Assembly (NCBI GenBank): GCA_001275005.1
Contig: JWZX01003073.1
Span: 1 to 64,000, forward strand
DNA: 64,000 nt
Source of the DNA: Chrysochromulina tobinii
Lineage: Eukaryota
Direction of reading: 5' to 3'
The position numbers were made by a program, and so were the translations under genes. This document shows positions 1 to 64,000 of the stretch, piece after piece. Under the pieces are notes generated by a model. That model had not been told where the DNA came from. It saw nothing but the letters and a program-made list of their open reading frames with translations, and did not search any database. How positions within the stretch are numbered: the first letter of the stretch is position 1; every line of letters begins with the position of its first letter.

Positions 1-164
1 GCACTGTGATTCCCCTCTGATGGCCACTCATTACCCTTGATTGCCCCCCTCATCAGGTGCTCGCTCAGGAGGCGAAGCTCGCACTGTGATTCCCCTCTGA
101 TGGCCACTCATTACCCTTGATTGCCCCCCTCATCAGGTGCTCGCTCAGGAGGCGAAGCTCGCAC
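1..164 (+). repeat. 80-bp tandem duplication comprising an intron cassette plus the first 28 bp of the exon
   Basis: 1-84 is identical to 81-164; unit = gtgctcgctcaggaggcgaagctcgcac + tgtgattcccctctgatggccactcattacccttgattgcccccctcatcag. Confidence 0.95.
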
Positions 165-775
165 GCCTTCTCGAGCAGTGTGGCGAGGCCAAGGCCAGCC
201 TCGCGTCACTGGTCGACGAAGGGCGGCGCAAGCGGCAAGAGCTAGGCTCGATGGAGGTGGCCCTCGCCGACTTGCGCCTCGAGCTGCAGCAGGCAGATGG
301 CCAACGGCTCGCCCAATTGGCGGAGCTCCAGGCGCAATCTCGGCAGATGCAAGCAGATGCACTAGCGGCCGCGACAGCGCGCGCGGCGACGCGCAGCGAT
401 GCGGCGAACGCAGTCGCCGATGCGAAGCGATTGCATGCGGCCAATGCTCTCGCGCGCGTGGAGCTTGACGCCACGCGTAGGGTGCTCGAGTCTCTGCAAC
501 AAGAGACCGCCAACTTTACCGCCGAGGCCAAGACACGTTTCGAGCATTCGAGCGAACAGCTCGAGCGGACGACGCGGCCGGCGCTCGCAGACGTCAAGGC
601 GCGCCTGCTGAGTGTGCGCGCACGGCTCGAGGAGGAAGCCAAGCGGATGCATGCGCTGCAACAGGCCGGATGGACGAGCCCGAGAGTCCAGGTGTCACCG
701 ATGGTCGCCACCTCTTCTGCGACGGCGCTCGCCATCAAGAACTTGCTCGCAGAGAGGCAGCTGCTCAGCAGGTGA
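137..775 (+). CDS. Last exon of a coiled-coil protein (5' part outside window)
   Basis: 212-codon open frame rich in A/E/L/Q/R heptads, preceded by acceptor ...ctcatcAG at 135-136; stop TGA at 773-775. Confidence 0.65.
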   Translation: MLAQEAKLARLLEQCGEAKASLASLVDEGRRKRQELGSMEVALADLRLELQQADGQRLAQLAELQAQSRQMQADALAAATARAATRSDAANAVADAKRLHAANALARVELDATRRVLESLQQETANFTAEAKTRFEHSSEQLERTTRPALADVKARLLSVRARLEEEAKRMHALQQAGWTSPRVQVSPMVATSSATALAIKNLLAERQLLSR

Positions 776-1226
776 GTTGGTTGTCTGGTCTTGTTGAAGG
801 CAGAAGTGGGTCGAGAACAGGGCTCGACACGTGCCGTACGCTATGCCTTGATGTTGCCGATGTCCGCAGATCGCTTGGGAAATTTCAGAATTGCTGGCAC
901 AGACTGCCGTAGTGCCATTTTGTGGTGCTGGCCTCCTGGCCAGCGCAGCACACAGGTCCTCGCGAGAACAGGTAACAGAAACCGCGTTGCCCTTCTCGGC
1001 TCGACCGGAGTGTGGAAAAAAAGGCGGCACGCGGTTCTTTGTGGGTGTTTTTGTGAAAAGCAGCGCACCCCGACCCGTTCCTTTTACATGGACACTTCTG
1101 TGATACAATGTATGAGAGCTTGACTTGACTTGACATGACTTACGTGCGGTGAAGACTTCGTCAAGTCTTCGTCTTCCTCTACCGCGCGGCTGCTCCGACC
1201 AAGACCGTCAACCCGTACGGAAGCCT

Positions 1227-1931
1227 ATGACAGCCGTCGGTACTGGCTCAGGTGCCGGTGACAACCTCGCCGTCGCGGGGCTGCAGAGTCTCGCAGCCAA
1301 CGCATCTGTTGGTCTGGTTGAAAATTACAACATCAACGCCCCCATCTTCTGTGAGAGCCAGTTCTGCTCCACCAACGGAATCTGCTGCGGCTATGACTCA
1401 GTCGCCAACATGTACTTTTGCGCGTCGCACTGCTCTTGCAATAATCGCACGGGCGAGGCCGAATGTACTTGCGACGCCGGCTTCAGTAAGCCGCCGAGCT
1501 GCATGCAGCAGGTGCCGCCAACGGTCTGGCTCGCAGTCATCCTGACCGTCGGCACATTGCTCGTGCTCTTCATCGCGTGGGGTTTCCGTTGCCAGGATGA
1601 CGGCGCGGACGAGGAGATGCAGCGGGCGCCGCGCGACCCTCTGCTTCGTGAGGCGACTAGCGCCGCCGCTGCAGCTGCACGGCCGTTCTCGACACGCGGC
1701 ACCACCGACAACCGGACGACGGCTGGCGAGAACTCGTTGACAGGAGCGGGCACCGCCGGCGGAGACGCGAGCATGCAGCGACGTACGTGCTGCGTGTGCC
1801 TCGATAAGCCCATTCAAGTGGTGCTCATCCCGTGCGGACATGCGTGCCTCTGCCGGAAGTGCTCGCGTAAGCTCGAGACATGCCCAATCTGCCGGCTCCA
1901 GATCCAGGCCACACAACGCTTCTACTTCTAA
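1227..1931 (+). CDS. Membrane protein with Cys-rich/EGF-like ectodomain, one TM helix and C-terminal C3HC4 RING finger (putative E3 ligase)
   Basis: ECTCDAGFSKPPSC (EGF-like), TM VWLAVILTVGTLLVLFIAWGF, RING CCVCLDKPIQVVLIPCGHACLCRKCSRKLETCPICR. First ATG in frame at 1227. Confidence 0.85.
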   Translation: MTAVGTGSGAGDNLAVAGLQSLAANASVGLVENYNINAPIFCESQFCSTNGICCGYDSVANMYFCASHCSCNNRTGEAECTCDAGFSKPPSCMQQVPPTVWLAVILTVGTLLVLFIAWGFRCQDDGADEEMQRAPRDPLLREATSAAAAAARPFSTRGTTDNRTTAGENSLTGAGTAGGDASMQRRTCCVCLDKPIQVVLIPCGHACLCRKCSRKLETCPICRLQIQATQRFYF

Positions 1932-2370
1932 CGGAAATGTGTGGGCCGTGCGCGGCCGACGAGAGCGTGGCGCGCCGATTCATCCGTGCATGCGGTACTT
2001 CTGCGACGCGGCACCGCATCGCAGGTATCATCAATCAGAACCCGCATGCGCCGTCCCTCAGCGCGCCGCGCACACGAGACGCGCGACTGTCACGCCGCGC
2101 GGCGGCGGCGGCGCGGCACCGCGTCGGCCGTCGCGCGTCTCTTTCAAACGAAATGATGATCCTGATGCATCGAGCCTGTATAAATAGTATTCGGTGTACT
2201 ATTCAGTGTTCGCTAAGTGATCGTGCAAATGGGCTTTAGTGTATTTACGACGGCCACCGACGGCGGCGCGGACAAAATGACGCGGACACGAGCGCACCCA
2301 GAGACGTCCAGACTCAGAGGAGGCAGATGGCAGATGCATCTCAGCCCGGCGCCGTCGGCGCCTCACTGCA

Positions 2371-5300
2371 TCACTGGCGAGTCGCTGGCGAGTCGTCCGA
2401 GCCGCCTCCCTCGCCAAAAATCTCAAAGTAGTTGTCGATGATGGCGGCCATCGGCCCGTAGAAGGAGGGATCGTCCTGGATGCGTCGCAGGTAGACGTTG
2501 TCAGCGGTGGGCGCGGCGCCGCTAGAGATACGACGCACGTCAGGTGTGCTTCCAGCGCCTCCGGCGTAGATCGCATTTGCATCGGCCAGTGATTGGGTCG
2601 CCTTCTGCGCCTCGCGCATGAGCGTGCTCAGCAGCGAACCGGCCACCTTGTTGGTCACCATCGAGACGAGCGTCTGCGGCAGGCTGCCCGCTTTGAGGTC
2701 GACATGACTGACCCACCTGACCCTGCACGATGTTTTCGTGAGGGGGTGGATGAGAACCTTGATGCACTTGAACGACGCGAGCTTGATGCCCTCCGCGCTC
2801 GCTGGGACTTCCACAGGTGCCGCGTCCCCGAGCGACGCGCCGAGCAGCAAGATGGACTGGCGCTCTTGTAGAGAGTCGGAAATGGACCAGTGGATGAGAG
2901 CGCCGCGCTTCATCATGGGCGTCAGGTCGAACTGCACGTACGTGGTGCGCTCATACGGAGAGATATGCGTGAGCACCTCGGCGGCTCCGCAGAAGGGCAT
3001 CCATTTAGGCCAGAGCTCGGCTTCGTGTGCCACCGCCGATGCATGCAAAAGGGAGGCACCTGAGAGTTCGCCGTCGATGCGTACCCATAGGGACCCATCC
3101 TCGTCCGGTCGCCACTGAGTGCGAAGCCCGAGTGCCTCAGACGCAGGTCGCCAGCCCCCACTACCCAGCTCGTCCAGCTCGCGCAAGGCTATCTGCACCT
3201 CGGTCGTCGAGACCAGAATCATGTTGAGCATCGTGCGCATGTTCTTGAGCCACTCCTGCTCCGTTTCGTCACGAGGTGTGAGGCAAGCCTTTGTGACGAG
3301 CTTCTCGACGCCTCGAAGCACCTGCGACCGGCGCAGCAGAGGGGTACGATTAGAAAGGTGGGGTTGGGAAGGTGGTAGGGGAGACTATCCTCGGGGTGGG
3401 GCGGGAGCGCAAGTTCGCAGGGCGGGTACTTGGGGGATGAGGCGGGTAGAATGGGGGGGTGGGGCGGGTCATCCGGGGTTGGGGCGGGTATGGAGGGTCG
3501 GGGCGGGGTGGAGGGGGCAGGGGAAGCACCTGCCCACACGCGAGGATGCGGTTCGCGCGCAGGTGACGCGACATTTCCTTGAGACCGTCCTGCAGCGCCA
3601 CGCCATGCTCGGCGTACAGCGTCGCACTCTCGGCGAAGAGATCCTCTGAGAGCTCATCCAGCTGGGCAGCGTACCAATTGGCGGACTGTGGCTCGGCGTC
3701 GCGCCCGAGCGCGCTCACGTGGAGCTCCTGCTGCCGTGCGAGCTCTATCGCCTCGACGAGCTTGCGCTCAGCCATCTCGAGCTCCCGCTCCGTCGGGCCT
3801 ACCGGAGGGTCCTGCCCCTTAAGGGCGATCACGCCGCGGTAGGCCTCGATGGCGAGATGGTGATCTCCGAGCTTGAGCCGCAGATTGGCCGCGGACAGCG
3901 CCATCGAGATCTTTGGCTGCAACTTGATCGCAGCCTCGATGCACTCGCATGCCTTCTTGAACTTGCCCTCCTTGTTGAACTGCTTGGCACGATCGAAGAG
4001 CTCCTCGGCGCTCAGGCCCGTCAACATCTGGCCTTGCACGGCCAACTCGGAGGCCTGCATCGTCAGAGTGCGAGCGTTGTCGGCGGCGGAGGCGATGCCC
4101 TGGCGCAACCGTTTCATAGGTGCCCAGGCTCCACCCTCCTCCTCCACAACTCCACCCTCCTCCGCCACGTCCTCCTCCTCCCCCCCCTCCCTCCTCCCCC
4201 TCCTCCTCCTCCTCCTCCTCGCCATCGTCGTCCTCCTCGCCCTCTCCCCACTCCTCCTCTTCCTCCCCGCCGCCTGCCACAGCCTTCTTCGCGCCTTCGA
4301 CTAATGCAGGCATGCCGCCAGCAGCAGCAGCGGCAATGCCAGCAGCGCGGTCGCCCTTGCCGGTCGAACCTGGCGCCGCCTCCGCGCCCGCTGCCTCCTC
4401 GGCAACGGCCGCCGGCAGCGGCGAGGCAAGCTCGAAATAGTTCGTCCCTGACACTCGATCTGGTAGCTCGTCGCTCGTCAGGACGCCAGATGCGGCGGCG
4501 CTGGGGTCGGCGGCATTCGGTTCCAAGCTCGAGCGCGAGCGGAGAGCACTTGGCGGCTTCGGCAGTACGGGCAGGGTGCCGCCGGCGGCGCCACCGGGCG
4601 CCCCATCCAGGCTCGAGGCGGCAGCGGCGCTGGACGGCGGCGGCGGCAGCTGCTTATTGACCTTGAAAAAGACGAGGGGCTTCAGCTTTCGTTCTTGGGG
4701 AGGTGGGACTAGGCTGCCCACCGCGTGCGCGTCGGCCAGTAGCCCAGGCTCTCCCGCGACCAGCCACGACTCCATCGGCGCGACCGCCGACGCCGCGTGC
4801 CCCGCCGGATCCTCTATGCCGATGCCCTCTCGCTTGCCTGCGGTGCGCTCCGAGCCCTGATCAGCCGCCTCTTCGCTCCCAGCCACGCTCTCGTACCGGT
4901 AGAGCTGGAGCGGGCGCGCGATCACGTACGCGGCGAGGATCGAGCCCAGGACCGACGCGATTCCCGTGGCCACGCCGGCGGCGATCAGGCTTGACGACAC
5001 TGAGTGGCGAGGCAGTTGATTGATGAGGTTCGTGGCCGAGCCGGCCTGCACGAGCGCGACGATGAGCGCGAGCGGGCAGCCGAGGGACGAGAGTAGGTAG
5101 GCCAGGTTGAAGACCGTGCACAGGCCGTGCTGGCGCTGTACGCGCGCGAACGAGGCGGCGAATCCGAAGGCGTAGCCGGGGATGTAGAGCGCGAGCACGC
5201 TGCTGCTCATTGCCGTGAGCACGGCTGTGAGCACGGTCTGCGTGAAGCTGACGCTCTGCACGAGCCGCTGGATCTGTACCGCAAACCGGTAATTCTCGGC

Positions 5301-5480
5301 GATCGAGAGGGGCCGCGCATGCCGCCGGCGCCCAGCGGGCGTATTCTCCAAAGCAGCCGATGTGAGGCCCTCTGACACAAGCCCATCATTCCTGCGAATC
5401 GACTGGAGTTTCCGCGAGTAGTTGGCCAGCCGCGCGGCAATGTCCTGCTCGTCCAGCGAGAGGGCATCGCGCATCTCCAT
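2371..5480 (-). CDS. Multi-TM + acidic linker + TPR-like + START-like lipid-binding domain protein; one intron (3322-3529) and an apparent 1-nt frameshift near 4190
   Basis: ORF 3819-5489 has about 4 hydrophobic helices and runs into a GAG/GGG tract, where ORF 3350-4225 (TPR-like AKQFNKEGKFKKACECIEAAIKLQP) takes over. GT..AG intron 3529-3322 joins RILACGQ|VLRGVEK to ORF 2371-3321 (EAELWPKWMPFC, RVRWVSHVDLK: START/Bet v1-like). Confidence 0.65.
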
Positions 5481-5906
5481 GGTTGTCACTGTGACAGTAA
5501 ATGAAGGAAGCCAGCCAGCCGTTCGTGAAGCTCAGGTCCACAGGTGCGCCCGCGACGGGTCACCTCGACGCGCAGAAAAAGACTGCTGTGAAGTTCAGCG
5601 AACCGTTTTCTTCATAGTTCAACACGACGCGAATTTGACAGTCGGTCTAACGCCGGTCATTTTGAGCTGACCTTTACGGTACGTGTAAACATAAAAGACA
5701 AGTCTTTGACATGCAACAGAAAAGACACGTATTTTGACAATAGGCTCTCTGTGACACACACTCGCCACGCGGTGCTCGGCTGCCGGGGGATGATGGCGCA
5801 TGGGGCTTGCTCCAAATGCTCGACCTCGTATAGACCTCGTACGAGGTCGTCGTCATCGATCGCGTCGTCCAAGTCGCGACCGACTCGCTAGGACACGACA
5901 ACGATC

Positions 5907-7523
5907 TCATGGCCCGTAGCAGTGCACCTCATCCCAATTCTCTCCTAGCAGGACTGGCAGAGGCTGAAATAGCATGAGACTCACTGGCCACTGCGGCGGC
6001 GGTAGCAGCGCGACCTCATCGGCGGCGCACGATGGGGGGAAAAGTCCCCGCCCGAGCGAGCACGTCGCCGTCCTGGCCTTCGCGTCCCACCGGTACACAA
6101 CGTCTACACCAGCCCCACGCTGTCGCCACGCCTCGATGTTGGCCTTCAATGCAGGCGGCACGGCCACCGAAAGGCGCGTGTACGAGAGCTCGAAGCTCTC
6201 TCCTCTCGCCTGCGCCTCGCCGATGAGGCGCCGGAGCTCGAGGGCGGGCACGCTGTATAGGGCGGCGGTGGGCGCGTCGGCCGCGGGTCCAGCCACAGCC
6301 TCAAGTCCGATGACGCGCCCAAGCATTGGGTTCCACTGACGCGCTGTGTGGCCCGCCGCGGCGAGGAGGGCGCGCGCGGCAGGACTGATCGAAGCGGTCA
6401 CTTCCGCCGGGTACTGCGCCGCCATCCTTTCGGACGTAACTGACGTGACGCGGATGGTGGAAAAGGCCGCGCGGCTGAGTTGGCTCGGAAGGAGCCCATG
6501 CAACAGGCCAGTGGGCACGAGCAGGTGGTTGGAGCCGGCGTGGAAGCGCTGGTTGCTGAACATGTTGGGAGCCATCTGATCGACGACTCCGAGCATAGGC
6601 AAGCCAAACGCGTAGACGGCCGCCACGGCAAGCGGTCCACGCATACGAAGCGCGTTCTGGCCACCTGCTGACGTGTCAACCGTGACCGTCGGTTGCATCA
6701 AGACAACCGCACGCGAGAGTAAGATGAATTGGGCAAAGTATGCTGTCGGTGCCGTGTCAAAAAAGAAGGGATGAGCTCCAACAAGGCGTCCGGCGATGGC
6801 GATCACAGCCGCGAGGGCAGCGAGCACCGTTACGCTGAGGGCACGTGTCTCAGAAAGAGCGGCCGCGACCGCGTCCGGCGCAAAGAAGAAGAGGTATTGC
6901 GCGGCGCACACGGAAAAGCCACCGGCATTGTTCGGCGGTGGCGTGAGCACGACGAGGAGGTGGAAGACCAAGGCGAGAGCGAGGCCGGCTCGGCGGCGTG
7001 TTGCGAGCAGCAGCGGGATGGCCAACTCAACCGCGAGGGCGGCACCGGGCGCAAGCTTGCTGAGCAAGAATGCGACCTGTGCGCTTTGAGCAAGCGGGGG
7101 TGCATACGCCGCGATGAGTTGGGCAAAGAAGATCGTGCCGCACGACGTGCGTGCATCGAGAAAGCTAGTGTTGAGCTTCCAGAACGCCGCGCCAGCGTAA
7201 AATGTGATCAGCTGCGCCCGAATAGCGGGCGCAGCTCGCGCCACATCTGTGCCGGCCGCCACAATGGTGATGTCCATGAGCACCGCCCACAATTCGACCT
7301 CAAATATGATCGGCATCGACGATATGCGCAGCGCAAGTCGCACGAGCGTCACGAGTGTGAAAAGTTGACGAGACTTGGAGAAGGCGGTGAGCAGAACGAG
7401 GATCAGTAGAACCGTGCTTGTCTGTGCAAAGAAACCACCGACGGTGGAGCCGCCGTACAGTTGGTTGACGGCCTGGATGAGCCAGACGCTGCGCACGTAG
7501 GCAGAGAAGAGAGTGAACGACAT
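5907..7523 (-). CDS. Polytopic membrane protein, HTTM / vitamin K-dependent carboxylase-like family (tentative)
   Basis: 538 aa ORF with many TM helices; motifs FYAGAAFWKLNTSFL, AVELAIPLLL..LALVFHL, NMFSNQR resemble HTTM-domain proteins. Confidence 0.6.
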   Translation of the reverse strand: MSFTLFSAYVRSVWLIQAVNQLYGGSTVGGFFAQTSTVLLILVLLTAFSKSRQLFTLVTLVRLALRISSMPIIFEVELWAVLMDITIVAAGTDVARAAPAIRAQLITFYAGAAFWKLNTSFLDARTSCGTIFFAQLIAAYAPPLAQSAQVAFLLSKLAPGAALAVELAIPLLLATRRRAGLALALVFHLLVVLTPPPNNAGGFSVCAAQYLFFFAPDAVAAALSETRALSVTVLAALAAVIAIAGRLVGAHPFFFDTAPTAYFAQFILLSRAVVLMQPTVTVDTSAGGQNALRMRGPLAVAAVYAFGLPMLGVVDQMAPNMFSNQRFHAGSNHLLVPTGLLHGLLPSQLSRAAFSTIRVTSVTSERMAAQYPAEVTASISPAARALLAAAGHTARQWNPMLGRVIGLEAVAGPAADAPTAALYSVPALELRRLIGEAQARGESFELSYTRLSVAVPPALKANIEAWRQRGAGVDVVYRWDAKARTATCSLGRGLFPPSCAADEVALLPPPQWPVSLMLFQPLPVLLGENWDEVHCYGP

Positions 7524-8055
7524 CGCGGTTCCTCTATCTGTGTTCCCCCCTCCCTCCCAGAATTATTTTTCTGCCACACAAAGGCGCGCGACCAGGTCGC
7601 AGTGCAAGTCAAGTCAAGTCAAGTCTTGCCGGGGTAGTCAAGTCATCTCCAGTCATCTCACCTGTCAAGCATTCGCTCCGAGCTGCGCGCGCGGTGAGTC
7701 CAGTCCGGTCGTTGAGTCGAGGGGATCGCCCCACGGTGTCGACGGGGTGTCTGCACCCGCGCCCACATCTCTGATGTCAACAGATGTGGTGTCGTACACG
7801 GAGTGACCCGCATCGATCGATGATGAAGAGCCAACGGTCCCATGCCAAGATCCCGCGCGCGTGAAACCACACTTCGGGTTCACAAATTGGATATACCAAT
7901 TACCCAATTGCAACGTACCATGATCGCTTGATCGCATGTCCGGTTACGCAAGCACGAATCACTTATGTCTTATGATATGGCTTGCGTGAATTTTTATTAC
8001 GGGTGTTCGAACGGATCCGGGATCCCGCGCAGAACCGCAGTGTACGAACTCATAG

Positions 8056-8958
8056 TCATACCCAACCAACGTTGTGCAAGGCTTGCACGATACACGCACC
8101 CCAGAGTTCATGGCCTGCTGCATTCGGATGCAAACGGTCAGGCATCAGGTCACGGCGAACAATCTCGGGCCGAGTGGAAGCTGGGGCAATTCCAGCTTGC
8201 GGACCCGCGCCGGACGCAGCGGCAGCCAAGCCGAGGTCTGCCGCGGTGCTCTTCTTGGCGGGTGACTGTGTGTAGAACGGAGCGCCGCAGTCCACGTAAC
8301 TGACGCGGCTTGGATAGAGCCTTTGGAGATGGGAAGCCACCGCCTTCTCGAGCGCCGAGTTGACTGCGACCACATCGTCCGTATAGTGGCTCGTTCCCGA
8401 GGAAGCAGTGCGCGAATGCCTGCGCTTGCGCTTGTCGCCACGAGGAAGCAGCGCATTGATGAGCAGGCGTGTGCGCGTCGCATTGAGAAGGTAGCTTGCG
8501 ACGGCGAGAATGCCGCGCGTGGTGTCACCAACGGAATGCCCGTGGCCTAAATTGTTGGTACCAATCAAGAGGTTCACGTTGAGCCACGGGTCGTTCTTCA
8601 TAAGTGGTGTGAATTCGCCTGCTTGCAAGCGCCACAAGAGATGCTGCGTGCAATCCGCTGAGATGGCAAGTGGCAACGGAGATGGCCAATGCTTCGCCAG
8701 AGTACTGTTGAGCACGCCCGGCACGCCACGAGTGCGTGGCATCGTCTTGCAATACGACGTCCCACGCCAGCTCTCTGTGATGCTGTCGCCAAAGAGCACC
8801 AGTCGCGGCTTGTGCTGTTCGACCGCTGGTGTGTAGGTGGCTGCAGCGATTCGCATGCTCTCATGGCACGAACGCCAAGTGTAGAGCTCTTTGCGGTTGT
8901 GCACGCTCCATGGTAGGGTGCGCGGCGAGGGCACGTCGGGAACTTCGTTATGTGACAT
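8056..8958 (-). CDS. SGNH/GDSL hydrolase (PAF-acetylhydrolase Ib-like)
   Basis: Blocks LVLFGDSITE (Ser), LLIGTNNLG (Asn), MPDRLHPNAAGHELW (DxxH). Start codon uncertain. Confidence 0.85.
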   Translation of the reverse strand: MSHNEVPDVPSPRTLPWSVHNRKELYTWRSCHESMRIAAATYTPAVEQHKPRLVLFGDSITESWRGTSYCKTMPRTRGVPGVLNSTLAKHWPSPLPLAISADCTQHLLWRLQAGEFTPLMKNDPWLNVNLLIGTNNLGHGHSVGDTTRGILAVASYLLNATRTRLLINALLPRGDKRKRRHSRTASSGTSHYTDDVVAVNSALEKAVASHLQRLYPSRVSYVDCGAPFYTQSPAKKSTAADLGLAAAASGAGPQAGIAPASTRPEIVRRDLMPDRLHPNAAGHELWGACIVQALHNVGWV

Positions 8959-9144
8959 GAATTCGGCGGCCGCACCTGTGAACGGAAAGACAGTAAATTT
9001 TTTCAAACCGAGGTGGGTGCGGTGGTGGTGACTCACCCGGCCTTCACACTGCTACATCACTGACGAAACACACGTGAAAAACCCCGCGCATCGAGAGGGG
9101 CGCGTTCGCGTCACCAGCAGAGGGCGCGCTGCCCGCGCCGGTCC

Positions 9145-12100
9145 ATGGAAAAGGTGACTTTTGGCTTCTACCACGCGCTCGGCGTCACGTTCGACGCCGA
9201 TGAGCAGGCCATCAAGAAGGCGTTTCGCAAGCTGTCCCTGAAGCTGCACCCTGACCGCAACCCGGGTGACGAGTCCGCCAAGGACAAATTCCAGATCGTC
9301 AACTCGTCCTACGCATGCCTCTCGGAGACGCCGCGTCGGGAGCAGTACGATGCGATGTTCCGCATGCGCTGCGTCCTCGACCAGGGAAATCTCACGGCAG
9401 ATCAGCTTCGCGAGCTCGAACTGGATGCAAACTACATGTTCCCCGTGCTTGGCGTCAAGACCCTTGGCATGCGTGAGGAGGCCGTGCTGATGCTCAACCT
9501 CGAGGACGGGCTGCCAAAAGCTAGCGTTGAACGCTGGCGTAACGGCGAGAACATCGACCAGCGGCCGCTCAGCTCGCTGCGCTCCGTGGACGCGGACGAC
9601 AACCCGCCGAACGGCGTCAAGCTTGCATTCCGAGAGGAGAGTAGCAAAACGGAAACGAAGGTGCACCTGCTCGCGCGCTCGGTCGGAGAGCGCGGGACAA
9701 TCGTGCTGCTGCTGCGTACGCTCACCAGCGCCGGTGCGAAGCTGCGCACCGACGACCGCCTGATGCCGCCCCCGCCGCGGCTCACGGCATGGCTAAAGCT
9801 AAGCAGCACGAGCTTGATGTACGGCAAGCAGAGTGTTCGCGTGTTCGCGCTGCTGGGGCGCTCGAAGCTGCTCCTCTTCTCGGACGCGCAGCTTCGCCAG
9901 CTGAAGCAGCTCATCACGCTCGAGACGGGCGCCGTGCAGCTGCGCCACACGCCAGGAGAGCAGGAGTTTGAGCTCACCATCAACCCGCCTACCTCGCCAA
10001 ACACGAAGAGCTCTGCATTTGGAGCCGGGAAAGACTTGCTCAATATGGGCAAGTCGATGTTCAAGCTCACGCTGAGCGCCGAAACGGGCTTCGTGGCGGG
10101 TCAGTGGGCCACAGCCATCTCCGAAGGGCTCATGCAGGCGGGACTCAACGCCGAGGGTGTCACTATGCAAGCGTCGGCCTCAGGCGCCACAGGCGCGGGC
10201 GCACCCACCAAACCGAAATGGGGGCCGGAGATGATGGGGGCTGCGCCGGCGGACCCGTTCGACATGCCCAAGAGCTCGAAGGCGGCAGTGGGGAGCGGGG
10301 GCGGCGCGAGCGCCAAGCCAAAGACCGAGCAGGTCGCCGAGGCCGACCTGCTCGGCGATCTGGGAGGCGGCGATGAGGCCGACCTCGTCCGAACGGCCTC
10401 ATTAGGATTGAATTCCGACCTGCGCGAGCTCGTTGCAAAGCCGACGGCCGACATCCAGGCGGAAGAGGGCGAACCCGTGGCGGATGAGCCGCCGGAGGAT
10501 CCGGAGCCGAGCCCACATCAGTCCAGCCGACCGCCAATGACTGGCGGTGCTCCAACACCCAACCTCATGGGGTTCACTCCGTCGGGTGGGATGGGCACGC
10601 GGAGCAGTAGCCAATCATCAGGCAGCCTCATGGATATGATCGATGATGCACCGCTGATGGGGCTGTCGATGAATACCCCGCCGATGGGGATGTCGATGAT
10701 TACCCCGCCGATGGGAATGATGAATACGCCGATGGGGATGTCGATGAATACACCGCCGATGGGGATGTCGATGAATGTACCGCCTTTGGGGATGACGATG
10801 GCACCGTCGTCGATGGCACCTATGGTGTCTTCGGGAGCGGCAGGATCGGCGACGTCCTGGCAGCGGCAGCTCACTCTGAACAAGCCGATGCAGGGCAGCC
10901 GGCTTGGGCTCGATATCGAGCAGGGGAGTCTCCCGGATGTGGTGGTGGTGTGCGAGGTCAAGGCCAACTCGGCTGCTGAGAAGGCGGGCTTGAGGGTGGG
11001 CGAGCGGCTGTACACAGTCGCCGGCAAGCCTGTGATGAACACCGACAACGCATTTGACTTGCTCTGCGACGCCATCGGCGACATTAAGTTGACCGTTGGC
11101 CCGCTGACGCCGCCGCCGTCAGTGCCCATGCATCTACCTATGGCACCACCGTCCGACTCTGCCTTCAGCGACTCTGCCTTCGGTTTCATGGCTGGGGGCA
11201 ATGGCGGTGGCGGCAGCGCCCCTGTGTCACCGTCGACCACCGTCGGTGACTCTGCCTTCGGTTTCATCGCCGCCGCCGAGCCGGCACCGCCGCTGGTTTC
11301 GTCACCGCCGCTGGTTTCGGGCTTCGGCTTTATGGATGGCAGCAATGGCGGTGGCGGCAGCGCCCGGGTGTCGCCGTTGGGCGGTGGCGGTTCTGCCTTC
11401 GGCTTCATCGACGTCGGCAATACCTCGCCCCCGGCCGACCGACCGCCACGAGCGAGGCCACCCGCACCCTCCATCCCCTTTCCCGTGTGCGAGGGCTCGG
11501 AGCTACTCGTCGAGTGGCAGCTGCCTGTGTGGGCAGGCGACAGTGCAGGCGCCGTGCACCACTATGAACTCCAATGGCGAAACGAGGAGGAGGATTGGTG
11601 GACGGCCTCATCGAGCTCGCGGACCATCGCGCTCACGCGTGCGCGGCTGCGGGGACTGCGGCCGGCCTCAGCCTACTGGTTGCGCGTGCGCTCCATCGGT
11701 GCGGACAACGGCAAGTCCGACTTCTCGAGCTCGATCTGGCCAGCCCTCACGCCCACCTCGCCTCCGCAAGCCTTCGCCAACTCCGACGGCTCGGTACACG
11801 TGTTCCTCGAGCCGCTGCCGCCCTTTGCGACCTACTACGAGGTGCAGTGGATCCCAGCTGCCAAGTATGCCAGAGGCCCCAAAGTCGCGTTAATGAATTG
11901 GAAGCTCGCTCAAGCCGATGTGCTTCCGAACGGCCAAGGTGGCGCAAACGGCAGCGCGGGCCCTTGGTCAGCCCTTGCCGTCGCTGCGAATGCATGGAAG
12001 GGTGCCACCATGGTCCTGCGGCAACTGCCGCGCGGAGGCCCATACCTATTCCGCGTGCGGACGGCCAGCGAAGATGGCCTGACCTCGCCTTACTCGGCGC

Positions 12101-12420
12101 CCTCCTCTGAGGTATCCACGGCGGTGGGCGCGTTGCCGCCCACCCACTTTCCGTGGATGCTGCCGGACACCAACGCCATGGTGAAGCAGCTCGCCGAGCT
12201 TGGCTTGACAGCCGAGCAAGCGACAATTGCACTGCAGCAGACCGGAGGGACGAGCGTCTCAGCTGCTGCTGATTGGCACTTTGGCAAAGCTAAAGCGATG
12301 GCAGCGAAGGGGGCATGGGGTGCGGCGGCCAGAGGGGCACCAGTGGCGGCAGTTGCGCCGACACCGCCGCCGCAAGCAGCAGCAGCAGCAGCACAACCGC
12401 CACCCAATCTTTTGGATTGA
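9145..12420 (+). CDS. J-domain protein with PH-like, PDZ, two FN3 and UBA domains
   Basis: J domain with HPD (KLHPDRNP); PH-like segment (LLLFSD...AGQWATAI); PDZ (RLGLDIE...SAAEKAGLRVGERLYTVAG); two FN3 repeats (LLVEWQ..HYELQW..LRPASAYWLRVRS; YLFRVRT..SPYSAPS); UBA (QLAELGLTAEQATIALQQTGG.SVSAAADW). 1091 aa, no intron needed. Confidence 0.85.
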   Translation: MEKVTFGFYHALGVTFDADEQAIKKAFRKLSLKLHPDRNPGDESAKDKFQIVNSSYACLSETPRREQYDAMFRMRCVLDQGNLTADQLRELELDANYMFPVLGVKTLGMREEAVLMLNLEDGLPKASVERWRNGENIDQRPLSSLRSVDADDNPPNGVKLAFREESSKTETKVHLLARSVGERGTIVLLLRTLTSAGAKLRTDDRLMPPPPRLTAWLKLSSTSLMYGKQSVRVFALLGRSKLLLFSDAQLRQLKQLITLETGAVQLRHTPGEQEFELTINPPTSPNTKSSAFGAGKDLLNMGKSMFKLTLSAETGFVAGQWATAISEGLMQAGLNAEGVTMQASASGATGAGAPTKPKWGPEMMGAAPADPFDMPKSSKAAVGSGGGASAKPKTEQVAEADLLGDLGGGDEADLVRTASLGLNSDLRELVAKPTADIQAEEGEPVADEPPEDPEPSPHQSSRPPMTGGAPTPNLMGFTPSGGMGTRSSSQSSGSLMDMIDDAPLMGLSMNTPPMGMSMITPPMGMMNTPMGMSMNTPPMGMSMNVPPLGMTMAPSSMAPMVSSGAAGSATSWQRQLTLNKPMQGSRLGLDIEQGSLPDVVVVCEVKANSAAEKAGLRVGERLYTVAGKPVMNTDNAFDLLCDAIGDIKLTVGPLTPPPSVPMHLPMAPPSDSAFSDSAFGFMAGGNGGGGSAPVSPSTTVGDSAFGFIAAAEPAPPLVSSPPLVSGFGFMDGSNGGGGSARVSPLGGGGSAFGFIDVGNTSPPADRPPRARPPAPSIPFPVCEGSELLVEWQLPVWAGDSAGAVHHYELQWRNEEEDWWTASSSSRTIALTRARLRGLRPASAYWLRVRSIGADNGKSDFSSSIWPALTPTSPPQAFANSDGSVHVFLEPLPPFATYYEVQWIPAAKYARGPKVALMNWKLAQADVLPNGQGGANGSAGPWSALAVAANAWKGATMVLRQLPRGGPYLFRVRTASEDGLTSPYSAPSSEVSTAVGALPPTHFPWMLPDTNAMVKQLAELGLTAEQATIALQQTGGTSVSAAADWHFGKAKAMAAKGAWGAAARGAPVAAVAPTPPPQAAAAAAQPPPNLLD

Positions 12421-14133
12421 GCGCCGATAGTCAGCAAAGCACGTCGATAGTAAGATAGCTGCACGCACGCCGAACGGCATTGGGCTACAAGTTTGGGGCG
12501 AAATTAGCATGTGCAATGAGGGCCCGAGGCGGAGCGGCAGGCTTGGTAAGATCTGTCGCGGTGAGAAGACCACATGAGACGATCACAGGTGGTTGTGCAT
12601 GAGGATGCATGTGGATGCATTTAGACGCGGCTGTACGCTTTAATTGGAGGCGGTACCGTCGACGCCGACGGGGGTGTGCAGCTCGTTGGACGTTACCAGC
12701 GCGCAGCGGGCCGATGGGTACGTGATACGTGTATCCGACGACGCGTGGTCAGTTTCATCTTTCACGGTGTCGAGAACGATTGACAATTCAAGAATTGGTT
12801 CTTGGTTCTTTTCGCGAAATGGCGAAAAACGTAACCGGTCTAAGGACTAAGGAACCTCAGTAATCGTTCCGGACGGCCCGGCGTCGTTCGGACCAGCCGT
12901 TTGCGTATTACCAATTACGCGCCGTAGGGCTAGGGGTAGCAATTCCGGGAATCCCGCCAACGGCCAAGCCCATTCCCCGCTTCGGCCTTCGCAAGATTGA
13001 AGATAATCCCATGTTCGGTCCCAGATCCCAGGCATGTTGAGTGTCATCAAGGAAAGCTGGCCGCGGTGAATTGCTTTTGCGGCGCAGTCCGTGGGGCCGT
13101 TTAGCGTATAAGTATGCGGGGCGGTACACGACCTCGCCGATTATTGCCGATGTGCGGGCGCCGCTCACCAACTTGTACCTTAGGTGCGGCCGCGCGCCAT
13201 AGGTTCTCACCCTACCAAATGCCTGCCTCGTTGGAGTAGACATGTCCTGCTGGCCTGGTGCGGAGGGTGTATCACACAGGGTGGTGGTATGCCCTAGGCG
13301 TGCCCGGCGCGGTTGGGTCATGCTGCGTCCTGCACAGGCCAAGGCCCTGGCCAACGCCCTGCACGAAGATGGCCCAGCGGGGACAACGCCGGTAGTGAGA
13401 CCCCAGCTCGGAAGCCAGCGCATCCCACTGGTCCGCTGCTTGGTAGAATGGTGACGAGGCGCCCGCGAGCGTGGCGCGCCCCAGAACATGGCAAACGGCT
13501 CGTTCTTGAGGTCGGCAGACACAATGTTCCAGTAATTGTCGGCGTCGCACAGTTCGGTCGCAACCAAGTTGAGCCCACGCGGCAAAGAGGCTCGTTCGTG
13601 CACGCATGCTCACCCTACCGCCATCTGGCCAAACACCCGCTTGAAGGACGTGCAGGTCGAGGAGCACGAGCAAACCAGCATCGCCCCGGCCAGCTGCACG
13701 AGTAGTGAGAGCTGTTTCTTGTGGCCTTGGGTGACCCTCACGTTTCTCAGCGCCAGTGAATAAGGCGGCGGCGGCGGGAAGCGCCCTTCACACCCGGTCT
13801 CGATGCCGCACTCACTGGCTGCATTCGCTCATGGTGCAAGTGTCGCGCATGCACCAAGTGGCACAGCGAATGTGCGACTCACCACCCACGTGCTCTCGTT
13901 GGCCATACTTGGCTATTGAGCATCCCACATCCACATGGCATCGAATAGCTGCAGGCGCGAGCCCGTCGCTGCACCGGTGGCGTCAGCCGCAGCCGCAAGG
14001 CGTTTCCCCTCGCAGCGAGCCGCGACATGCCCTGTGCGAGAACGATCGTCTCCTGGAGCGGTTCGCAACGCGTGCTTACCAAGTTTCCCGGCCGACCCTT
14101 GCGTTTCAGAGCCCACGCCCTCCATTCAGCCTC

Positions 14134-15333
14134 ATGCCAGTCGCAGCAGCAGATTTGGCGGTCGCTCGCGCCTCGTTGCCTCCGCTACGGAACTCCAGTA
14201 GTAGCTTACTACCGACACGAAAGCTCGTGCCTTGGCACAGCTCTGGGGTGCGTGATGGGGTTCCATTGATGTCGCGGTCGTCCGAACGCCTCGAGCAGTT
14301 GGCACCAGGCCTTGGAGGTCCTACTCTGCTGATGCCTGTACCAGACCTTCCAACTCTCGAGAGCGTCGCTTTGCGTGCAATCAGCGAGCGCGAGTATCAC
14401 CTTTCCCGGCTACACGCGCTGTTGCTGTCGGCGATTGGCCCCGTGCCAGTGGATCCGGTGGACTTACCTGCATATGCAACGCTGCTGTCAACAGTTCGCA
14501 GCGCATCGGCCCAAGAGCTGCAGGCGCTGCGACTCGCGAGCGTTGATGTCGTCGAAGCAATAGTGCGCTGGCGAAGGCGGCGCCGCCGCCCATTTGAGCC
14601 ATTCGTGTGGCGGTCGCACAACTACTTGCTCAAGATGCTCCTCGACGTATTCTTTTTGGGCCTCGCCTCGACAGTGGACGATGCGGCCGCGGACCCGTTC
14701 CTGCTGCGCAGCTTTGCCGAGGCACTCGAGCACGGGCGTCGCATGGAAGCGGATACAGCTGCGCTGCTCAACGAGCAGACCGAGGCCGCACGGGTCATCC
14801 AGGCGCGCTACCACGAAAAAGCCGAAAAGACCGGACTGAGCGTGGCCGTCGCGAGTCCCGCGTCGCACTCCGTGGCTGCTGCGACGTCGTGTGCGCCTTC
14901 GTCGGGGGGGAGCGCCGCACCGGGCGCTCGCGCCGCGTACGCGCGGCGCAAGTACCTCTGCTCTTCGTTCACGCCCGAGCGGCGGCACACGAAACAGGAG
15001 ATGGTCCGCATGTGGGCTGCGGAGCGTGTGCTCGAGGCGGAGCGCACGCACCTGGGAGCGGCCTTCGAACCGATCTCGCCGGTGCTGAGGCCTACAGACG
15101 TCGAGGTCCGGCAGATGGCCGATCTCATCTGGTTTGGCGTCGGCGAGCCGCCTGAGCTCGTCGCCCTCGATGCGAGCATGCCCAGGCATCCGCGTCCTAA
15201 GGCCCGTGATCCCGATCCTTGCCTCAAACCCCCAAGGCCGCCAGTGGGGCGTGCGGCCTCGCGCAGCGCGTCGACGGCGCTGCAAGGCACGTCGCCAATG
15301 CTCAAGCCGATCACCCCAGGCGGACGCTCGTGA
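14134..15333 (+). CDS. Hypothetical protein with an IQ-like motif
   Basis: 3' 400 codons of ORF 13756-15333 read as protein-like (LRLASVDVVEAIVRWRR, PFVWRSHNYLLKM, AARVIQARY). Start codon uncertain. Confidence 0.55.
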   Translation: MPVAAADLAVARASLPPLRNSSSSLLPTRKLVPWHSSGVRDGVPLMSRSSERLEQLAPGLGGPTLLMPVPDLPTLESVALRAISEREYHLSRLHALLLSAIGPVPVDPVDLPAYATLLSTVRSASAQELQALRLASVDVVEAIVRWRRRRRRPFEPFVWRSHNYLLKMLLDVFFLGLASTVDDAAADPFLLRSFAEALEHGRRMEADTAALLNEQTEAARVIQARYHEKAEKTGLSVAVASPASHSVAAATSCAPSSGGSAAPGARAAYARRKYLCSSFTPERRHTKQEMVRMWAAERVLEAERTHLGAAFEPISPVLRPTDVEVRQMADLIWFGVGEPPELVALDASMPRHPRPKARDPDPCLKPPRPPVGRAASRSASTALQGTSPMLKPITPGGRS

Positions 15334-15788
15334 GCAAGGAACCACAACTAGCAGCACTGATCCGTCTCACATCGTCTCCGACAGCGGACAGCGGCGTTGT
15401 ACCCTTGACCTCGAACGGATGCATCGGCGTCACAGTGCGGAGACCGCGACCGGAGTCGTCGTATTAGGACCATTTTTACCAATAACTCATTGCCAATAAG
15501 AATAACTACCGAGACCCCCCAAGTGCCAAAGATGACCCCGATACTACTGTTTAGTGTAGCACGGAGAAGTCACCCAGGCCGGCTGAAATGTCGAAAACCG
15601 AACCGCGAACGCGGGTAACGGAACGACAACGGCTCAAGGCACCGAGTCACGCAACGTGACGGCGGAGGCGGTATCGACCCATCCCATGGGATGCTCGATC
15701 GGCAAATGCGGAGCATCATCTCATGCCCATCTCATGCCAGTATGCGTTGGACTCCCGGAGTTTATCCGGGGGATGTTTGTGAGGGACT

Positions 15789-17276
15789 TTATGTGCCTTT
15801 CGGGACTATGATCTTGGGGTCGAGGGGCGTGGGGCGCTCGTCGATGCCAGCCGCGTGCCTCCGCAGCACGTCCTTCACCTGGGCACGCAGCTTGTTCTCG
15901 TGGCGCTCGAGCAGCTCGTCGATCTCCGCGAGCAGCTGGTAGTTGGACTCGTGGATGATCGTCTGGATAATCTTGATGGGATCCTTCTTTTCCGCCTCCT
16001 CCTTTTTCGCCGCCACCGACCCCGGCGTCGGCGGCTGGGCCGACGCACCTTCCTTTTTTGGTGTGCTCGGCGCCGTTGGTAGCAGCAGGCTGCCCAAACC
16101 CGACAAGCGCTTTTTCGGCCCGTCGGGCGAGAGCTGCTCCGCCGCCCGCCGCGCCGCCTCGGCCGCCTCCTCCTGCGCCTTACGCGCTCTCCGCTTGCGC
16201 TCAAGCTCCTCCTGCTTTGCTTTCTTAAACTCGCGATACTCGGAGTCGAAGTTGGCGCCGATGATGGTGATGGGTAACGAGAGCACAATGAGGCCTGAGA
16301 ACATGGTGAACACCGCGACCAGCTTGCCCAACTCAGTCACGGGGAACTGGTCACCGTAGCCGACGGTGGTCATCGTGACGATAGTCCACCACATGCTGGT
16401 CGGGATGGACTCGTAGGGCGACCTCGAGCCGTCGGGACGCACGTACTGCTTGCGAATCTCATCGTACTCGCCCATCTCGAACGTGTAGATCAGCGTCGCG
16501 AACAGGAGCGAGAAGACGCCCATGAACGCGAAGAGCATCAGGAGCGCCGTCGCCGACTTGCGCAGCGTGGTCAGTAGCATGATGATCCCCTGGAAGCTCT
16601 TGGACATTTTAAATATGCGTGTGATGCGCGTGAGCCGGATGAGGCGCAGCACGGATAGCACTTGGGGCGAGCCTCCTGGAAGCGACCTCTCGATGTACCA
16701 CGGGATGATCGAGATGAAGTCGACGATGTTCGCTAAGTTGATCAAGTACTTCAGCACGCCCGGCCCGGCCGGCGATGTGAAGAGCCGCAGAATATACTCG
16801 ACCGTGAAGACCATGATGCAGAAGGTCTCGATCTCGCCGAATGGGGTGCGGTTCTCATCGAGCGGCGACTGCACCGGCCTGTGTCCAAAGGAGCGGTAAC
16901 TGTTTGGCGGCTGCGGCGACACTTTGCTGCCTTCGATGACCTCATCGGTCGTGGCATTGACCCACACATCGACAAAATGTCGATCCTCAGGAGCGGAGGC
17001 GATGGTGAACGAACCGATCGACAGCAAAATTATCATCATCATGAACGTCGACCACACTTGCGCAAGGACTGACGACCCCGGTTCGTCGAGCAGCGTCCAC
17101 AGCTTCAGCTGGTAGTACCTGAAGCTGCCGTGAGGGGGCGCTGGTCGCATTTTCGCCTTGCTGCTACTGCTAGCCTCGGATGTGCCCTGGCCGTTCGCCG
17201 TAACTTGTCCTTCCTCGCCTGTTTCCTTCCCGCTGAACAAGGCATCCCCTGGCTGGCGCCCATCGGATTCGCCCAT
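15789..17276 (-). CDS. Voltage-gated potassium channel (Kv/Shaker-like, 6TM)
   Basis: S4 LSVLRLIRLTRITRIFKMSK; pore SMWWTIVTMTTVGYGD; S6 LSLPITIIGANF. Confidence 0.95.
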   Translation of the reverse strand: MGESDGRQPGDALFSGKETGEEGQVTANGQGTSEASSSSKAKMRPAPPHGSFRYYQLKLWTLLDEPGSSVLAQVWSTFMMMIILLSIGSFTIASAPEDRHFVDVWVNATTDEVIEGSKVSPQPPNSYRSFGHRPVQSPLDENRTPFGEIETFCIMVFTVEYILRLFTSPAGPGVLKYLINLANIVDFISIIPWYIERSLPGGSPQVLSVLRLIRLTRITRIFKMSKSFQGIIMLLTTLRKSATALLMLFAFMGVFSLLFATLIYTFEMGEYDEIRKQYVRPDGSRSPYESIPTSMWWTIVTMTTVGYGDQFPVTELGKLVAVFTMFSGLIVLSLPITIIGANFDSEYREFKKAKQEELERKRRARKAQEEAAEAARRAAEQLSPDGPKKRLSGLGSLLLPTAPSTPKKEGASAQPPTPGSVAAKKEEAEKKDPIKIIQTIIHESNYQLLAEIDELLERHENKLRAQVKDVLRRHAAGIDERPTPLDPKIIVPKGT

Positions 17277-17462
17277 GGGAGGGGAGGGCGTTTTTCAACC
17301 TCTCGATCGGTCGTTGTTTTACAATAGTATCAGTTACGGATCGTGAGCTGTTTCGGGCACACCGAACCATGCTCGTTTTGTTCAAACCAAAGCAGCGCGG
17401 ATGTGACCCCTTCCCTGCGCGTTGTGAAAAGTAGCCAACTCAACCTTGGGGCGGCACACAAG

Positions 17463-18537
17463 ATGGAGCTCGTCGAAGCGACGACAGCACTGCTCACGCT
17501 CCTCAACGCTAGCAACGTGCCGCTAGCAAAATGCATGGACGGCACTCCGGGTGGCTACTACCACGCCGCCAATGCAAGCTCGCGCTCGTGGATCATTGAG
17601 CTGGAGGGAGGCGGGGAATGCGTGGACAAGGCCGACTGCGAAAAGCACATCCACTCGGCACTCGGCTCGTCCAATTTCTTCCTCAAAAACACCACGCTGA
17701 AGTTTTTTGCTGCAAGACGACGCCGTGGCCAACCCTCGCTTGCGTCAAATGAACCGCGTGTACGTCCCATACTGTTCTCAGGACTTGTGGACTGGCCAGC
17801 GTGTTGCTGCGAGCGATGAGACGTTTGGCTACTTCTTTTCGGGCCACTACGTCCTCGAGGGCGTGCTCGACGCGCTCGATGCGCTCGGGCTCGCGGGCGC
17901 CCATGACATCATCCTCACGGGTGAATCTGCGGGCGGCATCGGCGTGTGGCCGCACCTCGACTGGCTAGCCGCTCGGTATCCAAAGGCGAAGGTGACTGGT
18001 GCTCCTCTGGCGGGCTACTACTTCTTTGCGGTGCCGTACACCGGCCCTGGGCACACGTCGTCGTCGCTCGCTGACTTCCGCGAGGACGCTTGGCCAGGCC
18101 ACTACAGCCTGTGGAACAGCACGGTCGATGCGAGCTGCGCGGCAGCCATTGAGCCCTGGCGTTGCATGCTATCCAACTACTCATTCCCTTACATCGAGAC
18201 GCGCGTCTTCATCATCGAGGCGCAGACAGACAAGGTGCAGCTCGAGGCGCACGACTGGGTGCCGTCGAGCCAAGACCCATTCTGGAGCGCTCCGGTCCTC
18301 GACTACTTTGGCGAGTGGAGCCACAACATGAGCGTCGCTCTCAGCCCTTCGATGGCAGTTGGCCATCCGAACGGCGTCTTCTCACCGGCGTGCTTCATTC
18401 ACACCGACGGCTGGGAGACGACGCTGATCAAGGGCATCAACTACTTGACGGCGTTCGACCGATGGTACTTTGATGACGAGACCATGAAGCTGCAGGATGA
18501 CTGCGGCCTCCTCTGTAACCCGACTTGCCCTCACTGA
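17463..18537 (+). CDS. Pectin acetylesterase / Notum family hydrolase; 1-nt frameshift in a T run at ~17705
   Basis: CMDGTPGGYY, WIIELEGGGEC, VYVPYCSQDLWTG, catalytic GESAGG, FSPACFIH. The two ORFs (17343-17819, 17707-18537) join if one T is removed from aagttttttgctg. Confidence 0.85.
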
Positions 18538-18681
18538 GGCCAAACCACCCCTCGTCGCACGTCGGGTGCTAATAGCTCCTCGGAGGCGTGCGTTTCTCAA
18601 ATACAATTGTATGTCCCGAGTGAAATCCCGAGTATGAATGGCGATCCCTGTCGACAAAAACGTCAGCTTCAGACATTTTCA

Positions 18682-20535
18682 ATGGTTTTGAACATGTCCG
18701 AATCTCCTGCCACTCTTGGCACGGGCGGCTCGTCGTCGGCGGGCAGCGAAACCGGTCGTCAGATGCCAAGAGCCGGCACCGAGCATCTCAACCTCGAGAA
18801 CCTTCGGGAGGTGATCATGGACAACGGCGAGAAGCTCAAGACGCTCTTCGAGATGTGGGACGAGGATGCCTCGGGTACGATTAGCCAAAAGGAGTTTCGC
18901 GCCGCACTCAAGACGCTTGGCTTCACGGCGAGCGACGCCCATATGAACGCTCTCTTCGATAAGCTCGACAAGGACAAGTCGGGCCAAGTAGACTACAAGG
19001 AGATGGTCAAGGCGGTAGAGGGCGCAGGCAAGAAGGGCAAGGAGAAGATTGCGCTTGAGCGCAAGCTGCTCGAGGAGAAGCGCGCCCGAGAGGCAGCAGA
19101 AGCGCGCGCGGCTGCTGGCGGGGGGGCCGCCGTCGAGGCGGCGATTTCGACAGCCGTGGCAGCGGCTGTCGAGCAGGCGAAGGCCGAGGCTCAGCAGCAG
19201 GTGCAGGAGCTGCAGGAGCAACTAGAAGCAGCGCGAGCTTCTGCAGGAGGAGCTTCTCCGGCTTCCAAGGCGGTGCAGGAGCAGTTGATAGTGATCGAGG
19301 AGGAGAAGAGGGCCATCAAGCTAGAGGCTACTGAGCTCCGCGATGAGCTCGATCAGCTCCGGCGTACCACCGGAAAATTAGAGAGGTCTGACGCAGAGTA
19401 TAGGAGGCAGCTGAAGCGACTCGAGGAAGAGGCGCTCGAGGCGAAGGCGCTTCGCGAGGCGCTCGAGGCGAAGAGCGCCGAACTCGAGAAGATGCGGCAG
19501 GCCTTCGAGCAAGAGCGCCAGCAGTGGAAGGCGAAGGAGATCGAGAGGGTCGAGCTGGTGCAGCAGGTGCAGCAGAAGGCAAGCGAGTGGAGCCAGCAGA
19601 AGGCAGGTGAGGTGAAGCGCATCGAGGAGCAGTGGACGATCAAGGTTCGTCAACTCGAGGAGAAGGCAGCAAAGGTGCAGCAAGAGGAATCTCTGCGTTC
19701 GACGCTGCAAGCCGCAATCCTCGCGTCCGCGTCGGACAGGCAGCAGCAGGAAGACTCAGTCCACTTTTGGCAGGCGCGCAAGTTGAATTGGCGCTCCTCG
19801 CCGGCGGCGACCCCGTCTGCCGCGTGGTTGCAGCCGTTGGCACCTCAGCTTCCAGAGCGAGTGTATCCTCTGCCCTCCGCACACTCGATGTATGAGGAGG
19901 AGGACCCCTTCGTTAAGTCTGGAGAGGTGGCCCGCCTCACGCAGAGCATCGGGTCGCATATCGGGTCGCAGCTGCACGCGATGCACGCGCTGCAGCTTTC
20001 CGCAGCTCCGCATTTGGCGCCGCCGCCGCACATGAGCATACCGCCGCACGTACCACCGCACATGAACATACCGCCGCAGATGAACATACCGCCGCTGATG
20101 GCTCCGCCCCCTTTCGACTCGCCCTCCTCCGGCGACGGCCCACCTTCGCATTCTTGGCATGGGGCGAGCCCGGGCTATGGGGCGAGCCCTGGCTGTGGGG
20201 CGAGCCCGGGCTGTGGGGCGAGCCCGGGCTATGGGGCGAGCCCTGGCATGGGGCTGCCGCCGCCCATGCCGTCCTGGCATGGAGCAGCTGCCGCCCACGG
20301 CGGCGCGCCGCCCTGCATGCACGCGGGGCATTCCGGCGGCTACACCAACGGCCCCCCCCACGGCGGCGCGTCGCCCTGCATGCACGCGGGGCATCCCGGC
20401 GGCTACACCAACGGGCACGCCTCTGGCTCCGCGTTCGCCGCATCGCCGCACGGCGCGCCGGCGCCCAGGCAGTTCCATCAGATGGTGCCGCCACCGCCGC
20501 CGCAGCAGCAGCAGTACCATCATCAGGTCCTTTGA
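18682..20535 (+). CDS. EF-hand + long coiled-coil + Pro/Gly/His-rich tail protein
   Basis: EF loops DEDASGTISQKEF and DKDKSGQVDYKEM, E/K/Q/R-rich coiled coil, low-complexity C-terminus. Confidence 0.85.
   Translation: MVLNMSESPATLGTGGSSSAGSETGRQMPRAGTEHLNLENLREVIMDNGEKLKTLFEMWDEDASGTISQKEFRAALKTLGFTASDAHMNALFDKLDKDKSGQVDYKEMVKAVEGAGKKGKEKIALERKLLEEKRAREAAEARAAAGGGAAVEAAISTAVAAAVEQAKAEAQQQVQELQEQLEAARASAGGASPASKAVQEQLIVIEEEKRAIKLEATELRDELDQLRRTTGKLERSDAEYRRQLKRLEEEALEAKALREALEAKSAELEKMRQAFEQERQQWKAKEIERVELVQQVQQKASEWSQQKAGEVKRIEEQWTIKVRQLEEKAAKVQQEESLRSTLQAAILASASDRQQQEDSVHFWQARKLNWRSSPAATPSAAWLQPLAPQLPERVYPLPSAHSMYEEEDPFVKSGEVARLTQSIGSHIGSQLHAMHALQLSAAPHLAPPPHMSIPPHVPPHMNIPPQMNIPPLMAPPPFDSPSSGDGPPSHSWHGASPGYGASPGCGASPGCGASPGYGASPGMGLPPPMPSWHGAAAAHGGAPPCMHAGHSGGYTNGPPHGGASPCMHAGHPGGYTNGHASGSAFAASPHGAPAPRQFHQMVPPPPPQQQQYHHQVL
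20158..20420 (+). repeat. Coding minisatellites: 18-bp (GASPGY/C) x5 and ~60-bp (HGGAxPCMHAGHxGGYTNG) x2
   Basis: ggggcgagccc(g/t)ggct(a/g)t units at ~20160-20250; duplicated cacggcggcgcg..ggcggctacaccaacgg at ~20296-20415. Confidence 0.9.
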
Positions 20536-21216
20536 GAACACTCCAACACAGATCTGGCTCTGCCAATTATTGGCACCCGACCACTTTGCAATAATAGTAG
20601 CGCCCGCGGCTCGCTCGGTTCCGCGCGGGGGATGCGCCTTTCGGGCTTTCGCGTTTCGCTTGAATGCGCCCTTTTCGCCTTGTTCCGACCCACCTAGTGT
20701 AGAGAAAGTGTAGAGCGTTGTCGTGTGTCTCGATCCGTGTGCGCGTGTTACGCCGCCCGCGGTCCGGCGGAGCGCATACACGCGAATATCGCACAGCACC
20801 GGTGGAAGCTGGAACCGCGACCGCGCGCCGCCGCGGGGGCCCCCGCGCGGCGCCGCCCGCGGCGACCGACCCGACACGCCGCGCCACACGGAGCAGATCG
20901 CCCGACCCCGACGAGACGCCGGACGCACCGGACGAAACCGCGACGGTGGGGTGTCTCTGTCTGTCTCTAGGCCACTAGGCCCGCTATACTAGTGTAACAC
21001 AAGTGTACGCCAGTACGGGGGTACCTCGGGGTACATCACCCGTACACGCTCTCGCTCATCCGCTAGACGTCTCTAAGTCTTAAGAAGACCGCGTGACTAT
21101 GTTACCGCGACACTGGCCCAACTAATGCCATGACGACCCGCAGCTCTCACTTGTCAGTACTCTGCGCGATCTGGCGCGGATGAGCACAACTTTGAGCTCA
21201 CTTTGAGCGCGACGTC

Positions 21217-24169
21217 TCACAGCCAGGGCCCATCCTTGGCGCGACCCCAGTGCAGCTCCATGGCCTTGCGGCTGCGGAAAGCAGCCCAGTGGCGGAGCAT
21301 GGCTCGGTCCAGCGTGGCCGCGGAAAGAGGATCGACGTGCCCGCTCACCTGCGAGGTGGGTGGCGGCGGCATCCCGGTCGGCTGCCAGCGCGTCGCGAGC
21401 TCCTCGTAAAAGTTCGGCGGCGCCTCGAGCGGCTGCCGCCGGAAGCGAAGCCAGCCGTCCGCCGCCGCATCCTTCTCGCCTACCTGCCAGCGCAGCAGCG
21501 CCAGATTGAAATTGGGCGCCAATTCGGTGGGCGCGAGCCGCACGCACTGTAGGAGCTCCTCCTCCGCCTCGCCGAAGCGATCCATGCACGTGAGAAGGCA
21601 CGCGCGGTTGTTGCGCCGCCGAAGCTCGGTGCGACGCAAATCCGCGTCGGTTGCTGCCGAGGCCTTTGGCGGGGGCGCAGTCGGCGCGTGGGCGGCGGCC
21701 GGCGTGTGGGCGACCGCCGGCGCGTGGCTGGTGTCGAACCCGGTCGTCACACGCGCCGTCACACGCGGCGTCTCGAGCGCCGACTCGATGGCCGAGAGGG
21801 CCTGCGCGGGCTCAAACTCACACAGGAGCGCATCGGCGACGAGGTCGGAGAGAGCAGCCGAGTGCCGCACGCCGTAGATGTGCAGCAGCTCGAGCAGCGC
21901 GTGCGCTTGCCCATCGCAGAGCATCGCGAGAGCCAGCTGGCGCAGCAGCGCCGTCTCAGACACGCGCAGAAACGCGAGCAAGGGCGAGAGCGCGCGCGAC
22001 TGCTCGAGGACCGCGCGCAGCTCGCGCACGCACTCGGACCAGCCGCCGCATATGAGCCACGCGCGACCGTACAGGTAGCGCGCCGCCAGAGGCGTGAGCA
22101 CCCGCCGTGGCTCATGCAGCAGCAGCACAGCCGTCGGCGATCTTCCCACAGGCGACCTTCCCGAGGCGCTCCCCTCGGCGCTCGTGGATGCGCTCACCAC
22201 GGCGCTCAACGAGGCAGTAGCGGCACTCACGGCGACGCATGAGGCGGGCGGATCGCCACTGGCTCCCTCAAAGTCTGCCTCGCGCAGGAACTCTGCCACC
22301 CGTCGCGCCGCGTGACGCTGTGCGGCGGAGGCCGCCGTGTGCGCGGCCGCGCTGTCATAGTGTGCGAGTAGGTTGTACAGAAGCCACGCGCCGACAGCAC
22401 CTGTGGGGAGAGAGGAGAGGGCGCCGTGGTAAGCACTTGCATGCACCGACGGAGGTTGTACAGAAGCCACGCGCCGACCGCACCGTCCGAGCCCCCAAGA
22501 CTGATCGCGCGCTGCAGCGCCTCGAGCGCTTCCATCGGCTCGCCGCAGCTCGCGTGCACCACGGCGCACGTGGTTGCATGCACAGGGTCTTCGACGAGCG
22601 CTCGCGACGGCGCGTCCAGCAGCGCGGCGCGTGCATCGGCTGCACGTCCGAGAAGCAGCAGCAGCGCCGATCGCGCGCGGTCGCACTGGCAAGCGAGCAC
22701 GAAGTCGTTGGCGGCGGTGGCGGTGCTGGCGGCGATGGCGGCGACGGCAGCAGCGCCGCCGATTGAAGCAGCGGGCTCGATGGCGGGGATGGCGGCGGCG
22801 GCGGCGGCGGCGGCGGCAGCGGCGGAATGGGAATGAAGGGCGACGCGACCGATGCAGTGAGCATGCACGTACACGGCCCACGCCAGTGCCTTCATCCTCT
22901 CGTCCACGCGAGGCACGTTGGGTGCAGCGGGTAGATCCACAGTCAGAGCTACCGGTACAAGCACTGCGTCGTCAGCTCGAGTCCTCGCAGCATCCGTCAC
23001 CGCACCAGGCAAGCACGCGCCGCTCAGGCACAGCGCTCGGCACAACGCGTCGATGCCCGCGCTCGGCCCCCCGCCTGCGAGGACGAGCAGGGCGGCCGTG
23101 CCCCCGCAGATCCACAGCGTCGGCTGCCAGCTGTTGAGGCCCTCGCGCCGTCTCGGGCGCTTGGAGGAGCGCACGGCGGCGGGCGGAGGATGGGCCACCA
23201 CCGACGGCAGCCCCGCGACGGTCCGTGCGCGCTTGGCTGGAGGCGGGAACACCGTCTCTGTAACCACCGTCCCTGGCTCCGGCGCGAGGAGAAGCACTTC
23301 GTCGACATCCTCCTCGACGTCCTCGTCAACATCGACGTCATCGTGGCTCTCATCCTCCAGACGAGTGGCGCCGTGCCCGTGGCCGCTGGCACCGGACGCT
23401 TCCCTTCGGTCTGGGTGCATGCACTGGTTGCATGCATCGTTGGCACCGGACGCTTCCCATCGCTCTGCGGCGCGGCCGAGCTCGGCAAGGGTGCGCGCAA
23501 TCTCGTCTGGGAGAGATTGCGAGCCCCCGAGCGCGGCCGGTGGCGGCGACGACGTTGCTGTGCCCGCCTCGGCACCCAGCTCGGCGAGCGCGCATCGAAG
23601 CGCCGCGAGCAGCGTCTGCAACGCTTCAGTCGGGTCGTGAAGGGTCCGTGTGGACGACGAGGAGGTTGAGAGGCTTCCCGCAACTCCGACCGCCAGCCGG
23701 AGCAGCGCAACGGCGGGCGGTTGGTCTTTCGACGATGGTGGGGCGGCGGCGGAGGCCGAGCCCATGGTGGTGGCGCGATGGCGACAGAAGTCACGGAGCT
23801 GCCGTAGAAGCGAGCGGCGCGAGGAGGCAAGGCTTTCGGCCGTCGCGGTTCCGCATCGCACCGATCCGAGCAGCGCTGCGTGGCCAAAGTAGATCTCGCG
23901 CCACTGCACGAGCCTGGCCCTCGCGCCACGAGGCAAGTTGCGCACGCTTTCGAGGCCGAGGCGCGCATGCCGAACAACCTCGTCCCAGCGGCCCAGGGCG
24001 GCATACGCCTCGCACGCATGGGCGTGCACGGCGACGGCGAGGCGCACTGCCGCTGGCGTGCCAACCTCGGGAAGCGCGAGCTTGTGGCTGAGTGCTGGGT
24101 CGGGCGGCAGGAGCAGGAGTGGCGAGTCGCTCGGCGGCGGCGGCGGAGGCGGCGGCTGCGGCTGCTGCG

Positions 24170-24243
<74 letters not shown>

Positions 24244-24332
24244 ACAGCGATGACCAGGCGTGCGAGGGTCAGGTGGTGGCCCAGGGCGGCATGGTGGCGA
24301 AGGGACGAGACAATGTGACGCTCTTCGGCCAT
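21217..24332 (-). CDS. Helical/TPR-repeat protein with N-terminal polyQ-polyP; intron 22401-22483
   Basis: ORFs 22227-24332 and 21217-22881 join in frame via a GT..AG intron (GSD|GAVGAWLLYNLLAHY). TPR-like NNRACLLTCMDRFGEAEEELLQCVRLAP..PNFNLALL. Confidence 0.75.
24171..24242 (-). repeat. (CAG)n tract encoding 24 Gln, followed by polyPro
   Basis: ctg repeats on + strand with one ttg interruption. Confidence 0.95.
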
Positions 24333-24643
24333 CGAGTCGGGAGGGCTCTCGGCGCTCGCTCCGCTCGGCGCCGCCCCACGGGAGACAAGTCAAGTCAAGA
24401 CAAGCAAATCCCAAACGCGACGGTCGTAAGCGTGAATGTGAATAGCGGGACACACAGAACGCACTCGACTCTCTGGCGGAGGGGATCAGGCAAAAAACGC
24501 CGTCATGAGTGGACCAGTGCATGTTTCGGCTTCCGCAACGGGACGTTCAACAAATCGTCCCCCAGGAGTCATGACGTCTACAAGTAGGGCATTGACCGCC
24601 CCCGAGGCCCCGATGCCCGTTCACGTCTCGTTTCGAGACCTCC

Positions 24644-27109
24644 ATGCCCCCCGATGTCCCCGAGAACGCCGAGACGGACGTCGCTTGGCGAGAGGTGGCA
24701 CGCCGCACTCGCATGATCGCCGCACAGTGGAAGCGGCTCTACATCGCTGAGCAGTCAGCAGCCGCCGAGGCCAAGGCGGCAGCCCTTCAACAAAAGGAGC
24801 TGCGCAAGAAGGTGGAGCAGGACCTGAATATTGCACTGCGGCAGAGCGAGGCGGCGGCGCAATCGCTGAAAGCGGCAGTATTCGAGAAGAAACAGTGGCA
24901 GGATCGCAGTACAGCTCAGCAGTTCTCCGCAACGTACTTGGAGCTCGATGCGACTCGTACGCGGCTGTATGAGACGGAGGCGTCGCTGAAATCGACCCAG
25001 CGGGCGTTTGAGGCGTTGCAGCGCCAGTACGATGAGTATCTTGGGCAGAGCACTGGGGCGCTTAAGAGCCAAAGTGCGGCAGCGCGCGCGGCCATCGAGA
25101 GCACTGAGCGCCACTTGGAGGATGTCCTCGAGGCCAAGCGGCGCACCGAGGATGATCTGATCGCGGCCCGCATTAAGATCGGCGAGCTGCTGTCAAAGTA
25201 CCCGGAGGGGGCGCTCGAAGGCGCGCACCAGAGGGTGCACGAGACCAAGACCTATTGCGAGGCGCTCGAGCGCACAATCCTGACGCTCCAGGCTGAGAAC
25301 GCGCGCTGGAAGGACCGCGCGCGTGGCGCCCTGGCCTCCGAGCGGCTGATGCAGCTCAAGGGCGGGATGGTCCCGCCGGGCTTGATCGCGCAGCCGTCCG
25401 CGCTCGACACGAAGGATCGCGTCTCGCTCGGCTTGGAGCCCGGGGACGACCCGAACGACCCCGTGAAGCTGCGCTTAGAGCTGCGCCGATGGCGTGAGCT
25501 GGCAGAGTATGAGACTCGTCGCGTCAAGGCGTTCCAACGAATCCTGTGGGACTCCGATGTGCTGCTCGGAGAGAAGCGCTTCACGCAGGCGCACAAGCTG
25601 CAGGTGATGGAATGGCTTCGCATGCAATTGGAGGACCTTGAGGCTTTCGAACCGCCCAAGGCAGCAGTCCCACCCAAGAAGCCGCTCGGAACGGCGCGGG
25701 GCAGCGCCTCGGCACGGCGCGCCAAGTATGGCAACGGTCCCGGAGGTGATGGCTCTGGAGGCAACGGCTCCGGAGGCTTGAACAGCGACGATGCGGCGCG
25801 GCTGGCCGAGCTGCGCAGGCGGCAGGCGGCTGGGCAGCTTACGAACGCGGAGCGGTTGGAGATGGAGGCCCTTCAGCGCAAGCAACAAGGGGGTGCCGGA
25901 GGCAACGGCTCTGGAGGCAACGGCTCCGGAGGCTTGAACAGCGACGATGCGGCGCGGCTGGCCGAGCTGCGCAGGCGGCAGGCGGCTGGGCAGCTTACGG
26001 ATGCGGAGCGGTTGGAGATGGAGGCCCTTCAGCGCAAGCAACAAGCGGCGCGGCTGGCCGAGCTGCGCAAGCGGCAGGCGGCCGGGCAGCTCACGGACGC
26101 GGAGCGGTTGGAGATGGAGGCCCTTCAGCGCAAGCAACAAGGGATCTACGGTGCAAACGGCAACGGCTCTGGAGGCAACGGCTCCGGAGGCTTGAACAGC
26201 GACGATGCGGCGCGGCTGGCCGAGCCGCGCAGGCGGCAGGCGGCTGGGCAGCTTACGGACGCGGAGCGGTTGGAGATGGAGGCCCTTCAGCGCAAGGGCG
26301 GCTCATGGGGCAAAGTTCGCGGCGTTGTGCAGGCTAGCGCACGCTTCAGGATGAGTCCTTTTGGCGAGACCAAGTGGCGACGCGAGGACCAGTCCTCTTG
26401 GAGACGAATCCCAGGGCCCCTCGCGACGTTCCTTCAGAGCTTCGACTGCGCGGAGAAGGACAACGAGGAGCATGCGAGAATGCGCCAGGTTCTCTTTGAT
26501 CGGTTCGATGCGAACCATAACGGTTACATTTCGCTCGCCGAGTGCGGCGCCGGCATTCTGATCACTTTGGGGGGGCACTGCAAGACTTTTGGCCAGGGGG
26601 CCATGGCCACAAAGCTGTACCATCGCTTCTATAAATCGTACATCTGGGCCTTCAGCGATGCACGCGACAGCTCGGACGCGCGCGGAGGCAAAGGCAAAGC
26701 GGGGCTCGATGACGACGATTACGTGACCAGGCCCGAATTCCGGCTGCTCATCTCATACCTCCGCATCTACGCGACGTGGTACGAGGTGTTTGCAAACCTG
26801 ATCGACAACAGCACCAACGAACTGGTGGCTCAGGGCAAGGTGAAGCGCGACACGCTCGACGAGAAGCCGATCGAAACGGACAACCGCATCCAGCGCGACG
26901 AGTGGGAGAAGGCGCTGCCCATGACGCGCGCCGCAGGCGAAACGTGGGCGCCGTTCATCAACCTACGCAACGCCTCGGCTGCGGACTTCGACGTCATCGA
27001 CAAGAACCGTGGCGGCCACATCTCCTTCCCAGAGTTTTGCGAGTGGCTCGAGGCGGCCGAGATCGAGGCGGGCACGCCGTTTGGCCTCGACCTCGGCGTT
27101 GGCGAGTAA
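24644..27109 (+). CDS. Coiled-coil + internal repeats + calflagin-like (flagellar calcium-binding) EF-hand domain
   Basis: C-terminal LFDRFDANHNGYISLAEC, DYVTRPEFRLLISYLRIY, FDVIDKNRGGHISFPEFCEW resemble flagellar Ca-binding proteins; N-terminal coiled coil. Confidence 0.8.
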   Translation: MPPDVPENAETDVAWREVARRTRMIAAQWKRLYIAEQSAAAEAKAAALQQKELRKKVEQDLNIALRQSEAAAQSLKAAVFEKKQWQDRSTAQQFSATYLELDATRTRLYETEASLKSTQRAFEALQRQYDEYLGQSTGALKSQSAAARAAIESTERHLEDVLEAKRRTEDDLIAARIKIGELLSKYPEGALEGAHQRVHETKTYCEALERTILTLQAENARWKDRARGALASERLMQLKGGMVPPGLIAQPSALDTKDRVSLGLEPGDDPNDPVKLRLELRRWRELAEYETRRVKAFQRILWDSDVLLGEKRFTQAHKLQVMEWLRMQLEDLEAFEPPKAAVPPKKPLGTARGSASARRAKYGNGPGGDGSGGNGSGGLNSDDAARLAELRRRQAAGQLTNAERLEMEALQRKQQGGAGGNGSGGNGSGGLNSDDAARLAELRRRQAAGQLTDAERLEMEALQRKQQAARLAELRKRQAAGQLTDAERLEMEALQRKQQGIYGANGNGSGGNGSGGLNSDDAARLAEPRRRQAAGQLTDAERLEMEALQRKGGSWGKVRGVVQASARFRMSPFGETKWRREDQSSWRRIPGPLATFLQSFDCAEKDNEEHARMRQVLFDRFDANHNGYISLAECGAGILITLGGHCKTFGQGAMATKLYHRFYKSYIWAFSDARDSSDARGGKGKAGLDDDDYVTRPEFRLLISYLRIYATWYEVFANLIDNSTNELVAQGKVKRDTLDEKPIETDNRIQRDEWEKALPMTRAAGETWAPFINLRNASAADFDVIDKNRGGHISFPEFCEWLEAAEIEAGTPFGLDLGVGE
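25745..26297 (+). repeat. Four near-identical coding repeats (AARLAELRRRQAAGQLTDAERLEMEALQRK), three preceded by GNGSGG linkers
   Basis: Direct DNA repeats gcggcgcggctggccgag...gagatggaggcccttcagcgcaag at ~25793, ~25949, ~26046 and ~26207. Confidence 0.95.
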
Positions 27110-27547
27110 AGATCGTAAGATGGCGCTTGGGTTTCGCTTGCCCGTTCCGTTCGGTGCTTCGATCCCGCCCGTCGGCGCGCGCGCGGGCCGCGAATTTAAA
27201 ACATGACGCTTCAACGTTCCGTTGCCTTCCGGTCGGGACTCGGGTTGTCGGAGGGTTCACTTAAAATTTCGATCTATATATTCGTTAGTATTACGGAGTC
27301 TATAGACTATACGCGCAACGACCTGCACGCAGGTCGCAGCACGGGATTGTCCGCACGGCATCGCCATCGGGTACCATCACGCACGTCACCGCACAGTCGT
27401 CGTACATGCATCGCCCTTGTCGGGCGTCAACAGCGCGAGACGTCAGACCGCCGAGTCAGGCACGCCGCCCATCGCTCCGGACACACGCAGGCTCACACGG
27501 GGGCCCGTTCTGTGTGGTGGCTCTGCTGGTCCCACAGCCTGGTCGGC

Positions 27548-29137
27548 TCACACGGAGTCGTGCTTGCCCGCAAGGCCCTTGAGCATGGATTGCACCGCGG
27601 GTACTGCTGCCCACAGCGATGCAGCGATGCCCGTCAGGCCGTAGCCGAGTGCCGCAAAGGGGAGCGCGGCGGGCTCGGTTGCGGCCAGCGCGGCCGTGCC
27701 GAACCCGTGGCAAGAGGCGGCGGTGGCGAGGCCTCGAACTAGGGGGTCGACGAAGCCGCCGAGAGTGAGCAGCCGTTGGCAGAGGACGGCCCCGACGAGG
27801 CCGGTGACGAGGACGGAGGCGGCACAGATGGGGATGTTGCTCTCGGGCGTGCCGAGCTGCTGTGCAATAGGCATCGCAAGCGCCACCGTCACGGAACGTG
27901 GAACGAGCGCAAGGGTCAGATCCGGTGTGAGCCCCAGAGCGCGCGCCGCCGAGGCGGTGACGAGCATGGAGAGGAGCGAGGAGATGGCGGCGCAGCCAAC
28001 AATCTCCGCGGCATGGCGCACGAGCAGCGCGCGTTGCCCATAGATATGGAACCCAAACGTGAGAACGACCACGCCTAGGAAGCTCATGAGGACGTCTCCG
28101 GAGCCCTTTGGCTTGCCATCCTTGCCCTTGGTCAGGTAGGTCTTGAGCGTCGTGTAGTAGCCCTCGCCGGTCAGCTGGCCCGCGCACGCGACGCCGATGG
28201 TCGCGCACACGGCGGTAGCCACCACAGGGTGTGGCATCAGCGGGGCCAGTAGAGCAGGAGGGATGGAGCCGAAGATGAGGCCTCCGACAGTCCAGGCGAG
28301 CAGATGAAGCTGCTGGGCATAGAAGCCGAGGTCGGAGCCGGGCGTGGCTTGCGAGAGCGCGGCGGCCGAGCCGAGCGCGACGGCCGCGCACGTCACGAGA
28401 TGCAGCATCGTAAACGGCGCCGGCTTTGGCACCGGCGACACCGGCAGCAGCGCCACAGAAGCGAGTCTACGGATGCCGAGCACGATGACACCTGCCGAGA
28501 AGAGAGAAAAGGGCATGCCGAGCCCCAAGACGATGCCAATCTTGCTCAGCTCCGAGCTCGAGAGCGCCTCAACGGCGAGCGGAAGGACGACGAGCGCGGG
28601 TACGTAGAAGAGCGGCAAGTAGCGTCCTACCCACTTGAGCGCTGGAGCCGCCGCCGCCACGATGCTCTCGGCTGCGGCAAGGTTGCCGCTTGCGCTCAGC
28701 CCCCAGAGACCGCCGAGGATGCCGAACATGCCTAGGAGCGACGGCGGGAACTTGATGTCCGCGGCGGCCATGCCCTTGGTCAGCACGTTGTTGAGCGTGT
28801 AGAGGACCCCGACTGCCACGCCGAAGTGTAGCCAATCCTTCGCAACGAGGAGTGGCTCGGCGACGGTGGGAGACGCAACCGCACCGGCTGCTGCGCCAGC
28901 TGCCACTCCAGTCGCTTCCGACCCTGCCTTGGATGCTGCTGTGCCCTCCGCAGAGGCTGGCGTGGGCTTCGTGCAGAGTTGTCGTCGCTGACAGCCGTGA
29001 TGGATCCGACAGCTCTTCAATGAGCTCGATGGCTGAGATATAGCGAGTCGTTGTTGAAGCGGCATATGGCACGAAGCCTCACGTGTGATTTTCGCCAAGC
29101 CGGCGGTGAACGGGCGTCGCTGCACGCCTCGCAGCAT
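27548..29137 (-). CDS. LrgA/LrgB-fusion transporter (PLGG1-like glycolate/glycerate translocator)
   Basis: IKFPPSLLGMF, LPLFYVPALVVLPL, LVPRSVTVALAMPIA, RGLATAASCHGFGTAAL match plant/algal LrgB (PLGG1) proteins; N-terminal organelle-targeting-like extension. Confidence 0.9.
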   Translation of the reverse strand: MLRGVQRRPFTAGLAKITREASCHMPLQQRLAISQPSSSLKSCRIHHGCQRRQLCTKPTPASAEGTAASKAGSEATGVAAGAAAGAVASPTVAEPLLVAKDWLHFGVAVGVLYTLNNVLTKGMAAADIKFPPSLLGMFGILGGLWGLSASGNLAAAESIVAAAAPALKWVGRYLPLFYVPALVVLPLAVEALSSSELSKIGIVLGLGMPFSLFSAGVIVLGIRRLASVALLPVSPVPKPAPFTMLHLVTCAAVALGSAAALSQATPGSDLGFYAQQLHLLAWTVGGLIFGSIPPALLAPLMPHPVVATAVCATIGVACAGQLTGEGYYTTLKTYLTKGKDGKPKGSGDVLMSFLGVVVLTFGFHIYGQRALLVRHAAEIVGCAAISSLLSMLVTASAARALGLTPDLTLALVPRSVTVALAMPIAQQLGTPESNIPICAASVLVTGLVGAVLCQRLLTLGGFVDPLVRGLATAASCHGFGTAALAATEPAALPFAALGYGLTGIAASLWAAVPAVQSMLKGLAGKHDSV

Positions 29138-29214
29138 TTTTAACGCCGGGAATCCTCTGTCCCTTTTGCGAGCAGCAGCCTAAAATATTATATGATCTCG
29201 CCGGTCGAGATCAT

Positions 29215-29263
29215 GAGTGAGTGAGTCTGTGAGTGAGTGAGTGAGTGAGTGAGTGAGTGAGTG
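29215..29263. repeat. (GAGT)n microsatellite
   Basis: About 11 gagt units with one interruption (gtct), upstream of the LrgB start. Confidence 0.9.
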
Positions 29264-29585
29264 GGCCGATTTCCCTCGAGTGCCCGCCGGGATTCGCTCA
29301 GCGGCTCGCCTCGCCACCGCACGAGGGCCTCAACGCTCACGCGAGGAGAGCGGTGTGCCCACGTGTGTAGCGCGCGCGCGCATGCCGCCACCACGCCGAG
29401 CACCACTTTTATGTACAGGCAAGTGAACATCATTGGTCCGCGCCACTGATGATGCTCTCTGGTGTTCACACAGCTTCACAGATCACACGCTTACTGTGTT
29501 GATCGTGTCGTAGACGTAGTGTACCGGTGTAACTTACTGACTGACGGACCAGCAATCGCCCCAATTATCGTTTGTTGTTTGGTTC

Positions 29586-29615
29586 TTGACTTGACTTGAC
29601 TTGACCTGACATGAC
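29586..29615 (+). promoter_or_regulatory. (TTGAC)n pentamer array ~55 bp upstream of ATG (longest example of a recurrent motif)
   Basis: ttgac x4 + ctgac + atgac. Similar sense-strand arrays at 1120, 7605(-), 24386(-), 35319, 36317 and 62543/62578. Confidence 0.65.
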
Positions 29616-29668
29616 TTGTGAATGAAGGTGAAGTCGAAGAACTGTCACAAGCCAGGAGGCATCTCGTA

Positions 29669-30936
29669 ATGCGTCGCTCCTCCCTCCTCGTAGCGCTGCT
29701 GCCACTGGCGGCGGACGCCTTCCTCGCGACCGCGCCGCTCAGGCGATCGCTCACGGTTCAGCACAAAGTCGGCACTCCGCCGGTCGTGTCGCTGAGCTCT
29801 CCTCGCACCACGACTTTGACTATGGGCGTTGCTCAGTTTGTCGCGGCGCCACTCGCATTAGCCAATCGCGGCATGCTCGGTATGCGCGCGTCACTATCTG
29901 CCCAGATAGCTGCATGTGTCGGAGCTGCGGCTATCGTCGGCATCTCACTCATTCGACTCGCGCTGCCTCCACTGCTCGTTGCGCAGGAGCCGTCTGCGCC
30001 GTGGTTGCCCTGGCCTTTGCGTGGCTCGCGCGCGTGCTCAACACGCCCTCACGCGTGTACGACAAGGAGGCGAACTCGGTCGGCCGAGAGTACGACGCTT
30101 GGACCTCCGAGGGCATCCTCGAGTATTATTGGGGCGAGCACATTCACCTGGGCTACTACGGCGAGAAGGAGCGCAAGGGTCCGTTTTACGGCGGCAAGGA
30201 CTTTATCGAGGCCAAGTACGACTTCATCGACAAGATGCTCGAGTTCTCGCAGGCGCAGGCGCCCCTGAAGGTGCTCGACGTGGGCTGCGGAATCGGCGGC
30301 ACCAGCCGGTACATTGCCAAAAAGTTTCCGAAGGCGACGGTCACCGGCATCACCATCTCGCCTGAGCAGCAACGGCGCGCGACGGCGCTGGCCGCAGAGC
30401 GGGGCGTGAGCAACGCGAAGTTCGAGGTGTGCGACGCGCTGGACATGACGTACGAGGACAACACCTTCGACCTCGTCTGGGCGTGTGAGTCCGGCGAGCA
30501 CATGCCCGATAAGGTCAAGTACGTAGAGGAGATGGCCCGCGTGCTCAAGCCTGGCGGTCGAATCGTCATCGCCACGTGGTGCCAGCGCGAGGAGGGCGAT
30601 AAGCCGTTCACGCCCAAGGAGCGCGATACGCTCGACTACCTGTACGGCGAGTGGACACATCCGTACTTCATCTCGATCGAGGAGTACGGGCGCATCATGC
30701 AACGCACCGGCAAGCTGCAGAAGATCGTGACGGCCGACTGGGCCACTGAGACGATCCCGGCATGGCGTCACTCGGTCTGGGTCGGGGTGTGGGACCCGTG
30801 GCCGGTCATTCGTCGGCCGAAGCTGTGGTGGAAGGTCATCCGCGACGCGTGGTGCCTCGAGATCATGCACCGCGCCTTCACCAACGGCCTGATGCAGTAC
30901 GGCATGATGACTGCCACCAAGCCGGCCACCAATTGA
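29669..30936 (+). CDS. Cyanobacterial-type MPBQ/MSBQ (tocopherol/plastoquinone pathway) methyltransferase with bipartite plastid-targeting leader; intron 29880-29986
   Basis: Signal peptide MRRSSLLVALLPLAADA-F; YDAWTSEGILEYYWGEHIHLGYY, VLDVGCGIGG, FDLVWACESGEHMPDK, RVLKPGGRIVIATWCQR. GT..AG intron joins the two ORFs in frame. Confidence 0.88.
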
Positions 30937-31480
30937 GGCGCCGCGCATCGGCCGGGCGAGCTCTCGGTGATCCTACGGTGATCCCAGTTGCGCGAAGTGT
31001 TGCCGGAGTGCGCACAGCGAAGCGGACGCGTGTGCGACGCGCAGCGTGTCGAGACGCCGCCATCCGCCATGGCGCCGCGGTCCGCGGACCGGATTCAAGA
31101 CCTGACGGGTCACGCCGCGAGGCGCGACGGTGCCGGCCGCCGCGGCCCGTGCCCCGCGGCCGCGTCGGGGGGACCTCCGGATCGAGGGAACCACGCGCCG
31201 TAATGTACGTTGTTTCTCCACCCGGGTTGTTAATCACTTGTTCTCCGCCACGTGCCATGTGAGATGTGTGCCGCAACACCGGGCTCGAGCATGCGGGCTT
31301 TTTTAATGATTCCTAATTCACACGTACGTAAGGGGACGCTCCGAGTGTGTAGGCATCCCATAGTTATCATATGAACGACAGTTCACACATGCGCTCGCAG
31401 ACGAAGGGGTGACCCCGCCGGCACGCACGGATACCAAGCTAGATCTGGTACTGTGCTTGCAGGCAGGCCGCCAGGTAATT

Positions 31481-32047
31481 TTAGATCTTGGAGCCGGCGT
31501 CATCGTAGCACTTCGTCCACAAGCGGTCCAAGGCGCCGTCCGCCTCGCCCATGGAGCGGATGAAGCCGCACAGCGCCATCGTGGTGAACTCACCGGTGTA
31601 CACGCCATCAGCGTTGACGTGGCCAATGTTGATCTGAATGCTGGCCTTGTCCTTGGCCTCGATCAGGCGGTTGGTCGCAGAGCTGCGAGCACGAGGGGCA
31701 AGCACGCAGGCGATTAGGCAAAGGGCTGCCATGGCGGGCGACGCATTGCAGCGTGGCCTGCCGATGGCTGCTCCCGTGCGCGCGGGGGACGGGTCAGCTC
31801 CCGTCCAGTGAGCTCTCACGCCTGGATCGAGGGAGACCGCTCAGGCATCCCGTGACTGATCCATCTCGCTCCTCAGTTAGTGCGCAGAGAGGCAGCCTCT
31901 CAGGCAAGGTCTCTGCCGAGTGCCGCTCACAGCCCGCAGACCACAGCCGGCCGCCCCAGTCGTGCGCCAGAGGCTGGCTGCTCACCACTTGCGCGGGATG
32001 TACAAATCGATGTTGACACCCTCCGAGTTGTGCGTGCCCGCAGGCAT
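31481..32047 (-). CDS. RPS21: 40S ribosomal protein eS21; intron 31683-31985
   Basis: Exon 1 [20 protein letters not shown] + exon 2 [59 protein letters not shown] junction restores the TGC codon. Confidence 0.95.
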
Positions 32048-32308
32048 GTTAGGGTTGACGGCACCGTGGTTGGGCATGGCTCCGAGCGGCGGCGACGTGT
32101 GGTTCTTGCTTTCACAGCGAAAGGTCAACTTCCTGACCCTTGAACCACCTATGAAAACATTCACTTCGTCCTCCATTCTAACAGTTTTCAGTTGTACCGC
32201 TCAACGACAAGGTGCTCGCATTTTTCAACATGGATTCGCTTCGCGCGAGCGGGGTAGTCAAGCGCCCCGGCTTCGCCACTTCATGAAGCAGAGAGCGAGA
32301 TCGAATTC

Positions 32309-33496
32309 ATGAAGGAGAGAGCGAGAGCGAATCCTACGCTGGGCGCGGCGCTCAATCTAGCCAGTGCCTTCCTCTTCTCTATAGCCAGCCTCTTCGCCAA
32401 GGAGGTAATGATGGTGGGCATCACCGAGGGCACGCTCATCTTTGCAAGAGGCATTCTTGCGTGGACACTAAACGGGCTCATTGCAAAGGCGCAGGGCGAC
32501 CAATTCGTGCCAGTCATGTTCTTCCGGACCAGCAGCAGGCTGCGCTTGATTTTGGTTGCAAATGGCACCCTCAATTTTGTGTGTCTTCTCTCGTTTATGG
32601 TTGCAATGAATAGCTACGTGGACTTTGCAGACACATTTGGCATCCTCACCGGCGTCTACGCACTTTCGACGATGGCGTTCTCGAGGATGCTGGACAAATC
32701 TGAGCACGTTTCACTCGCCGAGCTCGTCGGCGCAGCCATCACCGTCGGTGGCGTCATCATCATTTCACAGCCTTCATGGCTCTTTGCCGCACGCAAGGGT
32801 GCCAGGCCTATCCACCCATTCGGCGTGTTCCTATGCGTGCTAGGCGGCGTCTTTGTCGGAGCCTATACTGTTGTGTGCCGCTACCTCGCCATGAACAACG
32901 TGTCGGGCGCGATGGTCAACTCGGCGGCCATGTGGGTCCTTTCTGTCCTCTCCCCCCTCACGCTCGCTGTGTGTGCCGTCTGCCTCGAGCAGACTCCGCA
33001 CTGGGCGCAGCTGCATCGACCAGAAGGAGGCTCTGCTTGGTCACTCCTGCTGGGCTATTGCGCCGCGATCACGAGCGCGCAGCTCGCCCTGATTACAAGT
33101 GTGCAGCACGTTCGAGCTGCCGTCGCCGCCATCCTAGGCACCATTGAGATCTTCTTCGCCTCCGTCCTCGGCATAGTCATCCTTGGCCAGCCCACCAACG
33201 CCCTTGCGATCCTAGGCAACATCGTCGTCTTTGCAGGCTGCGCCGTGGTCGCTTTGGGAGCGGCACGCGAGACGGAGGGCACTGCAGCAGTCGCCGTGCA
33301 GCCGGTGATCACGGCGCCTCGAGTAGCATTCTGCATCTCTGGCCTGGCGCGCTCCTTTGATGTGGAGCCACTCGACCACTCTGATCAGGCCGAGGAGGAG
33401 AAGGGAGAGGCGTGTGGGCTCCTGGCACAGGCACAGGCACGGCCGCGGCAGTGCCAGCCAGGGGGGGGTGCGATATTGTCCGGACATTCCAGGTAG
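32309..33496 (+). CDS. EamA / drug-metabolite transporter family membrane protein
   Basis: About 10 hydrophobic helices in two repeats; GGVIIISQPSWLF, AAILGTIEIFFASVLGIVILGQ. Confidence 0.8.
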   Translation: MKERARANPTLGAALNLASAFLFSIASLFAKEVMMVGITEGTLIFARGILAWTLNGLIAKAQGDQFVPVMFFRTSSRLRLILVANGTLNFVCLLSFMVAMNSYVDFADTFGILTGVYALSTMAFSRMLDKSEHVSLAELVGAAITVGGVIIISQPSWLFAARKGARPIHPFGVFLCVLGGVFVGAYTVVCRYLAMNNVSGAMVNSAAMWVLSVLSPLTLAVCAVCLEQTPHWAQLHRPEGGSAWSLLLGYCAAITSAQLALITSVQHVRAAVAAILGTIEIFFASVLGIVILGQPTNALAILGNIVVFAGCAVVALGAARETEGTAAVAVQPVITAPRVAFCISGLARSFDVEPLDHSDQAEEEKGEACGLLAQAQARPRQCQPGGGAILSGHSR

Positions 33497-33913
33497 AAGG
33501 GAGAGGCACGTGCCGCGCCACCGCCCCTGAACGCTGAAGCGCGAATCAGCGCCCCGCGCGCGCGCCGCCGGCGCGCACCGTTTTCCGTTTCGTGTGAATC
33601 GCAAAATTATAGCGCGCTTGAACCCACAAGCCTGCCATCAAGCTCTCTCCACATGTGTGCAGTGCTGCAGTGCGTCTCGAGGGCGAGGCACGAGGGAACT
33701 CGAGGGCTGGTCGGTAGTGTGGCTGGCCCTAAGACCTGCGCCGCAGCTGGATCTGCCCCTGCGTGAGCTCATCAAAGCTTGCACATCGCGGATCGCGTGT
33801 GAACGCGAAGTTTCAGTTGGTGTGAACTGAGATTTCGTAGAAGTCCGGCTTTCCTGCTGTACCGGCGGGATCGGCCCATTCGGTGACCGTGGGTGCACGT
33901 TCCGTTGTCAGCC

Positions 33914-34667
33914 ATGCAGCTTGCTACGGTCACGACATTACTACTTTCGGGGGGGGCATCTGCTTTCACGCTCAGCGCAGCTCCTGTCCTCCAGCAGCAG
34001 CTTGGTCACAGCGATCGATCATACCTACGCGCGGAGTTGCCTGCGATGCAAGGGAACTTTGAAGGGTTCAGCCTCGACACGCTGAAGCGCTCCTTTGAGA
34101 GGATGATCGACCTTAGGGTAGCCCGTCGCCTCGCACATCCTCGTACAAGGGCTTTGATGAGACAACACTGAGGCAGATGGAGCTAGTGGAAGGAGGATAT
34201 TGCCAACAGTCCTGAAAAATTCGCTGCGCGAGCGAAGCAGAGCTCCGTGTGCCCCTCGCGGCTGAAGAGCGGCGATCTCGGCTTTTTCACGCGCGGCAAA
34301 AGTATCGCACCGCCTCGGACCATCTCACACTGCTCAGCACGCGCCCTCTGCTGACCCTTTGTTGCACGAGTGTCTCCGCAGTGGTGAAAGAGTTCGACAA
34401 CGTCGTGTTCACGGCGGAGCCTGGCATGGTGCATGGACCCGTACGGACTGACGTGCGCTCTTCCGCCCGCCACGCTCGCCGCGATGACACCTCCCGATGA
34501 CACCTCCCGATGACACCTCCCGATGACACCTCCCGATGACACCTCCCGATGACACCTCTCGAGACCGCGAGTGGTGGCGTTGCAACCTGTGACAGTCTCC
34601 CCACTTGCGCCGTGAGCAGTTTGGATACCATCTCATCTTCATTCACTCGTGCCGCAAGCCCGAGTGA
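33914..34667 (+). CDS. Plastid-targeted parvulin (PpiC-type peptidyl-prolyl isomerase); introns 34302-34381 and 34453-34619; three apparent +1 insertions at ~34127-34184
   Basis: Leader MQLATVTTLLLSGGASA-F. Reconstructed ARASHILVK...FAARAKQSSVCPS..KSGDLGFFTRGK|MVKEFDNVVF...GPVRTD|FGYHLIFI. Not found intact in the ORF track. Confidence 0.8.
34482..34559 (+). repeat. Intronic 13-bp minisatellite (cgatgacacctcc) x6
   Basis: Five perfect units plus one with a terminal mismatch, inside parvulin intron 2. Confidence 0.95.
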
Positions 34668-35520
34668 TGCGGCCTTCTGCCTGCAAGGGCCGACTGCATG
34701 CGCTGCCCCCAACTGGCGATACTATAGGTTTCGTCACGGTAGATGAGAATCTGCGGGGTGCGTGAAGGGCGCGCCTTCTCTCCGGTGTGGATCAGCGCGT
34801 GGTCGCTAGGCTCGCGCACGGTTGACTCGCGGAGCACTGGCACATCTTCCTCCATGAGATCGCGCGAGATCGATGGCGTGATAGCGCGTTCCGGACCCCA
34901 CATGGCATGCGGTGTGCACATGTCGACATGTGAGCAATTCATGATATAAGGATCTGAGGAGCGCAATGCAGAACCCACCGATACTGACCGTTACCGGTAC
35001 CCGTCGACCGCACGACCGTGCCGGCAGGATCAGTCCTCCACTCGGCATTGCGATTTTTGGCTATTTGCGAGAACCGTGTCGTGGACTGTAACACTGTAAC
35101 TGGCGAAAACGTTTGGCGTTTGCGGCGCGCGGAACCGGCAAACAAACGGCAAACACGCGGAATGCCGCCCGCGCGCTCCCGTCCCGCTTGCGGCTTGCCG
35201 CTCGGGGCGCGTGTGGTGTTCCGTGACTGTTCCGGAGTTGCGCGCAGCGAGGCATGTTCCGACTCAAGTCAGGTATATTCATAAATAACAGACAGACCAT
35301 ACGGAAGCCTTTCGAATGTTGACTGGACTTGACTTGACTTGACTCTCTTGGGAACGGTTTTATTCACGGGAGTGCACTCTCGCAAAGCGCAAAGGCGACT
35401 CTCCGACTTGTCCGTGTCTGGCCGAGAGGGCCCACGAACGGTACCCGAGGGCCGACATCCTTCCCTGTTACTGGGTCTCTGGGCCTGCATCCAGATCGCA
35501 AGGCGGCGCCCCTTTTGCAC

Positions 35521-36177
35521 ATGATGAACGCCCTCTTCGTGCTGGGCTTGCTACTACCGCTCTCGCTGGGCGACTCTTTCGGGAAACGTTTCAGTGAGGT
35601 CCATGGGCAACGTTTCAGTGAGGTCCATGAGCTCACGGCACTCAATTTTGACAAGACGGCTGAGCCCAAGTCTGCGTGGCTAATCCTCTTTTACGCTCCA
35701 TGGTGTGGGCACTGCAAAAAGATGGCGCCAGACTTTGAGCGTTTGGCCGAGCACTACCATCGAGCGTCGCCACAGCGCGTGCACATTGGACGCGTCGACG
35801 CGACGCAGCACTCTGGCCTGGCGACTCGCTTCGACATCAAGGGTTACCCGACGCTCGTTCTCTTGCGTGGTGGCGAGCGCCTCGCCGATTACAGCGGCGA
35901 GCGCACTTTCGAAGCGTTAAGTCAGTTCGTGGACGAGCAGCTCTCCTTACCACCAAGCGCACCGCGCCCAGCGTCTCCGAAGACGGGCGCGCCAGCAGCA
36001 CGCGCGAAAAATCCCAAGAACGGCGCCGCTGCGTATTACCTGCACGCAAAGGAGGCGCTGAGCTGGGTCACCGACGATCCGTTCAGATTTGCAGGGTGCT
36101 GCCTCGCGACGGCCGTCGTCATCGGCGGCAGCTTCATCCTTGCACTTTTCGTCACGACAACTCCGTCGCCTCGATGA
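35521..36177 (+). CDS. Thioredoxin/PDI-family protein with signal peptide and C-terminal TM (TMX-like)
   Basis: FYAPWCGHCKK, FDIKGYPTLVLL, YSGERTFEAL; N-terminal signal peptide and C-terminal hydrophobic anchor. Confidence 0.92.
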   Translation: MMNALFVLGLLLPLSLGDSFGKRFSEVHGQRFSEVHELTALNFDKTAEPKSAWLILFYAPWCGHCKKMAPDFERLAEHYHRASPQRVHIGRVDATQHSGLATRFDIKGYPTLVLLRGGERLADYSGERTFEALSQFVDEQLSLPPSAPRPASPKTGAPAARAKNPKNGAAAYYLHAKEALSWVTDDPFRFAGCCLATAVVIGGSFILALFVTTTPSPR

Positions 36178-36438
36178 TTGTTCTCGTCGGTCAAACACTC
36201 TGACCTGTAACATGTGGGAGCACACTCGGAGAGTTCTGAGAATGTACATGTACCATCATGGGTGAGAGATAAATAACGACTCGCGCGCGCGCGTGCAAGC
36301 TCTTTAAGCCTTTACCGTGACTTGACTTTGTGTCTTGCTTTTGCATCATGCTTGAGATAAGAGAGGTCCTTTCGTCGAGCAAAGCCGCAAACTAGAAAGA
36401 CTAGAAACTTGTCAAGCTCCGTGTGAGGGCCAGCGACG

Positions 36439-37401
36439 ATGCAGGACCTTTTCGGTGATCTATCCGCTGCGGACACCGTGGAGCAGACGCTCTCGGTGCT
36501 CAACACGGCGCAGGTGTACAAGCTGCCGCCGCGGCCGTCGACGGCCGGCTGGCAGTGCGCAGATTGGCCGAAGACCAACCACATTTTCACTGGCCGTGTC
36601 ATGATCGTGGCCCTCGGCAAGCAATGCACCATCAAGCTCATCGACCCTAATACCGGCACCCTCTTTGCTCAGTGCCCTCTCGACAACGACAAGCCTGAGC
36701 TCTCGGTCGAGCCCGTCGTTGATAGCTCCCGCTACTTCGTGCTCCGCGTCTCCGATGGCTCTGGACGCTCCGCCTTCCTCGGCATCGGGTTCCTCGAGCG
36801 CAGCGACGCCTTCGAGTTCAACGTGACGCTGCAGGACCACGTGAAGCGGCTGAAGAACGAGGTGGAGGCGGCCAAGGTCGCGAGCGAGCCTCCGCCACCG
36901 GCTAAGGATTTGTCTCTCTCGGGTTCCATCAAGATCTCGGTCGGCGGTGTGGGCGGCTCCGGAAGCTCAAAGCCAAGGCCGGCGCCGGCCGCCGGAGGAG
37001 GGCTCATCGCTCTCGGCGCGCCTCCGGGGGGTCTCGGCGCGCCTCCGAGCGGCGGGCGCAGACGACCCGTTGCCGGCGCGCCTGCCGACGCGCCTGCACC
37101 CGCCGCTGCGTTTGGTAGTGACCCCTTCGGTGGTGCGTTCGCGCCTGCGCCCGCCTCCGCCGCTGACCCCTTCGGCGGTGCTTTCGGCAGCGCCCCGTTC
37201 GGCTCTTCGACTCCTACGGCACCGCCGGCGGCGCCGGCCTTCGGCGCCGACCCTTTCGGCTCGATGGCGGCCTTTGCGCCGGCGCCGGCCGCTGCCAGCG
37301 GGAGTGCGTTGGCCGACTTGTCCGCTGCCTTCGGGGACTCGAAACCCTTTGGGGACGCCCCGGCGGCGGGCAGTGCAGGGGGGTGGACGAACTTTGGCTG
37401 A
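36439..37401 (+). CDS. NECAP: Adaptin ear-binding coat-associated protein (NECAP)
   Basis: PHear domain VYKLPPR..GWQCADW, VEPVVDSSRYFVLRV, AFLGIGFLERSDAFEFNVTLQDH; DPF repeats; C-terminal WTNF. Confidence 0.93.
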   Translation: MQDLFGDLSAADTVEQTLSVLNTAQVYKLPPRPSTAGWQCADWPKTNHIFTGRVMIVALGKQCTIKLIDPNTGTLFAQCPLDNDKPELSVEPVVDSSRYFVLRVSDGSGRSAFLGIGFLERSDAFEFNVTLQDHVKRLKNEVEAAKVASEPPPPAKDLSLSGSIKISVGGVGGSGSSKPRPAPAAGGGLIALGAPPGGLGAPPSGGRRRPVAGAPADAPAPAAAFGSDPFGGAFAPAPASAADPFGGAFGSAPFGSSTPTAPPAAPAFGADPFGSMAAFAPAPAAASGSALADLSAAFGDSKPFGDAPAAGSAGGWTNFG

Positions 37402-38560
37402 GCGAGGCGGGTGTACCCACCGCGGTGCGTGTGCCAGTTCGCACCGTGGCGCGCGCGCGCGCGCGTGACTCTCATTGGCTCTGGCCCAGGGCGGCGTCAC
37501 GGGCTGTGGAAGGGGAGCGTCGTCTCGGGCGTCCAGATGTCTACCGGAACCGTCGAGGAGCTTCGAGCGCACGGTCTGCGCAACCGCAATCACGCATAGC
37601 CGCACCGCCGCGGCGGCGACGCGAGTCGCGAGAAGAGATGCGAACACCAGAGTCCCAGTGTGCATGCATGGATGCATGGATGGAGATGTGTGCTGGATGG
37701 GATGGGGCCAGGCGTGGACGGCCCCGCACCGCCCCGAGAGCAGTGTGGCAGTGGTGCGGAGTGTAGAGTCGGCACGGGAGATGGGCCACGCGGCTAGGGG
37801 CCGCTAGGCCGTGAGGCGTGAAAAACGTCGTTACCGTACCGCTACTATGTACTACGCCCCGACGAAACGTTGCTACGGTATACTACCGTACCACGGCGGT
37901 ACACGCGACACGGTCGACACACTTAATCAGCACCCATTCACACCGTACGTCCGGACCACGGCTCGCCAGGGCGCAGGGGGCCGGCGGCGGGGCGGCGCTA
38001 AAACGTAATACGTATTTTCGCACGGCGGCGCGGGGGTACTAGTACGGCGTACCGGTAAGCTTCACGACCGGCCGGGCCGGGCTTTATTTCCGCGGATCAG
38101 ACACGCCGCGCGCGGACCGGCGCGGACCGGAGTCCGGACGCGGAAGGATCGCTATTCGCGTCGCTTCCCGGCGCGTTTCGCGGTTCGGCCTTCCGTTGAC
38201 CGTTCCTCCTGCCGCGCCCGGGGAGATGCACCCGCCCGATACAGCGCGCCTGGGAAGATGCGCCCGGTACAGCGCGCCCGGGGAGATGCACCCGCCACGC
38301 GGTACGGCGTGCCCGCGCCGGCGCGTCACAGTTCGCTTCGCGTTCCCGTCCGGGCACGGAGCAGTAAGTAGTGCTGTCACTGTCGCCGCCGTAGCCGTAA
38401 AGTAAAGCGTCTCACCTCCGCCCTTCCACCAGCGCGCCGTGGTGAGCGCATCGTGAGCGCGCCGTGAGCGCCGTCCTGAGCACGGCCCCTCCGCCCTCTC
38501 ACCAGCGCGCGCCACTTACGTCACGCACGCGGCGCTCACCACGGTGCTCTCACCTGCCGC

Positions 38561-41380
38561 TCAGCCTCCCCCTCCTCCGTGCTTGGCCTCCTCATAGGGC
38601 ACATTGGGGAAGACGCTCCGCTCGGTAGGCGCGCGGCACCCGTCATGAGCGCCGTCCTGTGGGGAGTGGGGAGGGGGGAGGGGGTGCGCCGTGGTGAGCG
38701 CGCCGTCCTGAGCACACCCCGCCTCGGGCCCATCCTGTAGACGCGCCGTATCGGGCACAGGTACGGGCGCGCCCCCCTCGGACAAGCCCGGAGACAGCGG
38801 CGCCGCTCCGGGTGGCAGTACGAGGAGCTGGCGGTCGTCACGCCCAGCGCTCTGCGAGAGCAGTCGAACGACGACCACGCCGCGCTGCGTGAGCATCTCC
38901 ACCATCTTCTGCTCAACACCACGCTCGTTGATCAGGATGGCATGCACGCCGTGCGTCGTGAGCAGGGCCGCCAGCACATCGGCTGTGGGCTCGTCGGTGC
39001 AATGGACGAGCACATTTGAGATAAGGCAGACCTCGAGTCCATCGCACGCTGCGTCCGCGTGCGCGCTCGCCGCGAGCACCGCCACTCCCGCGTGCGCGTC
39101 CCACTGCGCGAACGAATACGTCGCCGATGAGCTGGGACCGCGCAGCGCCTTCACGTACGGCTCCCACGAAGGCTGCAAGTCAAGGCTCACCAGGTGTAGT
39201 GCGGGCAGCTGCGGCATCGTACGCGCCGAAGCGGGCGCGGCGCGAGCCTCGGCGGACGTGAAGTGGTTACGGGAGGCGGTTACGCCAGCCTCGGCGGCCG
39301 CTGCGGGAGGCGGCGGGGGCGCTGGCGGCAAGGAAGTGGTTACGGTGGCGAAGGCGCCCTCTGGTGCGCGTGGGGGCCCGGTCTCCATGGCAGCCATTGC
39401 AGCCGTGGCGGCATCAATCAGTTGACTCATTTCCGGGTAATTCATGAGTTTCTTGGCACGGGCGGCGGAGATCCACACGTAGTCTGCGATCTCTCCAGCT
39501 TCAATGGTGATCTGTGCCCCTGAAACGTACTCGGCTAAGAAATAGACGCTCGTCTTGTTGCTCTTGCGCTTGCTGTCCCAATAAGACGTGCGAAAAATGG
39601 GTGTCGGTTGGGCACTGTTGTTCAAGAACGTGTAGCCCGTCAGCTCCTCCAGAGAAGTCTCTTCCATCGTCTCTCGCTTTGCTCCGTCGAGCTCATTTTC
39701 TCCATAGTTCAACCTGCCTTTCGGTGGTGTCCACCCCATACCGCCGGTTCTCGACTGAACCAAGAGGAATTCTGCTTGATGGTCTGGCTCACATCGTCGA
39801 AAGATCACGATGCCAGCAGCAGCATCGCGGCGGCGAAGGTCAGCGGCAGCGGGCTCAGCGGCGAGGGTGTTCGTGAGGCGCGACTGCATCCGTTCCTTTG
39901 CGCGGGTGAGCGCGCTGTCGACCGCGCCCGCGTTGCCGAATTGGGGGTTCATGCGCTCGCGAGCGAGGTTGGCTACGGCGTCCTCGGCTCCTGCCGACCC
40001 AGTGACGAAACTCGACCCAGTGACGAAACTCGACCCAGTGACGAAACTCGACCCAGTGACGAAGCTCGACCCAGAGACGAAACTCGATCCGAGCAGCCAC
40101 GCCGCTTGCTCGTCAGTCGTGCCGCGCCCAACGGCTGCCCAAAACTGGAGAAACCATTCGAAGGCGAGCAGCTCATAGCCCGGACCGCCGCCGAGGGCAG
40201 CGACGCGCAGACGCGCCGGGGGCGCAGCCCCATCGCCTGCGGCCCCAACGCCCGCGGCAGCCCCGGCCCCAACGCCCGCGGCAGCCCCGGCCCCAACGCC
40301 CGCGGCAGCCCCGGCCCCAACGCCCGTGGCAGCCCCGGCCCCAACGCCCGTGGCAGCCCCGGCCCCAACGCCCGTGGCAGCCCCGGCCCCAACGCCCGTG
40401 GCAGCGCCGCCAGCGGCACCGGCACCGGCACCGGCACCGCCGGGACGCGTCAGGTAGCGATCCAAGACGCCGCAGCGCGCGGCGCGCTCGTACAGGGCCC
40501 ACGACTCGGTGAAGCGCTGGAGGGACTTGAGGCGCAGGTAGATGGCCTGAAGGCCTGGGTGTGCGTACTCATCATCAGACCAAGTCCCTTTGCCCCTCGA
40601 GGACTTCATGGTGGGTTTGTCCACATAGAGCGCCTCGCCGTGCCGGATCATGGCCTCCACGTCGCCGGTCGCCTCGATGCGCTCTCGGCTGAGCTGGTTG
40701 ACGCGCACGTTGGTGGCGAGCAGGCCGCGCAGCAGCGGCAGCGCCTCAGGGCCAGCGGTGAAAGGGTACTTGCGACCCTCATCCTGGAAATAGCGCACGC
40801 TCCCGTCCGCGAGCTCGTACACCATGCCATCCTCGTCGACGCGCACGCCGCCGTCCACGTCCTCGCCCTCGTGCAGCGCGGCCTGCATCTCGCGTCCGAT
40901 GGAGCCGAAGCGAGACGGCGCGCCCTTGGGACGGCGCGAGGAGCCTCCACCGCCACCCCCACTGCGCTCGTCGAAGCGACCACCGCCACCCGCACTGCGC
41001 TCGTCGAAGCGACCACCGCCACCGCCGCCTTCGAAACGGCTGCCGCCTCCACCATCAACTCGCCCTTTGCCGCTCGAGAAGCGCCCGCCACCTCCTCCGC
41101 GCTCTTCGAGGCGCTCGCCTCTTCCGCCGTCGGGTCGTCCACCGCCACCAAAGCGATCCCCGCCACCACCGCCATGGACGCGGCCTTCTCCAGCGCCGCC
41201 ATCGAAGCGCCCTCCGCCACTCCTGCCCTGCTCATCTGGTCGTGCAAAGCGGCGGCAGCCCTCGCCTCGATTGGAGTCCCCCCGATTAGAGAAGCGGGCA
41301 CTCGCTGGAGCATCATCTCCGTGGGGTGTGCCACCGCCGCCCGCAGGCCGGTTGCGCAGGTGTGGAGGTACATACGCCAT
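38561..41380 (-). CDS. RGG-rich protein with SAM-methyltransferase-like fold interrupted by an Ap4A-hydrolase-type NUDIX domain
   Basis: N-terminal MAYVPPHLRN + RGG/RFD repeats; motif I LRVAALGGGPGYEL; Nudix box WTPPKGRLNYGENELDGAKRETMEET; then LVSLDLQPSW, FAQWD, CLISNVLVHC, AILINERG. Confidence 0.75.
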   Translation of the reverse strand: MAYVPPHLRNRPAGGGGTPHGDDAPASARFSNRGDSNRGEGCRRFARPDEQGRSGGGRFDGGAGEGRVHGGGGGDRFGGGGRPDGGRGERLEERGGGGGRFSSGKGRVDGGGGSRFEGGGGGGRFDERSAGGGGRFDERSGGGGGGSSRRPKGAPSRFGSIGREMQAALHEGEDVDGGVRVDEDGMVYELADGSVRYFQDEGRKYPFTAGPEALPLLRGLLATNVRVNQLSRERIEATGDVEAMIRHGEALYVDKPTMKSSRGKGTWSDDEYAHPGLQAIYLRLKSLQRFTESWALYERAARCGVLDRYLTRPGGAGAGAGAAGGAATGVGAGAATGVGAGAATGVGAGAATGVGAGAAAGVGAGAAAGVGAGAAAGVGAAGDGAAPPARLRVAALGGGPGYELLAFEWFLQFWAAVGRGTTDEQAAWLLGSSFVSGSSFVTGSSFVTGSSFVTGSSFVTGSAGAEDAVANLARERMNPQFGNAGAVDSALTRAKERMQSRLTNTLAAEPAAADLRRRDAAAGIVIFRRCEPDHQAEFLLVQSRTGGMGWTPPKGRLNYGENELDGAKRETMEETSLEELTGYTFLNNSAQPTPIFRTSYWDSKRKSNKTSVYFLAEYVSGAQITIEAGEIADYVWISAARAKKLMNYPEMSQLIDAATAAMAAMETGPPRAPEGAFATVTTSLPPAPPPPPAAAAEAGVTASRNHFTSAEARAAPASARTMPQLPALHLVSLDLQPSWEPYVKALRGPSSSATYSFAQWDAHAGVAVLAASAHADAACDGLEVCLISNVLVHCTDEPTADVLAALLTTHGVHAILINERGVEQKMVEMLTQRGVVVVRLLSQSAGRDDRQLLVLPPGAAPLSPGLSEGGAPVPVPDTARLQDGPEAGCAQDGALTTAHPLPPPHSPQDGAHDGCRAPTERSVFPNVPYEEAKHGGGGG
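39995..40402 (-). repeat. Coding minisatellites: 18-bp (GSSFVT) x5 and 24-bp (GVGAGAAT/A) x6-7
   Basis: gacccagtgacgaaactc units at ~39996-40090; gccccaacgcccg(c/t)ggcagccccg units at ~40242-40402. Confidence 0.95.
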
Positions 41381-41618
41381 TTGGCTCCGCGCCGGCGGAC
41401 TTCGGCTCCGTCCGCCTCGGGGCCCTCGGGTGTGGATGTGTGAATTGAGGCTCTTCACACTCCTATAGTTTCATGCCATAAATGTACCAGTCCGTTCAGT
41501 TGATCAGACAATGCACACTCTGAACGAGCTCTGAACCCCCAGTCATTTCGATACAGTAGCGCGAGACCGGGCGCGGGGCGCCGCGCGTTTGCACACGCCC
41601 AAGAGCGGTTCAGCTCCG

Positions 41619-42738
41619 TCACCTCTGGCTCTTCCTTTCCTTCGGATCGGACTTGAACAGCGAGACGAACTCCTCAAAGGTAATCTTGCCGTTGCCGTCG
41701 GTGTCGGCGAGGTTGAAGAGCTGCTGGATGGTCTCTGGCGTAACGTCCGCCGGCACGACCCTGAGCTTCGTCATCATCACGCGCAGCTCTTGCTGGTCGA
41801 TCGTGCCGTTGCCGTCCTGGTCGAAGACGTTGAACGCGCGCTTGAGCGCCATCTCCGAATGGCCGTAGATCGGACCGACCGCGGCGCAGAACTCCTCAAA
41901 GGTGATATTGCCCGTGTTGAGCACGTCGGCTGCCTTGAAGACCAGCTCCGCCTGCCCCTCGGGCGCCCCCAGTGAGCGCATCACCTTACGCAGCTCCTCG
42001 AGCTCGATGGTGCCGCTGCCGTCGAGATCGAACCTGATGAAGGAGGCAATCAGAGGCCATCAGAGGCCATCAGAGGTCATCAGAGGTCATCAGAGGTTCT
42101 CCGCCGTCGAGATCGAACGTTTGAAAGGCGGCCTTGAGCTCTTCGAGCGCGCCCGGCGGCAGCGAGGGCTTGTGCAGCTTCTGCGTGTTGCCGCGCATGA
42201 CCCCGGTCACCGGCGTTCGGCCGACCAGGGACGCGGCGCGGATAGCCGCGCGCCACGTGCGTCGCATGTCGTTGAAAACGCGCAGCTGGGCAGTGGTCGA
42301 GTCGGGGAGTGGGGCCGGCGAGGCGCTGTGCCCGAGCACCCAAGGGGAGGCAAGCAGGTCGGCCACGCGCGCACGCTTGGTCGGGTCGGGGGCAAGCAGC
42401 GAGAGGATGATCGACTTGGCATCGGACGACACGGGCTTCCAAGCCGGATCCTCGAAGCTCCACGCGCCGCGCTGCACCCGGCGGGCGACTTCCTCGTCAG
42501 GGGTCGCTCCTTGAGGATCGAACGGGTGGTAGCCGCCGAGCAGGATGAATAGAATCACGCCGAGGGCCCACAGGTCCACTGCCTCATCGTAGGCCTTCCC
42601 GGCGAGCATCTCGGGCGCCATGTATGCGATCGTCCCCGTGCGGCCAACCATATCGGGCATGCCCTCGCCGAAGAACTGAGCGAGCCCAAAGTCGCAGAGC
42701 TTGATGTCCGAGTGCTGGGATTTGTCGACGAGCAGCAG

Positions 42739-42774
<36 letters not shown>

Positions 42775-43296
42775 ACCGTGCAGGTGCTCGAGAGCTCTTG
42801 CCACCTGGAGCACGACGCCCGCCGCGTCGGCTTCCGAATACAGACCGCCTTCGCAGATGCGGTCGAAGACCTCGCCGCCCTTGACAAGCTCTAGCACGAG
42901 CGCCCAGGCGTTGGGAAGCTCGAACTCGTCCACAAGGCTCACGATGTGCCGATGACGGCCAGCCACTCGCATCACATTCATCTCACGCTCGAGCGCCGCC
43001 TTGTCGCTGTTTTTCTTGTCGACTAGTTTAATGGCGCGCACGATGCCCGTCGCCTTCTCCGTCGCCTCCTTGACCACCGCAAAGGCACCTTCACCGAGCG
43101 TCCTGCCCATCGTGTAGAGATCGCTGTGAGCACCAGACCCTGCCGTCTTGGACGAGCCGTCGAAGAGGCTCAGGCTCTCAGCTGGCTGCCGCTGCCGCCG
43201 ATCGAGCTCGAGAATTGCAAGACCGCATCCCGTCGCAGCCACCGCGCCACGTCGTAGGAGCGCTGTAGATAGCCTGCCGAGATGTCGGCGATGCAT
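41619..43296 (-). CDS. Calcium-dependent protein kinase (CAMK-type kinase + EF-hand domain); intron 42034-42118
   Basis: LGEGAFAVV, HRDLKPEN, DFGLA, GTIAYMAPE. The intron joins AFQT|FDLDGSGTIELEEL to three more EF loops (DVLNTGNITFEEF, DQDGNGTIDQQEL, DTDGNGKITFEEF). Start may be 43398. Confidence 0.92.
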
Positions 43297-43748
43297 ACGG
43301 GCTCGCCGGGGCGTCGAGCCGAGGCGACAAACATGCCTGTGGAAAATGTTTGGTCCTGTTTCGTCAACCCTCGTACACTTTATTCGCGCCAAAGACATGC
43401 GTTCCTAATCACGCGGTCCGTCGGCGTTTGGGCTTCAGTTCAATTGTTTTGGCGCCAGCTCCGCCGTGTAGAGAACTGAAAGTACTATAGCCTAAGCGTA
43501 TAGCGGAGGTAGTCGGGACGAACTCGGGATCGCACCGACATCTAAGACATCGACAACGTTGCGCCCCATGCAAGAGCGAGCCTATGCACTTCAGACCATC
43601 CCAATCCTATGCCCAAGATCCCTCTGCCAGAACTAAGAGGCGCCAGGTGTGAGGTGAGCGCCTACGTAATCATCGTAGTACAGATCTCGGCCTCACCTAC
43701 CACTGTACCACATCAAGAAGCTGTGCGACCCTGGCTGTGGAGTATGCT

Positions 43749-44369
43749 CTACTCCATGCATACACAAGGGACCCCAAGCAGGGAGCCAGTACTCGTTATC
43801 GCGATGGCGCAACCCCTTCCGCCGACCGCCGCTACGAACTGGTCCTCGGTCCAGATCTCGACGCCCTCGGCCTTGGCCTTTTTCCTCTCCTCGGCTCCCG
43901 CGCCCCAGCCTGCAACGAGAATGCTGGTATTCTCGGTGATGGAGGAGTCGACCTTTGCTCCTGCCGCCTCGGCCGCCTTGGTCGCATCAACGCGCGCCAT
44001 CGTCAAGGTGCCGGTGAATACGATCGTCTTGCCCAACAGGCTCATGGCATCTGTTCCAACTTTTAGCGCACTTACTTGATGTAGGTTGCGAAACCTCCGA
44101 TCAAGATCATCCCAAGCCGTGACTCGCTCCTCTTCGAGGCGGACGGCCGCCTCCTTGAGCACCACGGTTTCGGCGGCCTTTGCGCGCATCTTAGCATTGG
44201 CCGCCGCCGTCTCGGCCGCCGCCGTCTTGGCCGCCGCCTTCTCGGCCGCCGCCTTCTGGGCCGCTGCCTTCTGGGCCGCTGCCTTCTCGGCCGCCGCCTT
44301 CTTGTCCGCCAGCATCTTCTTCCTCTCCATCTGCTCCAGCGTTCCAGTCTCCTCCATCTGCTGCATCAT
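43749..44369 (-). CDS. Small protein with Ala/Lys pentapeptide repeats and a ligase/RFC-type BRCT domain
   Basis: (KAAAE/Q)n repeats; [59 protein letters not shown]. Confidence 0.75.
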
Positions 44370-45080
44370 ATTGTCAGAGTCCTGATTGCGGCGAGCGACA
44401 GTGCGGCTCTTCAGTCCGTTTTTGCGAGCTTGGAAAAATGCTTGTGTGAGCGCGATCGAAAAGCAAAAGGCGAGCTGGAGAGAACTTTGCGAGCATATCG
44501 TGAGGAGGGACCTAATTTCCGCTGCCCCCCGTGCCGCAGTGTGTGCCGGGTACCGGTGTGTCCCGGCTCCCCCGGTGTCTTTTTACGGTATTCCTCGGAG
44601 CGGGTGGAGTCCATGGTGGAGTCGGCACCCAGACAGGGTCTGAGCACAGGGTCGGGTTCCGCACTGGGTGGCCTCTTGCTCTTCTGAGTCGGCCGACGTT
44701 TAGTCGCGGTATGGTGCTTTCTTATTTCTGCGTTATACGATAGGCCGGGCGAAACGAAATAGGCGCCACCCCGTCCACAAGAGCTCCATGTCGGTCAATT
44801 GATGTCGGTGTCCGCTCCAAGCCAAGTCCCACGACCACAGACATCCGCGCCGCACAGCGCGCCTCGTCCATGCACCTGCTCCTGAGAGCGCTTTCGGCCT
44901 CCCGCATGCCGCATGCCACGCAGACCAGCCCGCTCCAAGCTGCTATTGGGCACCATTCCCCATCCGCAACGCAACGGCACGCCTCGCGCCGCGGCCACGA
45001 CCTCATCGTGCCCCCCCCTCCCCCCGCCCTACCTGCCCTACCCGCCCTACCCGTCGCGCTGGTCGCCTCGCGCGGCGCGC

Positions 45081-47888
45081 TTAGCGGACCGGTAACATCT
45101 CGTACTCGTCGACGAGCGCCGCCTCATACTCGTCCCCCTCATCAGCAAAGGCGCCCTCCTCGCCGAAGGCGCCGTTGGCGCCGTCGTCGGCCGTAGGCAG
45201 ACGGCCCACGAGCTCGAGTAGCAAGGAGGCCGCCTGTGGCCACTCGGCGAGCAGCGGCGCCGAATCGGCAGCGAAGCGCCACGCGGCTGGCCTCGGCTCA
45301 ACAAGCCGTGCGCGCAGCTCACAGGTGAGCGTCGTGTCGAGCGGGTTCACGCTCACGCCGCAACAGAGGTTGCACAGCGTCTTGGCCGCGAGCAGTGCCG
45401 CGCCGACGTCGGAGGCGATCGCCTCGGCGGCTGCGGCCTCGTCCACGGGGACCGGCGGTGCGGACGAGAGGAGGTACAGGAGCAGTCCGGCGAGCTTGGC
45501 GGCTCCACCGACCTCGATCAGGGCTGCTCGCATGGGTGGGTCCGCCGCCAGGTTGATGAGCGCGCCGCACGCGGCTTCGGCGACGTGTGACGACGAGTGG
45601 TCGAGTAGCAGCAGCAGCGCTTCATGCACGCGCACTCGACAGATCGTGTGACGCGCTTCGGGCAGTCGCGACAGGTTGCCGAGCGCGCGTGCGGCCTCCA
45701 CCTGCCCCTCGGCGTTCGGGAACGTGAGCGCGGGCACCAACGCCATGCAAAGCGTCTCATGGCTTCGCAGCAGCACGGAGCCGTCCACGAGGTAATAGGA
45801 GAGGTTGGTCACCGCCGAGACGACATTCAGATGAAGCTCGTCATCACCCGCCATCCGCGTGCCTTGAAGCAGCCGAAGCAGCGCGAGCGACGCGGGCGCG
45901 GTGGCGATGCGCTCGCCAATGTGCGGCGAGATCGCGAGGTGCGCGATCAGGCGCACGAGCTTCACGAGCACGTCGAGCAGCTCTGCCGCTTCGCCGCCGC
46001 TGCCGCTCCTGCCTGCGTCCCCCCCCTCGCCGCCCTCGCCGCAGTCGCCTTCGCTGCCGACGCCCTCGGTGCCGCCGGCGGGCCTCTCGGCATGCTTGCC
46101 GCCCTCGACATCGCCTCGCCCGCCGCCCGGACCCTCGCGGTTCGTCGCGCCGTCGCGAGCGTCTGCGGCCGCCGGGTCGACCCCTGCGGCAAGCTCCCGC
46201 GTGCTCGCGTCGTCCCGAGCACCTCCCGCCGCCGCGTCGTGATGAGCGCTCGCCTGCGCGCCCATGGATCGTTCGTGGACGGAGGCAGCGTGTCCGCGGC
46301 TCGTGCGCGCGAGGAGCTCCTCCGCGTGGCTCTCGAGCAGCCCGAGCAGCCGCGGCAGCGCGAGCCTCGCGATGGCCTCGCGGTTGGGCGGGTGCGCTGC
46401 CGAGAGGTTGCCCAAGATGAAGCACAGCCGGATCAGCAGCGGCCGGTCCTGCGAGTGCAGCGCGAGCGCCTGCAGCAGCGCGTCCAGGTGCTCCTCGCGC
46501 GCGTCCAGCCGCTGCCGTACGTCCTCGTGCAGAGACAACTTCGCTAGCACCCGCGACACGTTGAGACAGAGCTCGGCATGATGCGGTGCCGCGCGCAGGA
46601 GGGCGCAGAGCTCCTCGACGCAGCTCGTCGACACGAATTGCTTGCGGCTGGAGCCCGAGACCGCGACGTTGCGCAGCGTGGCCGTGAGCTGCACCAGCAG
46701 GTGCGCCGGCCGCACGCTCGCCTCCTTGGCCGCCGCCGCGCTGCCGCCGGGGCGCGGCGTGGGCGGCGCCGCCAGCATCTGATCCGTCTGTTGCTTGACC
46801 GCCTGCGAGAGGATGCCGACGGCATGGAGCTGCACGAGCGCCTTTTGGTTGCTTGCGTCGGCCGAGACGTTCTTGAGCGCGCCCGCCGCGAACACCATCG
46901 CCTCGCTCCCCTTGGCGTCCCCTTGGCTCAGCACCGCGAGCAGCAGCGGGAGCAACCCCAGCTCTCGAAACCGGCGGTCGTTACTTTCCGATTTCGAAAG
47001 ACGGAAGAGGAGCTTGCATGCGCCGAGCTGGGCGGAGCGGTCGGCGCGCGCCCCCAGGATCAGCCGGCACAGGCGCAGCAGCAGCGGCCCCTCGCGCCGG
47101 TCCATCAGCCCACCCGCCGCCGCGAGGATGCACTTCCGTCGAGCAGCCAGCTCCTCGCCAAACACTGGAGGCACACCGGCTGGGCCCGCGGAGCTCGCGG
47201 GCTCGCGCAGCCGTTCCCAGAGGGCGTCGCAGGAGCGCAGCAGCGGCTCGAGCGCCGCATCCGGCCGCAGCTCCGCCAGTAGCCCCTGCGTCTCCGCCCA
47301 CCATGCCTGCTGCTCGACAGGCATGATGTTCTCGTCCGCTCCCGCAGGGCCGATCGCAGGCGGCGGCGGCAGCGCGGCGGCAGGTGCGCCGGCGGGCGCC
47401 CCTGGCACGGGCGGCGGCGGCGGCAACACCGCGGCCGCGGCACCGCTGCTGCTGCTGCCGCCACGGCCGCCGCCGCCGCTGCTGCTGCTGTTGCTGCTGC
47501 CGTAGCTGCTCACCGTGGGCGCTTCCGCTGCCGGATGCGGCAAGGAGGATGGCAGCGACGCATCGAGAGAGAACACCTCGGCACCGCCGTACATGCTCGT
47601 CGGCCGTGGAACTGGGGCCATGGATGTACCAAAGAGCTCACGGTTGATGTGGAACGAGGAGGTCGGACGGTTTGCGAGCTCTGCGGCACTCACGCCGCCG
47701 CCGACGTTGCCGCTGATGGATCCGCTGTTGTGGAAGAGGCTGCGAGATGAGTTGGCCGGCGTGAACGGGCGCGACGGCTCAGCGAGCGATGCGCGCGCCT
47801 CGCGGCGCGCGTTGGCCGCCGACGACCGGGACGCTTCGGCCATGGCACTTCGCATTTCTCTCGACACGGTTGGCGAGTTCCTTTCCAC
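45081..47888 (-). CDS. ARMC2: Armadillo repeat-containing protein 2-like (ciliary)
   Basis: N-terminal PSRPFTP; ACKLLFRLSKSESNDRRF, LLVQLTATLRN, NVSRVLAKLSLH, DVLVKLVRLIAHLAI, EAARALGNLSR, ACGALINL. Confidence 0.8.
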   Translation of the reverse strand: MERNSPTVSREMRSAMAEASRSSAANARREARASLAEPSRPFTPANSSRSLFHNSGSISGNVGGGVSAAELANRPTSSFHINRELFGTSMAPVPRPTSMYGGAEVFSLDASLPSSLPHPAAEAPTVSSYGSSNSSSSGGGGRGGSSSSGAAAAVLPPPPPVPGAPAGAPAAALPPPPAIGPAGADENIMPVEQQAWWAETQGLLAELRPDAALEPLLRSCDALWERLREPASSAGPAGVPPVFGEELAARRKCILAAAGGLMDRREGPLLLRLCRLILGARADRSAQLGACKLLFRLSKSESNDRRFRELGLLPLLLAVLSQGDAKGSEAMVFAAGALKNVSADASNQKALVQLHAVGILSQAVKQQTDQMLAAPPTPRPGGSAAAAKEASVRPAHLLVQLTATLRNVAVSGSSRKQFVSTSCVEELCALLRAAPHHAELCLNVSRVLAKLSLHEDVRQRLDAREEHLDALLQALALHSQDRPLLIRLCFILGNLSAAHPPNREAIARLALPRLLGLLESHAEELLARTSRGHAASVHERSMGAQASAHHDAAAGGARDDASTRELAAGVDPAAADARDGATNREGPGGGRGDVEGGKHAERPAGGTEGVGSEGDCGEGGEGGDAGRSGSGGEAAELLDVLVKLVRLIAHLAISPHIGERIATAPASLALLRLLQGTRMAGDDELHLNVVSAVTNLSYYLVDGSVLLRSHETLCMALVPALTFPNAEGQVEAARALGNLSRLPEARHTICRVRVHEALLLLLDHSSSHVAEAACGALINLAADPPMRAALIEVGGAAKLAGLLLYLLSSAPPVPVDEAAAAEAIASDVGAALLAAKTLCNLCCGVSVNPLDTTLTCELRARLVEPRPAAWRFAADSAPLLAEWPQAASLLLELVGRLPTADDGANGAFGEEGAFADEGDEYEAALVDEYEMLPVR

Positions 47889-48127
47889 AGGCCCAACGGC
47901 CGAAGGCCCATGTTCATGGAGTCAGAGAATTCCTGGAACTCGCACACATAGGATTCCTTGAGTCAGAACCGGGAGTTTGGAGGTTTTGAGATGACAGCGT
48001 CCGCAAGTACCGGTAGTCCCGATTGGGAAAGTTCTTGGGACGCTCGGCAAACCTGCACGCGGTCGAAGCGCGCGCTTTCTGTCGCGGTCTTGTCCGCGAT
48101 CTTCGGGTCGTGACGATCCAGGAGCGA

Positions 48128-51100
48128 ATGTTCACACAGCGCGCTGGAAGCTTTGAACGTGCATCCCGGCGCAAGTCGGAACATGCGGCAGCCGACAAAA
48201 TCGCCAAACATATCTGCACTGCGGAAACAAACCACAGGGAGAGATGCGGAGCCGACCTCGAGAAGCGAGATGAGCTCACCCTTATCGTTCAGCAAGCAAC
48301 GGGGGATGCGCACGCCGCCATCCTGGCTCCGATCGCCCCGCAGCTCGAAGTGTTAGCGCTCATCGAGGGCCTTCTTGATGACGCCGCGGGGTCGCGTGTG
48401 AGGAACCCCGATTCAGTACTTTGGAATAGCATCGACCAGCGGCTCAGCGTAGCCGGCCTGAAGGCCGGTAGGGCCAGTGCTGGCCGATGCGGCTCACCCC
48501 TTCACGCATTGAGCGCTGCTCTTGGACCCGACGGCGATCTGTCAACTTCTTTCGCGCATCGAGAGCTTGCACGCCGAATCGCCGACAAGCTTGACTCGGT
48601 GGTGCAGGAGGGGCCCCAACGCATAGGAGACGTGAATATTCTCAACCTCGTCACTTGGGGTCGGTTGCCCGACGCCGTCGTTGACGACAGCGAGATCGAG
48701 CCCAAGAAATGGCAGGCGCTCTCCGCATATATCCGCGACGATGAAGACCTTGACCAAGTTGGGGCGGACTGGCTCATCTTGGCGCTCGCATGCCTCGTGC
48801 TCGGCCGCAAAATCCTCGTGTACAGCGATTGTTTCAACGTTGCCGTTCGCTTCACACCCGAAGATACTGATGGGGCTCGCTTTGTGCCCGCCGCACAGCT
48901 TCCACCAAGCTCTCAGTGGATCCGATTGACCATGCTCAACGGCCAGTTCTACACTCCCTTGGAGGCGGTCCCCACTCGCGCTGATGGGCTGCTGGCTAAG
49001 CTTGACGAGATGGCCTCGCTCATGGACGTGCAGCTCAAGAGCCAAGCCGCAGGGCTGCCGGCTGTGATGCTCCTCGGCCTAACTGGTGTTGGCAAGAGCA
49101 CGATGATGCACATCCTCTCCGGCAATCAGATGTATGCATGCATCTGCCCCACCAGCGTCTTGCCACTGCGGTTACCATGATGCTGACGCCCGCAATGCGA
49201 TGATGCACATGCAGGTATCTGTTTGACAACGGCACCAACAAGTACGTCAGCGTGAAGGACGAGCAGATTCAAGGCTCGAAGATCGGACTCACAACCAACT
49301 CAGAGACTAAGATGGCGAACGCAATCCGGATCCAGGTACCGTTTTCGGATCCGACGTGGCTCCTTATTGACACGCCAGGCTTTGGAGACACAGAGGGTCC
49401 AATGGACAACATTGTCAGCGCTGTGTCGATAGCCAAGGTGCTGCACGCTCGCCTGAAAACACTGCCAGCCTGTCCAGTCGTTAGTCCAGTCGCCAACCGC
49501 CGGTGTACTCACAGCCGCTTGTCCCTTCGACGCAGGTCACGTGCATGTGCTCCTCCCTTCGAGTCATTATGCTCATCAACCAGAGCGACATTGTGAACGC
49601 GAGGATGACCGCATTTGTCGACCTGGGTAAGACGATCTCGAAATTGTTTTCCGACTTCGAGACAGCGTCTAAATCACTCACGATCTGGGTGCCCAAGAAG
49701 TACACGGATAATGAGGTCGACGAAAAGCGCCTCACGAAAATGCTCGCCAGGGCTCACAAAGACAAGACGAACGAGGAGGCTCAGAGATTGCTCGGGTTGC
49801 TGCTACAGCAGCTCGATGTTGAGCCTCTTCGCGTCGTCAAGTATTCAGAAGAGGGCGGCGGATCGGATGACGACAGCGACTCCGATGCCGAGATGGTCGA
49901 GAAGCCCAACCCGGGCTCCGCCTCTGACGTCACGAGCCCCGCGAGCGGCGCGTCGCCGCCGCCAAAGCGTGCGCGGACCGACGACGAGGAAGATCTGAGT
50001 GGCGAAGAGGAGATCACGATGAAGAAGGTCACGTTCGACGTCAGTAAGCTCCTGCGCCAGCTCGACCACATGAAAGCGCTCGATCGGCCTTCGGAGCAGG
50101 TCTTGCTTCCCCTCTCGAGCGAGTCGCAAGAGCATCTGCGAGAGGTGGCACGTGAGGTGCGAGACCGCTGCGAAGCTGCTGTTGAGCTGCCTGACTTTGA
50201 GACGATTGCCAAGGGATTTGAGTTGCTCTCTCGCATCATCGAGCGACTGCGGGAGGCGGAGCCCGGTGCGACCGACCCACGTCGCGCGACAATGGTCAGA
50301 GACGTCAAGGAGGCGACGAAGATCGTCATCGCGCAATATGTGCTAGCGAAAGACAAAGTCAAGGCGCGCATCGAGGAGCAGTTGAAGCTGCGCATGGAAC
50401 GCCTCGGCAATGCACTGAGTGAGACGAACTTGAGCAGCCAACTGGATCAAGAGGCGCTTCACGCCTTTTCGTGGGCTCGCCGCTGCCTCGGAGCCGCTAA
50501 ACAGATCGAAACGTACGTCGAGAGCCTTCCAACGGAAGAGTCGCTTCAGTTACGCCTTGAACTTCTGCTCAGTGGGCTATGCGATCAAACGATCAAGCTC
50601 GAGGTATCGGACCCAGCCTTCAAGGTGACCCTCATTAAGCTTGGTCAAGTGTGCTCGTACTTCCAGACCGATGCGACTGACAGCATCTTTGCTGCTGTCG
50701 GAAAAGAAGCGGGAGAGTGGCGGCTGACTGTGCTCAAGGCTCTCATCGAAAAGATGGCGTCGCTAAAAGAGGATGTGAGCAACATCATTAGCCTTGGCTA
50801 CCGGGACGTCGAGGCCGCAATAGCTCGTTCCATCGCGCAGCACGACGACAGTTTCCCGAGGTCTGCGTTCGTCGCCGAGGAGGCGGACAATGCGGCCGCT
50901 TTTCACTTTGATCAGGCGGGAGAAAAGCTTCGAATCATGCGGGAGGCGCAGCAGCGCCTCAGCCCATTGGCGCCGGAGCTCACTGGCGTGCTCGAGAGCA
51001 CCTGCGAATGCATTCTTGCACGGCTCGATGCCTACCTTCAATGCGTGATCCAAGCGGCCGCCGGTGCCACCGTACAGCTCTCGACTCCGCAGCTCATTGA

Positions 51101-54100
51101 GCTGACGACTCATCTCGCTGCTCTGAGCAAGGCACGAAGCTCGTTCAAGCTCCGCATTCACTTTGAGCCGTCTGAGACGTCTGCAACTACTGGTGTCGAG
51201 ATCATGGACGCTTCGACTCTGGCCGCAGATGACTCGTGGGTCGCTCTGCCTCCGCTTGGCACGAATGCACTGGACATGCGCTACCGGAATGGTATTGATT
51301 GCATCGTCGCGTGGCATGCCCGCGTGTTGGAACCTGTGCTCGAGGATGTTAAGAAGGCGGAAACGTACTCGTCAGACGCTGACTGTGTGAGCCGAATCTG
51401 CGCGCACCGCGCAGCGCTCGAGGTTGCGAAGCATCTCTTCCTCCTCGGGTCCAACTCTCGCACGGGCATCGAGCCCAAGGTGGCAGAGGCCATTCAGGGT
51501 GCGACCGCGGGCCGGCAGAAGGATCTTGAGCATAAGATTCACGGCGAGCTCGAGCGGTACACGAAGGAGGCGATCAGTGAGGTGCAAGACCTCGATAACG
51601 GCCGATGCTCGTACGCCGACTTCCGTAAGAAGCTGACACTGCTCGAGGCCGCAGCGTGGTGGGATGCTCTTGCGCAAGAAGCCACGATCGGCAAGGCACT
51701 CGATGCCATGTGGCGTGCCTTTCACGACCGGGAGGTTCGCCTCGTGTCAGGGGCCGAGAGCATTGAGAGTCTCCTGCGCAGTGGCCGCCACGAGGCCGCA
51801 GCGGCCAAGTTCCGCAAGCTCAGTGAGATGAGCCCACTGTGGTCGACCGGGGGTGCCGGCACTGAGCCGAATGGCAAGGCGCACGAGGCCAAGGATCTCT
51901 TCGACACGTGCGTAGCTAGCATTCAACAGGTGCTTGCATCGAAGATTCTCGCCGTCCAACAGAACTTGCTTCGCGAAGGCTCCTGGGCCGCATCCGATCC
52001 ACCCCGTGTCGACAAGGCTGTCTTGGACAACCTCAAGCGCGCCGATCAGTTTGTCGATCTAACGACACACATGGAAGCTCTCGGGGACTGTCTTCAAGTT
52101 GGAGAGCTGCTGCATGCAGGCTCTCTGTGCAAGAGCAGGGTCGAGAGCGAGTTCCGCGACATGAAGGCCCGTGTTGAGGAGCTGGCCAATGCCATAGCCA
52201 AGGGGTCGAGGGAGCGCCTCGAGACGGCATGGGCGCGCGCCAAGGACGTGTATGAGGTGCTGCGTGTGCTCTACAGCAAGGCCGCCTATCCCGCGCTCTT
52301 CCAGATGCTCTACGAGCATGTTGAGGGCGACTTTCCGGATTTCGTGCAGATCGAGACTGCCTTCTATCGGAGCCTCAAGATGGCGAGCCAGAACTTTCCG
52401 AGGCTGAAGCTCACTGACCAGTCAGTGCTTACTCAGACGCTGAAGGAATTTGAGGGCGTGCTGCCCGCGACGGACGTGATGGTAGCAGGGCTCAAGAAGG
52501 ACTTCGACACGCGTCACGAGGCGATGGCGGCGCGTCACTCCGATAACATCGACAAGAACAAGACGGACATATGCAACGACTTCCTCAAGCACACGTACAC
52601 CTCCTCGACGTACCGAAAGATGCAGGATCTCTACCGCGGCCCTGGCGAAGACTCGCACGAGTTCGCCGAGGCGTGCCAAGAGCTTCAGGGCAGCCTCGAA
52701 AGACTTGTGAAGGAGATGAGCACGGGGATTCTCATCTTCAAGCTGACCGCGACGAATCATTCCGAAGCGCTCGGCAGTTTCCCTCTCGTCGAGCGCATCG
52801 TCGCACCGTGGAACTTCTTGCAGGCCGCGCTCATCACCCAGCACAGCACGTTCCTCGAGAGGTTTTATAGCAACATGGTAGAGAAGGAGCCTGGCACAGT
52901 GCCACCGGCACCGTTCGTCCTCAAAGAGTCACTCGAGCAGGTGGTAGCGCTGATGGTTGCCAGCCTCAAAGATTCGCTCGAGCCACTGGTCAGTCAGTTC
53001 TGCCAGAATCATCTCGAGACGGCCGCAGCTGGCATTCAACAGATCGACATGGTGATCGAGCAACTGCGCTCAGCCCCGGAACTGTACGAGAATGCTCGTC
53101 ACTTGATCGATGAGGTGAGAAATCGGCAGAAGGCACACCTGGAGTCCCTCAAGTCAGACAGCTCTACGGCCACAGATGGTAAGAATCTGAAGGCATGGCT
53201 CTCGAACCGAGCGGGCCTCCTGCGGCAGCTTGATGCGCTGCAGCGGAAAGGGAACATGCAAGCCGAGTACGAAGCCACATCAGACGCCGTTATCCTACAG
53301 ATCAGGGGAGACTTCAAGGCGAGGCTTGCGCCTGTGCTCGATGGCCACCTCTGGCGCAACATGAAGAAGGACGAGCTCGAGTCCGCACAGTCTGCTGTCT
53401 CGGCATATCAGCGCATCCTTAGTGATTTGCCGGCAGGCACTCAGGATCTCGCGATCAGCGAGGACGACCTGAAAGAAGTCAATGTGCGGATTCAGGTGAA
53501 GAAGCGCAGCTTCGTCGTGGTCAATTTCGAGTCCAAGGAGCCATCTGAACAGGCAAGCATCATCTCGGACCACCTGGCCATGCCAACCGAGTACTCAGAC
53601 TTCGTCGAAAGATATCGAGCCGGATACAAGAAGGTTAGCGAAGACGCGTATCAGATCATGATGAACAAGCCAGTCACGGCGTGGGCACCTCGTGAGCTCA
53701 GCCGCGTAATGATTCGGATGCGCAGCTACGTACAATATGACACCTTCGACACCGCAGGCCCTGCCGATCTTGAGCCATATCATAAGTGCGAGAATAAGCT
53801 CCTCGAGCTGCATGCTCAAGGATCTGCTTGTCTCACGGCTATGATTCAGGTGCTCTCGGTCCCTGGCGGCGATGCTTCTTCTGAACTTACGGGCTACCTG
53901 AAGGGATATCTGGAGCTCCTCCGTATTGCGGTCAACGCAATCGAGTGTAGCGCATCCAATCGGAGCGACCAGCTGGCCATAAGACAAGTCGACGATCACG
54001 TGTACTGCCGAGGACACGACCAAGTGATCATTGACTTTGAGACGGCACGGTCACATGCTCACCATGCCATCGTCCAGGCCACTGAGCTTTTCGGGCTTCT

Positions 54101-57100
54101 GCTCAAGGAGTTGCAGACGCTGCAGATGCACTCCATGACGCCAGCTCGATGCCCGGCCGACCTCAATGCAATGGGCACGGCTCTGCGCCGGCTGCAGCGT
54201 TGGGAGGGCAAGCCCGGTGAAGACTCCATGTTCGACCTCATCGTTCAACTTGAGCAACTTCTCCCCAAGAAATCCGTGGCCTCCGCGTCCGCAGATTCCA
54301 GCAGCGTGTCGTCTGAGCAAACGGCGGCTGATGTGATCCGACTACTCGCAACGCACGCCACGCGAGTGCAGAACGCCGGCACCGTGATCTGCATTCAACT
54401 CGACAAGACAAAGGAGCTGCTTGATGCCCCTCGCGATCCGCAGAATCCCGTGCCTCTGCCCAAGGAGCCGTTCGAGCTCGCTCTGAGCAAGCAGATGGAC
54501 GATCTCGTCAACGAGCTCTCGTGGAAGGTAGACGACGTGCGCTCAAAGCGGGCGTGTTTGAAGTCCGGAGTGATCGAGCAAGTGTCGGACTTCAATGGTG
54601 AATTCATCAAGCTGCTGCAGACTCAGAAGTACACGTTAGCAGGCCAAGCCCTCAAGGGACTTAAGCGCTTCGAGTTCCTCATGGAGATGAGCGAGTTCCG
54701 GGAATGCCGTGGACGTGCCGCCGATTACAACGAGGAGATGAAGAACCATGCAAAACGCCTCGAGGACCAAGCAATTGCTGCTCTGCCTTCGGCACGTGCT
54801 CCCGAGGACCTAGCCGAGCATTTGATCCGGCTCAAGAAGCTTGAGGATGGTATTCCATCCTCGACGAGCGTTGCCCGAGAAGCGATCAAGGTGCTTCTGG
54901 TTGCGCTACAAAAGAAGTTCCCGCAGGGCATGGTCATGCTCGGCGCGTGCCTCAAATCAATTGATCCTGTCCTCGGCAATGCGATTGTCAACTCCTCGGA
55001 GATCTTTGCCGCTCTGCGCGTCACGCTCTTCAATGCGCGCACGCAGCAAGCCTTTGGAGACGTGCTCACGGGCCTCATAGGTGAGCCTGACATGGATAAG
55101 ACGGTGCTCGAACGCCGATACAATGAGTTCAAAGACACGTACGATGGCGACGTGAAGTGGGCGCTCGGTGGGGGCTGCTTTGGCGAAGAGGTGAATTATT
55201 GCGCCTCTAAGGCCAAACAGCGCACAAAGCTGAGTATGACCAAGCAGGCAGGAGCACTTATTGGCTTCACACCAAACGCGCTGGACAGCCTGCCTAAGGT
55301 GCTGGCTGCGATCTGTGCACTCTGGAGCGTGCAGTTTTATCTGAAAACGCGCGATCCGACCTCGAGCTTGGCCGACGCGGCAATCCGCCAGCCGCACGCC
55401 GTGCAGGTGCTGTGCATCTTGCGCCTCCTCGGAGCTGTCGGTAAAGGTGGGGTTCATCTCGAAAACCACCTCGCAGAGGTGCCCACCGGAGAGGGCAAAT
55501 CACTCGTTCTCGCCGTGACTGCTGCGACCCTTGCCCTCTACGATTACCACGTCGATTGCGTCTGCTACAGCAACAACCTGTCCAGTCGCGACCATGATGC
55601 CTTCAAGGACCTGTTTGGCGCACTCGGTCTCTATGATGAGAGCTCACCGCGCATCCGGTATGGCACCTTCGAGCAGCTAAGCGAGCGCCTCATGACAGAG
55701 AAGCACGGCCTGATTCGCGAGCAGATGCTCGCCTCGCTGCAGGGCAAGAAGCTCGCAGCCGACAAGCTCGCGAAGCCTGCTATTCGTCGCGTCTTGCTCA
55801 TCGACGAGGTCGATGTGTTCCTCGACCCAAGTTTCTTCAGCGGCATCTATCGGCCGGGCTTGATGATGCATGACGAGCGCGCGGCGGCTCTAATGCGTGC
55901 AATTTGGGCGAACCCGTCGCAGAACCCATTAGAGCTGGCTGAGTACAAGGCACTCTTCACGCAGCAAGCCATCGTCGCGAAGGGATACGAGTGGTTCGTA
56001 GAGTCAGCAGCCCGCGAGATGCAGCGCACCGCTGCCGATTTCAAGAAGAAGCCTCAGATTCGCGGCCGCGATTACGAACTCACCAACGGGTGGGTGTGGT
56101 ACAAGTCGCAGGACAGCCTGGTGCGCAGCGACCAGCTGAACTACTCGTACATGACGAATTGCGTCTACCTATATGAGCACGAGCGTGGCAGCGTCGAGGA
56201 GGCCCAGCTGCTCGAGCACGGGCTGCCGCTGCATGCCATCTGCGGCGAGTTTTCATATGCTCTGCTGCCGTCCACCAAGCCGTACAGCACCGCCGTGCCC
56301 GCCTTTTACAACTTCATCCTTGGCGTGACTGGCACACTCCGCGAGGGAAGGCTGCCGCCAGAGGCCCGCGACCTGCTGCGCGACCAGATCTTGATCAAGC
56401 ACATGACCTACTGCCCATCCATGTACGGGGCGCTGCAGAGGAACTTTGACAGCAAAAGCAAGGACGACGTCCAGGTGGCGTCAAACTCCGGCGAGCACTT
56501 CATTGCGATCAACAACGAGATCGTCAAGCGGCTGAAGCCGACCGACCACAAGTATACGGGCAAGCGTGCCGTGCTCGTCTTTTTCGAGAGCATCGAGGAG
56601 CTCGATCGCTTCTACAACTCGAGCTACTTCGCACGGCTGAAAGATGGCGCCAATTTACTCACCGAGGTCACGGCGAAGGAGCCGGAGGAGCGTGACTCGC
56701 TCGTCTCGAAGGCCACGCGGCAGGGACAGATCACGCTAGCGACGCGGGTCTTTGGGCGCGGCGTCGATTTCATTGTGGACGACGAGCACATGGTGACCTG
56801 TGGTGGTTTGCACGTGCTGCTCACCTTTTTCCCCCGCGACGTGCAGGAGGAGGTTCAGATCATGGGTCGGAGCGGGCGTCAGGGTGAGAAGGGCTCGTTC
56901 TCGATGGTGATGAACAGCCTTCACCTCCAGGACTTTGGAGGAGACATGGCGCCGGCCGACACGATCAAGACGTGGGTGACAAACGCTGAGCTGTATCAGG
57001 AGATGTCGAAGATTCGGTCGGCCCGCGCAGCGGATGACTTAGCGGAGCGACTTGCTCAGGCTGAATCCGCAAAGGAGAAGCATGATAAAGTCGCGACAGC

Positions 57101-57914
57101 TCTGCACTCGTACCAGCGACGCCATGACTCCAAACAGCTCTGCGAGCTGCTCAAGAGCTACAACCGCATCGCGAGTTCGACGACGAGCCGCACGCTCATT
57201 TTGATCGACGTGACCTGTTCGATAGACTCGTTGATCGAGAAAACCAAGGCGTGCATCGGCGAGTTCTTCGATCGCTGCCAGAAGGTCTTGGATGAGGAGG
57301 GTATCGTCTCAGGCTTCGAGCTACAGCTTGCTGGGTTCTCAAACTACAACGTTCGAATGGAGGAAATCCTCGAGGCATCTACGTGGGAGCTGAAGCCGCA
57401 CAATTTATCGCTGTTCCTGAATTCGCTCCACGTTCGCGGCGGTTGGGGTGAGGAGGCGATCGAAGTCGGCTTGATGCATGCTCTGTCAGAGCACCAAAAG
57501 CGTCCCATCGACCAGATTATCATCATCGGTGACGCTCCTGCCAATTCACTCTCTGATATTGATCTTAAGCGTGGTGGCGACGGGAAATCCTACGGCCGTG
57601 ACTACTGGGACGCGCAGAGGCCTCCCTGGGCTCCATCTGGGATCCCCAAGAGAGATGCGGCTGGGATGCTGCAAGAGATCCAAGCTGTGAAACCAGTGCC
57701 TCTTCACTGCTACTGGATGGCCGGCAGAGCCAAAGATAGCTTCAATGCGATCGCAGCGTTGACTGGCGGTGGTACTTCGCAGAAGCTTGACGTCAACTCA
57801 AAAGAGGGCGCACAGCTGCTGACCGATGCTGTTTGCAAGCAGATCCTAACGTCGCTCGGAGGGGCGGCGCTCGCGGACGCCTACGAGCGGATGAAACCGT
57901 CTTTTAGCCGCTAG
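48128..57914 (+). CDS. ~3200 aa protein: degenerate OTU-like domain, P-loop GTPase, long helical region, SecA-like SF2 helicase/ATPase, C-terminal vWA; introns 49132-49214 and 49438-49535
   Basis: Exons of 1004+223+8379 nt join in frame. G1 LLGLTGVGKST, G3 LIDTPGFGDT; SecA-like LAEVPTGEGKS, LLIDEVD, GVTGTL, LATRVFGRGVDF, GGLHVL, QIMGRSGRQGEKGS; vWA ILIDVTCSI, GGWGEEAIEVGL, IIIIGDAPAN. Start codon uncertain. Confidence 0.85.
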
Positions 57915-58741
57915 TCGGGTTGTAGCACATGCATGAATCGACACAAAACTCGTTGGAGCCGAAGGGGCTGGGAGTGGAGCCGAGCGAGGATGAGCGGAGA
58001 GAGCGAAGAGGTGTGCGTCGCCGTGCCGCTTGGCTGTTCCATGTGCAGTGGTGTGGGCTGGGGAAGTCATATCTTATGGAGGCACAAGGGCAAGGAAGCA
58101 CGGCAGAACCTGCTGAGGTGCCGAAGGAAGCTGCTGGAGTGCCGACTCGAGAGGGACCACGGAGATGCAGACACGCAACAGGAGGAGCACCGTGGCGCTG
58201 AACACCGTCTGTCCTGCATCTAAGGTACATGCATGGGGCGGGGTGGGGTTATGAAACGGCGATGAGCAGCGCCGGGGTTAGGGACACACAACGTTCGAGC
58301 ACAACGTGCGTACTCCGGAGCCCGTAGCCGGTGTGGGGGTGAGCAGTGCTGGTCGGTGGCTGGGTGGGGTGCGGTGAAGAGGCGAGCGAGGTCCTCGCAC
58401 CGCACTCCACAGCGGGGGCAGAGCCAGCAGCCACGCACCAGCGTGTTTCTACGCACAGCATGTGGACCGCCTGTGTGGGACTGAGATGTGAGTATGATGA
58501 AAACTGTCGGACAACACGAGGCAGCGCACGTATAAGCGAAGATTACGAACGAAAGTACAAAGTTAAAACCCGAGCGAACCCCGCCGCATTCTCGCACCAG
58601 CCGTATAAACTATAATCTCTCAGATGGTAAGCAATCAGAAAGGCATCGCTCGCATCTGAGGGGAAATAACAAATATCGCCCGAACCGCGCACGCAGAAGC
58701 CCAAAGCGGCTCGTCTTCACTAATCGAATCGTGTGTAGTCA

Positions 58742-61524
58742 CTATGCTAGCTTCAGCAACCAGAGAACAACCACGTGGGACTCGTCGTAGATGCAGAATT
58801 CGTCGTACAGCGTGTTCCTATGAGCAGTGGAAGGCCCAGCATGCTGTGCACCACTCAGATTGAAGCGGCAGATGAACATAAAGTTGCCATTGGTGCCGCC
58901 CTTGCAGTATCCCTTCGACTTGTTTGGATCAGGTGCACCGTACAGTCCCTTGCCAAGCATGCCCGGGGCCGCATACCGGAGCAGAAGCCCCTCGTGCTCG
59001 ATATTGGCGGCCGCTTCTTGCGAGCACCCGTGGAAGAGCAGCGTGTCGCACCCGCCATATCCCTTCGCATGCTGGTATGCCTGCAGCGGGTCGATGTTGA
59101 ACGTTGAGCTCTTCTTGAACGCACGCAGCGCAGTCTCTTTCTGCACCATCACCGCGCTCGCCACGCGAAGATGCCCGTTTGAGCGCCGCTGCCGAGCATC
59201 AAAGAAAGCTCTGATTGCTTGCTCCGACACGCAGTTCTCAGCGAGCTCTAGCCAAAGCACCACGCCTGGCGCGCTTTGCTTCCGCCTCGCCTCTTCGTCC
59301 CGCAGCTGCTTGAGTCGCGCGTCCTGAGTTGCCAGGTTCTGTGAAAGCTGCAAGAGTTCACCTTCCGCCCTGCGCTTCTGGTCTTGAAGCTGACTAGCAC
59401 TCTCAGCCGCCTCTCGAATACCACGCTCCGCCTCCGCAGTGCGCTGCAGCAGTGCCGCCTTGGCCGCGCCGAGCCGCTGATGTTCCTGCGCCACTGCTGC
59501 CTCCGCATGCTTGACAACGGCCTCCTGCTTGTCAAGCAGTCTCTGGCGTTCCGCTGCTTCCCAACGATGCTGACGCTGGAGCCGCTCCTGTTCCGCCAGA
59601 GCCTGGCGCTCGGCGCCCGTGTCCAGAAACGGATGCCGCAATGCCTCCGCCGCGCTCATCCGCCGCTGCAGAGCATCAGCCAGGTTGGTGGCCGGCGGTC
59701 GGTCGAGGTCAAGAAGGCCGTCTAGAAAGGAGGGCAGATGATCGCCACCCTTCGAAGAGGCAGAAGCAGTTGACCAGCGCTGAAGTTGCTCGGTTGGAGG
59801 CGGGCTGAAAGTAAAGTCTCCTTCGTCGCAGCACATCAGGAGCGAGCAGACTCCGAAGGCGTACATGTCAGTTGCGGCCGTAGGCTGTGCGCATGCTTCG
59901 CTCGAGCGCATCTCGGGTGCAATGTACTTGGCTGTGACGACGCCGAAGGTCGAGCTGGCCACACTAGCGACCCAAAGGCTGGTAGCGCAAGGAGCTTGCT
60001 CGCGCACACCCTCAAAATCAGCCAAGTGAGCCGTCTCCTGAGATGAGATGAGCACATTCTCGAGCTTGAGATCTCCGTGCGCATAGCCGTGCGTGTGAAG
60101 ATGATCGAGTGCCTGTGCGAGCTGCATGAGCACGCGCCGCCGCTTCCAGAGCTCGGGCGCTAAGCGCGCACGCCACGAAGCGGCATCACCGTTCGCGTAA
60201 AATGGCAGCTGAACGTACGCGACAGGCATCGGTGTCGGTGGGTTCTTGGGTTGAAAGACTGCCTCGACTTGTACGATGTGAGGATGCTGTAGCTTACGCA
60301 GAGCCTCCACCTCGGCGACCAGACGCTTCCACTCCCTACCAGCGGCATCCAGCTCATACTCCTTGAGCACGCACGCAGTCGAACGGCCATGCGAATCGGT
60401 TCCGAACTCGGCACTAAAGATGCGATGGCGCGAGCTCCGATGATCAGCAATCACTTGCAGTTCTGAATACTGATCGAGCTCACGCTCTACAAGAAGACTT
60501 TGGATAGCCGCTCCGTCGATGGCACCGAGGCGAAGCAGCTGTTCCTGTGCGAGGAGCTCAGGAAAGTGCGTGGCCATACGCCAGATGCGCATGCGTTCGT
60601 GACGCAGCTTGGCTTCCGCCTGCTGCAGCTCGCGCCTGGCCTGGGCGGTAGCTTCCGCTGCTCCGGGAGGTGGCCGTCGCTTTTTCTCAGCGTGGCTGGC
60701 TTCGTGTAGATCGTCCGCAGCCTTTTCCCACTCGGCATGGAGCGTATGGAGCAGCGCTGTGTTCGGGAGCTGGCCGCTGAGGTATGCTTGAAGGTCGGCA
60801 AGCTCATCACGCAAGCTCGGAAGCCGCTGCAAGTAACCCCCGACGGACGGAAGCAGCGAGCCCTGCAGGGCCTCAAGTCGTTGCTGCTGCACGGGCGTTT
60901 GGGCAGTTGCCGGGTCGAGTAGATGTGCGGTCTCATCCTGCAGGAGCTGGTAGCGCTCCCCGTGGTCTTCACCGACACGAACGGCTCGTGATAGCTGCTC
61001 GACGTGAGCTTGTCTGGCTGAGTCACGACTCCTGACAAGCTCGAGTGTCGGAGAGGTGCCGTTGACGGCGGCACCCCGGATGAGCTCCTGGAGTTGCCGC
61101 AGCTGACTGCGGCTAGCTTCAACTTCCTCAAGGATGCGCCTCAGAGCATCGGCGATCGTGATGTCTTGCACAGCCATGCCAGCAACTTCAAAGAGCTCAA
61201 CGGCGAGGATGCGCTCATAATAGGTGCTGCCATCGTACAAGAGAGCGCTTAAGGCCGCTTCACTATTGGCGAATTGGAGAAGCCCAGTCGACCTATGGAC
61301 AGAAGCGTTGAGTCAGGACACGATCTATGGATGCAGTAGGGATGTGAGCTCGCATACCCATCTATCCTCACGTCCAATACATCGCCATGGCATTGGAAAA
61401 TCCTGCGCGAGGTGAGCATTCTGTTCAAAATGCGAGAGCTCATGTCTGCTGGAGGTGGCACGCACCTTTTCAAGTGGCTGGAGTTCAGGCCATCCACATT
61501 TCGGACGCGCACGACTGTCGTCAT
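58742..61524 (-). CDS. 884 aa RRM - coiled coil - Ser/Thr kinase - coiled coil - PARP-like ADP-ribosyltransferase; introns 61403-61465 and 61293-61357
   Basis: Exons of 59+45+2551 nt join in frame via two GT..AG introns. RRM-like VVRVRNV..HLKRIFQCHGDVLDVRIDGSTGLLQFANSEAALSALLYDG..RILAVEL; kinase CVLKEY, HGDLKLEN, ADFEG, YIAPE, DMYAFG; ART LLFHG, GKGLYGA, YDEFCIY. Confidence 0.85.
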
Positions 61525-61743
61525 CGACCACGATCGAGTCCGACGGAATGCGATGCTCGGGGCGGGGCGTACTGTGCTTTCCCTAGCGAGCGAGCTCCAT
61601 GATCGCGCTTCGCGTGAGCGTGAAGAGCCGCCGTGAATTCAAAGAAGGGCCTTATCTCCACTTTTTCTTTTTGCCGAAATTTCCAGGCGGGGTGTGCGGA
61701 CAAGTCCTATTCACAGATTCCTCGCGTCCCGAGAAATCTTCGA

Positions 61744-62439
61744 ATGCTGCGAGGCGAGGACAAGGCGCTGGCCGCCGCCGCACTGGTCGGCGTCGTGCTC
61801 TTGCTATGGCGGTACTCACGCCGCGCAGGATCGCAGCAACAACCCGTGCGACAGCTCGCTGGCAATGTAATTGCATTGTACAAACCGTATAATACGCTGT
61901 GCTCTTTCGTCGATGAGGCCGGCGCGCGCGGCCGCACAACGCTCCTCACACTGAATCTCCCTGCGGGCCTCGTTAACGTTGGGCGTCTCGACCGCGACAG
62001 CGAAGGACTACTCTTGCTCACCGACGATGGCGTTCTGTGCAACCGCGTGCTGCAAGGCGGTGTTTCTAAACGGTACCACGTCCTTGTAGCAGGCACTCCG
62101 AGTGACGCTGCACTTGCTGCCATGGGAGCGGGCGGATTATGCATCCGTGGCCGGGCAACGCGCCCGTGCCGCATCCGCCGACTCGAGTATACGTCGACCG
62201 AAGCAGGGCTGCCCGGGACTAGCCACGTCGCATCCTGCAATCCGAGCAATTCGACGTGGCTGGAGTTCACGCTCGAGGAAGGCATGAATCGGCAAATCCG
62301 AAGGACGACGTTGCATTCAGGGCATCGGACATTGCGCCTCGTGAGGATGGGCGTGGGCACGTTGCAAGCGGAGCGGCTCGCGCTGCAGCCCGGTGAGTGG
62401 ATGTACGTTGAGCCGCACGATATTCTGCCCGACACATAG
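61744..62439 (+). CDS. RNA pseudouridine synthase, RsuA/RluE-like
   Basis: LYKPYNTLCSF, VGRLDRDSEGLLLLTDDG (catalytic Asp), WLEFTLEEGMNRQIRR, TLRLVRMGVG. Confidence 0.92.
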   Translation: MLRGEDKALAAAALVGVVLLLWRYSRRAGSQQQPVRQLAGNVIALYKPYNTLCSFVDEAGARGRTTLLTLNLPAGLVNVGRLDRDSEGLLLLTDDGVLCNRVLQGGVSKRYHVLVAGTPSDAALAAMGAGGLCIRGRATRPCRIRRLEYTSTEAGLPGTSHVASCNPSNSTWLEFTLEEGMNRQIRRTTLHSGHRTLRLVRMGVGTLQAERLALQPGEWMYVEPHDILPDT

Positions 62440-62608
62440 CAGGATACATTGGCGAAGTGGCGTACACAGTATCCGAAAGTACGAGTGTAGCGGGGGCGTA
62501 TGAGATGGACATACATAAACAACAGTCAACCCTGCGGAAGACTTGACTTGACTTCCCCGCGGGTTTGGACCTGTGTTTTGACTTGACTTGGCTTGTGAAA
62601 ATCGATCG

Positions 62609-63261
62609 ATGTCGCACACTTCAGTCCTGCTCGTGGCGGAGCTTCACGACGCGCTGAAGCACGCGCTCGCTGAGCAGAGCACCGCGCACGCACAGCAGCA
62701 GGCGATCTTGAAGCAGCTGGCGGACGTTCGGGCGAAAGAGCAAGCTGCACTCCACTCAGCGCAGAACATCCTCTCATCCTTGAAATGCATGCGCATGACG
62801 CTCTCTGCTTTGCAGGCGACGCAGATTGGAGTCACCGTCAGCAAGCTCCGAAAGTCTGACGCAGTGGCTGTCGCCAGCATAAGTGCTGAACTCATCAAGT
62901 CGTGGAAGGCGATCGCAGAGTGTGGAGGCCGTGGAATGGAGGGCGACGGAGTGGTGGACAGGAGCGGCAAGTCACCCACGAAAGCAGCAGCCAGCAGCAG
63001 CAGCAGCAGCGCCGCCGCATGCAGCGATGAGGAACGGACGGTTGGCTCGGTCGCCAGGCTGCAGGACCGTTATGCCAAGCTCGAAGAGCAGAAGAACAGC
63101 CGCAAAAGTGAGCCCAGAGAGCCTTTCCCTGGATCTTCTTGCCTTCTTGCCGAGGTGCTGTGCTGACGTGCGACCCTCTTACCAATGTTCCCCTCGTCCT
63201 CACAGTCCATGCACTCGACGACAGGGAGGCGGGGGTGCTCCAGAAGAAGATAAGGAGGTGA
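62609..63261 (+). CDS. TFIIS N-terminal (Med26/TND) domain protein; probable intron 63108-63205
   Basis: MTLSALQATQIGVTVSKLRKS..VASISAELIKSWK. GT..AG intron gives a short last exon ending in TGA at 63259-63261. Confidence 0.75.
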
Positions 63262-63676
63262 TCGATGAGAGTCGAGGGAAATCGAAGCAGCGACGACGGA
63301 CCGTGGGTCGCCCCAACCGGATACCCTGGCCCAAACCCCTGCACATGTGTCTCCCTCGTCCCCCTGGCACAAACATCACCCCGGGACCGCCGACGGAACG
63401 GAAAAGCCCCTTTTGCCCCAAATGCCACTTTTGTTTTGTTCAACATAAAGCTGATATGACCTAACGCTAACCCGCTGATCCTAACCAGGCGAGATGGGGG
63501 CGCGCAGCACTTGCACACACACACATGGCGAGAGGTCCGTGGACGACACGCCCGGACACACGACATGCGCGGGAACCGCCCCAAATGGTACAGAGGACGC
63601 CATGCAGAGAGAACGTGCCGGTCCGCCTGGCGGCAGCTTATCGAACGGATGCGACACGTGCAAGGGTTTCGGCCAC

Positions 63677-64000
63677 TCAACCAGGGTTGCTGCTCGGCCC
63701 GGCCTGTTTTTTGGTGAACTCCTTCACCATCTTGCCCTGCTTTGCAGCGTCGACGATGGCAGCGGCGGCTTGCTGCGCTTTGAGCTTGTCGCGCACAGCT
63801 TTGGAGGCGTTTTTATTCGAGGCGAGCGTGGCCGCCTGGTTGTGGTGCGTCTGAACGGCCTCGACCTTCACACAGAAGATCGGCTCATACTTCTCCATCG
63901 GGAAGCACTCGCAAGGCTCTCGCCTGCATGTGCAGTGCTTCGTGGCCCAATGGGTTTTCATGACCGTCATCGAAGTGATCTTGATGCCTACACAGCCCGG
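63677..64000 (-). CDS. 3' part of a small zinc-finger-like protein (5' end outside window)
   Basis: Frame open to the window edge: PGCVGIKITSMTVMKTHWATKH resembles the end of a C2H2 finger, followed by a basic helical tail. Confidence 0.5.
   Translation of the reverse strand, partial: PGCVGIKITSMTVMKTHWATKHCTCRREPCECFPMEKYEPIFCVKVEAVQTHHNQAATLASNKNASKAVRDKLKAQQAAAAIVDAAKQGKMVKEFTKKQAGPSSNPG

Follow-up and report, generated by a model that had tools for sequence, protein, structure and literature searches.

The origin of new spliceosomal introns is a long-standing open question, and bursts of intron gain are currently credited to transposons. Introners with terminal inverted repeats (TIRs), described in 2022 (bioRxiv 10.1101/2022.06.06.494994; PMC9860276), likewise take their donor from a duplicated target and their acceptor from the insert and leave the mRNA unchanged. 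They have a 4-bp target site duplication (TSD), TIRs and similarity reaching to near both ends, whereas the introns studied here show a duplication of 10-50 bp that forms their whole 5' half, no TIRs and inserts of variable length. Neither the TIRs nor the short, fixed TSD of MITE/TIR introners (Micromonas, Aureococcus, Symbiodinium type) were found; of the features of introners in the broad sense, we observed shared sequence in unrelated genes and orthologous empty sites, and no similarity near both boundaries.

Among haptophytes, the introners of Chrysochromulina sp. (TARA MAG; PMC9860276, Fig. 2C) lack TIRs as do ours, but they have a 4-bp TSD, carry the 5' site and co-opt the 3' site. The parts of a 2025 survey drawn on here (Gozashti et al. 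2025, PMC12130899) include Pavlovales fam1, also without TIRs, and Emiliania huxleyi fam24 (5 copies), which has '10bp terminal direct repeats' and no TIRs, co-opts the 5' site and carries the 3' site; they list 0 introner families for C. tobinii. The comparison with these haptophyte families was by description, not by sequence, and our introns may overlap with them. The 2022 pipeline demands similarity near both intron ends (PMC9860276) and would thus likely miss introns of the present type, for which our literature search found no published description.

In Daphnia pulex, introns gained where double strands break in a staggered manner (Li et al. 2014, PMC4202315) have repeats of 4-12 bp and inserts mostly of unknown source, whereas here the repeats measure 10-50 bp and the inserts can be recognised as tails taken from other introns. 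As here, the introner-like elements of fungi (Collemare et al. 2013, PMC3609843) derive from other introns by copying, in some cases inside one gene. They are near-identical whole-intron duplicates with stable folds, ascomycete families lacking TSDs, and these hallmarks are not shared by our half-introns with a long duplication; four of five folded introns and cassettes from the window were no more stable than shuffles. The tandem genomic duplication (AGGT) model (PMC3443670) derives a scar-free intron from an exonic duplication at a proto-splice site, and one of our loci (L012) does have AG|GT inside the repeat; mostly, however, acceptor and branch point come here from a foreign intron tail and not from the duplicate. 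Finally, Replitron-1 and Replitron-N1 of Chlamydomonas (Craig 2023, PMC10288648) resemble our introns in their variable TSD, target and orientation specificity and capture of parent flanks; they are 910-3,600 bp long and possess terminal direct repeats and a Rep transposase, and the passages of that paper covered here do not mention intron formation. A study of ciliate introns (PMC13685798) proved not relevant.

The focal intron and other loci in the window

The window, a 64,000-nucleotide stretch of a contig of the freshwater haptophyte C. tobinii, contains the features listed in Table 1. A preliminary description had reported an 83-bp intron that begins with a 31-bp copy of the next exon. 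This proved exact: the intron (22483-22401, minus strand) is 83 nt long with GT..AG ends, and 30 of its first 31 nt are identical to 22400-22370. The copies differ solely at position +5 of the intron, where the intron has G and the exon T, a synonymous change (Ala). Removal of the intron leaves a single open frame of 1,029 codons, counted stop to stop; unspliced, the frame runs into a stop 85 codons past the donor. Splicing is predicted from these sequence features, and the absence of a bridging RNA contig in four RNA runs of patchy, low cover is no evidence against it. By the yUnAy consensus, the motif at 22433-22429 is the likely branch point. The filler was likely carried over from a donor intron by way of a 3-nt microhomology. 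A longer shared extension upstream of the focal core corresponds to an RNA-contig loose end at 22455, and the intron's fold is unremarkable against shuffles (z = -0.07).

Two proteins called on other assemblies, P0001 and P0124, enter the same intron, which is thus no one-off misassembly, and in P0003 and P0137 translation runs directly across the focal junction. The P0001 allele retains a perfect copy (VRSARGF in the read-through frame; VLSARGF in the window and P0124). At the empty donor-like site of the host gene, a protein from another assembly (P0140) shows family-B cassette read-through immediately before the codons of the site.

Table 1. Positions of the focal intron, its parts and the further loci in the window
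Feature	Position	Strand	Remarks
Host gene frame, 1,029 codons spliced	21217..24389	-	no Pfam match
Empty donor-like site CAG|GTAGGC, same host gene	21478..21486	-	
Copy 2, start of next exon	22370..22400	-	+5 T departs from copy 1
Polypyrimidine tract and CAG acceptor, brought by insert	22401..22420	-	
Family-B core, 24 nt	22421..22444	-	contains predicted branch-point motif 22433-22429
Filler, 8 nt	22445..22452	-	with last 3 nt of copy 1 an 11-nt string, also 5' of core in unrelated locus L091
Copy 1 of duplicated target, intron 5' part, 31 bp; provides GT donor	22453..22483	-	30/31 identity to 22400-22370
Family-A intron, 85 nt, calcium-dependent protein kinase gene	42034..42118	-	first 16 nt perfect copy of 42033-42018
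Exact tandem, 80-bp unit (28-bp exon-start copy + family-A tail)	1..164	+	one unit = 57-136
Family-B-like insert, 51 nt, GA..AG ends, 11-nt flanking repeat	38657..38707	-	in frame with or without
208-nt intron, START-domain gene, neither family	3322..3529	-	7-bp repeat (11 with shared GCAG)

The same architecture had been proposed for four more loci, which fared unequally. The kinase intron at 42118-42034 is solid: its removal restores an EF-hand, and the relatives P0152/P0153, whose contigs reach 33 and 17 kb in length, show an uninterrupted site without an insert; an RNA contig piece stops at 42017 and then continues, which, with the read-through proteins, is an indirect hint of splicing. 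The copy at 57-136 is one unit of an exact tandem behind the same cassette's AG, and thus represents an acceptor that was duplicated again, not simply a new intron. The insert at 38707-38657 is ambiguous: it has GA..AG ends, keeps the frame with or without removal, and has an 8-bp repeat that resembles the cassette itself; its fold gave z = -2.55 against shuffles, and an X14 RNA contig piece stops at 38648 and then continues. The intron at 3529-3322 is credible as an intron, its 7-bp match making it a weak member. Matches of 7 nt are indeed near chance in the window (30, against 25 on average over 30 Markov shuffles), whereas matches of 12 nt number 7 versus 0.23, a count that includes coding tandem repeats. 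Neither cassette nor duplication is present in three introns of the window that have RNA support (29879-29985, 34302-34381, 31985-31683), which indicates that the system comprises a subset of introns. We detected no Rfam match in the window at the gathering threshold and no transposon-type Pfam family among 24 window ORFs.

Architecture and polymorphism across loci

The wider sample of 685 kb combined the window with 128 metagenome loci, anchored by pattern in a scan of 4 of 64 parts and drawn from several populations; it is skewed to intron-rich genes and possibly retains a few orthologous duplicates. Family-B acceptors number 196 in it and family-A acceptors 71. At the cassettes, the summed depth of contigs is very high, a value that is not a copy number. 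Searches of viral contigs gave 1 and 0 matches, the single one at the end of a phage-like contig, and a read-through peptide search for wider taxonomic spread matched solely the same gene.

An excess of introns that begin with a copy of the next exon is evident throughout. For the focal cassette, used as bait, these are 69 of 96 introns, against 0.35% when intron starts are compared with the exon starts of other introns; the architecture recurs in 55 of 99 family-B copies not used as bait and in 32 of 71 family-A introns (cross-pair nulls for the three counts 0.15-0.5%). Confirming an earlier claim, each of the two cassette types is common to unrelated genes. Families A and B are otherwise unrelated and share the same architecture, and A/B chimeric cassettes occur. 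The duplications are of variable length, as noted before, with a continuous distribution from 10 to 50 bp (median 28), no mod-3 bias and an anticorrelation with filler length (rho -0.54); 40 of 115 are perfect. The absence of TIRs, likewise noted before, extends to all 115 inserts, whose longest end match is at most 5 nt, and no constant terminal direct repeat is seen at insert ends. The 5' 23-50 nt of these introns are locus-specific, and similarity does not reach near both splice boundaries. The insert ends 3' with the acceptor CAG and has no poly(A) or simple-repeat tail, and shared family-B sequence begins sharply at GCATGC in 48 of 99 non-bait copies. The survey supports a genome-scale system of scar-free gain in which the insert supplies branch point and acceptor, as had been suggested.

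Gain had been expected wherever the target starts with GT. Targets are donor-like, and copies start with GT or GC in 115 of 126 cases, but the rule is too loose since the whole donor consensus is matched, including its exon side: G precedes GT in 93 of 115 targets (background 27%), CAG in 32 of 115 (2%), and the exon copy has G at +5 in 67 of 103 (29%). Selection improving the donor of the intron copy was considered and rejected, as mismatches between copies are as frequent at +3 to +6 (6.2%) as elsewhere (5.6%); G stands in the intron copy in four of five discordant +5 pairs, too few to claim a trend. An open-frame test of the coding strand was uninformative (77 of 112 sense, 77 of 112 antisense). 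Cassette pairs within 1.5 kb are co-oriented in 131 cases and not in 2. Iterated multi-unit inserts are present, as are mirror products in which the end of the previous exon is duplicated and the insert supplies the donor, the latter far fewer than the forward type.

Presence and absence at orthologous sites, a check proposed earlier, was observed directly. L076 is filled with 81 bp (33-bp perfect duplication, 6 bp and cassette) at a site where the target is single and clean in L011 and L041; the flanks are 96-97% identical, and filled and empty forms stem from different populations. L102 contains a 42-nt insert, absent in L049, that carries solely the last 10 nt of the cassette, and L023 has two tandem units where L051 has one. 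Proteins add further filled/empty contrasts (P0152/P0153, P0137, P0140). These contrasts suggest that the introns were gained recently, gain being the presumed direction at single sites. Precise loss via recombination between the repeats is another conceivable source of empty alleles.

Source of the inserts and competing explanations

In appearance, the inserts are 3' pieces of other introns, of varying length; the dedicated element supposed before is not supported. Two were traced to a neighbouring intron: the tail pasted into L065 comes from a parent 1.7 kb upstream, apparently in the same gene, and that in L048 from a parent 2.5 kb upstream, apparently in the upstream neighbouring gene. In both daughters the filler reproduces the last part of the exon duplication of the parent itself, and each shows 5 nt of microhomology. 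Both belong to the same-locus, same-strand ordered pairs, which make up just 283 of 24,734, and at least 6 nt of upstream sequence are shared by 15 of 246 within-locus versus 140 of 18,801 across-locus pairs, the pairs not being independent. Cassettes of one locus are overall not more similar to each other than to those of other loci (Mann-Whitney p = 0.19), which indicates that most donors are non-local or outside the sample.

New introns thus likely arise when repair-like copying pastes the tail of another intron after a duplicated stretch that resembles a splice site, without change to the protein. Between target-primed insertion and break repair, the evidence leans towards DNA template switching. 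The chances are about even, in our estimate, that a donor-like exon site is duplicated over 10-50 bp and joined to another intron's 3' end in one microhomology-guided template-switch event in DNA repair or replication; the enzymes, and a DNA rather than an RNA template, we infer. The end of a nascent or broken strand, located at a (CA)G|GTRNG-like site, would anneal to the matching acceptor/exon junction of an existing, often nearby intron. About 10-70 nt would be copied back through acceptor, pyrimidine tract and branch point, sometimes including the donor intron's own duplication, and the strand would return to a point in its own locus that lies 10-50 nt further downstream, via 3-5 nt of microhomology, whereby the target is duplicated. 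Copy 1 would provide the donor and the pasted tail branch point and acceptor, so that splicing would restore the mRNA exactly. Every product recreates the CAG|GT junction and is therefore predicted to be both new template and new target, in a self-feeding chain without fixed element ends, from which selection likely retains events whose donor is good and whose length is at least about 60 nt.

End joining yields templated insertions and non-tandem duplications, according to the part of a review considered here (PMC7407515), and the features expected of TMEJ- or MMBIR-like templated insertions, junction microhomology and nearby templates, are seen in the two traced pairs and the local enrichment, at small n. 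Against template switching count the low number of clear parent-daughter pairs and the non-independence of the tests, as well as the sharp GCATGC start, which could be a true element end. A step coupled to transcription or to the spliceosome accounts for the GT/GC starts and the co-orientation no less well than unguided repair does, and the preponderance of forward over mirror products is what a sense-RNA template would predict. A snap-back (hairpin) origin of the fillers, one signature of synthesis-dependent end joining, was rejected (stems of at least 4 nt in 5 of 46 versus 7.4%, no enrichment), which also counts against template switching. The more general reading, a transposon-free, self-propagating and still active genome-scale intron gain in which the 3' half of any intron is copied behind a duplicated cryptic donor and products serve as donors and targets, we hold tentatively, at slightly less than an even chance.

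A less probable, if serious, explanation is target-primed reverse transcription in trans, in which a LINE- or Penelope-like reverse transcriptase (RT) nicks a donor-like site and copies a 5'-truncated tail, with priming either at a pre-mRNA's CAG|GT junction or at the 3' end of an excised intron, second-strand cleavage producing the variable duplication. The fixed 3' end, a 5' extent that varies and goes down to 10 nt (L102), the 5' microhomology and the variable duplication amount to a non-LTR signature; LINEs and PLEs show variable-length TSDs and 5' truncation (PMC9977147, in the part consulted). Sense co-orientation and the upstream position of the parent in both traced pairs also agree with it, and the Pavlovales family is classed as non-LTR and 'co-opt 5' carry 3'' in the 2025 survey excerpt (PMC12130899). 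The apparent location of the L048 parent in a neighbouring gene, not the same transcript, argues against it, as do the mirror products, which require an antisense or DNA template, and the lack of a poly(A) or simple-repeat tail and of an Rfam match in the window that would mark a SINE-type RNA head. The autonomous RT/endonuclease partner proposed earlier was not seen, with no RT or GIY-YIG motif found by regex in 685 kb (about 1% of a genome; low power), and none of 73 fillers showed the intron-skipping duplication that would point to a spliced-RNA template, a test of low power too.

It is improbable that pre-existing introns were remodelled at unchanged positions, the start of the next exon overwriting the intron 5' end by tandem duplication over the existing acceptor and loss of the old 5' part, or by aborted cDNA-mediated intron loss. 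Tandem units of exon start and tail are common and polymorphic (window 1-164; L023 versus L051), 6 of 115 introns lie directly behind an earlier family acceptor, and full-length forms having a donor of their own exist (L009), but an older acceptor upstream is missing in 109 of 115. Remodelling is also at odds with the clean empty sites L011 and L041, the uninterrupted kinase site of P0152/P0153 on long contigs, the P0140 cassette at a site empty in the window, and daughters containing sequence of a non-adjacent parent.

A very short non-autonomous mobile element starting at GCATGC (Replitron-like rolling-circle or an unclassified introner), site-specific and with variable duplication, its fuzzy end derived from the parent copy's flank, appears quite unlikely. 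The sharp boundary and the Replitron-1 properties mentioned above favour it, and one Replitron-1 locus is reported in C. tobinii in the passages covered (PMC10288648). Two unrelated cassette families and their chimeras share one architecture, however, no constant terminal direct repeats and no terminal inverted repeats are seen, inserts shrink to 10 nt with highly variable tails, and Replitron-N1 measures about 910 bp according to the same passages. Assembly artefact or chance likeness of donor-like sequences is effectively refuted: although the assemblies are short-read, contigs break in repeats at cassettes and 7-8 bp matches are close to chance, the copies contain substitutions, the same structures reappear in separate assemblies and populations, and even true donors match other exons' starts over at least 10 nt in merely 0.02% of pairs.

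Source, target, both junctions and filled and empty alleles are all readable from sequence in a cultured alga group, and rival mechanisms are thus directly testable. If template switching is correct, captured bits of parental duplications would make the pedigree of new introns directly readable, and the flanking repeats would also permit precise loss, rendering gain and loss at one site reversible. Extrapolation from 2 clear new-site cases per 64 kb and from 55 non-bait family-B cases per 621 kb, a biased sample, suggests on the order of thousands of cases per 59-Mb genome. Intron read-through contaminates protein predictions in these algae. The alga is C. parva-like, with identity to a C. parva protein at 463 of 468 positions.

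The focal intron and the other loci of the window

The preliminary description had claimed an 83-bp intron whose start copies 31 bp of the next exon and whose splicing restores the frame, and we found it to be correct: the focal intron is 83 nt long, its first 31 nt match the start of the next exon at 30 of 31 positions, and its removal leaves a single open frame of 1,029 codons. Among proteins called on other assemblies, P0001 and P0124 enter this intron by read-through, and P0003 and P0137 (~91% identical) cross the predicted junction directly (SDGAVGAWLLYNLLAHYD); no RNA contig in the four RNA runs examined spans it. The P0001 allele has identical exon and intron copies, so the one mismatch seen in the window probably arose later, by a synonymous substitution in the exon. 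RNA contigs of ~2.4-2.5 kb in runs X15 and X18 carry the core of the focal cassette (family B) near one end (~50 nt) and would represent a retained intron or perhaps a longer element. Where this core begins, the TGCATGCA palindrome contains UGCAUG, the RBFOX splicing-enhancer motif, and some tails of the second cassette type (family A) likewise contain GCATGC.

Four further loci had been proposed to share this architecture. The family-A intron in the gene of a calcium-dependent protein kinase is solid, the second locus is a single unit within an exact tandem repeat (window 1-164), and the remaining two are weak. Among the matches listed, an RNA contig piece ends at 42017 and then continues; this end point falls short of the kinase intron acceptor by exactly the 16-nt ambiguity. 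Three RNA-supported introns of the window have neither cassette nor duplication. At the weak locus 38707-38657 the donor would be GA if the 51 nt are spliced, and an RNA contig of a diverged strain stops beside this insert at 38648 and then continues. Where insertion or duplication has taken place repeatedly at one junction, AG|GT units are stacked without an intervening exon; a 20-nt exon was found between two stacked introns of this type, and both arrangements could be recursively spliced.

Coordinates of features in the window and in metagenome loci
Feature	Sequence	Position	Strand
Focal intron (family B)	window	22483-22401	minus
Family-B core in X15 and X18 contigs	window	22412-22444	
TGCATGCA palindrome	window	22444-22437	
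Kinase intron (family A)	window	42118-42034	minus
Tandem unit	window	57-136	
Weak locus	window	38707-38657	minus
Weak locus	window	3529-3322	
Degenerate cassette cores	window	38476-38430	
Stacked AG|GT units	window	1-164	
Stacked AG|GT units	L049	90-367; 3429	minus
Stacked AG|GT units	L116	169-257	
Family-B cassette at contig end	L001	4495-4554	
Lower-GC block (58-59%)	window	49485-57911; 48017-49177	plus
Lower-GC block (58-59%)	window	58745-61312	minus
(CAAGT)n short arrays	window	1118-1149; 7605-7625; 24386; 29585-29618; 35319-35344; 62550-62597	

Frequency and anatomy of the duplication architecture

The family was sampled by scanning JGI/ENA metagenome contigs (4/64 parts) for a 21-nt family-B core, which yielded 128 distinct loci from several populations (621 kb including L001) and 157 core matches; 144 of these were unique, an acceptor could be recognised in 97, and 96 could be analysed. 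The excess of identity between intron start and exon start is present in these loci: anchored copies of the start of the following exon score at least 10 in 69/96 introns (at least 20 in 40), against 0.35% of 9,106 cross pairs. Variant family-B copies not used as bait show the duplication in 55/99 cases (null 0.5%), and so do 32/71 introns of the unrelated family A, defined by 10-mer repeats ending CATCAG (null 0.15%; some cases are tandem units). Another flanking repeat scoring at least 15 was found in 30 of 61 analysable leftovers (null 1.2%), including mirror cases in which the duplicated end of the previous exon provides the AG (L105, L109, L025, L049), repeats that contain AG|GT (L012), insertions without an acceptor, and tandem units. 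A tandem 47-nt core-containing unit occurs in L065 and L068 (both minus strand), with 53 nt common to both contigs.

Across 115 GT/GC cases, and allowing gaps, the duplication is 10-50 bp long (median 28; perfect in 40), bearing out the variable length claimed earlier, and the inserts carry no TIR longer than 5 nt, also as claimed. The filler between duplication and cassette core has a median of 6 nt and is anticorrelated in length with the duplication (rho -0.54). Intron length has a median of 80 and a minimum of 57, which would fit a minimum-length filter, and there is no mod-3 bias in lengths among the 115 cases. Target sites resemble a full donor: G precedes GT in 93/115 (background 27%), CAG in 32/115 (2%), and the exon copy has G at +5 in 67/103 (29%) and a purine at +3 in 91/103 (53%). 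Of neighbouring cassette pairs, 131 share one orientation and 2 do not. These introns are genuine, frequent in this species group and, it appears, recent.

Probable gain of the introns and source of the inserts

Filled and empty versions of orthologous sites exist. The 81-bp insert of L076 (33-bp perfect duplication, 6 nt and cassette) faces a clean, single-copy site in L011 and in L041, both from other assemblies, with flanks 96-97% identical; a 42-nt insert in L102, made up of a duplication and just the final 10 nt of the cassette, is missing from L049. In the focal gene, P0140 reads through a cassette immediately before VGEK, a point at which CAG|GTAGGC is uninterrupted in the window. At the kinase site P0151 and P0154, on contigs of up to 67 and 94 kb, run on into the intron, and P0152 and P0153, 94-95% identical and on contigs of up to 33 and 17 kb, continue through an intact EF-hand; the latter lineage likely has no intron here if, as P0151 implies, the gene caller does not model splicing. 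It is possible that precise loss by recombination between the repeats gave the empty version at any single site; gain is the simpler reading.

Fillers are often common to unrelated introns, and that of the focal intron, together with the 3 nt of duplication that precede it, recurs in the unrelated L091. In two pairs, at L065 and L048, the filler of a daughter intron reproduces the end of the exon duplication that belongs to its parent, and after it come the filler and core of that parent (19 and 12 nt shared; the L065 pair also shares a core variant); a 5-nt microhomology joins this filler to the daughter's duplication. The parents lie upstream on the same strand, at 1,698 bp (L065, whose daughter is a three-unit iterated insert) and 2,534 bp (L048); by gene limits drawn by eye, the former appears to share the daughter's gene and the latter to lie in the upstream neighbouring gene. 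Both pairs indicate the direction of copying, from parent to daughter. Same-locus, same-strand pairs make up 283/24,734 ordered pairs, and two more matches, of 13 and 9 nt, among those listed are cross-locus and ambiguous. Shared upstream sequence of at least 6 nt occurs in 15/246 within-locus and 140/18,801 across-locus pairs, which are non-independent; overall cassette similarity, also over non-independent pairs, does not differ within and across loci (p = 0.19).

The insert acts like a 3' piece of another intron, variable in length, fixed at the acceptor, joined by microhomology and flanked by a variable duplication, an outcome reachable by DNA template switching or by target-primed reverse transcription. 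We favour template switching during DNA repair or replication, at about an even chance, because one of the parents appears to lie in a neighbouring gene, there are mirror and iterated products, the same behaviour is seen in two unrelated families as well as in their chimeras, and the inserts have no tail; a 3' fragment of another intron would be copied and join the target by microhomology beside a variable duplication. Target-primed reverse transcription, to which the sense co-orientation of cassettes, the preponderance of forward over mirror types and the upstream parents (n=2) point, is rather unlikely. Remodelling of already existing introns explains cases that are tandem or stacked (6/115) but leaves the empty sites unexplained, and is improbable as the general source. 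Slightly less probable still is a Replitron-like element; Replitron-1 has variable TSDs and captures parent flank (PMC10288648, in excerpt), and the sharp GCATGC boundary would suit it but would also be expected if donors comprise their own duplication plus core. Snap-back synthesis was tested as the origin of the fillers and found unsupported. No enzyme for the process was identified by a regex search for RT and GIY-YIG over 685 kb or by Pfam on 24 window ORFs, which gave no transposon-type family. The boldest reading, a transposon-free, self-feeding intron gain with readable pedigrees, falls a little short of an even chance.

Known systems, organism and minor observations

These introns work like an introner, yet tests for TIRs, a fixed TSD and similarity at both ends find none of the three. 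Excerpts of Gozashti 2022 (PMC9860276) describe introners whose 5' site is co-opted from a 4-bp TSD, families in a marine Chrysochromulina MAG (of which the one illustrated has a 4-bp TSD and lacks a TIR) and a screen demanding similarity near both intron ends. In the accessible parts of Gozashti 2025 (PMC12130899), C. tobinii is entered with 0 introner families, a 5-copy E. huxleyi family is annotated '10bp terminal direct repeats' and non-LTR elements make up ~5% of classified families. On these descriptions the published families differ from the present introns, which may nevertheless have been described before. As excerpted, intron gains in Daphnia have repeats of 4-12 bp, compared with 10-50 bp here, and mostly unknown sources (PMC4202315), and same-gene duplications in fungi are near-identical whole introns (PMC3609843). 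The duplication-plus-intron-tail architecture is not described in the portions of the literature examined, including PMC3443670, PMC11282704, PMC7407515 and PMC9977147, a scope mostly outside subscription papers.

The spliced kinase of the window is identical at 463/468 positions to a protein labelled Chrysochromulina parva, and the GC content is ~63%, similar to that of the C. tobin genome (59 Mb, 63.4% GC; PMC4580454, in part). The sequencing runs that contain window DNA are metagenomes, from mixed culture and from fresh water. The predicted proteins P0001, P0124, P0140, P0143, P0151 and P0154 contain read-through peptides (CMQVLTTAPSPLSPQ-like or GEPLMTSDDL), which in these algae mark introns that were missed. 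The cassette on L001, a phage-like contig from a viral collection, is likely a chimeric contig end. The lower-GC block, possibly acquired DNA, holds an unbroken 2,809-codon ORF with SecA-DEAD/helicase-like matches, adjoined by a kinase-PARP fusion ORF. Several of the (CAAGT)n arrays lie close to gene starts or ends, and their summed depth is high in a DNA run.
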